A stretch of 63,315 nt of DNA, filler included, from Folioceros fuciformis (lineage: Eukaryota), in assembly GCA_049999805.1 (NCBI GenBank). It is 22 parts of 22 records of this genome, joined end to end, with 100 filler letters (N's around TTAATTAATTAA, not from the genome) between each part and the next. Parts side by side here need not be neighbours in the genome. Positions count along the whole stretch, not along the records: positions 3,805 to 7,979 come from JBNGIO010002602.1; 21 more parts are not named here. One strand, 5' to 3'. This document shows, in pieces, positions 1 through 63,315 of this stretch. Under the pieces are notes generated by a model. That model was given only the letters and a program-made list of their open reading frames with translations. It ran no database searches and had not been told where the DNA came from. The stretch's first letter is position 1; each line of letters opens with the position of its first letter. The position numbers were made by a program, and so were the translations under genes.

Positions 1-1009
1 AGTTTTACCTTCTTCTTCTTTAGTTAGAAGACTATAAGAGCTATAGAAGCTAAAAGTACTTCTAGAGTAATAATAATAATATAACTAAAGAGAATAGACT
101 ATACTAAGCTTTAGTAGTAATAATAGTATATATAAGAATAGAACTAAAATAAATAAAGTATATATTACTTAACTAATCTAGTAAATAGATTAATAACTTA
201 GAATAACTATAAAAAGTAACTAGACTAAAGAAAACTTATTTCTTAAATATATAACTTCTATAACTAAAAGATTTATATAATTTATAGTAATTTATTACTT
301 CTTAGTAATTCTTTCTATAGATTATTCTTAGTTACTCTATTACTCTATTCTATTTTAGTAGATAGATTAATAAATTAATTATATAATATCTTAGAATTAT
401 ATCTATACTATAATTCTATATTCTTTAAGCTATTATCTTTATTACTTTAAATAATAATTATATAGAAATAGTTTCTATCTAATTAGTAATAACTTATATT
501 CTATTAGTAGTATTCTATTACTAGAAACTCTTAGGTACTAGTAACTTTATATTACTAGTACTTTTATATTACTATAATTTCTAAGTTACTAGAAGTAGTA
601 TATTACTAGAAGCTCTATATTCTTAGTAACTTTTAGTTACTAATAGCTTACTTATAATATCTATCTTCTCTTCTAATCTTTTATTCTAAAAGCGTATACT
701 TCTTAGATTATTCTATTAGTTATAATTATTCTAAAGCTATTATTACTTTATATATCTTTTATAGTATATCTTATAGTTATAATCTAAGTTTAATATAATA
801 TTCTATTTTAGAGTTTAGTAGTTATAAAGCTATAGTTCTTTAGCTAAGTAGATTATATTATATACTTTATAACTTTCTTTTCTTTAATATATTAAAAGCT
901 ATATCTTTAACTTTATACTATCTTTAACTTACTATATAAGTTTTATACTTTCTACGTATAATACTTATACTATATTTAAACTACTATTAAAATAAGTATA
1001 CTTATTATA
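1..1009. repeat. RIP-mutated AT-rich fungal-type repeat DNA (contig 1)
   Basis: No CA or TG dinucleotide found by eye; C almost always occurs as CT and G as AG; TA is very abundant; no ORFs. Confidence 0.85.
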
Positions 1010-1109
1010 NNNNNNNNNNNNNNNNNNNNNNNNNNNNNNNNNNNNNNNNNNNNTTAATTAATTAANNNNNNNNNNNNNNNNNNNNNNNNNNNNNNNNNNN
1101 NNNNNNNNN
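1010..1109. other. Artificial contig linker (first of 21)
   Basis: 44 N + TTAATTAATTAA (stops in all six frames) + 44 N. It recurs starting at 2392, 3705, 7980, 13991, 16295, 20399, 22155, 23945, 25151, 30610, 32374, 34132, 37063, 39215, 40731, 49721, 53652, 55320, 58955 and 60644. Confidence 0.99.
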
Positions 1110-2391
1110 AGTAGATTATATATTACTACTAGTTATTAATCTCTATAAGCGTAGAGAAAAGCTTCTATAATATTATACTATATAATTTTAAGATTAAATT
1201 AGATAGCTATTACTATTACTATTCTAAATAACTAAGCTATAAGTATTATAGTATATATAGATTAGATTAAGTTAATTACTTAAAAATTACTTCTAACTAC
1301 TATATAAGCTTTATATTTATTAAAGTATCTATTTTAATTAAGCTTATACTTAAATACCTATTTTATAGGTAAAAGATAATCTTTTACTTTTAATAGATTA
1401 ATCTTCTCTTAAGTACTTATAGTAAGTAGCGTATTTATTTTCTTCTATACTACTTACTTAAAAAATAAGCTATATAGGTATATATAGAAATTTTTCTACT
1501 TATTTAGTTCTAGTAGAAAATTATCTCTATAAAGGCGAGATTAATATTATTTTAGAAAAGCTTATAGAAGCTTCTTATAAGTAATTACTATAGCTATTAT
1601 AGTATTTACTATAATTAGCTACTTATTTAGATTCTAAGCTTTAAGCTTAGAGAAAATATTATTTAGAAAGCTATCTTACTATTTACTTATTAGTTTATAT
1701 AGTAGTAAGTATACTTCTAAGCTATTAGTACTTCTAAAGTTATTATAGTTATTACTACTATTAGAATTTAAGTTTTAATTATAAATTTTTCTATTTAAGT
1801 AAGTAGATAGTTTTTATACTTACTATATATAAGATCCTTAAAGAGTTATATATACTACTTTATCTAGAGCTATAGAAGCTTTAGTACTAAATTAAAAAGT
1901 AGGCTATTAAGTATCTTATACTTCTATAATTAAGCCTATTATAGAGTTTACTTCTTTAGCTAAGTATACTTTCTAGAAGCTACTAGCTTACTTAATTATT
2001 CTATCTTCTAGTTTAGATATTTACTTAGAAGTTTAAAAGTCTATTATTTCTTATTATTCTACTTAGATTTCTAATAGCTTACTAGCTAAGCTTACTATCT
2101 ATATAGAAGCTAATACTTACTTAATAAAATTACTTAGTTAGCTAACTTAGTAATTTATCTTACTAGTACTTTTACTCTCTAACTTATACTTAGAGTATAA
2201 TAATTAATTAATATTACTAGTCTAATTATATATAGTAATAGAAAGCTTATTATCTAGATACTTAAAAGTTTCTTTTATATTACGTACTTTATTCTTATTA
2301 AAGACGTTAATAATTTTCTTAATTTACTTCTAAAGAATCTAATTATCTATACTTAAATCTTTATAAAAGAGCTACTTATTAAATATTATAT
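1110..2391. repeat. RIP-mutated AT-rich fungal-type repeat DNA (contig 2)
   Basis: Same CA/TG-free, TA-rich composition as contig 1, with only rare CC, GG and CG. Confidence 0.85.
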
Positions 2392-2491
2392 NNNNNNNNN
2401 NNNNNNNNNNNNNNNNNNNNNNNNNNNNNNNNNNNTTAATTAATTAANNNNNNNNNNNNNNNNNNNNNNNNNNNNNNNNNNNNNNNNNNNN

Positions 2492-2537
2492 GGAGAGGAG
2501 AGGAGAGGAGAGGAGAGGAGAGGAGAGGAGAGGAGAG
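2492..2537. repeat. (GGAGA)n microsatellite
   Basis: About 9 perfect pentamer units at the contig start. Confidence 0.95.
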
Positions 2538-2710
2538 TGACATGGAATAGAGTGACACATGGTATATAGGATGGAATGTACCAAAGCAAGTTGTTTCATA
2601 GGACACCATAGAATCAAAGAGGAGGACCTACCCTAAATAGCCATGTTGGGATGTGGACCCACTCTTTTTGCTTAACTTTTTCGAGCCCCACTGCCTTTGG
2701 TTGCAGCTTC

Positions 2711-3025
2711 GGCTACGGGTCGGGCTAAAAACCGAGGTCGAAATTGGCATGGTACCCGCTACGGGTCAAGCTATAAACCGAGGTTAAAAGTGGCATGGTG
2801 CCGGATACGAGTCGGGCTAAAAACCGAGGTCGAAAGTGGCATGGTACCGGCTACGGGTCAGGCTATAAACCAAAGTCGAAAGTGGCATGGTACCGGCTAT
2901 GGGTCGGGCTATAAACCAAAGTCGAATGTGGCATGGTATCGGCTACGGGTCGGGCTATAAACCAAGTCGAAAGTGGCGTGGTACCAACTACTAGTCAGGT
3001 TATAAACGATCGAAAGTCACATGGC
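2711..3025. repeat. 46-bp minisatellite, about 7 units
   Basis: Unit close to GGCTACGGGTCGGGCTATAAACCGAGGTCGAAAGTGGCATGGTACC, starting at 2711, 2757, 2803, 2849, 2895, 2941 and 2986. Confidence 0.95.
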
Positions 3026-3429
3026 GCTAGATGCTCTTGAAGCTAAGGGAAATTGGATGTGGGAGGGTAGAGATGGCTTCCATAGCAATAGCTGCTGTGG
3101 AGGTCGTAGTGGTCATAGGACTAGCAAGCAGCGTGCTAAGCTACATTATACGGAGCACCCTAAACCAAAGCTGCTTGGGCCATGTTAAAATGTTGTGAAG
3201 AAGGGTTGTACCAACCTCCATTGTCTCTCGATTCATTGGAGGGTGGGCAAAACTTAGTACCAATGATAATTGTGCAAAAATTGCCCTTCTTGCAAGCGTC
3301 TTCTGCCCCAACAACATGTTTTGAAACAAGCGCCACAAGTTGACCCATCTCCAAACAAATCTATTAATACTCAAAGCAGTATTCAGCATTTTGTTTGCCA
3401 TGTGTGTCTTGGTACCCACAACCACTCAT

Positions 3430-3687
3430 TGTAGGGTCATTAAAGCCCAATGTGCTTAGACTAATGTGTTTAGTCTAAGATTAGTGTCTAGTTAAATATC
3501 ATTTGTTTAGATTAGCTTAAGCTAATCTTTAAGAAGCTTCTTGCGCAGCTTCCTATGAGCTTCTTGTGAAGCTTCCTTGGGAGCTCTTCTAGAGGGTATA
3601 AATACCCTCTTGGGCTCCCTGGCAATTGTGTGAGATCTTGCTTTCTCCTCTCCTCCTTCATCATGTGGCTTCCTTAGCGATCCTTCA
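3430..3687 (+). mobile_element. Solo LTR of Copia family A (Tnt1/Tork-like)
   Basis: TG...CA ends; matches the 3' LTRs at 10537-10850 and 51149-51396; flanked by CTCAT/CTCCT (4/5 TSD); TATAAATA near 3597. Confidence 0.9.
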
Positions 3688-5274
3688 CTCCTATTCTTTA
3701 TAACNNNNNNNNNNNNNNNNNNNNNNNNNNNNNNNNNNNNNNNNNNNNTTAATTAATTAANNNNNNNNNNNNNNNNNNNNNNNNNNNNNNNNNNNNNNNN
3801 NNNNTCCTATTCAAGTGCAAAGACTGGAACATTCTTTACAAAAGATTGTCCTTTTATGGCAACTATTAATCCCTTCTTCTGAGCGAAACAACTTTCCTAA
3901 AGAATTTTTCTCTTATGGCACTATCACTATCCTAACACTATTTTTGGTATGATATGACCTTGTCACGAAGTTGATTGCTGATAGCAAGGAGGTAAGCCTT
4001 GGTTGATGTTGTATAAGACAACCTTCAGCCTAGTTATTTCATAGTTATTGCATAATGAGATTACAACACTTATGCCTTAACCAACAATCATGATATATGA
4101 CCCCAACTTAGCTATAGATATATATGTGTGTAGAAAAGTTTAGAAATAGCTAAATATTTCCAAATAGGATTAGAAATAGCTAGATATTCATGTAGAAGTT
4201 AGGTCAAAATGTAAGTTGGAAACCCCCAAGACAGTTGATGTTGCAACCATGTTGCTCAAGGTGGGAGAAGGGCATAGCTAGGGTGTATGCTGTGAGTTGA
4301 TCATGAGACAGAGAGGTGCAACTGTAGCTGCTGTTGGAGTGTGAAGAGGGAGGTGTGCTAGAGCCTGAAGATGAAGATGCTGAGGCAAATGCTAGGCAAA
4401 AAGGGGAAACTAGGGCATATTTAGTTAGTTGTTGAAGACACGCCTTGCAGTGTTGTGACAGAAGGAGGCAACCTTGAACAATCTAGTGTTTCCTGGAATA
4501 GGGTTTGTGGATGAGTTTGTTCTCAATGTGAGGGATCCTTATATTGTAGCCTAGGACGTGACTTACTAGCTCATAGTTGTGTGTGCAACACAACCCCATT
4601 ATTTCACTTTGATCACTACATCAGGAGCAGCAACACAACTATAGTGGAGCAGTACTTCAAGGCAGTATGAGTTCTTTTAGTCACCATAGGTTTGAGGATG
4701 CAACATTGCAACTACAACAGGGCAGCAACCTAGATAGTCACTTTAGTGTCCTTGCTACCACAATCTGCAAGGGCTTAGGCAAATACACTTACACATTTCT
4801 TTCTACTATCGAAGGCCAACAACAATTTCATTCCAGACCTTCATGCGCCACACTAGCTATTCGAGGCACAAGTACGTCCTTGCAATGGCCTTGGATTTCT
4901 CCTGTGATTGGGCCACTACATCTCTTATGCAATTCCACACTCGCTGTCACCAGTACCCTCCCCATCCACCTCGTGATTGTTATGAGATGTGTCAAAAGGT
5001 ACACGCTGGATTAATTTCCTCTTTAGTGGTAGTCCTACCTTAGGGGTGGTGAAAGCTATCTATAGTCATGGTCTCTCAAGGTACTTGAAGAGCCACTTCA
5101 TTTGCTGGTACCTTATGCACCTGGTTTGGGGGCACGTCATAAGTGGTATAAGGCATGCACTGTGATGACTCTGTGTCACGTGGTCGTTGTGTGACAAGAG
5201 TGGCTAGCTTAGAAGAGATCATGGACCCTTTGCAGCTTCCAGCAATGCTCATCATTAGTTCTTTGTTAAAGGTC

Positions 5275-5722
5275 TTAATTGCAGCATAGACCCTCCACTT
5301 CCCCAAGCTCCTCGTCCTCATTGGGCCAATTGTTTAGTGTGCTAAGGCAAAGCTCCATGAACTGTGTCATCCTAGGGTCCATGTCGAGTGCAATGACATT
5401 ATGACCACATTTCATAGGAGTAGTTCAAGAGCCTAATCCTACGCACTTGTGGAGCACCCAATCACCTTCCACTGTGTAAAGGTCTATAAGTTTCCACAAA
5501 AACTTCAATGGCTTTTGGTAAGGGGACACGACTTTATCATCAGCTTTGCTGTAACATAGCTTGTGCACCACGACCCTTTCCTAGAAACAATTAGTGAGAC
5601 CTTTCCCATCCAACAAAACCTTTGAAGATGTAGTGGCAAAAAAATGTTGCGAAAGGCAACCCTCCTTAGTTGACCCCAATGCCATTGTGATAAAATCTCT
5701 TGCATCATAAAGTCGATCTATG
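5275..5722 (-). pseudogene. C-terminal remnant of a beta-class N4C/N6A DNA methyltransferase (N6_N4_Mtase-like)
   Basis: One frame reads ...VVSPYQKPLKFLWKLIDLYTVEGDWVLHKCVGLGS*TTPMKCGHNVIALDMDPRM..., matching the consensus P-x-QKP..L..LI..T..GD.VLD.F.GSGTT...K.GR..I..E/D.D. Internal stops at 5581-5583 and 5425-5427; terminal TAA at 5275-5277. Confidence 0.62.
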
Positions 5723-5724
5723 CC

Positions 5725-6430
5725 ACGTTGCACAGCCGGCAACACACTGCAGGTCCTAAACCAAGCAGGGACAGACCACAAGAGCTCGTGAAGAGAGTAC
5801 CTCCAAGAGCTCACGAAGTGACAGAATAACTCCCAAAGTGAATTACTACCTCCTCCTACAGGCTCACCCGATCTTATAAGAGCCTCTCTCTCTCTCTCTG
5901 ACTTCACCTCTCTCTAACTTGACAAATATTATTTTAATAGGACCACTAGCCTAGCCGGCTATCACCAGCCACTTATTTAGACTTCTAGCACATCCTGCCA
6001 CCAATGAGCTGGCCCTACCACCACAAGGATCTACCACCTCTTAGACTATCATGAGATTTCGGAGGATGTTTGATCGTCTGTGGACTCCGCCTCTTCCTTG
6101 CTGGATGGCCGCCCGCTTAGTCTTCCCCTGCAACTGTTCACCCTTGGTGGCCGAGCCAGCTTCCAGGGGAGGAGTATGAGTAGTGAGAAAGATAAAGAGG
6201 AGGTGGGAAGCAATGGGATCAGCAGTCGGAACCTGGCATGAAAACGGTAGCTTATTCAGCGGAATCAGCTTCCAGCCAAAATGGTTCCTCGTCCATGGAG
6301 GACTTGACCCTGGGGTGCTAGAATAGGCCCCAAACTAAGATAAAAAGAAAGCAGGTGAAATAAAGTTGAATTGGAATTTTTGGAATTAAATCCAGAAAAA
6401 TAGGGTGAAAATAGAAAAGGGGAAATTAGG
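5725..6430. mobile_element. Fragment of long LTR-like repeat (family L)
   Basis: Near-identical to 36148-36885 and in part to 21665-21930; TATAAG is followed by (CT)n. Confidence 0.8.
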
Positions 6431-6604
6431 ATGATAGTAGTGGCTCCATTTGTCCAAGAAGGAGAGGAAATATATGGACCCACCAAAGGAATAGGTTGAC
6501 ATAGGACCACATATGTCTGAATGGACGACCTCTAGTAGGGAGGGTGCACGTGTAGGGGAAGGATCATTAGTGAGATATCATCAATATCACTAGTTTAGTA
6601 CAAA

Positions 6605-7979
6605 TGTGAAATATTTGTCAAGTTTATTCTAGCAGGATTAGCGAGTAGTTTAAATTAATTCCTAATTACGAAATGGTTACAACTTCCTTGTGTATGTATT
6701 TTCTTTTCTTGATTCAAAACTTTGTCTTCTCATGCACATTAGCCTCTGGGGCAAGACTACTCGTTCTACATGTCGCGATGTGCGCTTCCAATCGTTTATG
6801 GTATTAGAGCTGCAAGATTATTATGATCAGCTACTTGGCACGCTGGTGTGAGACATATTCTTTGACAGCAAGTCACTCATCCTTTTGTTTGGATGAATAA
6901 TCCAAATTGTCTACCGTCGTTGGCGCGCTATGCAGTTTTTCATACCAAGATTCCTTCTCACTTAAACCTACAATGCTTTCAAGTTTACGATAGCCTGGGG
7001 CAGCAATGACAAAGAATCGCTGTAGTAGATCTTGTAGATGCCAAGTAAATCATAGGTCATCTCACATTGTTACTGGCTATAACAATTCTTGCATTTGCTA
7101 CACCCCCTATCTCCCTTTTAGAGAACAATCCTGTCCTGTAATGAAATGTTTAATTTTATAGTATGCTTATAAACAGACTTACGGTTACATTAGAATAACC
7201 GTTAATGCCCTTGTATATAAACAATTAGTTTTATCAATAATAACTGTTCTCTTTTTCTCTTGCGCGCGTCTGCCACGCATCCGCTCTCGTGCCCCCTAGC
7301 ACAGATCGCTTTATCTTGCACATATATCCAGGCAACAGGATCATAAATCACACTTCAGAAAGCATAAACAAGTCGCTTACTCAGTGCCTAAACATATAGA
7401 ACCAATCCTCTATAAGATTTAGGCTTTAGAAGAACATACTCATGATTCCTAGCGGAGGATCAAAATTGAAAACATACTACTTAGGAAACAGATCAATCAA
7501 CTTGAAGTGAAGGTCAAACAGTTGTCAACACTTGTGCATACCTATGTTTCTAGCACACACATCAAAGCAGAATCAATCACACATAATGATCAATCTGCCT
7601 CCTATGTTTGCAACATGCCTTCCACTTCTCAAACTCTAGATAAGATTTAGTCTCCCCTACTTGAACCAGAAAACTTAAGTTCTTTTTCTTCTATACCTGA
7701 ACCTGTAGAGTCAGTCCTCATAGGACTTGCTACACTTTTCAACTAAAAACTATTAGTCTTGTATGGTATCCTCTTAGTTGGTTACCTACAGTAGTATGTC
7801 ATAGCACTGAGTTAATCTCCGGTTCAGGAGAATTTAGCTAATGCACCATCACTTACCACTATTAAAATGTCTGTTAAAATAGATTTCAAAGACAGGGACA
7901 GGTTTAATGGCACCGATTTCGCAGTCTGGCAAATGCGAATGGTTGCAATTCTTGAAGAGCACGAGCTTATGGATATTGT
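6605..7979 (+). mobile_element. 5' end of a Copia element: putative LTR, PBS, long leader, gag start
   Basis: PBS-like TGGTATTAGAGC at 6799-6810; the ATG at 7867 gives MSVKIDFKDRDRFNGTDFAVWQMRMVAILEEHELMDIV (Copia gag N-terminus). The LTR start is approximate. Confidence 0.7.
7137..7324 (+). mobile_element. Possible short solo LTR nested in the Copia leader
   Basis: Starts TGTAAT, contains TATATAAA, ends CATA; flanked by TGTCC/TATCC (4/5). Confidence 0.35.
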
Positions 7980-8079
7980 NNNNNNNNNNNNNNNNNNNNN
8001 NNNNNNNNNNNNNNNNNNNNNNNTTAATTAATTAANNNNNNNNNNNNNNNNNNNNNNNNNNNNNNNNNNNNNNNNNNNN

Positions 8080-9784
8080 GTCTTTAACATCTTGGGGATC
8101 AGTCGGTGCAGGAACAGGAATCGAGCTATTGGCATACTCCCACACATCACGAGCATCTAGGAATGCCTTCATCCTAGCTCGCCTAGCTTCATACTTGGTA
8201 TGTGTACCATCAAAACGGTCTTTTTCCTTGAATTTGCCTTCGAAAGATGTAGTCTATGTTGTAGTCATTTGTGCAATAACAACAAGGAGAACAGGTGCAG
8301 GAGGAGCAACGATAGAGGAAAATTGAGAAGTTAGAGATTGCAAAAATTACGCCTTTGTTTCTGGGTCTGTGTCAGGATCACTATCAGTCTCTTTAAAGAG
8401 AAGTGAGAGACCTGACATACAAAAAATGTCTATGCATTCATGCTGAGAATAAGTAGACGCATCAAATGTTTGCAGGCTATTAACTAATCAAAAAAACAAA
8501 TCAACAACAAATCAGAATCAAAACACCACTCCGAAACGACATGGAGATTCAAAACGGTAAGCAAGTGAGCCCTAGAAACACCAAACGTGCCCTAACTTAC
8601 AAGTTTAAGGATATAACAAGTTGTATGTTCATGACAGGTGTACACAATGTAGGAGCAATGTGCCTACGTGTACATGACAACCAACCGTTAGTTATGTGGA
8701 AGGCGCCTGTTGGTGGCTGGCTGCAAATAGCGCCTGGAGTGGTGATCTGTGTTCACCTCCAGCTGCAGCACGCCTCTCACCAATCTAATCAGGCCGCCTC
8801 TGAAGCATCGCGCTTGCGAATCGGAGGCGACAACGTTGGTAAGTACAGGGCAGTTTGAGAATCCATCAGCGAGAGTTCTGGGTCTGAAACTCTGAGAAAA
8901 CGCGCAATTCTCTGAAAAGTCACAGTTTGCACTTGAGAAGTCTCAGATTGCAGGCGCAGATCCTCCGTGAGAGCGGCAATCATTCGAATTGCTGAATCAA
9001 TCTGAAGGGTGAGATATGATCTTGTTTAGAACAGCAGAAGCATAGTGTCTCGAATGCAACCATCAATTGCTGAACTAGTCACTTTCAGGATTGAATCTTC
9101 ATCTTCATAGGGTGACAACACTCTTGATGGTCGTCTTGCTAATCCTCATCTTGAGCTTGGATACAGATTTGCACAACAGATACAGGAATGCTGATTCCTT
9201 TATTCACCACATGATATCTTCAATTTTTGAGATACTATGGGGATGAATGCCTTGCGTGAGATTTGTCTAGAGATTCTGCTTGAAGAATCCTAAGGGTATC
9301 TGTTTGTGGTAGAAGTCAATTCAGTTTTAAATTCCCCTACGCACAGAACATGATGCCTATTTCTAGACCTACGCGTCATCCCTACTGGTCACATGGGACC
9401 AACATAGTCTAATATGTATAATGATCCCATCATAGCTAGACTCATCAAATGCTGTCTAGTGGACATTGCAACATTGCTCAGCGTGCATAAATGAATGCAC
9501 ACTAAGCTATGTTAAAAGACACCTTGACTCATCAAGAGTACAACATCTGCTCTATTTTATAGAGTAGCCTAAATCTATGTACAACTAAGCAACATGGATC
9601 AAAGAGCCAGAGCTCTGATACCATGATAATAAGCAGAAGCTTGTTGTAAACATTGAATGAATTTATTAAAATACAAAATCGTGCATGTTTAAATACTTAC
9701 TAAAGTGTCTATTCACTTTAACCTAACTAGCAGTAGGTTATAACTGGTTAATCTGTGTTAGGATATCTTTTTTTACCCTTAACA
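8080..9784 (-). mobile_element. 5' end of a Copia element: LTR 9624-9784, PBS(Met) 9612-9623, leader, gag N-terminus
   Basis: TGTTAA...TTATCA LTR directly followed by a perfect TGGTATCAGAGC; gag KFKEKDRFDGTHTKYEARRARMKAFLDARDVWEY at about 8240-8135. Confidence 0.85.
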
Positions 9785-9849
9785 CCCTCAAGGGTATTGG
9801 GCAAAGGCTATAGTTACTGCGACGTACATTCTTAATCGGGTGCTCACGG

Positions 9850-10530
9850 AAGCAGCCTTGACTACAGGTGAATAAACCTTATTGCCCTGATAGTCCACTC
9901 CCTCGTTCTAACTATAACCCTTAGCCACTAGTCTTGCCTTATAGCGAATACGAGGTTCAACCTCCTTGTAACCTCCTTTGAGAACCCACTTGCATTTGAC
10001 AGTTGTTCTGCCTTTCGGCAAGTTTACTAGAGTTCAAGTATTATTTTTGATAAGAGAATTATATTCATCATCAATAGCGAACTTCCACTTAGCTGCATTG
10101 GGTCGCGAATATGCCTCTTGCAGAGTGAGAGGATCTCCCTTTGAAGGGGCAACACTAAAGGTGTTGAAGTGACCTGTAGCAGTGGTGGTGTAGCCAGCTT
10201 GATTGAACTCTAAATCAAAGGGGATCTCATCCTAGAGGTGTCTCGGTTGACGATGACGCAAAGGATATCTTCGCTCAGGGGCTAGATCAAGTATTACAGG
10301 AGAAGGTGGAGCAGGAATAGTCTCTGGGTCTTGTGGATTAAGAGCACCAAAGTCTTCTCTGATTTCATAAGGATCAACAATGGCTTGTACATCTTCCCCC
10401 TCTTGAGCAGGAACAATAGGGATAGGTGCTACTTGAGGTGAAGAGGCCAAGGATGGAGCAGTGGGTGAAGGACCAAAGTCCGGGAAAACAGAGGGTTGAG
10501 TAAAAAACGTAGGCATAAGGTCACCTAGGT
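9850..10530 (-). pseudogene. Copia integrase C-terminal linker / RT N-terminal fragment
   Basis: RRYPLRHRQP, then TLVNLPKGRTTVKCKWVLK...[17 protein letters not shown]. Confidence 0.8.
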
Positions 10531-10536
10531 CGGAAG

Positions 10537-13500
10537 TGAAGGATCGCTAGAAGAGCATGGTGAAGGAGAGGAGAGGAGGAGGCAAGGAGCAGAGGAGAAA
10601 GAAAGGTCACACTCTCCCAAAAGGTCTCAATATGCAAGGGAGCTCAAGGGGGTATTTATACTCTCTAGAAGAGCTCCCTGGGAAGCTTCACAAGAAGCGC
10701 ACAGGAAGCTGCGCAAGAAGCGCACAGGAAGCTACGCAAGAAGCTTCCTATAGATTAGCTTAAGCTAATCTAAACTAATTATACTTAACTAGACACTAAT
10801 CTTAGACTAAACACATTAGTCTAAGCACATTGGGCTTTAATAACCCCACAACCTCCCCCTTAAAGGCCAATTTACCTTCATAGGAGAGTAGTCTACCTCA
10901 TGCCCATGAGTGTCCGAGCTTGTGCGAATTGCTCCGAAGAGAGCCCCTTGGTAAGAACATCTGCAGGGTTCTGACTGGTGTGAGCTTTGACAAGTTGTAC
11001 CCTCTTGTCTTCCAACACCTCTCGAATGAAGTGATACTTCACTTCCACATGTTTGGTCTTCGCATGAAACACTGGATTCTTCGCCAACTGGATAGCACTC
11101 TAGCTATCACAATACAACACTGGTAGCTCAACTGCTAACCACTCCCACTGCCAACGCAATGTCAGGACGCGTAGCAGTCATTGCATACATCAAACTCCCC
11201 ACAGCTGATGAGTATGAAACCTTCTCCATTTCAGCTTTGTCCTCCGCAGAGCTTGGGCAATCTTTGCTTGAAAGTTTCACATATGGAGGCAATGGAGTAC
11301 TCAATACCTTCTCCTTCTCCATATTGAAACGTTGAAGCACCTTGTTAATGTATTCAGTCTGAGACAAGTAAAGCAAATGCTTCTGTCTGTCTCAACAAAT
11401 ATGCATGCCAAGAATATGGCTTGCCTCTCCCAAGTTTGTCATGTCAAAGCGACCATTCAACTTTGACTTCAACGTTGAAATCTCATCACTGTTAGTCCCA
11501 GCAATTAGCATATCATCCACATAGAGGACGAGAATGAGCAAGCTTCCATCCTTAGCTTGCTTTGTATAGAGGCAATGATCCTCATTGCTACGTTTGTAGC
11601 CTTGAGAAAGCATAAACGAGTGGAATTTGAAATACCACTCCCTAGGTGCCTGCTTCAAACCATAAAGGCTCTTCTTTAACCTGCACACCAGACTCTCTTT
11701 GTCCTTCTCAATGAAACCCTCTGGTTGCTGCATGTATATCTCTTCCTAGAGATCACCATGCAGAAATGCCGACTTCACATCCATTTGGATAAGTTCCATG
11801 TTGTGCCTCGCAACCAGACCAAGGACACATCGCAAGGTGGTCATTTTAACAATTGGCAAGAAAATCTCATCAAAGTCAATCCCTTGCTATTGCTTAAAAC
11901 CCTTAGCGACCAATCGTGCCTTGTACTTGGGTTTGCCATAATGGGGTATGTCCTTCATCTTATACACCTATTTGCATGGCAACGCCTTCTTACCCTTAGG
12001 CAACCGAACCAACTCCCAAGTTTGGTTCTTGTGGAACGAATCCATCTGCGATTGCATCGCCTTCTCCCACTTGTCCTTGTCTATCATTGATATGGCCTCT
12101 TGGTAACAAGAGGGCTCCCCACAATCCGTCAGCATGACATAATCAAGAGATGCAACATACCTGTCAGGAGGACGTGAGATCCTTCTTCACCTACGAAGCA
12201 CTGGCGCCTCAACCGGAGCTGGTTGCACTCTCTCCTCTTCTACAAGTGGAGGAACTTGTTCCTGCACAGCACGACGTTCAACCTACGCGGGATGGTCAAC
12301 TCCATCTTCTTGAAAGACCACCCGTTGCACTTCCACAGTTGGAGTAGGCTTCTTGTGCATCTTGGTCTCATTGAAGAACACGTCATTGCTGCCAACCATC
12401 CTCTTGGCTTTTGGATCCCATAGACGGTATCCCATCTCACTAGATTCACCATAGCCAAGAAAAAGACATTTCTTGGACTTGGACATTTCTTGGACATTTC
12501 TTGAAAAAGTCAACTTGTCCCGAAATTCCTTCGGAACATGGTAGTACGCCTCGTAGCCAAACACTCGTAGATGCTTGTATGACGGCTTCTTTCCAGACCA
12601 CATCTCCTCTGGAACTTGTTCATCCACAGCCCTATTAGGAGATCTGTTAATAAGATGCATCGCAGTAGCCACTGCTTTTGCCCAAAATCCGTTAGGCAAT
12701 CCAGAGTTAGACAACAAACTACGCATCCTCTCCTGGATGGTCTTGTTCATCCGTTCAGCCACACCATTCTGGGGGGGAGTATACGGCACAGTCAATTCTC
12801 TCTTGATTCCCTTAGAATCACAAAATGACTGGAAAGCCTTCGAGACATACTCTCCCCCATTGTCTGTCCTTAGACACTTCAGTCGGAGGCCACAAGGGTG
12901 ACGAATTTCTGAAACACTGTCAGAACATCATCCTTTTTCCTCAAAGGATAAACCTACACCTTGCGTGAGAAGTCATCAATGAAAGTGTCAAAATAGGATA
13001 CACCGCCTAAGGATATAGTGGGCATAGGTCCACAAACATCACTATGAACCAATTCAAGAGGTTTACTTTTGTGTTTACTCTTGCTCCATGTGGTGACTTT
13101 GTCTGTTTCTCATACAAACAATGCTCACACACGGAGAAATCGGAGAAGTGAAAAACAGGGACGTAACCAAACAAGATAGTATCTTCATTCCTTTTTGAGA
13201 CATATGTCCTAAGCGACTATGCCACAAGGAAACACTTGGTTGTTCCGTTACACAAATCACATGATCCTTGACAGTGGTTACCTGAAGTGAGTACAAAGTG
13301 CCACACTTCGATCCACGAGCTAACACAAGAGAACCTTTGGAGATCTTCCAAGAACGATCTCCCAACCAACAGTGGTAGCCAGCGTCATCCAACTGCCCTG
13401 CGCTAATCATGCTTTTGGTCAACTTCGGAACATGCCTAACATCCTTCAGTACGAATGAAGATCCATTGTCGAACTTCAACTGCACATCACCAACGCCTGC

Positions 13501-13990
13501 AATCTCGCATGCGTAGTTAGCATCCTTTCCTGGTAGCATCATACGTGCTAAACCACTCCCTATGCGGAGTAACATGGAAAGATGCTCTAGAGTCAATTAT
13601 CCAATTAGAGAACAAGTAACTCTCCACGGCTGTCAGTTGTGCAGAATCGAAGGAAGAAGAGGTAAGAACATCTCCATCATCAACAGAGTTCACTTCGTCA
13701 CGCTTGACACTCGGACTTGTCTTGTTGTCGCTTTGCTGCTTCCCCTTTCCTTTGTCCTTTTTGAACTTCTCGCAGTCCCTTCTAATGTGACCCTTCTTGT
13801 AGCAATGGTAACACTCAACATTGTTACGACTACGAGATTTGCTACGGGAAGAACTTCGCTCCTTGTACTTCCCCTTTGAAGTGGATCTTCCTTTCACCAT
13901 GAGGGCATTGGAACCTTTGGAAGGTTCCATATTCTTCCTGTTCACCTCCTTTGTTAACAAGCTACCTTCTATATTTACAACGGTAAGATG
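10537..13990 (-). mobile_element. Copia family A, 5'-truncated degenerate element with 3' LTR
   Basis: Order: gag zinc knuckle (CYHCYKKGHIRRDC), protease (WIIDSRASFH), integrase (PPQNGVAERMN), RT (LYVDDML), RNase H (HARTKH-like FHAKTKH); PPT at 10851-10861; LTR at 10537-10850; frameshifts and deletions. Confidence 0.96.
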
Positions 13991-14364
13991 NNNNNNNNNN
14001 NNNNNNNNNNNNNNNNNNNNNNNNNNNNNNNNNNTTAATTAATTAANNNNNNNNNNNNNNNNNNNNNNNNNNNNNNNNNNNNNNNNNNNNATGGAATTGG
14101 TGCAGATCAATTACGTATTGAGTAATTACATTATATTATTTATTAACATAAAAACATATTAATGAAGAAAAGAACTAGACTTTTTCTAGAAAATGTAAAG
14201 GCATGACCTTTAATTAGAGACACAACCCTAGCGAAACGGTAAGTAGCTATATAAAAACTACATGCACATACACACTATATATGTGCTGAATAATAACACG
14301 AAACCCTAAGCAATGATTCAACACACTATCTTCTATTACACTACATGTCAAGGCTAGACTAGGA

Positions 14365-14881
14365 AATATAAACAAAGTGCAATTTAGTGACAAGAGCAGC
14401 GCAAAAGCCATGCGTAACATTTCCAACAATAGACGTGCTATACCCAAAAAAGTCACCAATGGTCCGAAGCTTATCACCATAAGCTAACTCAATAAAGAGC
14501 CATTTCCACTTTCACCTCTACTGGAACTGCTTTGTAAAATTGAGTATCGGCTGTGAACAGAGACGGCCCCACTTCACTACAAATGTACTAAAATGTGCTC
14601 TTGTTTACACGAAGACATTGTTGAAACATTCTATCTGAAAATGAGAACAATAGCTGTTGTTCCAGATACCCTTGATGGCGCTTGACTGTCCAAGCAGATT
14701 TTCGTTTCTTGGAGGGTTTCTGGATAGCAATATTCTTCTTCACAATACATGCTAAGAGGACATCACATGACACAAGGACAGTATTTGTTAATGTTGAGTC
14801 CGCAAGCTCCATCAGAATGTAAGCGGTAAGTGCGGCTTCAATTTGGTCCCGGCCCATTTGCTGCAAGACACACAGACACAC
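14365..14881 (-). pseudogene. PIF/Harbinger transposase N-terminal (HTH) relic
   Basis: FQQCLRVNKSTF*YICSEVGPSLFTADTQFYKAVPVEVKVEMALY*, then a frameshift to YGDKLRTIGDFFGYSTSIVGNVTHGFCAAL; this is the typical Harbinger/ALP1-like N-terminal pattern. Confidence 0.8.
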
Positions 14882-15437
14882 GGACTCAACAGGTTATAGC
14901 GCACGCAACAAAAATCCAAATGGCACAAGAATAACACAACATACGAACAAAGTCCATGTTGAGAAGTGGTGGCAAGTCTTGCAAGCCTGCAACTCGTGAA
15001 CCCCAAGGATGTGTGCGAAGGTAATGCTGGTTAGGTGCTATGTTTGCGGCATTGCTGTTCAGGTATTCAGCGTAAGGGCAGGTGTAGATCGAATGCATGC
15101 TAGATCTGCATTTGTAGGCATTTTGATGAAATGGAAACCCGCAGACGAGGTGGTGAGAGGATCGCTTGTGGTGGAGGAATCTACCACAAGGTGAAAAAAG
15201 AAAACTGGCGGTTGCACCGGACAAATGTGGAGCGGTAGCCTTGCCTGCGCAGCACCCGCTGACAATTTTCAACATTGCTAGAGGCAAGTCGGCGGTCGTT
15301 AGAGCTTGCATGGCACTCACATGACCGCATAGTGGAAAACCACGTAGGTCACCCATTCATTCTCCACGTCTTGGAAGGTGCGGTTTGTCAACAGTCTGCC
15401 AACAATAATTGAAGTCCACGAGGGACTAACAATGACG

Positions 15438-15608
15438 CTTGTCAGAGCGCTATAGGTGCGGCTTGTCGAAGCTCTATGCCGCTTGTTGCAGCTTTGTGCC
15501 ACTTGTCAGAGCGCTATAGGTGCGGCTTGTCGAAGCTCTATGCCGCTTGTTGCAGCTTTGTGCCACTTGTCAGAGTGCTATAGGTGCGGCTTGTCGCAGC
15601 TTTGTGCC
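15438..15608. repeat. 64-bp higher-order tandem repeat, about 2.7 units
   Basis: Units start at 15438, 15502 and 15566; each is built of three CTTGT-initiated subunits (24+20+20 bp). Confidence 0.92.
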
Positions 15609-15895
15609 GTGCTTGTTGCTCATTCTTCATTTTACATTACGTACAAAGATAGAAGACATGTTCCCATCAAACAACTGGGGTACTACTGAATGTCCAACAT
15701 CGTGAAATCGCGTAGAAAAAGAGAAAACAAACCTTGCAAAGAAAAAGTAGACATATTTGAGAGAAAAAGAAAGAAAGCATCTGGAAAAGCAAAAAAAAGC
15801 AAGCATCTTGGACAAGGAGAAAAGCAAGTATGATGTGAAAAAATCCTCTTATTTGTTTTAGAAACACAACATAAAAAATCCATCTACTATCCCCC

Positions 15896-16294
15896 TTGTT
15901 CATCCCCCTTGCTATTGAAGTGCATGGGGCCATGGGTAAGGATTTTTCCAAGTTTTTGAAGACATGCGTGAAGGCCCCTCACGTCGGCAAGAGCGGCGTA
16001 AGGCTTCCCCTATTCGGCGTGGTGGCATTTTTCTGGCAACGGGTTTCGATTGCACTACAAAAGGCCTTGACAAACGCAATTTTTCAAACAACATCAAGCA
16101 CGGCGGATGCTGCTTTAGCAGCCCCGGTGGTAAGTAGGTCATACCTTATACCAGAATGCGACATCTTAAGAGTGATAGGAGCTACAGGCTAGGTGGACGA
16201 AGGGGTTAGGCCCCCATTCTTGGCTTTTCCCCATTGCGGGCTATTCCCCTTGTCACAGGGTAGATGGAACTTCCATCTCTTTTTTTTCTATAAA
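15896..16294 (+). mobile_element. 3' end of a restriction-like-endonuclease (CRE-type) non-LTR retrotransposon
   Basis: FIPLAIEVHGAMG...FWQRVSIALQKA is the post-catalytic RLE motif; stop at 16192; a short 3' UTR ends T8-CTATAAA at the contig break. Confidence 0.7.
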
Positions 16295-16394
16295 NNNNNN
16301 NNNNNNNNNNNNNNNNNNNNNNNNNNNNNNNNNNNNNNTTAATTAATTAANNNNNNNNNNNNNNNNNNNNNNNNNNNNNNNNNNNNNNNNNNNN

Positions 16395-16640
16395 TGTGGG
16401 CACCGAGAGAGGTGCAGCTGACCGCCGGATAGCGAGGCCTGTCCTACGCCTGATCGGAGCTGGAGGGGAGCCCTCGAATCCATCATCAAGTCGATCAAGT
16501 CCGACAATCCATCCACAGCAACAAGGAACCCCATCGCTCCTTCGTGGGGACGAAACCCAATGTCTCAGCGACAGTGGGATAAGTGTGGCCACTAAAGGTG
16601 GAACCCGTTGGCAATCACTGCCCGGGGTTTTGCCTCCACA
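16395..16640. mobile_element. Terminus of family L LTR inserted into a Copia integrase
   Basis: Reverse complement of 35403-35648; ends CCACA, after which integrase HMRVFGS resumes. Confidence 0.85.
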
Positions 16641-19300
16641 CTCATATGCGAGTTTTTGGCTCCACTGTGTATGCACAAGTCCAAAAAGACATTCGTAAGA
16701 AGTTCGAACCTAAGTTGAAGGAATGCATTTTTGTGGGCCTCACCGAAGGCATTAAGGGCTACAAGCTGCTGAATCGACAAACAAAGTAGACGACACACTC
16801 AAGAGATGTGGTGTTCATCGAAGGAGTTGAGCCAAACCTCACAGTGGGAGACGTAGCCAGCTCTGAGTGGGTTGACGAAGGAGACTACTCCTCAGAAGAA
16901 CAAGAGGAGATCATTGTTGGTGACATGAATGTACCGGTGCCTGCACCATAACCACAAGGTCAACAGAAGCAGGTGGCCACCTCTCTGTCTCCACAAGTAC
17001 CAACAGCCTCACAACAACCAGCAGCAGCCAACCTGAGGCCAATACTTCAAACACCTGTAAAGTTGTCAGCGGAGGATCCTGAGAGTTCTAAACAAACCCC
17101 TCAACAAAGGAAAACACTCAAGTCTACTCACCCGGAGCTAAGGTCTTCAACAAGGATACGTAAGCCTCCAGATTATTGGGTACCTGAAGACTTTAGGCAT
17201 CCAAAATCGCATTTGACTTACTGCTTAGCTGCATACATGAAGGCTTTTGAGCCACAATCCTATGAAGAAGCAATATCATGCCATGATGCAAACTTATGGC
17301 AAAAGGCCATTGACTCTGAGCTAGGCTCACTGTATGAGAACAAGACCTGGTCCCTAACCAGCCTACCTGCACATTGCAAGGCTGTTGGGTCCAAATGGGT
17401 CTTCAAGTTAAAGCTATGAGCAGACGGCAGGATTGATAGATACAAAGCAAGGGTTGGTGCGAAAGGATACTCACAAATTCCTAGAATGGACTATGACGAT
17501 ACATTATGTCCAATTGTCAAGCTAACAACACTCAGATTGTTTGTGGCACTTGCAGCAGTGGGAGACTATGAACTGGAACAGTTGGACATGACCACTGCAT
17601 TCCTATATGGCAACCTCCAAGAGGAAATCTATATGACAGTGCCCTCAGGAGTTGACATTCCACACATTCTGCAAAATCCAGTGTGTAAGCTGCATAAATC
17701 CTTGTATGGGCTCAAATAGAGCCCGAGAGCCTGGTACTCACGTATAGACAACTATCTCAAGTCAATTGGCTATGAAAAAATCAATGCTGATAGCAATGTC
17801 TATATAAAGCGAGAAGGGAGAGAGTTTTTGGCACTTGCCATATATGTCGATGATATAATAATAATGAGTAACTCCCTCTGGATGATAGAAGAACTTAGAC
17901 AGCAGCTAAGCATGGCATTTAAGATCACTACAGGAGGCGCTCTAGAGTTTTGCCTTGGTATGCAGTTATTACGAAACCGCAAGAATGGAACTATATTCCT
18001 ACACAGACGAAGTATGCACAAGAAATCCTTGCTAGATTTGAAATGAGTAATTGCAAACCCATCTCAACACCTATCGAGCAAAACACCAAGTATTATGCAC
18101 AGGTGGGTGACATACCTAAAGAGGACGCAGAGAAGGTACAACAGTATCCCTCCATAAACGGAAGCGTTATGCACCTAATGATAGGATCTCGTCCAGACCT
18201 GGCATTTAGCTCTGGCCTGACCTCAAGGTTTGTTTCAAACCCAAACCTCCACCATAACACTCTGATGACAAGGCTCTACAGGTATATAGCAGCCACCTAC
18301 GACTAGGCTCTACAGGTATATAGCAGCCACCTATGACTAGGCTCTACAGGTATATAGCAGCCACCTACGACTGGGGCATCATGTACAGCTCAAAATAAAA
18401 AATGCATTACAGTCAGTGGCTTACAATGATGCCGTCTGGGCCGCCGACCTTGATAGCAGAAAGAGCGTCTCTAGCTATGTTACCTTGCTTGCTGGAGGTG
18501 CTGTGGCTTGGAGCAGTAGGAGACATACCACAATCGCACTCTCCTCAATAGAAGCCAAATACACGAGTCTCACGTAGGCCTGCAAAGAGGTAACATGGAC
18601 AGTGGGAGCTCTACGAGAATTGGGAGTAGAACAAAGTCTGCCAGCTAGCTTGTTTTGCGACAATCAAAGTGCCATTGCCCTCAGCATGAACCCCAAATTC
18701 CACGCGAGAACAAAGCACATTGAAATACAGCATCATTACATCAGGGAAGTGATTGCAGCAAGAGTGGTGGAAATTATCTACTGCGCAACAGAAGAGATGA
18801 CAGCTGATATTCTCACGAAAAGTCTTGGGCGCATCAAACACTACCAGCACGCCGCCGGCCTTGGACTCCACGCTGCAGGAGAACTCATCAAATGGAGTAG
18901 GGTGCCTAATCAGCAGCTCAACAAAGCTCAAGTGCAGCCGCAAAAGGACTGGAGTGCAAGTGACTGAACAAAAGTAGAGAAGATGGCCTGCCCTTGTTTC
19001 TCGATTTTTGAGTCTAGGTTGCTCAAATCTCGTTAGCAAGTTTAAGCTTTTCTCTATATCAAGTGGATATAGATAAGCAAACAATAAATGACATATATAT
19101 ACATATATAGTTAAATATGTGTAGATACCCCTCTCACCTCAGTGGGAGTGTTAGAGTAGGTTAAATACATTAACTTACTTACAGGTTTAGGGCTAGACAG
19201 TTGAAAACCCTAACCGTCGCCATGTCTTGGTGACGTGACTGAGAACACTGAATAACTACTTTTCTTTTCTCACGCCGTGACACCCGTTTGATCCATCTCA
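16641..19300 (+). mobile_element. Copia family B, 3' half with PPT and 152-bp 3' LTR
   Basis: Integrase SH3 region (ECIFVG...KGYKLLN), RT (IYVDDII), RNase H (CDNQSAI...FHARTKHIEI); PPT AGTGGGAG at 19141-19148; LTR 19149-19300 with TG...CA ends. Confidence 0.93.
18271..18372 (+). repeat. 34-bp tandem triplication inside Copia RT/RNase H
   Basis: AGGCTCTACAGGTATATAGCAGCCACCTAYGACT at 18271, 18305 and 18339. Confidence 0.97.
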
Positions 19301-19723
19301 CCTTCTCCATTTCAGCTTTGTCCTCCGCAGAGCTTGGGCAATCCTTGCTTGAAATTTTCACATATGGAGGCAACGTAGTACTCAATACCTTCCTCTTCTC
19401 CATATTGAAACGTTGAAGCAACTTGTTAATGTATTCAGTTTGAGATAAGTAAAGCAAACGCTTCTGTCTGTTTCGACGAATACGCATGCCAAGAATATGG
19501 GTTGCCTCTCCCAAGTCTATCTTGACAACACGAGCATTCAACTTTGACTTCAACGCTCAAATCTCATCACTGTTAGTCCTAGCAATTAGCATATCATCCA
19601 CATAGAGGACCAGAATAAGCAAGCTTCCATGCTTAGCTTGCTTCGTATAGAGACAATGATCCTCATCGCTACGCTTGTAGCCTTGAGAAAGCATAAATGC
19701 AAGGAACTTGTAATACCACTCCC
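19301..19723 (-). pseudogene. Copia family A RT fragment (target of the family B insertion)
   Basis: Near-identical to 11221-11643. Confidence 0.93.
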
Positions 19724-20191
19724 AGGGTAAGTACCATCCACTACCTTCTAGACTCTACGAGCAACTTAGGTAGATTTCATTTTGACTTTCCAAATGTCAT
19801 AGCGATTTCCATTAAATTTGTCTTTTTCTTTCATGTCTCATGTGAAGGATGGAGACACTGCTCTTGGCTCAATAGGAGGGGTGGGAGCAACCATTACTGA
19901 ATCTACAACAAGCTAGACTACAGAAGAAATTATACAGGTGAGCAAGAATTTCACATGAAGTTGTGGGTTGAGGTCAGAACATTAACTAAAAAATTGTTTG
20001 ACTAATTAGGGCTATTTCTAATTGTCTGGTAGAAGGAGAAGGAGAATAACTGACACAACTGCTATCCAGGGCAACTAGAATTGAGGTGGCTGTTAGAAAT
20101 CAAGCTCTAACTAAATTGTTATTAAGAGCATACAACACTTAGGATAGTGTAGATTATCTCATATTGAACTCGTAGTTATACACCGCCTAAG

Positions 20192-20365
20192 TGTTATTAG
20201 GATATATATCAGGATATACCAGGATATTGCACCATTGAGACTAAGGCTTACCTTATTGAGGGTTGCCCCGCCTGAAGGCTATATATGTAGCATCCTATGC
20301 ACCATAAGGAATGTATTGTGGAGTCCATCAAAGCCAGTGGTGCTATTTCAACATGGTATCAGAGC
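20192..20365 (+). mobile_element. 5' LTR (20192-20353) plus PBS(Met)
   Basis: TGTT...AACA with TATATA, immediately followed by TGGTATCAGAGC at 20354-20365. Confidence 0.85.
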
Positions 20366-20498
20366 CAGAGAGAGCGCCGGCGGCCATGGTGGCTATGGNN
20401 NNNNNNNNNNNNNNNNNNNNNNNNNNNNNNNNNNNNNNNNNNTTAATTAATTAANNNNNNNNNNNNNNNNNNNNNNNNNNNNNNNNNNNNNNNNNNNN

Positions 20499-21257
20499 TT
20501 GCCATGCAAATGAGTGTATAAGATGAAGGACATACCCCATTATGGCAAACCTAAGTACAAGGCACGATTGGTTGCGAAGGGTTTTAAGCAACAGCAAGGT
20601 ATTGACTTTGATGAGATTTTCTCATCGGTTGTCAAAATGACCACCTGCGATGTGTTCTTGGTCTCGTTTCGAGGCTCGACATGGAACTTGTCCCGATGGA
20701 TGTGAAGTCGGCATTTTTGCATGGTGATCTCCAGGAAGAGGTATACATGCACCAACTAGAGGGTTTCATTGAGAAGGGCAAAGAGAATCTAGTGTGCAGG
20801 TTAAAGAAAAGCCTTTATGGTTTGAAGCAGGCACCCAGGGAGTGGTATTTCAAGTTCCACTCATTTATGCTTTCTCAAGGCTACAAGCGTAGCGATGAGG
20901 ATCATTGCCTCTATACGAAGCAAGCTAAGGATGGAAGCTTGCTCATTCTGGTCCTCTATGTGGATGATATGCTAATTGCTGGGAAGAACAGTGATGAGAT
21001 TTCAACGTTGAAGTCAAAGTTGAATGGTCGCTTTGACATGACAGACTTGGGAGAGGCAAGCCATATTCTTGGCATGCGTATTCGTCGAGACAGGCAGAAG
21101 CATTTGCTATACTTGTCTCAGACTGAATACATTAACAAGGTGATTCAACGTTTCAATCTGGAGAAGGGGAAGGTATTAAGTACTCCGTTGCCTCCATATG
21201 TGAAACTGTCGAGCAAGGATTGCCCAAGCTCTGCGGAGGACAAAGCTGAAATGGAAA
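20499..21257 (+). pseudogene. Copia family A RT fragment
   Basis: [34 protein letters not shown] and LYVDDML motifs. Confidence 0.95.
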
Positions 21258-21289
21258 GTAATGACCAGGGGTCTGAGGGGGGGCTGTTT

Positions 21290-22154
21290 GGTCCTTGAGT
21301 CTTGGTGGTTGAATAAACGCTAGGGAGCCTATATATATGGATTCCCCCCCCCTTCCCTTGTAGTTAGGAAATAAGAAACGATCGCTAGGTAAGGAGGGTC
21401 GTGGACTTAGGCTAGAAAATAAGGAAGTTGTGACGCAGCAACGGTGGGGGAAGGTGAACCACTGTCATGGAAGGGACAACTGGTAGTGGAGCTCCGGTGG
21501 GTAGCGGAATCGAAGCGGCCAAGCAGCGGAAAACCCTCAGTAGGACTAGGAGGGTTCGGGTGTGATTTTGAAAAGGAGCACAACCGCAGTGGAGTCGAGG
21601 AGCGGAAGTGGTGGACGGGGCGTGAGCTGAAGGCAGGCAACCGGAGCGAGACACAACTGAGCCTCTAGGGGAGGAGTATGAGTAGTGGGAAAGATAGAGA
21701 GGAGGTGGGAAGCAATAGGATCAGCAGCCGGAACCTGGCCTGAAAACGGTAGCTTATTCAGCGGAATCAGCTTCCAGCTGAAATGGTTCCTCGGCCATGG
21801 AAGACTAACCTTGGGGTGCTGGAATAGGCCTCAAACTAGAAGGAAAAGAAAGCAGGTGAAATAGAGTTGAATTGGAATTTCTGGAATTAAATCCAGAAAA
21901 ATAGGGGTGAAAATAGAAAAGGGAAAATTAGGAAAAGAAAAAGAAAAGAAATACGGGGATACGTATCAATATGTATTAAATATGTATCTAAACCATATAA
22001 AATACATAGGGGGGGTGTCTGTATACGGTCCCTATAACATTAAACTAGGGGACGAAGAATAAGGGAGGGAGGAAGCGCAATGAAGAAGGAGGAGCGGAGA
22101 GGAAAGGGAGAAGTCAGCCATGGAGGGAAGCGGGGCAGAATGGGAGCACGGGAG
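21290..22154. mobile_element. Composite long-LTR fragment
   Basis: 21290-21615 matches 32552-32876; 21665-22075 matches 36618-37062. Confidence 0.75.
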
Positions 22155-22254
22155 NNNNNNNNNNNNNNNNNNNNNNNNNNNNNNNNNNNNNNNNNNNNTT
22201 AATTAATTAANNNNNNNNNNNNNNNNNNNNNNNNNNNNNNNNNNNNNNNNNNNN

Positions 22255-22377
22255 AGTTTCCTAGATGGGTATTCAGGTTACAATCAGATCACACTGAGGG
22301 AGGAGGATCGCGACAAGACGACTTTCACAACTGATTGGGGGACCTACGCCTACACCAAGTTGCCTTTTGGGCTCTGC
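22255..22377 (+). pseudogene. Ty3/Gypsy (Athila/Tat-like) RT fragment
   Basis: SFLDGYSGYNQITLREEDRDKTTFTTDWGTYAYTKLPFGLC (not in the ORF track). Confidence 0.9.
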
Positions 22378-23944
22378 AAAGAAACGTGATTAATACATTG
22401 AGGAGGCTCCCCATCCATGTGAAGACCCATCATGCGCGTCTTAATGCAATTCATCTTGCAGCCCGATAGCTCACCAAAGACCTTGACCTGTTGGAGCGAG
22501 GCTTTCAATGAGGCCTCCTCAGCCGAAGAAAAGAGGAGAGTATCATCTACATATGCAGAGACCCTTAGTTGCGTTCCATTTGGGTTCCGAATACCCACCA
22601 CTGCCGGGTCTTGCTTGACTGCTCTGAGAAAGAAGTCAGTGACAATGATAATTAAGAATGGAGCAAGGGGGCAACCTTGACGTACTGACCGAGAGATGCC
22701 AAAGCGCTCCGTAAAAAACCCATTGACAGCCACCTTGGCTCCTACGTCTTCACACAAAATGACTATCTATTTGCAGAAATTATTCCCAAACCCGAAGCTA
22801 CGCAGGCACCGCCACAGGAAATGCCACTCAAGAGAATCATAAACCTTGTAAAAGTCAAGGGAAATGAAAACGGCAGCTTTCTTCTGTACCTGAGTGTTGT
22901 ACTTAGCTTCCCTTAGGAGTAGTAGGTTGTCCAGGTTGCACCTATTTTGAATGAACCCTCGCTGCTCTTTCTTAATCCAATCATCAAGAAAGGGTGTAAT
23001 TCGGTTAGCCAGTACCTTAGCAATCACCTTGTACGTGGTAGTGAGCAAGGTAATTGGGCGCCAATTGGAGATTGATAAGCTGGCGTCTTGCTTAGGGAGC
23101 AGGGAGATAACCCCCATATTGAACCAGCTCCCCATGCTACCTTCCTCCCAAAACATACTAACCACTTCCATGAATAACGGCTGCATAAATTCCCAGAGCA
23201 AGAACTCGGGAGGGATACCATCATTTCCCGGGGATTTATCCCTTGGCATCCCCTTCAGGGCCTGGAACACCTTGTCAGCAATTATATGCTTATCTAGAGC
23301 CCTGCGCTGGTCATCGAACACTTTAGCCGAAAGCGCGCCATATGAAGAAGACCAAAGCCGTTCCCACCCTGCCACCTTCCCAACGCTGGAAAATATGCCA
23401 ACAAAGAAGAGGGTAATAAGAGTTTTTAAACCTTTGAGCGATTCTTGCACCACGCCTCGCTTGTCTGGAAGGGCAGGGATTCGCGTCCTATGTCGGTTAG
23501 AGGCCACCTTATTGAAGAAGAATTTAGAGGGGCCGTCCCTCTCCCTCACCCACTTAACTTTGGCTTGCTTAAACCAACCTCTGGCCCTGTCTTCTTCCAA
23601 CTTGGCCAAAGCGCACTGCACCTCCGTTTTCCTAGCCTCTTCCGCACTTGTGAAATCCTGGCCCTCGCAGCTCCTCTGTAACCAAAACGATTCCTCCCTC
23701 AAAAAACATTCTTGCTGGCTTTGTTCTCTTGCTCGTTGAACCCCTAGCCTCCTCAAATACCTAGTTGCCTCATTGTTAGCATACATCAATTTGACCACCG
23801 TATTTTCTTCCCCCTGTTCAACTCCTTGCCATATGTTTTTGAAGATTTCAGTAAGAATGTGTTCATCCAAAAATTTTGCATATGCCTCCTTGGGCGCTCA
23901 ACCTCCGGAGCAAGCCTCAAGTGCAAGCTAATGGGGTGGTGGTC
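22378..23944 (-). mobile_element. L1-clade LINE ORF2 fragment (RT)
   Basis: KSPGNDG, NWRPITLL..YKVIAKVLANR, QRGFI, SLDFYKVYD, VRQGCPLAP and AYVDD motifs; disrupted near 22760. Confidence 0.95.
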
Positions 23945-24136
23945 NNNNNNNNNNNNNNNNNNNNNNNNNNNNNNNNNNNNNNNNNNNNTTAATTAATTAA
24001 NNNNNNNNNNNNNNNNNNNNNNNNNNNNNNNNNNNNNNNNNNNNGGACAGAAGAATCAGAACGAGGGTAACAAAATCTACATTACATTTCGACGGTTATA
24101 ACTAGCATTTTGGTTGATTTGCATCGATTTTGAAAC

Positions 24137-25150
24137 ATGGCGTCATCAGAAAACGTCATGTTCAATATCGAAAAGTTAGATGGTACTAACTTCTCGTTCT
24201 GGAAAGAACAAGTGTATAATGTTCTAGTACAAAAGAAACAGATCAAGCCCATCAAGTTGTTAGGAGTGAAACCTGTTAGCATGACTCAGGATGAGTGGCA
24301 GGATCTAGATGAGCTTGCTAGGTCTACCATCATGCTAACATTGTCTAAATCGGTTTACTTCAACGTGAAAGACAAGACCACAAGCTACGAGCTATGGCAG
24401 AAGTTGTGTGACCTATACGAGAAGCAAAGTGCGGCTTCTCAAGTGTACTGGTTGAAACAGCTGGTGGACTAGAAAATGAAGGAAGGGACGAGGATGTCCA
24501 ATCATCTGAACGAGTTCAACACCATTTTCAGCCAGCTCTCATCACAAGGTATCTTGCTCCCAGATTCCGTGAGAGCTATGTTTCTGTTGGTCACATTACC
24601 AGAGAGCTGGGACACCTTTCGTACAGCTCTTAGTAATTCCGCTCCTGCCAGTGGTCTTACCATTGTAAATGTAGAAGGTAGCCTGTTAACAGAGGAGGTG
24701 AACAGGAAGAATATGGAACCTTCGAAAGGTTCCAATGCCCTCATGGTGAGAGGAAGGTCCACTTCAAAGGGGAAGTACAAGGAGCGAAGTTCTTCCCGTA
24801 GTAAATCTCGTAATCGTAACAATGTTGAGTGTTACCATTGTCACAAGAAGGGGCACATCAGAAAGGACTGCGAGAAGTTCAAGAAGGACAAAGGAAAGGA
24901 GAAGAAGCAAAGTGACAACAAAGCAAGTCCGAGTACCAAGCCTAACGAGGTGAATTCTGTTGACGATGTAGATGTTCTTATCTCTTCTTCCTTCCATTTT
25001 GCACAACTGACAACCGTGGAGAGTCACTTATTCGCTAATTGGATAATTGACTATGGAGCATCTTTCCATGTTACTCCGCACAGGGAGTAGTTTAGCACGT
25101 ATAATGCTACTAGGAAAGGATGTGTTTGGCTTGGAAATAACTACGCATGC
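24137..25150 (+). pseudogene. Copia family A gag-protease
   Basis: IEKLDGTNFSFWK, UBN2-like LLVTLPESW, CYHCHKKGHIRKDC and WIIDYGASFH; in-frame stops at 24470 and 25088. Confidence 0.95.
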
Positions 25151-25250
25151 NNNNNNNNNNNNNNNNNNNNNNNNNNNNNNNNNNNNNNNNNNNNTTAATT
25201 AATTAANNNNNNNNNNNNNNNNNNNNNNNNNNNNNNNNNNNNNNNNNNNN

Positions 25251-26872
25251 GAGCTGGTTGCACTCTCTCCTCTTGTACAAGTGGAGGAACTTGTTCCTGC
25301 ATATCGCGATGTTCAACCTGCGTGGGACGGTCAAATCCATCTTCTTGAAAGACCACCCGTCGCACCTTTACAGTTGGAGTAGGCTTCTTGTGCATCTTGG
25401 TCTTATTGTAGAACACGTCATTGCTGCGAACCATCCTCTTGGCCTGTGGATCCCACAGACAGTATCCCATCTCACCAGATTCACCATAGCCAAGAAAAAT
25501 ACATTTCTTGGACTTGGGTGCCAACTTGTCCCGAAACTCCTTTGGAACATGGTAGTATGCCTTGCAACCAAACACTCGTAGATGCTTGTATGACGGCTTC
25601 TTTCCAGACCACATCTCCTCTGGAACCTGCTCATCCACAGCCCTATTAGGAGATCTGTTAACAAGATGCACCGCAGTAACCACTACTTCTCCCCAAAATC
25701 CGTTAGGCAATCCAGAGTTTGACAACAAACTACGCATCCTCTCCTGGATGGTCATGTTCATCCGTTCAGTTACACCATTCTGGGGAGGAGTATATGACGC
25801 AGTCAATTCTCTCTTGATTCCCTTGGAATCACAGAATGAATGAAAAGCCTTCGAGACATACTCTCCCCCATTGTCTGTCCTTAGACACTTCAGCCGGAGG
25901 CCAGACTGATTCTCCACAAGGGTGACGAATTTCTGAAACACTGTCAGAACATCATCCTTTTTCCTCAAAGGATAAATCCACACCTTGCGCGAGAAGTCAT
26001 CAATGAAAGTGACAAAATAAGATGCACCGCCTAACGATACAGTGGGCATAGGTCCACCAACTCAAGAGGTTTACTTTTGTGTTAACCTCTTGCTCCATGT
26101 GGTGACTTCCTCTGTTTCCCATACAGACAATGCTCACACGCGGAGAAATCAGAGAAGTCAAAAGCAGGGACGTAACCAAAACAGATAAGATCTTCATTCC
26201 TTTTTGAGACATATGTCCTAACCGACTATGCCACAAGGAAACACTTGGATGTTCCATTACACAAATCACATGATCCTTAACAGTGGTTACCTGAAGTGAG
26301 TACAAAGTGCCACACTTCGATCCACAAGCTAACACAAGAGAACCTTTGGAGATCTTCCAAGAACGATCTCCAAACCAACAATGGTAGCCAGCGTCATCCA
26401 ATTGCCCTGCGCTTATCATGCTTTTGGCCAACTTCGGAACATGCCTAACATCCTTCAGTATGAATGAAGATCCATTGTCGAACTTCAGCTGCACATTACC
26501 AATGCCTGCAATCTCGCATGCGTAGTTATTTCCAAGCCGAACACATCCTTTCCTAGTAGCATCATAAGTGCTAAACCACTCCATATGTGGAGTAGCCTGG
26601 AAAGATGTTCCAGAGTCAATTATCGAATTAGATAATAAGTGACTCTCCACAACTGTCAATTGTGCAGAATCGAAGGAAGAAGAGATAAGAAATCTCCATC
26701 GTCAATAGAGTTCACCTCATCATGCTTGTTACTCGGACTTGCCTTGTTGTCGCTCTGCTTCTTCTCCTTGCCTTTGTCCTTCTTGAACTTCTCGCAGTCC
26801 CTTCTGATGTGACCCTTCTTGTGACAATGGTAACACTCAACATTGTTACGACTACGAGACTTACTACGGGAA
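25251..26872 (-). pseudogene. Copia family A zinc knuckle-protease-integrase
   Basis: [34 protein letters not shown] and LWHSRLGH motifs. Confidence 0.95.
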
Positions 26873-27063
26873 CGACAAATACACCTACACTAGTATTTAT
26901 GTGAGTTTTCTATGCCCATAATTATAAGTTATCAATACCTCTGTAGTTTAGCAGATGAAGATGAGAGCATGGGAAACAACACAGTTATGAGTGTTTTTGC
27001 CTCGTAAGAAGTGTGAGGGGCACACACATTTAACCTATGGTAAGTGCCCCTAATAACTTGAAT

Positions 27064-27216
27064 TGTAGGGTTATTAAAGCCCAATGTGCCTAGACTTATG
27101 TGTTTAGTCTAAGATTAGTGTCTAGTTAAGTACCATTAGTTTAGTTTAGATTAGCTTAAGCTAATCTGTAGGAAGCTTCTTGCACAGCTTCTTGTGCGCT
27201 TCTTGTGAAGCTTCCT
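27064..27216 (+). mobile_element. Truncated family A LTR
   Basis: Matches the 5' half of 3430-3687. Confidence 0.88.
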
Positions 27217-28496
27217 TCTGTAAACCCTAACTACCTATACACAAAACTTACTAATAATTCATTCATCATTTTTCCTCTGCTTTTCCTACCCACTCTTTCC
27301 TTATTGAACCTCATAGGAAGTTCTTCGTAGGCACATCAATCACCTCAAAAGTAGGGGTATACGCACATCATCAAGTCCCCACACTTTTGTCAAATACCTG
27401 CAAGGGCATAAGAGACTTAGGGGTTAACAAGTTAGCTAGTCCACAAATACCTACTCAAAATGTTTATTGTACTACATCCATCTACCCCATCTAGCATCTT
27501 TCCTTTCCTTTTTAAAGTATATTCCAGATTTTCTCTCCATTTTCGAGATGACATCTGCTATTCATCAAATATGCCTGCATATAATTCCTGTAGCAATACA
27601 CACCTATAGTATGAATACCAGCATGGGAACAGTAGGCATACACACATGATGTGAGCAGGTCATCCAGGATTTTTAAAACTAAACATGGAGGCAAGAACAT
27701 CTTCAAGCATACATCTCCTTATGGGCACCAACTATAAATCCTAGCCCGTCCCCAAATATGAGCATGGACAGTCCCACTTAGGCCACATCCTCCTCCGCAT
27801 ATAGGCGCGTTTTGCATGAGGAGGCTGTGTTCACACACCCTTGAGGACATGGGCTGCAATTTCTCCCATATGGCTGCAAATTCCGAAGGGAGGAGGCACA
27901 ACTGTTTTTTTTTTTTTACACCCACATAATACATTCCAGCATTAGGATCTGCAAGGAAGGGCGCTCCAAGTGGATGCATTTCCAAGTAAAGACCAGTAGG
28001 CAGATTTCTCACATTGGCAACAAGTGTTGCCTCACATTGCTTTTGTGCAGGGCAATGATTTCTCTTCCACACCTTGCAATCCACCATAACAAGCAAGGGC
28101 ACCCCCAACGCGCCCTCCAATTCTCTAGCACAACATGGAGGCGAAGCCGCATGGCAGGGTGGGAGGCGTCCGCCATGGCCACCACCTTGGAGGCTGATGC
28201 GCGCCCCGCGCGTTTGAGGACGACGGACGGTGGCCAACCAATTGGCCTCCGCCCCCACTCATTAAGTTTTTGGAAAAGCCTAATTTACTACCTACCTAGT
28301 GTTTCATTTTGTAAATTCCATAAAATTGGCTTTATCCTATTTTCCTTTTTCAATAATTCCTTAATTTTGATTGCTTAAGTTATTTTTCTTATGCTTTCAA
28401 GTTAAGTTACTTAAGGGCTAACTCCTATAGTTTAGTCCATTTTGGCCCATTTTTAAGCCAGAAAATTTCTTTTTTTAAAATTCACCCTCATTTCAT

Positions 28497-28660
28497 AGTG
28501 AGTGGGAGTGATAAAATACACTTAGTTTAGGGCACTGTTCACTAGGGCACCTTTACTTAAACATTAATTTATTCATAGGGCACTAAGTAGTTTCCTTAGG
28601 TAGTTATTTAGGTGGTTAGTTGTTACATTGGTTATAACCACTTTACTGTTACAACCACTG
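28497..28660 (+). mobile_element. PPT plus start of a 3' LTR related to 62327-62595
   Basis: CATAGTGAGTGGGAG|TGATAAAATAC... aligns with 62312-62480. Confidence 0.7.
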
Positions 28661-30989
28661 TCGTGCTCCCAACATCAGCTGTTGTGAGCACTTCAGTTCA
28701 GTCCATCAGCTGCAAGGCTAATGTCTTGTAGCTGATGGAACTTCATCACGCGCCTTATCTTCAGCTACATCAACCAGGTTTTGCATCCGCCTTCTGCTTC
28801 CAGCTCTGTGTGAAGCCGAATGCCTTGGAGGCAGCAAGATCCAAACAACCAGCATGATTGCAATCGCGAGCTCTAACAGGTGAGTTGTGATCAGACTGTC
28901 TGCTCGTTTATTTTATGCAAGCCGTGAGCACATTACTGAAGACGGGCGCGCACCTCTACCAGACCTCGTGGATTACGTATCCAAACATTTTTTTTTGAGT
29001 TAGGTATGAGAGGGCGTATTGGATAATATTGTTTAGTTCATACCTAACTCTAGTTAAGAGTATCATTTGATTAATTAATTAGGGTTACTTTAGAAAAAAC
29101 GGTTACACTTCTTCTTTATGTACCTTTTGACTAATTCACAATGACATTCTCTTCTGCTCACGCGCTCCTCAGCGTCTGGTCCTTATGCTTCTGAATCTAT
29201 GATGTCCTTATGATGCTCATATCACAAACCTGGTAGAGAAGTGGGAGTTAGGGTTGTTCCAGTTTTCATGGAACTTCAAATGAATGGCAGAAGTATGAGA
29301 ATTTGCACACAACCTCTAGCCCTATAGAAAGGGGGTGACAAACTTTCACCAAAACCCCCCACAACCCGCTTCTGTGGACTATCCAAACGATGTGGGAGGT
29401 GTATTAGAGGCCAGCTATGGGAGTGAGGAGGGTTGTACCTCAACTCTTAGCGTAGCAAAACCTTGGTCAAGGAAGCGGCCAAGGCTTTTCTATCTAACGG
29501 AGATTTCAAGACCACCAACTCTCACTCATCCACGACATCAAGGACTTGGGCATTCGGAGAAGGCCATGCTAATTGTAAATTAGTTGTTGGTCACCAAGGC
29601 AAACCATGTGGCGAATGGAATCATGATGCTTCTCTATGGATTGGCACAAAGGTCCCCTCTAAATTGGGGAAAAGTTGTGGCCCATTGGATTTAGTTTGAT
29701 GTTAGAAGGCTTAGGCAGGAGAAACCGTCCACCTCAAGTCTTTCTCTCTTCCTCTTCCATATTGGGGGCCATTACAAGGCCTTAATAAAAGTAGAAAAGC
29801 TCACAATGGCCTCGATAATCCCCTAGGCTCAAGTCCTACCAGCTCCAACATTAGCCCCGACCCTAGTAGCAAGGAAGAAGACCCCTGATCCAACCACTCA
29901 ATTAGTGGCCCTACCCACAAATCCAATCGCACTACCGATCATCGACAACACGGAGGAAGAGGTCACCAATAGGGCTCACCAAGAGGAGTCTACTCTAAAG
30001 GCACATGCCTTTGCCTCTAGTGCTCCAGTCAACCCACCCCAAGCTCAAAAGCACAAGGCCTAGGGTCCTCCAATAGCAGAAACATATGCATGTGCCTAAG
30101 AGGAGTACTCATCAAGCAGGCGTCACTCCAAAGCGGATCCCCATACAGAGTGCTCCACCCCCTCCTCGTTTGAAACTAGACGACATGTTGGTGATCGGAC
30201 CTTGGCCCCAGGCAGTGCCAATGACCAAGGAGCAGGCAAAGCAAGCTGAACTAGTCCGGCTAGCCACCCAACTGGACTATAACGAGAAGCACGACATCTG
30301 TCTGTCAGGGATGAAGTGGCCACTGTCACCTCATGGGTGGAAAAAAGGGAGAGGACCTCGTTCACGCAATCCACCTCCCATCGGAGCGGTACCCGCTCCA
30401 GCTTTGTGGCTAGTGGATGCACCGCGGGACCGACAAAAGCACTTGCCTCGGTCAATGGTCATGAAGCACCTTATCAATAGGGGCATGGCCATGTGGAGGG
30501 CCATGTGGACCTCGTTTGGAAAAGCTTGGCTGCCTCCCAACTACTAGTTATGCACCTGAGCTACTTCGAAGGGAGCCATGCATTCAGCCCACGGAGTAAT
30601 CACCATAGGNNNNNNNNNNNNNNNNNNNNNNNNNNNNNNNNNNNNNNNNNNNNTTAATTAATTAANNNNNNNNNNNNNNNNNNNNNNNNNNNNNNNNNNN
30701 NNNNNNNNNAAGGAGAGAAAGCAGGCAGGGCATAAAAACCCTAGAGAAAGGGGAGCTCTGTCTAGCATCCGAAAGCGCGGGGAGCGGGAGTAACTTGAAG
30801 CGTGAAGCGGCTGAAGGAGGAGAAAGCGCCAGGACGATGGGGCAGACGACGCAGGGCGTGAGGGTTGAGCAGGCACAAGGGAGTGGGAGACCTCCAAGGC
30901 GCGAGCGGTGGAGAGAGCTGGGCAAACAGAGGAAGAGCCAGAGCGCGACCAGGACATAAGAGTTCCGAGCCCGAGCGTGAGGGGAGGAG

Positions 30990-32373
30990 GACAGGCAGGA
31001 TGAGGTCGCAGCCTGAACTGATCCCTAGAGCAGTAGCCTCTAGACAGGAGGGGGGACCTCCTGTCCCCCGAATCGACCTACTCCTGTGGCCCAATATGGA
31101 GCACTAGAGGGTCAGGGCAGGAAAGTTGGTGGCAGAGCTGGGTCTGAACTTTATGACCCAGAAGTGGAACCATGCAGCACCCCAGCTTGTCAGGGAGTGC
31201 GTCCTGAGGCTGATAGAGCCTGTACGCGAGGAGGGGGATCAGAGGCAGACCCCAAGAATGGAACCTGGAGTTGATCAGGAGGGTCTACGGGCGCGACCAA
31301 CAGGAGGAAGGGGGACTGGTGCTAGAGTCCCTGAAGAAGCGTGGCAGAACGGGAGCCGCGGAAACGCTGCTCAAGGCAGACACGAGAAAGGAAGCGAACG
31401 GGTGGCTGGTGCGCGATATGGCAAGTCCCAAGCTGTTGGGGGATTGGCCAGGTGGTTCCTGAGCTTCTTCCAGGTACGCAAACAGGATTATCTGTCCGAC
31501 CAGATGCTCTTGTTTGTGCATGAAGTAGTGAAGGGCACCAGGATCGACTGGGTGAGGATTTTATACGCCCGGATGGATGAGGAGAGGCAGAACCTGATCC
31601 AACGCACCCCTGAACCTTCTATGATTTCCCCGTTTCTAATCCATGTGTACAGTTACGCTAACCTGGTCACTGAGCTAGAAATGCTGGCCTCGTTGCACCT
31701 GTGGAAGCCAGTTCGCGATGTGAAGTGGAAGCTCACTGAGCCAGCAAGGGTTGCCTCTAGCAGTTGGGAAGCTGACAGTGGGAATAGCTCGCAGGAGGAA
31801 ACCCCAGTCAAGCCCAGGAAGAGGATGGCGCCACAAAAGAAGACTCCTGCCAAAAAGAAAAGGACCAGAGGACAAAGTGTGAGCATGGGGGCTGATCAGG
31901 AGGAAGGGGGGACAGCCCTAGAGCAGACGGGCCAGTAGGAGGCAGAACGAGAACCAGCTGTCCAGGGAATCAAGGACCGAAGGAGCAAGGTCAGGATGAG
32001 ACAAGACCCGAGGAGCCACAGGATCAGGTGATGGCAGCCGACACAGTTTCCTCCAGACTGGAGGATAAGTTAGGGCACGTTTCAACATAGGAGGTTTTCT
32101 CAAGGTGGAAGGATATTTTCAGGTGCACGCCTCAGAGAGACAAGTTGCAGGTGGGGGACCTAGACAAGTTGCGAGAATTCCTGGGCAGACAAATCACGGC
32201 GAGAGGAATGGGCACCGGAGGGGTGCAGGAGGTGGACCTACCCGGGCTGACTGTTGCGATGGTGCAAGCCCAAGCAGACCTCCTGGATCAGGCTGCTAGG
32301 GCCCTGACCTGGTTGAGTGTACAAGTGGAGCGAGAGGCCGAGGCTCGGGGAAAGGAGGAGAAGGCTCGTGAGC
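30990..32373 (+). pseudogene. Retroelement accessory ORF of unknown function (frameshifted), copy 1
   Basis: EANGWLVRD, RIDWVRILYARM and ISPFLIHVY, followed by an NLS-like basic tract and a coiled coil; homologous to 32907-33835. Confidence 0.6.
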
Positions 32374-32906
32374 NNNNNNNNNNNNNNNNNNNNNNNNNNN
32401 NNNNNNNNNNNNNNNNNTTAATTAATTAANNNNNNNNNNNNNNNNNNNNNNNNNNNNNNNNNNNNNNNNNNNNTCTTACCACTAATTAGTACAAACTCAA
32501 TAAGCTGGATTAGCACTAATTAATCTCAACATTAATCATGCTTAACACTTGGTCCTTGGGTCTTGGTGTTTGAATAAACTCTAGGAAGCCTATATAAGGA
32601 CTCCTTCCCCCTACAGTTATAGAATAAGAAGGAACCCGCAAGGAGAAGAGGGTCGTGGACTTAGGCTAGAAAATAAGGAAGTTGTAACTTAGCAACAGTT
32701 GGGGAAGGCAAACCACTGTCATGGAAAGGGGAAACCGGTAGTGGAGCCCTATCGAGTAGTGGAATCGAAGCGGCCAAAGTAGCGGGAAACCCTAAGAAGG
32801 GACTTGGAGAGTCCAGTTGTAATTTGAAGAGGAGCGCAACCGCGGTGGAAGCAGTGTCGGGGAGCGGAAGTGGCGGTTTAGGGTTTACCTAAACCCTAAA
32901 CCCTAC

Positions 32907-33835
32907 CTTGGTGCAAGAGTGCGCGCACCGGCTACGGAATCGGACAAAAGGGGAAGGGACCAAAGGGAGGCCCCAAGACTGGGATGTCGAACTGGACAGT
33001 GTATGGGCGCAGTTAGGAGAAGCTAGGGGGCTCGTGATCGAGTCCCTAAGAAAGCGCAGCACCACGGCAACAACAGCAGCACTGTTCAAAGCAGGAATAG
33101 GAAGGGAAGCTAACGGCTGGTTGGCATGAGAGATGGCGACTGCCCAGCTCATGGGACTGGCCAAATGGCAATTGTGTTTTTTGCATAACAGAAAATAAGA
33201 TTACTTGTCGACCACATGCTGCTGTTCCTGCACGAGGTGGTCAAGGGGAGCAGGATCGACTAGGGGAAGATTATGTATGATCGACTAAATGAGGAGAGGC
33301 AGAACTTGACTTCCCCCACTCCCCGCCCGTCGTTGATCTCACCTTTCCTAGTTCATTTATATTGTCATGCTAACAGTCTGCCAGAGATAGAGGTCGTTGC
33401 CTCCCTGCAAATGTGCAAGCCAGTTCGGGAGGTCAAGTGGAAGCCGGAGGAGCCGAAGTCCAGTAGCTGGGAGTCTGGGGCCACGGGGAGCTTAGAGGAG
33501 GCGACGATGGCCAGCAGGAAGAGGAAGGAAGGAGCCGAGCGGAAGACCCCCGCAAAGAAAAAGAAGGTTGGTGGGCGCACCACCAAAGCAGCAAGGGATT
33601 CGGTGCTGCAGGAGGTCACCTAGAAGGTATGCGACAGGCAACCGACTGAACCTCAGGAAACGGCGCCAGAGAAAGGAGCGAGATCGGATGAGGTGGCAGG
33701 AAAGTTAGGGCTCGCTCCAGAGGAAGAACCCTTTCCGGGATGGGAAGAGATTTTCAGGGTCATTTCTTTAGTGGCCAGGGTGCGCACGCTGTTGGGGAGG
33801 CGGATTTTGGATAGAGGAATGGCTACTAGAGGCGC
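32907..33835 (+). pseudogene. Retroelement accessory ORF, copy 2
   Basis: EANGWLA*, RID*GKIMYDRLNEERQNL, ISPFLVHLY and KTPAKKKK shared with copy 1. Confidence 0.6.
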
Positions 33836-33839
33836 ACCC

Positions 33840-34131
33840 TGTGAACCTCCAAAGTTTGGGGTAGGAGTTTGTTTTGGGTGAAAAAGGGTTAATAGTGGTA
33901 TGGTTTGGTTTTCTTTTTCAACTTATTTTTCCTAATTTTTCTTTATTTTATGGTCATTTTTCCTATTTTTCTTTGTGCTAATTGGGTTAATTGACCAGGA
34001 AATAGTGGGTTCGGTTATAAGAGTGGGTATAGGTTTGGTTCCAGAGCTGGGAAGGTTTAGGTTCGGTACCAGGCCATAGGGTTGGGTGATTAGTTTAATA
34101 TTAATTAAAGATATATAATACTAAATGATTA
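33840..34131 (+). mobile_element. LTR terminus (TGTGAACC...)
   Basis: An inverted copy at 59055-59279 has the same TG boundary and different flanks. Confidence 0.75.
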
Positions 34132-35046
34132 NNNNNNNNNNNNNNNNNNNNNNNNNNNNNNNNNNNNNNNNNNNNTTAATTAATTAANNNNNNNNNNNNN
34201 NNNNNNNNNNNNNNNNNNNNNNNNNNNNNNNTAAGGGGCCAGGCCACTCATTGAGCGGGAGGTTTTTTTTGGTGAGATCTCCCTTGACCCTGTGTATAGG
34301 CTGTTGGGTTGGAGGTTTGACCCAGTGTGCAGATGTGCCTCGGCCTTGATTCCCCATGCTACTAGGGGAACGTGGCGGCTCCCAAAATCGCCGAGATCTC
34401 GGTGGCCATATCCACAGGGGCTGACCTTTCTTGCATGCTAGTTGGGTGGTTGGGGTACCTTGATGTCCCTAAGGGGTTTCCAAGGCGACGGATTGCAGGG
34501 CTATGAGCCAAGGGGGCCATCCAGCCTGGGTCTACACATCCCTGCCTCAAGGACTGCAAGTGAGGGGCTGCTGTGTTTCAAAATCTAGGAGTGAGACGTG
34601 ATGGTGAAGGATTGAAGAGTTGGAGTGCTAGAGTAGAGGTTTGAAGTGCTGGAGAAGTGCTAGGGTAGAGACTTGAAGTGCTGGAGTACAAAGTTGTTGT
34701 GCTGAGGTGAGGAGCTTGGGTGCTGAAGCTCTCAATCAGCTGCTGAGGTTGTTGGCATTTGCGGCTGAGAGTGGAGGTTGAGGCTAGGGCTGGAACCTCC
34801 TCTCAGCTGCTGAGGCGGCTAATACCCGGAGCTAGGAGTGGGGGTTGAAGATGATGCTGAGTCCTCATTCAACTGGGGTGTAGTTAGTGTGGAAGACAGG
34901 GTTCTGATCTTTTTGCTGTAGTGTGGTTAGGTCTAGGAGCCGGCTGATAGATAGGATTAGATTAGGGCAGAGTGGGGGAAATTGTAGGAAACCTTAACAC
35001 TCCCTTGGGAGCGAATCCTAGTACTACGACGATAACAAGGGGGAAG

Positions 35047-35263
35047 TGTGGCCCTTGGTGGTTCTTGGATGCAAGTTCTACCCCACAAGTACAAAGGGGG
35101 CACGAAGGAGACCAGCACACAAGAGCATTCGAAAAATAGAATTAAAGAGTGAATGATAACATAAGAGTAAATGTATTTATACCAAACCCTAACTAGGTAG
35201 GTTATCTATCCACGCATACTCCTAGGTTACATACATAACGAAACGTTATTCCAACACTCCCAC
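35047..35263 (-). mobile_element. PPT plus about 210-bp LTR
   Basis: GTGGGAG|TGTTGG...GCCACA on the minus strand, with TATAAATA near 35175. Confidence 0.6.
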
Positions 35264-35402
35264 ATAACGTAGGCAGTGTGCATCATCTAATAATGCAAAA
35301 GTCGAGCTACGTCCTCCTTGTTATCACACATACACTCATTAGCTAAAACCCTCACTATTACTCGTAGGAATTCGAAGCGGCAATTGTGGCACCATGTCTC
35401 AG

Positions 35403-37062
35403 TGTGGTGGCAAAACCCCGGGCACTGTTTGCCAACGGGTTCAACCTTTAGCGGCCACACTTATCCCACTATCGTTGAGACATAGGGTTTCGTTCCCACG
35501 AAGGAGCGATGGGGTTCCTAGCTGCTGTGGATGGAGGGTTGGACTGAATCGACTTGATGATGGATTCGAGGGCTCCCCTCCAGCTCCGATCAGGCGTAGG
35601 ATAGGCCTCGCTATCCAGCAGTCAGCTGCACCTCTCTCAGTGCCCACAAACTCACTCCAGTCACTACAACGACCCTATCCTCTTAGATCTACGACTTCCC
35701 TCACTCACTTCACTCACTCTCTCGCTCCATCACCAACACCAGCAACTAACAACGACACCACTACCTTCTACACTTCCCTACTGACTCCTCCTACCCGGCA
35801 AGAGTCACTAGACTAACCCCAAAGAAAAGAAAGAAGGGAACATACTCCCCTCTCAGATATCTCCTCCCCACAACTTACCAGACGCCATGAAACATGGCCG
35901 GCCTACAGCACTTGTCCAAACAGGGAACAAGAGTGGACAAGTCGAGGGAAAGACACATCCTTTACAATCAAGAGCTAGGGGAAGCCCCTTCACCCTAGTC
36001 ATTACACCTTGTGATCCTACCAGACACTATACAACCGGCAACACGCTGCCCGCGATCCTACCAAACACTGTACAGCCGGCAACACGCTGCCTGCGATCCT
36101 ACCAGACATTGTATAGCCGGCAACACGCGGAAGCTGCGATCCCACCAAACGTTGCACAGCCGGCAACACACTGCAGGTCCTAAACCAACCAGGGACAAAC
36201 CACAAGAGCTCATGAAGAGAGTACCTCGAAGAGCTCATGAAGAGAGTACCTCCAAGAGCTCACGAAGTGACAGACTGACTCCCAAAGTGAATGACTACCT
36301 CCTCCTACAGGCTCACCTGATCTTATAGGAGCCTCTCTCTCTCTCTGACTTCACCTCTCTCTAACTTGATAAATATTATTTTAATAGGACCACTAGCCTA
36401 GCTTGCTGTCACCAGCCACTTATTTAGACTTCTAGCACATCCTCCCACCAATGAGCTGGCCCTTCCACCAAAAGGATCTACCACCTCTTAGACTATCCTG
36501 AGACTTCGGAGGATATATGATCTTCAAAGATCTGCGGACGCCGCCTCTTCCTTGCTAGATGGCCGCTCGCTAAGTCTTTCCCTACAATTGTTCACCCTTG
36601 GTGGCTGAGCCAGCCTCCACGGGAGGAGTATGAGTAGTGGGAAAGATAGAGAGGAAGTGGGAAGCAATGGGATCAGCAGCCGGAACCTGGCCTGAAAACG
36701 GTAGCTTATTCAGCGGAATCAGCTTCTAGACGAAATGGTTCCTTGGCCATAGAAGACTGACCCTGGGGTGCTAGAATAGGCCCCAAACTAGGAGGAAAAG
36801 AAAGCAGGTGAAACAGAGTTGAATTGGAATTTCTGGAATTAAATCCAGAAAAATAGGGGTGAAAATAGAAAAGGAAAAATTAGGAAAATAAAAAGAAAAG
36901 AAATATGGAGAAATGCATACGTTATACGTATCAATACATATTAAATAAGTATCTAAACCATATAAAATATAGAGAAAAAGGGGGGGATGTTATACGTATA
37001 CAGACCCTATACGGTCCCTATAACATTAAACTAGGGGACTAAGAACAAGGGAGGGAGGAAGC
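35403..37062. mobile_element. Longest piece of family L LTR (over 1.6 kb)
   Basis: TGTGG terminus shared with 16640 and 49934; contains 4 x 41-bp repeats (36010-36174) and a 24-bp duplication (36204-36260). Confidence 0.8.
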
Positions 37063-37162
37063 NNNNNNNNNNNNNNNNNNNNNNNNNNNNNNNNNNNNNN
37101 NNNNNNTTAATTAATTAANNNNNNNNNNNNNNNNNNNNNNNNNNNNNNNNNNNNNNNNNNNN

Positions 37163-39214
37163 GCCAGGAAGTGTACCGCCTTCAAGAGCGCCATATAGAT
37201 TGTCGCTAGATGAGCTTCAAGAGTTGAAGAGACAAATGTCTAACTTGTTAGCCAAGGGCTATGTTAGAGTCTCAAAATCCCCATTTGGTACGCCAGTATT
37301 GTTTACGCGTGAGAAAAATGGAGGATTAAGGTTATGCTTGGATTACAGAGCACTCAACCAGATAACAGTCAAGAATTCTTATCCTTTGCCAAGGATGGAT
37401 GATATGTTTGACAGGTTGAAAGGTCCTAAGTATTTTACTAGACTAGATTTGATGGCTGGTTATTACCAGATTTGCATCGCAGAAGGACATGAATACAAAA
37501 CTAGCTTGTAGGACAAGGTATGGATCTTTTGAATTTCTAGTCATACCATTTGGACTCACTAACGCACCAGCCACATTTCAGACTCTCATGAATACTACCT
37601 TCAGAGATATGTTGCATGAGTGTGTTGTGATCTACTTGGATAACATTTTAATATTCAATTCTACCTTAGAGGAGCATGTCCAACACTTGAGGAAAGTGTT
37701 GGAGAGGTTAAGGGCAAATTTTTTGTTCTTAGCTATAACAAAGTGTGAATTTGCTAAGGAAGAGATTGACTTCCTTGGATTCATTGTCTCTGCTGATGGA
37801 ATCAGGATGGATCCTGATAAGGTAAAAGCCATACAGAGTTGGCTGCTGCCAAGCAATGTGTATGAAGTGCGTATGTTATTGGGATTGGTTAGCGTGTACA
37901 GAAGATTTGTACCAATGTTTGCCAAAATTGCTGCCCATTAACTGATCTCTTGAAGAAGGCGAAGGCTTGGAAGTGGGATGAGGAATGTCAAAGGGCATTC
38001 GAGTTTCTCAAGTTGAAACTCAGCACTACCCCAGTATTAGCAATCTATGATCCAAAGAAAAATATAGAAGTGTATACTGATGCGTTAGATACAGGTATTG
38101 GAGGAGTGCTCATGCAAGAAGTTAGGCCAGTGGCTTACGAATCAAGAAAGTTGCATGAACATGAGAGGAAATACCCCACATATGAGAAGGAGATGACAGC
38201 CATCATCAATTGTCTCAAGATCTGGAGACACTATCTTCTTGGAAGATCTTTTGTGTTGTACACAGATAATGTAAGTACAAGCTTCTTTTCTTATCCGTTG
38301 CGACTAAATGCAAGACAAGCTAGATGGCAAGATTTCCTAGCGATCTATGATGTGGAGATTAAGTATAAGCTAGGGAAGGAGAATCTCGTGGCAGATGCTC
38401 TCAGTCGCAAGCAGGAGTTGAGTTTAATATATGTTTTTAAGCTGAAGAATCCTAAGCTAGTTGCAACACAGATGGTGATTGAGCCAAGGGACACTCACAC
38501 GCAGATTAACGAGGCTTATCTGCACGATCCATTAGTGCAAGATTGGATCAATGAAATGGAGCAACCGGGGTCTAAGTTTAAGCTTAGAAATGGCTTGTTA
38601 ATGTTCAAGCAAAACAAGATTGTGATTCCTGATTCTTAAGAGTTGAGAACAAAGTTGCTTGTAGAATGTCACGATGTGCCAAGTGTTGGTCATCGGGGAA
38701 TTGACACAACTTATGAGAAGTTGAAGAAGCTGTTTTACTGGCTTGGAATGTATAAACATACTGTAGAGTATGTGAAGTCTTGTGTAGACTGTCAACAAGA
38801 TAAGGTAGAGCGGACAAATCCACAAGGTTTGTTGCAACCCCTACCTATTCCAAGTGGGCCTTGGAAGAGCATATCAATGGATTTTGTTATGTCATTGCCA
38901 CCCTGTAATGGATACACAGCTATCATGACAATTGTTGATAGGTTTAGCAAGCAAGTACACTTTATCCCCACAAAGAAGCAAGTGAAGGCTTCAGAAGTTG
39001 CTTAATTGTTTTAGAAGCATATCTATGTGTTACATGGATTGCCTATGTAAATTGTGAGTGATAGAGATCCCAGATTCACAGCGGAATTTTGGCAACAACT
39101 TATGAAGAGCTTGGGAGTGCAACTATGTTTAAGCACAGCATATCACCCTAATACAGATGGATCTACAGAAAGAGTAAACAAAATCCAAGAGGAATACTTA
39201 CGACACTATGTACA
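37163..39214 (+). pseudogene. Ty3/Gypsy chromovirus-type (Galadriel-like) pol: RT, RNase H, integrase
   Basis: LDYRALN, YLDN, TDA, ESRKL...EKEMTAIINCLKIWRHYLLG, HHCC zinc finger, SMDF, SDRDPRF and YHPNTDG; several stops and frameshifts. Confidence 0.95.
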
Positions 39215-39314
39215 NNNNNNNNNNNNNNNNNNNNNNNNNNNNNNNNNNNNNNNNNNNNTTAATTAATTAANNNNNNNNNNNNNNNNNNNNNNNNNNNNNN
39301 NNNNNNNNNNNNNN

Positions 39315-40366
39315 TCTATCAAAACAAATGTGAGCAGTTGCACCTGTATCTAAATACCACTATGATGTGGTTTAACATTGGCTTTGGTAGAAAGACAAGT
39401 GGGAAGCAACAGTGGACTTGAAAACATTCTTGTCCCGACTATCAAAGCTGTTGGTGTGTTTTGTTTCTTTACCACCACATGTGTCGCAGCACTGGATCCT
39501 TCCTTGCAAGGGACTCCAGCCTGCTTTTTGCGACACTCACACTCCCAATGACCAGGTAACTTACACCAATTGCATGTACCTACCCTTTTTGTCTTTTTTA
39601 CAGTTGAGGCTGTTCCTTGCGAATTGCTTGTTTTCCCAACACTTCTTTTTGGAGGAAATCTTCTACCTCCTCTTCCTTCATTAGAGGTATACAAGGCTTG
39701 TTGCTTGCCTACTCGCCTGTGAGTCATCCTACTAGCTTCCTCTTGTAACATAGAACTAACAAGTTGTGAGAAAGACATAATTGGCATGTCTACTCCCTGT
39801 TGCTGAGCTAGAAGTGCCGCTTGTGTTTTAGCAACAGTGTGTGAGGTCACAAAATGAGACCAGGATTCAGGAAGGGAGAGCATGAGCCTCATCACCATTT
39901 CGGCATCACTCATACTAACTTTGGAAGCTCCTCCCAATCTTGAGGCTAGAATCTTGAAGGTATTCACGTGCTTCTCCGCTGAATCACCTTCCCCCATTCT
40001 CAAGTTTTGGAAGTTCCTCAAAGTAGTCATTGCACTGACGATATTCTGACTTGCATACAGTTCCTTGAGGTGTGTCCAGATCTCAGCTGAAGTCTTCACC
40101 CTTGCAATTTGCCTCAACATTTTAGATGTTAGGCCACTACGAATGAGGTATTTGGCTGCGCTGTCTTTAGCTAACCAATTTGCTTCGGCTGCAGTCCCCA
40201 TGCTAGGAAAAGATATATTTCCAGTTGCATATTTCATGAGTCCTCTCATTTTAAGGACGCATTCCATCTGGATAAGCCAGATATCAAAGTCAGTACCATT
40301 AAATCTATCCTTGTCTTTAAAAGTTTCTGTGCTAAGGATAGATGATGACGAAACTGTATCACCCAT
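39315..40366 (-). pseudogene. Copia gag (338-aa ORF) plus frameshifted protease
   Basis: FKDKDRFNGTDFDIW, LMLSLPESW and CNWCKLPGHWECEC; WYLDTGATAHIC in another frame at 39359-39324. Confidence 0.92.
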
Positions 40367-41462
40367 ATTGGATCTGGATGATGTAAATATAGGATCTGCT
40401 TTGTTTATATCAAAATTTATTTCCTAATCAGTGTCTTATTCTGCCATACACTTCTACTCATAGTGCATGTTTTTGATGTTGCAGAATCCACCCCCACACA
40501 CCTTTTCTAGTTGCAGGCTTGGAGTTTCTCATATCAACTTTGTTATAAATATTTGTGGAGCATGAGGAACATATTATGGGTAAGGCAAACCTTCATACAC
40601 GTTCTGCCTTACACACGCGCTTACAGGCTATATTTCTAAAGGCTGAATCATTAATTTGCTTGGATTTCAGCAACACGACAAGCTTGCTGTCCAAGTAAGA
40701 AATTTGTTCCTTCAAATATTGTAAGTCCACNNNNNNNNNNNNNNNNNNNNNNNNNNNNNNNNNNNNNNNNNNNNTTAATTAATTAANNNNNNNNNNNNNN
40801 NNNNNNNNNNNNNNNNNNNNNNNNNNNNNNTGAGTGAGCTGACTGAACAGGAACAAACTTTTATGTGCCCCACGGACAGGGCTCGAGCTACTTCATCGCA
40901 GAAGGATGAGAGTCTTTATCTTGACTCTGGTGCATCTCAACATTTCAGCCACCACCTTCCCTAGTTCACCGGCTACACACGACTCCCAAAGGGCCATACG
41001 ATGGCACTCGGTGACAATACGTCCTATGATACCGAGGGGAAAGGAGTCTTACAAGTTCAGTTGCAGGGCGGAACCTCTGCACATATTGCGGATGTGCATC
41101 ATGTACCCAATCTCGCGAGGAATCTTCTTTCTTTCGCGCTGATTGCAACTGCGGGTCATTAAATCGTGTTCAACTCTACAGGTTGTCGCATCCAACTTGT
41201 ACAACCTAAGCCGTCACACGTGGCTGTTCGAGGTGTTTGTGTGGGCAATCTATACAAACTTTGTGCTTCCCTGGGACAACAAGCTTGTATGTTCCTGACT
41301 GGTTCACACGACAACATTGGATCTGTCGACTTATGGCATCAGCTTTCGGGCCACATTAGGGCAGACAAACTCATGTTGATGAAGACTCGTGACATGGTGA
41401 TCGGCTTGGATTTGAAGGAGATCACTGTGACATGGTTATGTCCAGGATGTCAGATGGGGAAG

Positions 41463-43614
41463 TGTGGGCAAGCGGTTATGGTATCCCTTCTAGGCACCCG
41501 CTCACATGTATCGTGGCCACATCAATCCCATGGTCTTTGTAGGTTTCCCCGGAATCGCTCCCCTCTGAGCCTGGTCAGCTACGCCTATCGCTCCCCTACA
41601 CTAGTCAACTCTCCCAACCACGTACCTACCAAACTGGCCACACGTCCCATCAATAGGTAGGCACCATTCCTTCACTTGGAAGGGCCCCAGTACCTCCCCT
41701 ACCGATTTCTACCTTCCAATCACGTTCCTACCAATCCTGCAACACGTCCTATAAGTAGGTAGGCACCATTCCTTCACTTGGAAGGGCCCTAGTACCTCCC
41801 CTACCGATTTGTACCTTCCAATCACGTTCCTACTAATCCTGCAACACGTCCTATAAGTAGGTAGGCACCATTCCTTCACTTGAAAGGGCCCTAGTACCTC
41901 CCCTACCGATTTCTACCTTCCAAACACGTTCCTACCAATCCTGCAACACATCTTGTCAGTAGGTAGGCACCATTCCTTCACTTGGAAGGGCCCCAATACC
42001 TCCCCTACCGATTTCTACCTCCCTACACTCAATACCTTTTCCTCACAAGGCTCCCTACAACACCTTCCTCTACCCACAATCTAGCTGCTCGTCTCCCTAT
42101 GCCCAGCGACCAACAAGTTTTCCTCCAAGCCTACTCTGCTCCCTCCGACTCTGTTTATCGTTCGCCGACGACATTCAACCTTTCCCAACGCGTACCTTCA
42201 ACACGTCCAGTCGGCAGGAAGGCACCATTCTTTCACTTGGAAGCGCCCCAGTACCTTCCCCTACCGATTTCTACCTCCCTACACCCAACACCCCTTCGTC
42301 CCAAGTCTCCTCACAACACCTTCCACAACGATCCAGCTGCTCGTCTCCCTACTTCCAACAACCAACAAGTTTTTCCTTGGGCCAGTTGCTGCGTGCTTGT
42401 GCTTGTTAATGAGAACTCCCAGGAAGTCTTTCCCTGGAGTCTACCCTCAAGCCAACAGCCACATAGGTATTGCCACACACCTACAGCAGCACAACAACCA
42501 TTCACAAGGGAAGCAACTTGCAAGGGTGCCCATGGAAGAATATCAGCCCTCCGCCAAGCACTTTGACCACTGCAACTCTAGCCACAACCAGGCGCTGTGA
42601 TGGTACACAGTCGGCAACGAGATTCCTACGCTCTGCTGAGCATGAGAACTCGCCATGAGAAGAGTGCAGAATGTGGTGGTTCATTTCTTTGTGTAGCCCC
42701 TCCTTATAGGAGAGATTGACACATGAACCCTCTCCTACATGTAGGTGGTGGGCTACCCTTCTCTCACACTAGGCGCCACCAACTTTAACTGCACACACCT
42801 ACCAAGAGGCTAAGTCCTACCAATAATTGCTAGGGCAGTGCGCGCCAATAAAGATTAGGACTGTCGGTGCTGCCATAGAAGATTCGTTGACCCCCTTTTC
42901 AAAAAGGTGTGGCTAGGAGGGCTCCTGAAGGGAAGCAAAGTCTGAAGACTGAGCTAATGGGCCCCCCTCCATTATTGGGATTCGTCTTCTTTTGGATCCA
43001 CGAACTTCCACCGTATCTTCCTCCGTGTAGATCTCTTGGGATATCCCTTTACCACCACCTACTAGTTTGGTAGGGGAGGGATCCCCTTGTTCCTCAACTT
43101 GAGCTCCTTCCCCACGTAGGGTGGGAATGCTCCCTTTGTAGCTAGGGTACTTATTGCTCCCTTCATAGGTAGGGTCCCTACCATTCCTTCCCCTCCTCTC
43201 GTAGGTAGGTTGCCTACCCCTCCTCTCGTAGGTAGGTTCCCAACCCCTCCTCTCGTAGGTAGGTTGCCTACCATTCCCACCTATTGTCGTAGGTAGACAG
43301 CCTACCCCATTGCCGTAGGTGGGGTGTCTACTGTATAAGTACCTTCCCTACCTACACAGGTATCTTCCATTTTCCCACGTAGGTACTCTCTCTACATATG
43401 TAAGTAGACCTCCTACTATGTAGGTATCTTCTTATTCTAACCTACCAGAATAGAACTAAAAAAACTCCATAAAAACCTTCACTAGCTACTCACTGCCTAC
43501 CATGGGCACTTGCCCAGAAACCTACCTTCCACATGCCTCCCTTCGAACTATTCTGAACAAAAAGTAACCAAGTTAGACTTTCCTAGACCGATTACCAAAC
43601 TTTTCTGTTCCATA
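41463..43614 (-). mobile_element. 2152-bp solo LTR with perfect 5-bp TSD (family M)
   Basis: GGAAG at 41458-41462 and 43615-43619; ends TGTGG...CCATA; removing it restores CQMGK-LHRTKFPKTAAHRTQKALELIH; a second copy lies at 56560-57877. Strand is inferred from a TATA-like motif. Confidence 0.92.
41615..42020. repeat. 102-bp tandem repeat x4 in family M LTR
   Basis: AGGTAGGCACCATTCC at 41655, 41757, 41859 and 41961. Confidence 0.95.
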
Positions 43615-46529
43615 GGAAGCTACATCGCACGAAGTTCCCTAAAACTGCGGCACATCGCACACAGAAGGCGTTGGAATTAATCCACACTGATGTGAGTGGG
43701 CACATGAGGAACCCTACCTAGTGTGGGAATCGCTACATGCTCATCTTTGTCGACGATTTTACACGGAAGATGTGGACTGACCTTTTGAAGGAGAAATCTC
43801 AAGTGTTTCAGACTTTCAAGGACTACAAGACTTCGGTCAAGACTGAACATGGTGAACGCCTTAAGATGCTTAGGAGCAATAATGGAGGGGAATATGTTTC
43901 TTTTCAGTTCCAGGTTTTTTGTAAGGAGAACGGCATTCAACGGCGACTCACAATTCCGCACACTCCACAGCAAAATGGAGTTGCAGAGTGGAAGATACGG
44001 AGCCTTGTGGAAGCAGCCAAGTGCATGTTGTTTCACAGTGGCTTGTAGGTCAATTTTTGGGGAAGGAGAGACACTCTTGATGTCATTGTGGTTAGAGACG
44101 TAATTGGAGTCTTACCCTAGCCGTAGGTGCAGAATGCGACATCAAGGAGGAGAGAGAGAAACTCCTGATTTTAATGAAGAAGTAGAAGAAGACTATCGAG
44201 TTACAGAACCGCAACCAGGGTTACGCACATCTACCAGGTTGCGAAAGCCATCATAGAATCTCTTAATGGATGTGTTAGTGATGAGGTGTGTTTTGCAAAT
44301 GCTGGAGAACCGCAGCTTGAGGGAGGCATTCGCATGCCCAAAGGCAAAAAAATGGAGAGAAGCTGTGGACAACGAGTATAAATCCCTCATTGCCAGCAAA
44401 ACGTGGATTATTACTCCTCTACCTCCTGGAAGAAAGTGCATAGGATCAAAGTGGACTTTCAAGATCAAGTGGAAGGCCGACGGTAGCAGAGAGCGCTACA
44501 AGGCAAGGCTGGTGGGGAAAGGGTATACGTAGATTCCAGGTGTGGACTACACAGATACCTTCTCTCCTGTTGTGAAGATAGCCTCTATCCAAGCACTCCT
44601 TGCTATCGCCGCTGCTTTGGACATGGAGATACATCATATGGATGTCCAAATTTCTTTTCTAAATGCATATCTGAACAAAGAGATCTACATGGAGCAACCC
44701 GAAGGCTACGTGGTACCTTGATGTGAGGGCGAGGCATGTAAGCTGCAAAAGGTTATTTATGGTCTTAAGCAATTTGCCCTTACTTGGTATTGTAAACTTG
44801 ATGATCATTTCCAGTCTAGAGGTTTCAAGAACACCAATGCTGATTGGAATATTTATGTGAAGCGAGTGGGAGCTTTTGTCATCATCCTTGATGTATATGT
44901 GGATGATTTAATCATTGTTAGCGATGATCAGGAGCTTTTGACCTTAGCAAAGCGAGGCCTTAGTGAAAGCTTTGCTGTATGAGACCTTGGGGAGTTGAAT
45001 TATTTCCTAGGAATAAAGGTCGACATAGATAGGACCAACAAGGCAATCTCTCTAAGTCAACAGAAATATGTGCGGACTATACTAGAGCGTTTTGGGATGC
45101 AAGATTGCAAACCAACGTAGACGCCAATGATCCGCAATGAGAAGTTATCACAGGAGATGGATTCCAATGTGAAGGAACAGATAGATAAGAATCTCTACCA
45201 GTGTGCTGTTGGCTGCCTTACTTACTTGGCAACAAGCACCAGGCTAGACATCGTAGAGGTAGTTGGAGTTGTAAGCCAATTCCTAGTCAACCCCCAACCT
45301 CAGCATTATCAAGCCGTCAAGAGAATACTCAGATACTTGCAAGGCACAAAACGTTGAACATTAACCTACCGGAAGAAGGAGGGTGAAGAAGCCCGTATTG
45401 TGGGATTTTGCGACGCAGATTGGGCCAGAAATGTCGTCACTCACAAGTCTATGATAGGGTATGCCTTCATGCTATTTGGGGGAGCCATTTCATGGAGTAG
45501 TCGACGCTAGCCTATAGTGGCACTATCCTCTACAGAGGCTGAGTATATGGCAGCCTCAGCCGCAACTGTGGAAGCTATATTGTTTCAGGCGATTGCTCGA
45601 AGAAATAGGGTTCAAGCAACAAGGTGCAACGTCCATCTTCAATGACAATCAAGGCTGTATTTATTTGGCTAAGAGCACTATTTTCCACGCAAAGACTAAG
45701 CACATCAAATTTAGGCATCACTTCATCAGGGAGAGAGTCCAGTCCAAGGAAATAGCTTTAGTTTATTGTCCTCTTGAGGACGCTAGTCGCTAATAGGTCT
45801 GCTAATGTTCTTACTAAAGGCTTAGCTTCAAAGAAGCATTCGAAGTTTAGCAAGATGCTAGGGTTGACTGAGTAAGTCTTGAATAGACCATAGATGTGTT
45901 GAGTGGGAGTGTTAGAAACCTATGGGGTTTTGTGCGACATATCTACATTAGAGTCTACATATTATACTCCAAGATATATAGAATAGAATCACGATCGAGA
46001 TAATATTTACCCTTTATCAAGTTATAGTCATGCTTGATTCTAATTGTCCTCCGCCAAGGCTTATCTTGGGATTCATCGTTTTTCTATCCGTTGGTACAGC
46101 GAAGGATCCGGGAGGACCGATCAAGGCATGCAGCTCAATGGTAGACCGCGACACATAGGACATGAATGGCCGGGTAGCCGACGTGATTTCCGTGAGCACT
46201 CAAGTGGAAACGGCATCGTAGGAAACGACCCCTGTCGCTTCCTACCATGCCGTCGAGGACGCTCGCGGGGCTGGCGATGGTGGGCGGAAGCTTTCCTTCC
46301 TGCCGGATCAACGGCCTCCAGCTCAAGGGGAAAAATCCCGAGTTCTAGTCGGAAGCAGCCAAGTAGAAATTAAATTTGGTTTCGGTTCTTTCAGCAACTC
46401 GGGAATGTTCGCCTGGAGCTGGGGTTCATTCATCCGGCGGCAAAGGCTGCTTGGCTGCTTCCGGCTTTCAATAACATGGCTACGAACTACCGTTCCCACT
46501 CGTAAAAGGTTCACATTCCACCACTACGT

Positions 46530-49443
46530 CGTTACGCCTCAACACTCTCGGTGGGCTCTAACCCAGCGTTCTTTCTGAGCTTCTGAACCCAGCGTTGACA
46601 ATCCGGTCCAACACGTGCACAGACTAAGTGACCTTCAATAGACACATGCTGCAGTTTCAGACTCAACCCAGCACGTGCTGCTGCTGCTGCTGTTCAACCT
46701 CAACCCAGGTTGGAACAGCCAGCGCTTTACTTCGCTTGCAAGTCCAAGTTCAACCAGAATAGCATCAGCTTGTAGATCGAACGCAAACTAAACATCAGCT
46801 GCACACAAATCTGCGAGATAAGTAACCAAAGGCGAACAAATATGCTCAATGCTTGCAACCCTTTGTGAAAATTGGTGGCACGCATACCATCTCCTGCAGC
46901 ACCAACGTCTGCTTCCCTAACGCCACTGCAGGACGGAGGTCGCTGAGGACCTGGAACCATTCCCAGGAGCCACCAAAGAACTAATCTGATACGGCACATT
47001 ATATTGATTCCAAACTTCGATATCTCCCACAGAGATCTTGTGCCGAACAGAAGTAGCACAAATCGAAGTCAAGGTCCGGATGGACAATAACCATTAAACT
47101 CTGGCAGACACAAACCACTTCAGGAAAAACCATCTAGTAGTGCCAACATCAAACAGACAAAAATCTTTTCACAGTCAGCACAAGCCCAACCTCAAAGGCG
47201 TCTTCAAGGACTTGTTATGCCGATCTCTGACGTTCCTGGCCAGCTCAATGACCCCCATCGTTCTTCCTACACTCTCTTCAATTAGCTGGTGAATCTGACA
47301 ACGGGCAAATAGGCCAACATTCAACATTTGTCAAGCTCTCAATGAACTTCAAAAGCTGTGGGACCAATTCCATGGAGATAGACCTGCTGTAAATACCCTT
47401 GCATGATCGGTGAGCATTCGCATTCGTATTGTACGGTGGCGGTATTAGGAAAGCTTCCTGTCTACGATCTGAATGTGCCATCGCGTCTCGCACAAATCCG
47501 ACATGCAAGACTCTGACAAGAAGAATTGATCCATCTGTCCAACACATTGTTGGACTTTTGCAGAGTCCAACAACGTGGTGACCAGGGAAGGAGAACATCC
47601 TTGACCTACAGGCACCAGTTCAGTGGCTTTGTACGTCACACTCGTGTCATGATCTTCGAAACTGAGAACGAAAGTGCCAACGCATCAGACTCTTTCAAAC
47701 CACCCCAAAAACTAGTTCTTCCTTGAATCTCAATGGTTCGGCACGTACAACTGGTGACTTGATGAGATACAATTTCAAGGCGTCCTTCAGCACCAAACAG
47801 TTACAACTGTGTGCAGACGTATCAAGCAACATAGTCTGCTCATTGACAAACCAACATGCAAGAAGTGTCAAAGAAAAGCGTAGCACCAAACGGCCAAAAA
47901 GCTTGCCAACACGAAGCGTGAAGAAAAGCTTACAGCTCCAAACTTACTAACAACGTCCATTATTGCAATGTGCATAGTTCTTGAAGCTCTTGCTCATTTT
48001 CTTCCCATCGTCTGCTAGGACCGGACCATTATAGATAAGGTTCCGACATGCGGGTTTGTGAAAGCGCGCTGTTGACAACACCATGGGAGCGTAGAACCTG
48101 TAGAAACGGACACAATTATGTGACTCTCAACCGAACAAGGGATTGAGACTCTAGACTACATGAGTCTGAACAGCCATAACAGTCCCTGCCACATCATGAG
48201 AGTTTGCAGGGGTTCAACAAGAAAAAGGACGACACTGAGTTCACGTTTTTACTGTCATCCATTGCTTTAGAAGACTTCCCCACATTCCTATTGGCACTTG
48301 CCACTTTTGCTTTATTGCTTGGCAGCTGGGAGAGGCAAGGCTCTGCAACAATGAGCACTTCTCCTGTCACCTTACTCCTGACTTGAGACACAGTGCCCAT
48401 CAAATGTAATCGTCGGTTTCATCACAGGTCTTTCTCCAAAAACTGGAGCCAACCGAACGGATTTATTGCAAACTTGCAGAGCCCTTGACGTGTGAGGGCC
48501 AAGTTGCTGAACAACGTCCAAGGGGTGGTGGCCCAAGGGTTCGAATATGCAGTATCCTGGTCGTCCACCAATGGGAATGAAATCATGATAGCAGGATGAG
48601 ACATCCTGGATGTTGTAAGCATTCAGCACACTGTTGGGATTGGTACGATAAGAAAGAGATATGGTTCCTCATCAATAATTTCTCAGAAGCGTCACCAACA
48701 TGAGCAGTATCTCAGCTGTAAGCCTCCCAGCATTCGGTGCAGTGGCAAACCTTGAAGTTTTGATCGGCTTCGAGGTTAGATAACGAATGGCTGCACCCTG
48801 TGCTACATGGCATCACCTGCAGAACAGAAATAAGACAGTGAAAAACATGGAGTGTCCATCCCCCTCTAATACTAGAATTCAATTGGCCATCCCCTCCCAG
48901 GCACCAGGATTTGCCTTCACCCACGGATGAGCCAGTCCAAAATTCAAAATAGACAGAACTCCGAAGATTAATACCTTAAACGCCCGGTATACAAGTCCCT
49001 TTCCATGCAGCTGCTTAAAAGCCTACCCGACGCTTTCCATGAAATGGAGATCAAGTATCTTGTAGTCATTCTTGAAGTCGACCCATCCCACAACTCTGGT
49101 GATGACTTTCTCCCATTCCGAGCTACGCCTCATCACGATACTCCTGCACTGTCAGCAATGCTGTCTGAGCGAAACCCATCTAAACTTGAATCCCGAACGT
49201 GCCTCATGGATTGCCTTGAGCTGGCTTAAACCTCGTCACAACGTCTTTATTGGTGCCAGCCAGAATATGGCCGTAATGAGGCAGTCCGGTTGCCAACGGG
49301 GGACCACCATAGAAAGCATTCTCTGGCTTGTCTTCAATGCGTTTGAGTTGGGTGTGGGACGCATCCAGCGACTCCCACAGCTTGACAATCTTCTCCTCCC
49401 CCTGAGGAAACGAATAGTTCTTGCCTTTACGGACTTCCTCCGT
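46530..49443 (-). pseudogene. IARS: Cytosolic isoleucyl-tRNA synthetase pseudogene with introns
   Basis: GPPLATGLPHYGH (HIGH motif, 49267-49278), [29 protein letters not shown] (47986-48000), DALKLYLIKSPVVRAEPLRF and QKLRKNAGLEPT; GT-AG introns at 48817-48974, 48606-48750 and 47785-47933; the start appears as ACG; many frameshifts. Confidence 0.95.
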
Positions 49444-49820
49444 GGCAAGGTTAGATCTTCCGAATGCACAACCCTGGACGGGCAGCCGATTTGGATCAGC
49501 AGAAAGCAAACGAAGAAGACCGGCCAAGCGTGAATTGCAGTTGCCAGACCGTTTTCGCGTGGACCGTTGCCGTAGAAAGAGTAATTGCCGTAGCAAGAAA
49601 GAGTCACCCGAGGCGTATTGGTTGTCGTCCTTCCTCACGGGCAGGACTTGTATCCTATGCTTCCTCCTTAGCGGTTGAGGTTATAAGTCATACGCCACTA
49701 TGACATATAATTTATAGTGTNNNNNNNNNNNNNNNNNNNNNNNNNNNNNNNNNNNNNNNNNNNNTTAATTAATTAANNNNNNNNNNNNNNNNNNNNNNNN
49801 NNNNNNNNNNNNNNNNNNNN

Positions 49821-49934
49821 AACCCCATCGCTCCTTCGTGGGAACGAAACCCAATGTCTCAACGACAGTGGGATAAGTGTGGCCACTAAAGGTGGAACCC
49901 GTCGGCAATCAGTGCCCGGGGTTTTGCCTCCACA
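49821..49934. mobile_element. Terminus of family L LTR
   Basis: Matches 16525-16640 and ends CCACA. Confidence 0.85.
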
Positions 49935-50740
49935 CTATGTTAACAAATATAGCATCATTCTAAATTGCTACATCCCTACTCCCTTTACCCTACATGCAAC
50001 TATTGCCTCGTTCACGTCGAATTGTGGGCATTGAATTGCTAGGGCCCAATGAGCCCAACAATTGCAACATGACACCCATGAGCGCAGGTTTGCATATGCT
50101 CTATGACACAATGCTAGCAAACATGGGTTTGCAGGGGCCTATAGGGTGTTGGACTTATGGTGCTATGGATTTACTCATATTTATCAATGCATGGGCTAAG
50201 ATATTGCCCCAAGAATAGAGTTATCCTCTTCCTTTTCTATATTATTGTTGATTCTTATGGCCAATTTTTTTTTTCCATGGCATTGGTCTCTCCACCTCTT
50301 TCATCATTGGCCTCTTCATCTCTTTCATTATTTCTTTCTTCTTGTAAAGATATTTTCATTGAACTTTGACTAATACAATGCATACTCAACCCTTCCTAAA
50401 TGTGATCTCCCTAAATGTTATATCTCTACAAATGTGAAGGGGTTGAGTACTCTATGATTGGGGGTACTCTATATTTGGGGAGTAAGGTTAAATATTATTT
50501 TTCTATAAATATTATATGTTATTCTTTTAATGAAAATTTATATTCCCATCACAACAATCCAATTCTATAAATATTATTTTAATTTTTATAATAAATAATA
50601 TTATAATAATGAAATAAATCATAAAATAATTTCAAGGATAGTGTGGAGGTTGTGAACATTTGATTTATCCAATCACAATGCAAAACAGATGGAAGCTTGA
50701 GATCAAGAAACGGGATAGAACGTTACATCAAGGGCAGGTA

Positions 50741-50895
50741 AGACTTGAGATCAGGAGCAAGGCAAGACTTGAGATCAGGAGCAAGGCAAGACTTGAGATC
50801 AGGAGCAAGGCAAGACTTGAGATCACCAGCACACATGACTTGAGATCAGGAGCAAGGCAAGACTTGAGATCACCAGCACACATGACTTGAGATCC
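50741..50895. repeat. 23/24-bp two-variant tandem repeat
   Basis: GACTTGAGATC core with tail A (AGGAGCAAGGCAA) or tail B (ACCAGCACACAT), in the order A A A B A B. Confidence 0.95.
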
Positions 50896-50957
50896 CCAGC
50901 AAATAGGATGTAAGATCAACTTGAGATCATGTTGGAGAGCTCCAGAGCAAAGTGGAT

Positions 50958-51073
50958 GTATAGCAACGAAGAGAGTAGAAGCCTAAGTGTAGCAACGAAG
51001 AGAGTAGGAGCCTAAGTGTAGCAATGAAGAGAGTAGGAGCCTAAGTGTAGCAACGAAGAGAGTAGGAGCCTAA
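50958..51073. repeat. 29-bp tandem repeat x4
   Basis: GTGTAGCAACGAAGAGAGTAGGAGCCTAA units. Confidence 0.95.
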
Positions 51074-51148
51074 AGGAATATGAGCACAAGGAGGAGCGTA
51101 GGGAGGGCAAGCTAGGGACGTACACGTACTAAAATTTATATTCATACG

Positions 51149-53651
51149 TGAAGGATCGCTAGAGGAGCCACATGGTGAAGGAGGAGAGGAAAAAGAGAGG
51201 TCACACTCTCACAATGTCTCACATTGCAAGGGAGCTCAAGGGGGTATTTATACCCTCTAGAAAAGCTCTCTACGAAGCTGCGCAAGAAGCTTCTTACAAA
51301 TTAACTTAAGCTAATCTAAACTAATGATACTTAACTAGACACTAATCTTAGACTAAATACATTAGTCTAAGCACATTAGGCTTTAATAACCCTACAACCT
51401 CCCACTTAAAAGCCAATTTACCTTCATAGGAGAGTGGTCTACCTCATGCCCATAAGTGTCCAAGCTTGTGCGAATTGCTCCGAAGAGAGCCCCTTGGGAA
51501 GAATATCTGCAGGGTTACGACTAGTGTGAACTTTGACAAGCTGTACCCTCTTGTCTTTCAACACCTCTCGAATGAAGTGATACTTCACTTCCACATGTTT
51601 GGTCTTCGCATGAAACACTAGATTCTTCGCAATTTGAATAGCACTCTGGCTATCACAATGCAACAATGGCGGCTCAACCTTGATCCCCAAATCTCCTACT
51701 AAACGAGCAAGCCACATGGCTTCCTTGCAAGCCTCAGTCGCTGCAACATACTTGGCTTCTATGGTAGATAGTGTTATGCACGATTGCAAACGAGATCGCC
51801 ATGAGACTGCCCCTCCAATGCACATGAAGACATAACCTAATGTGGACCTCCTTTTGTCCATATCCCCTGCACAATCAGCATCCGTATATCCCACGACAGA
51901 TGCATCTTCACTACCAAAACATAAGCACAAAGCTTTCGTACCATTTAAGTACCTCATAACTCCTTTCACTGCCTCCCAATGCTTCCTACCAGGGTTTGAC
52001 ATAAACCAACTAACCACTCCCACTGCAAAAGCAATGTCAGGATGTGTAGCAATCATTGCATACATCAAACTCCCTACAGCTGATGAGTATGGAACCTTCT
52101 CCATTTCAGCTTTGTCCTCTGCAGAACTTGGGCAATCCTTGCTTGAAAGTTTCACATATGGAGGCAACAGAGTACTCAATAACTTCCCCTTCTCCATATT
52201 GAAACATTGAAGCACCTTGTTAATGTACTCAGTCTGAGACAAGTAAAGAAAATGCTTCTATCTGTCTCGACGAATACGCATGGCAAGAATATGGCTTGCA
52301 TTTCCTAAGTCTATCATGTCAAATCGAGCATTCAACTTTGACTTGAATGCTGAAATCTCATCACTATTAGTCCCATCAATTAGCATATCATCTACATAGA
52401 GGACCAGAATGAGCAAGCTTCCATCCTTAGCTTGCTTCGTATAAAGGCAATGATCTTCATCGCTACGCTTGTAGCCTTGAGAAAGCATAAATGAGTGGAA
52501 CTTGTAATACCACTTCCTGGGTGCCTACTTCAAACCATAAAGGCTCTTCTTTAACTTGCGCACTAGATTCTCTGTGCCTTTCTTAATGAAACCCTCTGGT
52601 TGCTGTATGTATACCTCTTCCTGGAGATCACCATGTAGAAATGCCGACTTCACATCCATCTGGACAAGTTCCATGTCATTCCTCGCAACCAGACCAAGAA
52701 CTCATCGCAAGGTGGTCATTTTGACAACTGGTGAGAAAATCTCATCAAAGTCAATACCTTGCTGTTGCTTAAGACCCTTAGCAACCAATCGTGCCTTGTA
52801 CTTGGGTTTGCCATAATGGGGTATGTCCTTCATCTTATACACCCATTTGCATGGCAACGCCTTCTTGCCCCTAGGCAACTGAACCAACTCCCAAGTTTGG
52901 TTCTGATGGAGCGAATCCATCTGCGACTGCATCACCTTCTCCCACTTGTCCTTGTCAGTCACTGACATGGCCTCTTGGTAACAAGAGGGCTCCCCACAAT
53001 CCGTCAGCATGATATAATCAAGAGAGGCAACATACCTGTTAGGAGGACATAAAATCCTTCATAACGTACGAAGCACTGGCGCCTCGACTAGAGCTGGTTG
53101 CACTCTCTCCTCTTCTACAAGTGAAGGAATGTTCTTACACATCACGACGTTCAACCTGTGCGGGACGGTCAAATCCATCTTCTTGGAAGACCACCCATCG
53201 CACCTCCACAGTTGGAGTAGGCTTCTTGTGCATCTTGGTCTCATTGAAAATAGGATGCACCCCCTAACGATACAGTGGGCATAGGTCCACAAACGTCACT
53301 GTGAACCAACTCAATAGGTTTACTTTTATATTTACCTCTTGCTGCATGTTGTGACTTCGTTTGTTTCCTATAGAAACAGTGCTCACACACGGAGAAATCG
53401 GAGAAGTCAAAAGCAAGGACGTAACCAAAATGAGATAAGATCTTCATTCCTTTTTGAGACATATGTCCTAAGCGACAATGCCACAAGGATACACTTGGCT
53501 GTTCCGTTACACAAATCACATGATCCTTGACAGTGGTTACCTGAAAGTGAGTGCAAAGTGCCCAAAGTACCCTCGATCCACGAGCTAACACAAGAGAACC
53601 TTTAGAGATCTTCCAAGAATGATCTCCAAACCAACAGTGGTAGCCAGCGTC
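51149..53651 (-). mobile_element. Copia family A, 3' part with integrase core deleted and 3' LTR
   Basis: LTR at 51149-51396, PPT at 51397-51407, RNase H (YTDAD, CDSQSAI) and RT; deletion junction near 53245. Confidence 0.96.
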
Positions 53652-55225
53652 NNNNNNNNNNNNNNNNNNNNNNNNNNNNNNNNNNNNNNNNNNNNTTAAT
53701 TAATTAANNNNNNNNNNNNNNNNNNNNNNNNNNNNNNNNNNNNNNNNNNNNACCGGTAGTCCGGTAGTCCACGGGACTACCAGTAGTTGGGTAGCCGATG
53801 GGGCTACCGGTGGCCCAGCAAGGCCCAGGATAGCTGAAGAGCCAACCCTGGAAACGAAGGAGGAAGCAGTAGGGGCGCCTGCCCCTAGGCGCTCCAGGAG
53901 GGTGACCCGTACCAGGAGGATAGAGCCGGAGGAGACAACAGCTGGGCAGGCAGAGAACCTTCAGGTACCCCAGTAGGAGGGGGAGCAGGCAACCCGAGGT
54001 AGCCCAAGGGAGGACAGGGTAAGCACCTCTGTTATGACAGAAGGTCGGATTGTGCTGCAGTATGAGAGGAGGCCTCCTATGTGCAAGGCCTGTATGTAGA
54101 AGGGGCCAGAGTTCTGAAGCTGTTTCTGTATGTACGTATGGGCACAGAAGGGACGCGGGGCTACGTCCTACAGTTGAGGACGCGCCTGGGACTCTACCAC
54201 TACAGCTAGTGGGTGATAGGACTGCCCCATTGCTATGCGGAAGCAATTCTGGAGGAACTGTCGGAAGAGGAGGCCAAGTGTTGGGTAGAACGGGGGCCTG
54301 TGGCTGTCCATCACCGTGTACAAGAGGCCGGTTTGAAGGCCTAAGAAATCAGCAAGAACCAGCCGAACAGACGACCTTGCAGGGACCTAGCGATGGCCAT
54401 TGCTGGACAGGAAGTCCAGGCAAGCGAGCGCACGTAGCAACCTGGGGTGCGGGTGTAGGTGGTGGGCGCTCTGTGATCAAGCCCGGGGACGAATCGGGAG
54501 GAGGAGCCTCGCCGAGTGGGAGAGAAGCTCCTAAGCTATCCTCGAGGTGGTCACGTGGGGTGGTGCGGGTGTTGGAGCCGAATCCGCGAGTGCGGAGTGG
54601 AAGGGACCCCTCTTCCCTTAGCCCCGGTCCCTCACCATTCCTCAACGTTAATAGGAGCCCAGGAGGGGGCATCGCTGAGAAAGAAGACTGAAGAACCGGA
54701 GAAAGGAGAGCGCAGGAGTGCGCGTGTGTGGGAAGGAGGAGGAGCGAGTGGCCGAGTAGTGGGTAAGAGCGAATGCGAAAAGGAAGCCAGAAGGAGTGGA
54801 GCAGGAAGTGAAGCGGAGTGGAAGTGATTCAACGACTGTTAAGACGGGCAGAATGAATACAGCGAACTGGTGAGTGGGGTAAGAGAGAACAAAGCCGGGG
54901 AAACCCCGGCGGTGGTGACGTGGTGGGTAACGTGTGTGGGGTGCAACGAGACGTGGTGTGTATGTGTGACTGGTCGCGATGAGACTGGAGATGCTGTGAA
55001 GAAGCTGAATTGAGACCGCAGGGTGTGTATCTAAGGTGTGAGATCACGCGGGTGGAAGGCGTCCAACAGATTGCTGCTGTTCATGTGTGTGTGCGCTTGT
55101 TTCTGAGGTGAGTGAGGCGGTTTTGTGGTGAACCAAGGAAGGGAAGCGCCAAAGGGGATGCGCGGGCAGGAGGTAATCAGTCGGGTAGGAACGACCTGGT
55201 GGGAGAGAAAACCTTAGAGAGAGGG

Positions 55226-55256
<31 letters not shown>
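55226..55256. repeat. (GA)n microsatellite
   Basis: About 13 GA units. Confidence 0.95.
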
Positions 55257-55260
<4 letters not shown>

Positions 55261-55619
55261 ACCTACGAGCGGTAGACCATCAAGCGACCGTCACCCGAAG
55301 AGCGACGGTAGTAGTCCATNNNNNNNNNNNNNNNNNNNNNNNNNNNNNNNNNNNNNNNNNNNNTTAATTAATTAANNNNNNNNNNNNNNNNNNNNNNNNN
55401 NNNNNNNNNNNNNNNNNNNCAATATAGCAATATATGAAAACAACATCCTTGCAAGAAGAAAAGGAAGTGAATTAAACAAAGTACAACACATGAACACATA
55501 TATAGTCTTGGCAGTTATAACCGCCTTTGAAGAGTGCCCTAATTCTATAAAGGGTGCCCTAACTAATACTAGCACAATGTATATTAAATAGGACTTATTT
55601 TTCTAACATCATTTAGTGT

Positions 55620-56560
55620 GGCCAACAGCTACAACACATCAATTGGGAAGAGGCCCGTGCAATGATTGCAACCCTACGACAGGAGGACATAAGTCGGGAT
55701 GCAAACCAGGCACGACTAGAATCCAAAGTGCAGGAATTGGAAAAGGAGCGAGAATAATATCTCCTCAAGGATGGTGAGCAAAGGCAAGGACTGGAGAAGT
55801 TGACCCAGTAGGTGACCATGTTGCAAACTTCCCAACAAGGTTTATCACATGAGATCATTGCATGTCGAAGGGACTTTGCCAGTCCGAGGAAACTAGGAAG
55901 GTGGTGGAGGAACAGCTACGGGAACAAGTCTACATTGCAAAGGATTTACAAGGCAAGCTAGATGAGTTGGAGGCACATAATGCTAAAGCAAACTAGGAAC
56001 TCCAGCCACGACTTGAAGCAGGGCAACGAGAGCGAGTGGAGAGGGAACAATTGACCATCCAATTAGAAGACCTTCAGCAGGTGAAAGCACAACAAGAAGC
56101 TGAGCGCCAGACCAAGATTCACAAGATGCTGGTGGCTCGAGCTCATAGGTTTCGTGCTGACTATGCCTACTTGATGGGGTGCATGACCAAGCTTCATGCA
56201 ACTCATTAAGAAAACCTTGACCTACAGTTGAAGGTAGGGGTGATGAAGGCTGAACGGGATATCTACAAGAGTAGATGCGAGGGTGGGGATTGGGTTGTTG
56301 ACATGGATACCATAGATCTAGCTCAACAGAATCGCAACCTCCACCTACACCAATGTCTACTCGCTCATCACAAGGAACTGGCAGCATTGGCAAGGCGAAG
56401 GTATCTTGGGCCACATGATGACGACCGTGAGGCCCTGGAAACAGTGCCCCTACCAACAAACTTTCAAAAGGATAGCAGTATGGACCTGGAGAGCTCGCAA
56501 TGGGAACTTGAGGAGCTACTATGGGCTAGGAAGAGCACGCAACAAGGGGTACCTACTCCC
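55620..56560 (+). pseudogene. Degenerate coiled-coil ORF of unknown function
   Basis: E/L/K/Q-rich heptad-like translation with stops (e.g. ARLESKVQELEKERE), fused to the family M LTR. Confidence 0.4.
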
Positions 56561-57877
56561 GTAGAGAACCTACCTACGAGAGGAGGGGTAGGAATGGTAG
56601 GTACCCTACCTACGGAGGGAACATTCCCACCCTACGTAGGGAAGGAGCCTCAAGTTGAGGAACAAGGGGAACCCTCCCCTACCAAACTTGTAGGTGGTGG
56701 TGAAGGGATAGCCCAAGAGATCCACATAGAGGAAGGTATGGTGGAAGCTTGTGGATCCAAAAGAAGATGAATCCCAATAATGGAGGGGGGCCCAGTGGCT
56801 CAACCTTCAGACTCTGCCTCCCTTCAAGAGCCACCCTAGCCATACCTTTTTGAAAAAGGGGGTCAACGAATCTTCTATGGCGGCACCGACAGTCCTAATC
56901 TTCATCGGCGCGCACTGCCTTAGCCACTATTGGTAGGTCTTAGCCTCTTGGTAGGTGTGCGTAGTAAAAGCTGGCCATGGCTAGTGGTAGGTAGGAAGTC
57001 GTCTGCCATCCTATATAAGTAGAACGAAGAACTTGAGCCAGAGGCCCCCGTTCTTTGATTGTAAGTGTTTCGTGACGAATAGAGAACCAATTTTCGTAAG
57101 CCTGCGTGGACATCCTAGCGGAAGGGGGAGCTGCGATTGCCCTTTCTATTGCCGATCGCAAAGGTTCTTGTGATGTCTGGTTGGGAGTCTTGAACGTAGG
57201 GAAACGTGGAGTTGGATTGTGTAGAAGGTGTTGTGAGGAGACTTGTGGGGAAAGGTGCTGGGTGTAGGTAGTTGGAAGTTGGTAGGGGAGGTACTGGGGC
57301 CCTTCCAAGTGAAGGAATGGTGCCTACCTACCGACTGGACGTGTTGAAGGTACGCGTTGGGAAAGGTTGAATGTCATAGGGGAACGATAAACAGAGTTGG
57401 AGGGAGCGGAGTAGGCTCGGAGGAAACTCGTTGGTTGCTGGGTGTAGGGAGACGAGCAGCTAGATTGTGGGTAGAGGAAGGTGTTGTAGGGAGCCTTGTG
57501 AGGAAAAGGTATCGAGTGTAGGGAGGTAGAAATCAGTAGGGGAGGTACTGGGGCCCTTCCAAGTGAAGGAATGGTGCCTACCTACTGACGGGATGTGTTG
57601 CACGATTGGTAGAAACGTGATTGGAACGTAGAAATTGGTAGGGGAGGTACTGGGGCCCTTCCAAGTGAAGCAATAGTGCCTACCTATTGATGGGACGTGT
57701 GGCCAGATTGGTTGGTACGTGGTTGGGAGAGTTGACTAGTGTAGGGGAGCGATCGACGTAGCTGACCAGGCTCAGAGGGGAGCGATTCCGGGGAAACCTA
57801 CAACGACCATGGGATCGATGTGGCCACGATACATGTGAGCGGGTGCCTGGTAGGGATACCATGCCCGCTTGCCCATA
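56560..57877 (+). mobile_element. Family M LTR, second partial copy, inserted in a Copia RNase H
   Basis: Reverse complement of parts of 41463-43260; followed by ALSSIEAEYKSLTKASKEA (57879-57935). Confidence 0.88.
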
Positions 57878-57937
57878 AGCACTCAGTTCCATTGAAGCCG
57901 AATATAAGTCCTTGACAAAGGCTTCCAAGGAAGCTGA

Positions 57938-58954
57938 TGTTGGATGAGGATTCGCTTACCCTTTAAATAATAAATGTATTAAATAATAAGTGTATTAGGG
58001 TTAGGCGAGTAGATATGAATAGTTTCATTTATTTTTAGGGCACGTTGACGGTTGGTAGTTGGTAACTGCCGTGTCATGTGAAAGACACACGAACGTCGTT
58101 TCACCATCTAATTCTATTCTTAATTCTATCGCTTCCTCGCCTACATGTCTCTAGTGCGCTTGCGCCTACTACAATCTACTTGCTGTTCATAAACGACATG
58201 GTATCAGAGCAAGCGTTCAGGCGTTGAAACAATCTACCCGCTTTCTGTCAAGTAGCACAAATCTCTGGAGGACAGAATGCAAATAGATTGTTTCAACACC
58301 CTGCACAAACAACCGAAGTAAGATGGATTCCCCTGCTGCCAAGTGTGGCTGGTTGCTCTACCTTGCGACGTTTGTAGGACCAGAGCTCGAGCCGCTGGTC
58401 TACAAGCTGGTCGCCCAGACAGCCAGTTGTGCGGAGGCGCAGGAGAGACGCAAATGCCTGAAATTGCGCAAGAAAGTTGTTAAAATTCAAGTACGTCGAT
58501 CTTGGAACAAATAGGAAGATTCATTCCAGAGCATACCTTCCAGGGAGCTCTGGGCGCTGCTGGTAGAGCGGCGTTGAGGCGCGCATTTGGCTTGCGGGTG
58601 TACAGTTGGTGGCGTGCAGCAAGGATGGTCCAAGATCTCTCGGAGGGAGAACTGTCAGAACCTTAGCATGGCACACCGTCACCGTGGTCACAGAGGGAAC
58701 TCAAGACGAGTCTTCCAGCCTGTACCACCCTACGAAGTGTCAAACCTGCCTGTTGGGAGAGGCAGACACACAGAGACACGTACCCATAGAGATAGAATCC
58801 CAAACTTGCACATTCCGAACCCGAGCATTCATCAGTATCGAAGGGTCGTGCTCCAACGCCATCAAGGAACAGAATCTGTGCACCCTAAGCCAGTCACAAG
58901 AGATAGTGAGGAGACACTCACCGTTGCTATACAGCACCTTACACAAAGGCTTGA
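57938..58954 (+). mobile_element. 5' LTR (57938-58198), PBS(Met) 58199-58210 and leader
   Basis: TGTTG...CGACA followed by a perfect TGGTATCAGAGC. Confidence 0.85.
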
Positions 58955-59054
58955 NNNNNNNNNNNNNNNNNNNNNNNNNNNNNNNNNNNNNNNNNNNNTT
59001 AATTAATTAANNNNNNNNNNNNNNNNNNNNNNNNNNNNNNNNNNNNNNNNNNNN

Positions 59055-59279
59055 GAACCTAATCCTTCCCAGCTCTGGGACCAAACCTATACCCACTCTT
59101 ATAACCAAACCCACTATTTCCTGGTCAATTAACCCAATTAGCACAAAGAAAAATAGGAAAAATGACCAGAAAATCAAGGAAAATTAGGAAAAATAAGTTG
59201 AAAAAGAAAACCAAACCATACCACTATTAACCCTTTTTCAACCAAAACAAACTACTACCCCAAACTTTGGAGGTTCACA
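59055..59279 (-). mobile_element. LTR terminus, inverted copy of 33840-34063
   Basis: Aligns by eye with 33840-34063 and ends GGTTCACA. Confidence 0.8.
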
Positions 59280-59902
59280 CATGCTGTCCAGCATTGAAGA
59301 GGATCACGCAGTTTGCATGATTACAAGTTGGAAAATCACACCAACACCAGCACACAACATCCTATTGCTCAAAAACACGCTCTAAATCTAAGCTTTCATT
59401 CAAGATTGCATTCCAGATTGCGTTTTCAGCAAGAAGGATCTTGGGATTGCTCCCCTGTGTGCAGCGCTCTCAGGCGCGACTTCAACAACTGCCTGTAAGA
59501 GCCCTAATCCTCCACTTATCTTTGCTTCAGCGCAGCACCATCTTCACGGGCGCCTTCCAACCACGTTTGCGCCCAGCCATTTCCATCATTTTGTAGCGCA
59601 TCCGCCCTTGTCGCCCTTCTCCCACGTTTTTGCAGCCTGCCTAACTAGCCTGCAGCGGGGTTTTGTCAACACGTCCTCTAACTTAGGGTTTGCAACTAAC
59701 ATGCTTATTTAGCATGTCTACTTGGCTGATAATGAGTTGATCACTTATGTCCTAAAAATAGGGAATTTCTATACTAGCATATTCTGTAAATATCCATATT
59801 AGAATATTGTCTCCATATGCTCCTTTCATTCAATAAACACTCTTCCTTACCTCGAGTCATCTACCACTCAATTGTAGGTGGGACAATCCCAAGTACAGTG
59901 GA

Positions 59903-60442
59903 ATGGGGGACTGTCCCGAGAATACTCGTTGCTGGGACTGTCCCGGGTATGTCCCACCTTGTGCTGCTTGTCTTTCATGCCATATTGAAGCAAAGGCCAT
60001 GGCTGACTTGGATGCCATTCTACATGCTACAAGAGTCAACTTCGCCACCGACGTCACTGGTTTGGCACATGCTGCAGCCGCGACTCCGCTATTCCACATA
60101 CGCGATGAGGCTATGGCCTCTGAGAGTAATCTGTCTGCCATGTTGGTCCTCCTCTCCATTCAAACTGCACACGGGATATCTGATGTCGCCATGTATGCAT
60201 TGCTACAAGTTTTGGGGGTGAATTTGCTGCCACAGCCCAATACCCTGCCACGCACAATTGTAGATGCAAAGAGGACACTATTCTCATTTGGGCCAAAGTA
60301 TCATAAAATACCTACATGTGAGAAGGATTGCTTGCTATTTTGGGGAGTGTATGCAAACGATGACAATTATCATTGTTGCGATAGAGCGCGCTTTGTTACA
60401 GGGAGTGGCCTCTATAACGGCACAAGGATGAGAACAAAGTGA
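59903..60442 (+). pseudogene. CACTA/EnSpm TnpD transposase N-terminal fragment
   Basis: LSAMLVLLSIQ...SD...LLPQPNTLPRT..DAKR...YHKIPTCEKDCLLFWG matches the region upstream of the Transposase_21 domain. Confidence 0.85.
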
Positions 60443-61606
60443 TACAGGGAGCAAAGGTAGTTTTAAGAATAATTCTCTATCTATGTATTTTACAATTAGT
60501 TAATCATGTACACCAAGGTTCCTTTTTAAGTAACGACTAACCTGTCCCTTCAAAACAGTCTGTCTCGGCTGCCTTCTAACGGTCATGTCGTTCCGTTTAG
60601 GTTTAACTAATACGTGCACCGTTAAGGGCACTATACAGTCAGANNNNNNNNNNNNNNNNNNNNNNNNNNNNNNNNNNNNNNNNNNNNTTAATTAATTAAN
60701 NNNNNNNNNNNNNNNNNNNNNNNNNNNNNNNNNNNNNNNNNNNATCCTGGATATTGTGCAGACACAACTCCTGAGTCTTCACTTGTTGGGTTTCTGCCTT
60801 TGGAATGAGTGGGAGATAATTGCCGACAAGGATTATCTACGAAAACACCACATGTTAGCATTATGCAATAATACTTTTGATGCAATCTATTTTAGGCTTA
60901 TTCCCTTACCAACATGTTCGACCTCCTTCATCACCACTTCGGCGTTCTCTACATGGGCTTGTATGATCAGCAAGTCCTCCTCTTCATCGACCATATCTTC
61001 ACCTATGTTAGTGGATTTGGCACATACTTGAAGAAAATTAGCATCATAATTCGGATCCTCTATTAAATGACGAGGCCCATATTTTGGGATATTATGACCC
61101 CGCAGCAAGGCATCACGGTACCAATGCATGCGAGCACGGGTAGCCTCCTTGCTAAGTGCCTCCCTTTCACGCCTTACCATTTTTCTTCTTTTGGCCACAC
61201 GAAGAGCACGTGCCGATGTTTTTCTAGCCATACTCTTTCCGGTAATTGCCATGGCACTCCGTGCCAAGGGGCACACAACAGCACCCGCGCCAGAGCGCAC
61301 CTGGTAGCAGATCAGCAAATCTGCACACATAACAACAGACATTGGGACACCCATCAGCATTTATAGGTGGGCGACAAAGGTCACCAACAGATTGTAATAG
61401 CACACCAGCAGCAATTCGGCCCTGAGGGCAGCAATCACTCGCAATAGGTTGTAGCCTGAAACTGGGCGCAACATTGTTAACAGCATGGAGCGCGCGGCGC
61501 GGAGCTTAGCCGGAGCGCAGAGCAGCGGGATCCGCGCAAGAAGAGCGAAGTGGAGCGGGTGCCGAGGTGAGCGCCGAAAATGACGCGTTCTCCTCGTGGG
61601 GGGAGC

Positions 61607-62079
61607 GGCTCACAGCCCACAGCAGGTGTGGCCGGCCAACTGCCGTACCAGCCCCTCGCACCCTCCAATTGGGTGGCAGGGGACGGACAAGCCGGGCACT
61701 TCTCCAATTTTTTATTTTATCAAAACATCCAACAGGTCCCCCATTCCGATACTAATTCGGGCATGGGGCTCACAGCCCGTGGCACGTGCGGCCGGCCAAC
61801 TGCTGTACCGGCCCCTCGCACCCGCCAATTGGGTGGTAGGGGACAAACAAGTCGGGCACTTCTCCATTTTTTTATTTTATTAAAACATCTAGCAGGTTCC
61901 CCATCCCAGTACTAATTCGAGCATGGGGCTCACAACCCACGGTAGGTGCGGCCGGCCAACTGTCGTATTGGCCCCTTGCGCCCGCCAATTGGGTGGTCGG
62001 GGACGGACAAGCTGGGCACTTCTCCAATTTTTTATTTTATCAAAACATCCCCCATCCTAGTACTAATCCGGACATGGGG
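61607..62079. repeat. 160-bp tandem repeat x3
   Basis: GGCTCACA at 61607, 61767 and 61927; a GC-rich half with CCAATTGG and an A/T-tract half. Confidence 0.95.
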
Positions 62080-62326
62080 TGCTTAGTATTAGAGTTTTGA
62101 TAGAGCTATGCACACCAACGCCGTCTCACCACACCACAATAACTGTGCAAGGTTTTGGATATATTAGCTTTTTCAGGTTCACTTTAGTGGGATTTAGTTA
62201 TTTTCAATTAGTTTAAGTTTAGATTATTTTTCTTGGGCTTATATCTTTTGATCTAGTGGGAGTCTACCAGTCTAAATAGACTCATTTTGAAGCTAGTTTT
62301 CACCCTACATTCATAGTGAGTGAGAG

Positions 62327-62595
62327 TGATGAAATATATCTAGTTTAGGGCACTATTCACTAGGGCCACATCACTTTAAACATTATATTATCATCTAGGG
62401 CATTAGGTAGTTACCTATTTAGTTGCTCTAGGTAGTTAGTTATTATATTAGTTACAACTACTTATGGTTACAATCACTTATAGTTGTAACCACCTAATAA
62501 CCTCAACCACCTAGCCTATATAAAGGCTTGTACTTTACTCTTTAATTCATTGCATTCTATCTTTTGCATCTAAGAGCAAGGCGTGATTTTCATCA
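62327..62595 (+). mobile_element. 3' LTR (269 bp) preceded by PPT
   Basis: 8-bp inverted termini TGATGAAA...TTTCATCA, TATATAAA at 62517 and PPT GAGTGAGAG. Confidence 0.85.
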
Positions 62596-63228
62596 ATTGC
62601 GTGTCCTCGGAAGTGTGTTAGTGCATAGGAAAACTGATGATGCCGGGAGGCTGAAAATTTTTGTCATGGCTGAGTTGGAAATGTGGAACCAAGTTTGTAG
62701 ACTGAGAAAAGCTAATGACCCGGAAAGCCTGGTGTGATGGAACTCCTCATCACCTTGAATTGACCACAAAGGCAAACAAGCGTCTTCGGGCAAAGCCAAT
62801 GCATCCACCCCATGTTCCCCAACCAAGAATGCATTAAACGGAGGTCTGTCTTCCTCTTCATCTACTAAGTAGGGACTTCGGCAATTGTTTCCCTCAAGGG
62901 GCCCTTGCCCGTGATCAGTTGTCTTTGCCTCCACATTTGGTATGTGGAAATCATGGCTTGCTTGGGTCTGGAGGAGCGAGGTATGATCCCCTGCAGCCTG
63001 TGCAATAGAATTATAGTGAACAAAGCAAGCATGACCTTGTTGTGTGCAAAATGACAGCATGCAAGTTGTAGTGCCAAATTGCTTCAATGCTTCCCATTGA
63101 TAGAAGCTCAGACCATGTTCGGTGGTGTCGAGCAGATGTGTCAGCTTGAATAACTTTCCTGTGTTCACACCCGGGGCACGTGCAAAGAACTCAAGGGATC
63201 TGCTTGTTGCGGAAAGGGGGGTCCACAA
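62596..63228 (-). pseudogene. CACTA TnpD N-terminal fragment interrupted by the LTR element
   Basis: FLSLQTWFHISNSAMTKIF...NTLPRT is homologous to the 59903-60442 protein. Confidence 0.72.
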
Positions 63229-63315
63229 TTGCTTGCTAGCTCAAACTCTGGATTGCGAATCACAAATCTTGTGGCGATGTGGTGGATCCTAATCGCAATG
63301 GGCTGGGCATGATAA

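Follow-up and report, generated by a model that had tools for sequence, protein, structure and literature searches.

A decayed, 5'-truncated remnant of a plant-type beta-class PF01555 methyltransferase-like gene beside a high-copy repeat

Features of the locus

The window, that is, the whole stretch of 63,315 nucleotides analyzed here, consists of 22 short contigs separated by 21 spacers (44 N, 12 bases, 44 N). The contig at positions 3805–7979 (4,175 bases) carries a gene remnant on its minus strand and is the sole contig informative about the neighbors of this remnant. A sequence-only reading had quoted a peptide from this strand, and translation of 5278–5724 returned it exactly, with stop codons at 5581–5583 (TAG), 5425–5427 (TGA), and 5275–5277 (the TAA that closes the main frame). 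The features of the contig are as follows.

3805–5222, no strand assigned: left flank, low-copy DNA without a recognized protein domain in six frames (Pfam; depth 4.5–47)
5223–5724, minus: whole pseudogene remnant, approximately residues 179–355 of P0002, the closest full-length relative (phmmer, tblastn, and tail extension)
5278–5724, minus: main reading frame, 149 codons with two internal stops (translation)
5581–5583, minus: in-frame TAG, in the column where the nearest relatives have the conserved Arg of N-V-F-R-E
5509–5523, minus: motif X core P-Y-Q-K-P, intact (alignment to relatives)
5425–5457, minus: degenerate motif I, VLHKCVGLGS followed by the TGA at 5425–5427 (alignment to relatives)
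5377–5400, minus: motif II region N-V-I-A-L-D-M-D (alignment to relatives)
5284–5289, minus: probable 1-nt frameshift (spacing worked out by hand from the alignments)
5223–5285, minus: continuation of the homology, AAIKTFNKELMMSIAGSCKGS, in the frame of the ORF at 5076–5333 (tblastn, P0042 sequence)
5725–6431, plus: internal piece of the very high-copy repeat L (window self-alignment, depth, and loose ends)
6467–6535, minus: copia-type integrase scrap of 23 residues, 65% identical to the window's own copia integrase ORF
7903–7968, plus: possible copia gag start (DUF4219) at the right end of the contig, sub-threshold (E 0.0068; 16.6 bits, cut-off 27)

The remnant contains the end of a variable region, motifs X, I, and II, an acidic LP-x-E-x-E-x-G motif, and a short conserved tail. 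Its main frame, hereafter the fragment, corresponds to residues 179–323 of P0002 and runs from the final strands of the variable region through the motif X helix and motifs I and II to the helices that follow. Motif X carries the family signature YQKP, where canonical enzymes have TQKP. Motif I reads (I/V)(L/V)DGC(S/A)GSGS(T/G) in the family and (I/V)(L/V/I)D-x-(C/Y)-(S/A)-G-(S/A)-G-(S/T) in the five nearest relatives; in the remnant, Asp has become His, Ser has become Leu, one codon is missing, and a stop follows. The motif II region keeps its strand and acidic end but has His in place of the Arg of G-R-N just before it. Of 26 columns without variation among the five nearest relatives, the fragment retains 18, and the eight changed residues include D92H and R108H, with SAM-site positions among them.

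Homology extended beyond the end given in the sequence-only reading, in another frame, down to about 5223. This continuation matched the A-D-A-(M/I)-(K/R)-T-F-(K/R)-K-E-P-M...G-S block of P0003, P0042, and P0002, with tblastn E-values of 3.7e-5 (P0003) and 2.6e-4 (P0002) in a 1.6-kb search space; it is a short match (34–45 residues) scored in a small search space. Skipping one base near 5286 brings the distance between the E-(L/I)-G motif and the conserved block after it to the value in P0002, P0003, and P0042, and the break is probably a 1-nt frameshift.

Homology and family assignment

A phmmer search of the fragment against 1,835,955,588 representatives yielded 31 matches at E ≤ 1e-3, six of which were at E ≤ 1e-10. 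The best match (E 4.8e-28, 41% identity) covered fragment residues 3–146, and the best four (4.8e-28 to 1.9e-24) showed 41–46% identity over nearly the whole fragment. Chance resemblance is ruled out by these E-values. A word-index search among proteins of similar length gave no match to the fragment.

The sole Pfam match of the fragment was PF01555 (N6_N4_Mtase), at the correct profile positions (163–186 of 221) and below the cut-off of 26.7 bits, with 11.7 bits for the whole fragment and 13.7 bits for its middle ORF. All 13 relatives scanned (10 of 10, then 3 of 3) passed this cut-off. Because the fragment scores below it, family membership rests on transitive homology: the PF01555 assignment of the sequence-only reading holds through the relatives and through the fold of one of them, not through the score of the fragment alone.

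A profile of 17 rows with the fragment included (A2) matched M.RsrI (1.8e-11), M.MboIIA (7.1e-11), CcrM (1.3e-10), and a DpnA-type enzyme (1.4e-10); M.RsrI and six more beta-class entries were at or below 1e-7. The N6A enzymes ranged from 1.8e-11 to 9e-10, compared with 1.8e-6 for the bdelloid N4CMT, and M.PvuII was not listed at or below 0.01. Judged by these profile scores, sequence kinship is closer to N6A than to N4C enzymes. Against M.RsrI, the fragment aligned over three elements of that enzyme, namely the helix with QKP, the strand with G-x-G, and the acidic strand end, and the motifs quoted earlier (PYQKP, LI, GDWVL, G-x-G-S, and NVI..D.D) fell in columns conserved among the relatives.

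An AlphaFold model of P0002 had a mean pLDDT of 62.6, with core blocks at 81–96 and disordered tails. Foldseek placed beta-class methyltransferases at the top of its matches, with E-values from 3.6e-12 (M.BceJIV) to 1e-9 and a probability of 1.00; the matches were M.BceJIV, MboIIA, CcrM, HpyAVI, RsrI, the bdelloid N4CMT, and PvuII. The beta-class Rossmann-like methyltransferase fold was thus seen for the relative P0002 only, with the fragment mapping to 179–323 of the model. The phmmer matches, profile A2, and the P0002 fold bear out the earlier call: what remains, in decayed form, is the half of a beta-class, PF01555-type amino-methyltransferase that binds SAM, with motifs X, I, and II.

In a maximum-likelihood tree of 29 rows, the fragment grouped with P0002, P0005, P0042, P0003, and P0004 with a support of 100/100. 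Its end branch was 0.88, about twice as long as those of the other members of its clade (0.20–0.49), which fits decay without constraint.

Truncation and genomic surroundings

Homology ended at 5724, and 5725–6431 was found to be repeat. This interval aligned at 88–91% identity to 36149–36885 and 21660–21933, and the summed word depth leapt from 12–15 to 26,000–158,000 at 5724/5725, in agreement with the cut that the sequence-only reading had placed at about 5724. Over repeat L, the contigs of three DNA runs stacked to summed word depths of 7,000–158,000. Loose ends at 5725 and 6431 showed other copies of repeat L extending past both positions; the interval is therefore part of the interior of a longer element of very high abundance rather than a clean insertion. 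Of the junctions, only 5724/5725 was crossed by a run contig, X2 record 11, which enters the repeat for 30 nt; the way in which the sequence continues through the repeat to 6432 and further right may reflect a decision of the assembler. Apparent homology running past 5724 in tblastn with P0004, P0010, and P0012 was rejected, as those bases belong to the repeat family.

With 35 relatives as tblastn queries, all matches landed at the remnant, a single locus in the window, and no trace of the N-terminal half with motif IV was found anywhere in the 63-kb window. The sequence-only reading was right on this point, too, in noting the absence of the catalytic half and the degeneration of motif I.

To the right of the repeat piece, the integrase scrap (E 6e-10 in a single comparison) had no Pfam match, and a Pfam search of all six frames of 6430–7979 gave one sub-threshold DUF4219 match only. 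The repeat fragment and the copia scraps on this side were not in element order. On the left side, Pfam found no match in any of the six frames of 3805–5276, and Rfam found no family at gathering score in the whole window. The description of the remnant as embedded in retroelement DNA thus applies to its right side, with a high-copy repeat and copia scraps, and not to its left side, which is low-copy and carries no recognized domain.

One contig of DNA run X1 spanned 4568–5719 at a depth of 11.9, and one contig of DNA run X2 spanned 4568–5754 at a depth of 15.0, each with 0 differing letters. The bins at 4785–5624 showed exactly these depths, so there was no second contig at ≥80% likeness there, and the depth of the remnant was at the level of the low-copy left flank. 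Run contigs drop rare variants, summed depth is not equal to copy number, and paralogues below 80% nucleotide identity are invisible to this comparison; within these bounds, the genome apparently contains the remnant in a single copy or, at most, in a few copies. X1 and X2 are probably from the source sample of the assembly and do not independently confirm the two stops. A further run, guessed to be RNA (X4), had contigs on repeat L only and none on 3805–5624, which is no evidence either way on expression.

Intact relatives and their catalytic motif

Species look-up covered 30 of the 31 matches (P0030 was left out) and gave species names for eight: six from Adiantum nelumboides, one from A. 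capillus-veneris, and one from Ginkgo biloba. All of these fern and Ginkgo relatives were labeled "hypothetical" or carried a locus tag only. A. nelumboides had at least nine gene models (72–720 aa) on different contigs, and Ginkgo had at least five paralogues (Gb_37443 and four others) with 58–100% identity. The fern and Ginkgo proteins formed a separate clade (support 97/96), whereas the clade nearest to the window comprised P0002–P0006, P0042, and P0043. A profile of this closest clade matched its members at 1e-49 to 1e-135, followed by proteins with a canonical DPPY at 1.8e-6 to 5.2e-4.

The long fern and Ginkgo forms carry a large N-terminal extension, and the nearest clade does not. Matches of this extension to DUF6551 were weak and below the cut-off (E 0.019–0.032, three Ginkgo proteins), and a profile search of PDB sequences gave no match to it better than E 0.22; there is only a hint of a ParB-like N-terminal domain in these long forms.

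The intact relatives keep motif I and the SAM-binding site, and an acidic tail motif, LP-x-E-x-(Q/E)-E-(V/I/L)-G, is conserved in the family. In P0002, DLPRG is at 98–102, YQKP at 245, and motif I at 266, a permuted order with motif IV before X, I, and II. Motif IV of the relatives reads D-x-P-x-G, i.e., D-(L/A/I/P)-P-(R/Y/H)-G, rather than (D/S)PP(Y/F/W/H). All four nearest-clade proteins that cover it (P0002, P0005, P0006, and P0043) have DLPRG and are only 37–55% identical to one another. Elsewhere, the motif is DAPYG or DAPYD in the ferns, DIPHG in Ginkgo, and DIPYG in P0017, with the canonical-like DPPHG in P0029 only. Asp leads the motif in every relative covering it, and none has Ser (SPPY/TSPPY). 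The sequence-only reading had named DN4MT1 and N4CMT as eukaryotic examples of the class; a likeness to either finds no support in motif IV of the relatives, which is D-x-P-x-G and not TSPPY.

In amino-methyltransferases, the first residue of motif IV (Asp/Asn versus Ser) tracks adenine-N6 versus cytosine-N4 modification, and the aromatic residue of the motif stacks on the flipped base. If the relatives are active at all, their leading Asp suggests that they modify adenine-N6 and not cytosine-N4. Since Arg takes the place of the base-stacking aromatic residue in DLPRG, altered or lost catalysis is a real possibility for this branch.

Origin and fate of the remnant

We consider the remnant to be a non-functional, 5'-truncated pseudogene fragment of a plant-type beta-class PF01555 methyltransferase-like clade, low-copy and outside any visible mobile element, with a probability of roughly 85%. 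The ancestor gene would have belonged to a small eukaryotic (plant-type) clade of beta-class, circularly permuted, SAM-dependent amino-methyltransferase-like proteins. Its front half with catalytic motif IV was presumably lost at the 5724/5725 breakpoint with the internal piece of the very high-copy repeat, and the surviving back half, from the end of the variable region through the motif X helix (PYQKP), the motif I SAM-binding strand, and motif II to the family-specific acidic tail, would then have decayed without constraint. From such decay we infer that the locus does nothing; judged from its lesions and truncation, the copy in the window cannot be active.

The sequence-only reading had further suggested transposon cargo: the remnant would be one dead copy, in a piece of a mobile element, of a methyltransferase-like family that spreads by transposition. 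The family is indeed dispersed and often fragmentary in annotated genomes (the A. nelumboides models and Ginkgo paralogues above), the remnant adjoins a very high-copy repeat and copia scraps, and the N-terminus of fern model P0035 bears what we take to be a resemblance to a retroelement integrase, which Pfam did not confirm. However, each run has one contig here at the depth of the low-copy flank, with no second at ≥80% likeness; a 63-kb window of repeat-rich contigs holds one locus only; the left flank has no transposase, integrase, or reverse transcriptase domain in six frames; and the neighboring repeat is an internal fragment, not an element terminus. We therefore regard cargo as unlikely and do not retain the suggestion.

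A live gene is far less probable still. In that case, the stops would be errors of assembly or sequencing or would be located in unrecognized introns, with the catalytic exon on the far side of the repeat; 450 nt without a frameshift and the well-kept motif X and acidic tail motif are in its favor. However, both stops are in columns that align continuously with conserved residues and are thus not intronic, and the contigs of two runs, albeit probably of the same sample, carry the same letters. The eight changes among 26 invariant residues, SAM-site positions included, the end branch about twice as long as those of the clade, and the probable frameshift before the conserved tail also argue against it.

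PF01555 is overwhelmingly prokaryotic and viral, and the large PF01555 clusters nearest P0002 by language-model features were mostly phage (scores 0.95–0.96, a lead only), but recent bacterial or phage DNA, either as a contaminant or by fresh horizontal transfer instead of a plant-lineage gene, is the least credible reading, given that all eight species-named proteins among the 30 matches are from ferns or Ginkgo, that none of the 45 pattern matches of P0002 across 185,579 prokaryote species, each represented by one genome, proved to be a relative, that viral contigs gave 34 pattern matches and one relative, L001, an ordinary phage methyltransferase, that canonical DPPY proteins scored far behind the clade members (1.8e-6 to 5.2e-4 versus 1e-49 to 1e-135), and that the fragment is joined in one contig to a eukaryotic high-copy repeat. 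L001 showed 28% identity over 71 residues, has HPTQKP, and lies beside a helicase-like and a primase-like ORF, with no special kinship to the family. The family may plausibly have been acquired long ago from a phage or bacterium, and other eukaryotic amino-methyltransferases provide a precedent for this (PMC4738411, in the text available).

As a decayed pseudogene fragment, the locus is a dead relic, unremarkable among pseudogenes and of little importance in itself; of modest interest as a lead is the family to which it points. This small, unannotated PF01555-type family occurs in vascular plants (Ginkgo, two Adiantum species, and the lineage nearest the window), and it combines a conserved SAM site with a catalytic tetrapeptide that departs from the canonical form but is itself conserved. 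Literature searches, with subscription journals and supplements mostly outside their scope, found no paper on this fern, Ginkgo, and DLPRG family, and Marchantia DN4MT1 was the only plant beta-class enzyme that these searches found in print. We can imagine, with little confidence, that the remnant is a fossil of an undescribed land-plant beta-class methyltransferase-like clade (YQKP, D-x-P-x-G, acidic tail) and that the intact proteins of this clade, in ferns, in Ginkgo, and in the lineage of the window, would function in the nucleus as 6mA (or 4mC) DNA writers, giving plants a second system of DNA amino-methylation that does not depend on Marchantia DN4MT1. Alternatively, the DLPRG branch might have taken on a SAM-binding, non-catalytic role as a partner or reader. 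Active family members would be candidates for the contested 6mA/4mC signals in the DNA of ferns and gymnosperms, whereas pseudoenzymes would represent a new case of a bacterial-type methyltransferase fold put to other use in eukaryotes.

Comparison with known systems

A mobile-element precedent is provided by DIRS1 retrotransposons, which carry inactive methyltransferase domains with disrupted catalytic residues; these domains belong to a different group (M.EcoKI/TaqI-like, PCIF1-derived) and lie within a polyprotein (PMC4738411, in the text available), whereas no element context was found at the remnant. The available text of the same survey of eukaryotic adenine methylases describes few N6A methyltransferases in land plants and lists no land-plant beta-class clade (PMC4738411).

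The bdelloid N4CMT is a permuted PF01555 domain in a eukaryote, and its structures 8s9m and 8s9o were among the P0002 fold matches (E 2e-10), whereas its match to profile A2 was much weaker than those of the N6A enzymes (1.8e-6 versus 1.8e-11). N4CMT has a C-terminal chromodomain, and its authors report, in the text available, no eukaryotic homologues (PMC8885841). Marchantia MpDN4MT1a/b, the sperm 4mC writer, clusters with prokaryotic beta-class amino-methyltransferases and with N4-cytosine enzymes, and its motif IV is TSPPY, of the N4-cytosine type (10.1101/2021.02.12.428880, in the text available). In contrast, the family of the remnant has Asp and keeps only the second of the two prolines, and is set apart from MpDN4MT1 by the motif described for it.

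The beta-class N6A/N4C DNA methyltransferases M.RsrI, M.MboIIA, CcrM, M1.HpyAVI, M.BceJIV, and M.PvuII share with the relatives of the remnant PF01555, the motif order, and the P0002 fold. The relatives differ in being plant proteins, with YQKP rather than TQKP, a non-canonical motif IV, and the acidic tail motif; the solved beta-class enzymes are only 13–20% identical to P0002, and the copy in the window, compared with all of them, is a dead half-gene. The fern and Ginkgo proteins (MCO5611298.1, MCO5553878.1, MCO5614432.1, and others of A. nelumboides, KAI5055486.1 of A. capillus-veneris, and Gb_37443 and its four paralogues) belong to the same family, matching the fragment at E 1e-9 to 1e-5. 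They are 27–36% identical to the fragment, form a separate clade, and have a non-canonical motif IV (DAPYG, DIPHG), and they share YQKP, motif I, and the acidic tail.

Composition of the window and its repeats

The window comprises 22 short contigs and 21 identical spacers between them, and the central 12 bases of each spacer read as stops. Neighbourhood across a spacer is therefore meaningless. Inspection of the ORF list by eye revealed long copia-, gypsy-, and LINE-polyprotein-like ORFs on most contigs of the window other than the one carrying the methyltransferase-like fragment, and stops break several of them. The features are as follows.

Spacers and repeats in the window
1010-1109, 2392-2491, 3705-3804, 7980-8079, and so on: spacers, each 44 N, 12 bases, and 44 N
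2709-3024: tandem array with a period of ~46 bases (self-matches, 79-85% identity)
5725-6431, 36149-36885, and 21660-21933: copies of repeat family L
11392-13596, 20615-21298, 24134-26701, and 51439-53699: copia-like ORFs (by eye from the ORF list)
22350-23897: LINE-like reverse transcriptase (RT) ORF (by eye from the ORF list)
37119-39005: gypsy-like ORF (by eye from the ORF list)
35343-35816 (+) and 16347-16709 (-): long ORF-like stretch common to two contigs (ORF list only)

Self-matches of the tandem array were offset by 92, 138, 184, and 230 bases. The stretch common to two contigs, with the peptide …GGKTPG..CQRV.PL.ATLIPLSLRH…GFEGSPPAPIRRR.GLAI..SAAPLSVPT, is probably another repeat family.

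The summed word depth of repeat family L was 26,000-158,000, compared with about 12-15 for single-copy flanks in the same runs, and no protein domain was found in this repeat. Short L contigs were also present in the run that we guessed to be RNA.

Base changes in a further run of the same sample

Run X3, which derives from the same sample as the runs that contain the fragment, was compared with the window at 3805-7979. The differences were C>T at 107 places and G>A at 117 places, with each other type of change at no more than 16 places. X3 appears to be a library converted by bisulfite or enzyme treatment and could yield the 5mC state of the fragment's locus.

Long forms of the methyltransferase-like family

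The long forms of the family, from Ginkgo (P0020, P0036, and P0037) and the fern Adiantum (P0009 and P0035), are extended at the N-terminus by 250-400 residues. In P0035 (Adiantum nelumboides MCO5614432.1), the first ~130 residues, which had no Pfam match, appear to resemble pieces of a Ty3-type integrase. The apparent fusion of this integrase-like N-terminus to the methyltransferase-like part suggests that the P0035 gene model is chimeric and lies in repeat-rich DNA.

One block within the extension of the long forms is conserved and reads Y-x-Y-(Y/W)-V-(I/L)-(G/A)-G...H-N-x-D. In three Ginkgo proteins it gave weak DUF6551 matches that did not reach the cut-off (E 0.019-0.032), and it bears a tentative resemblance to a ParB-like domain.
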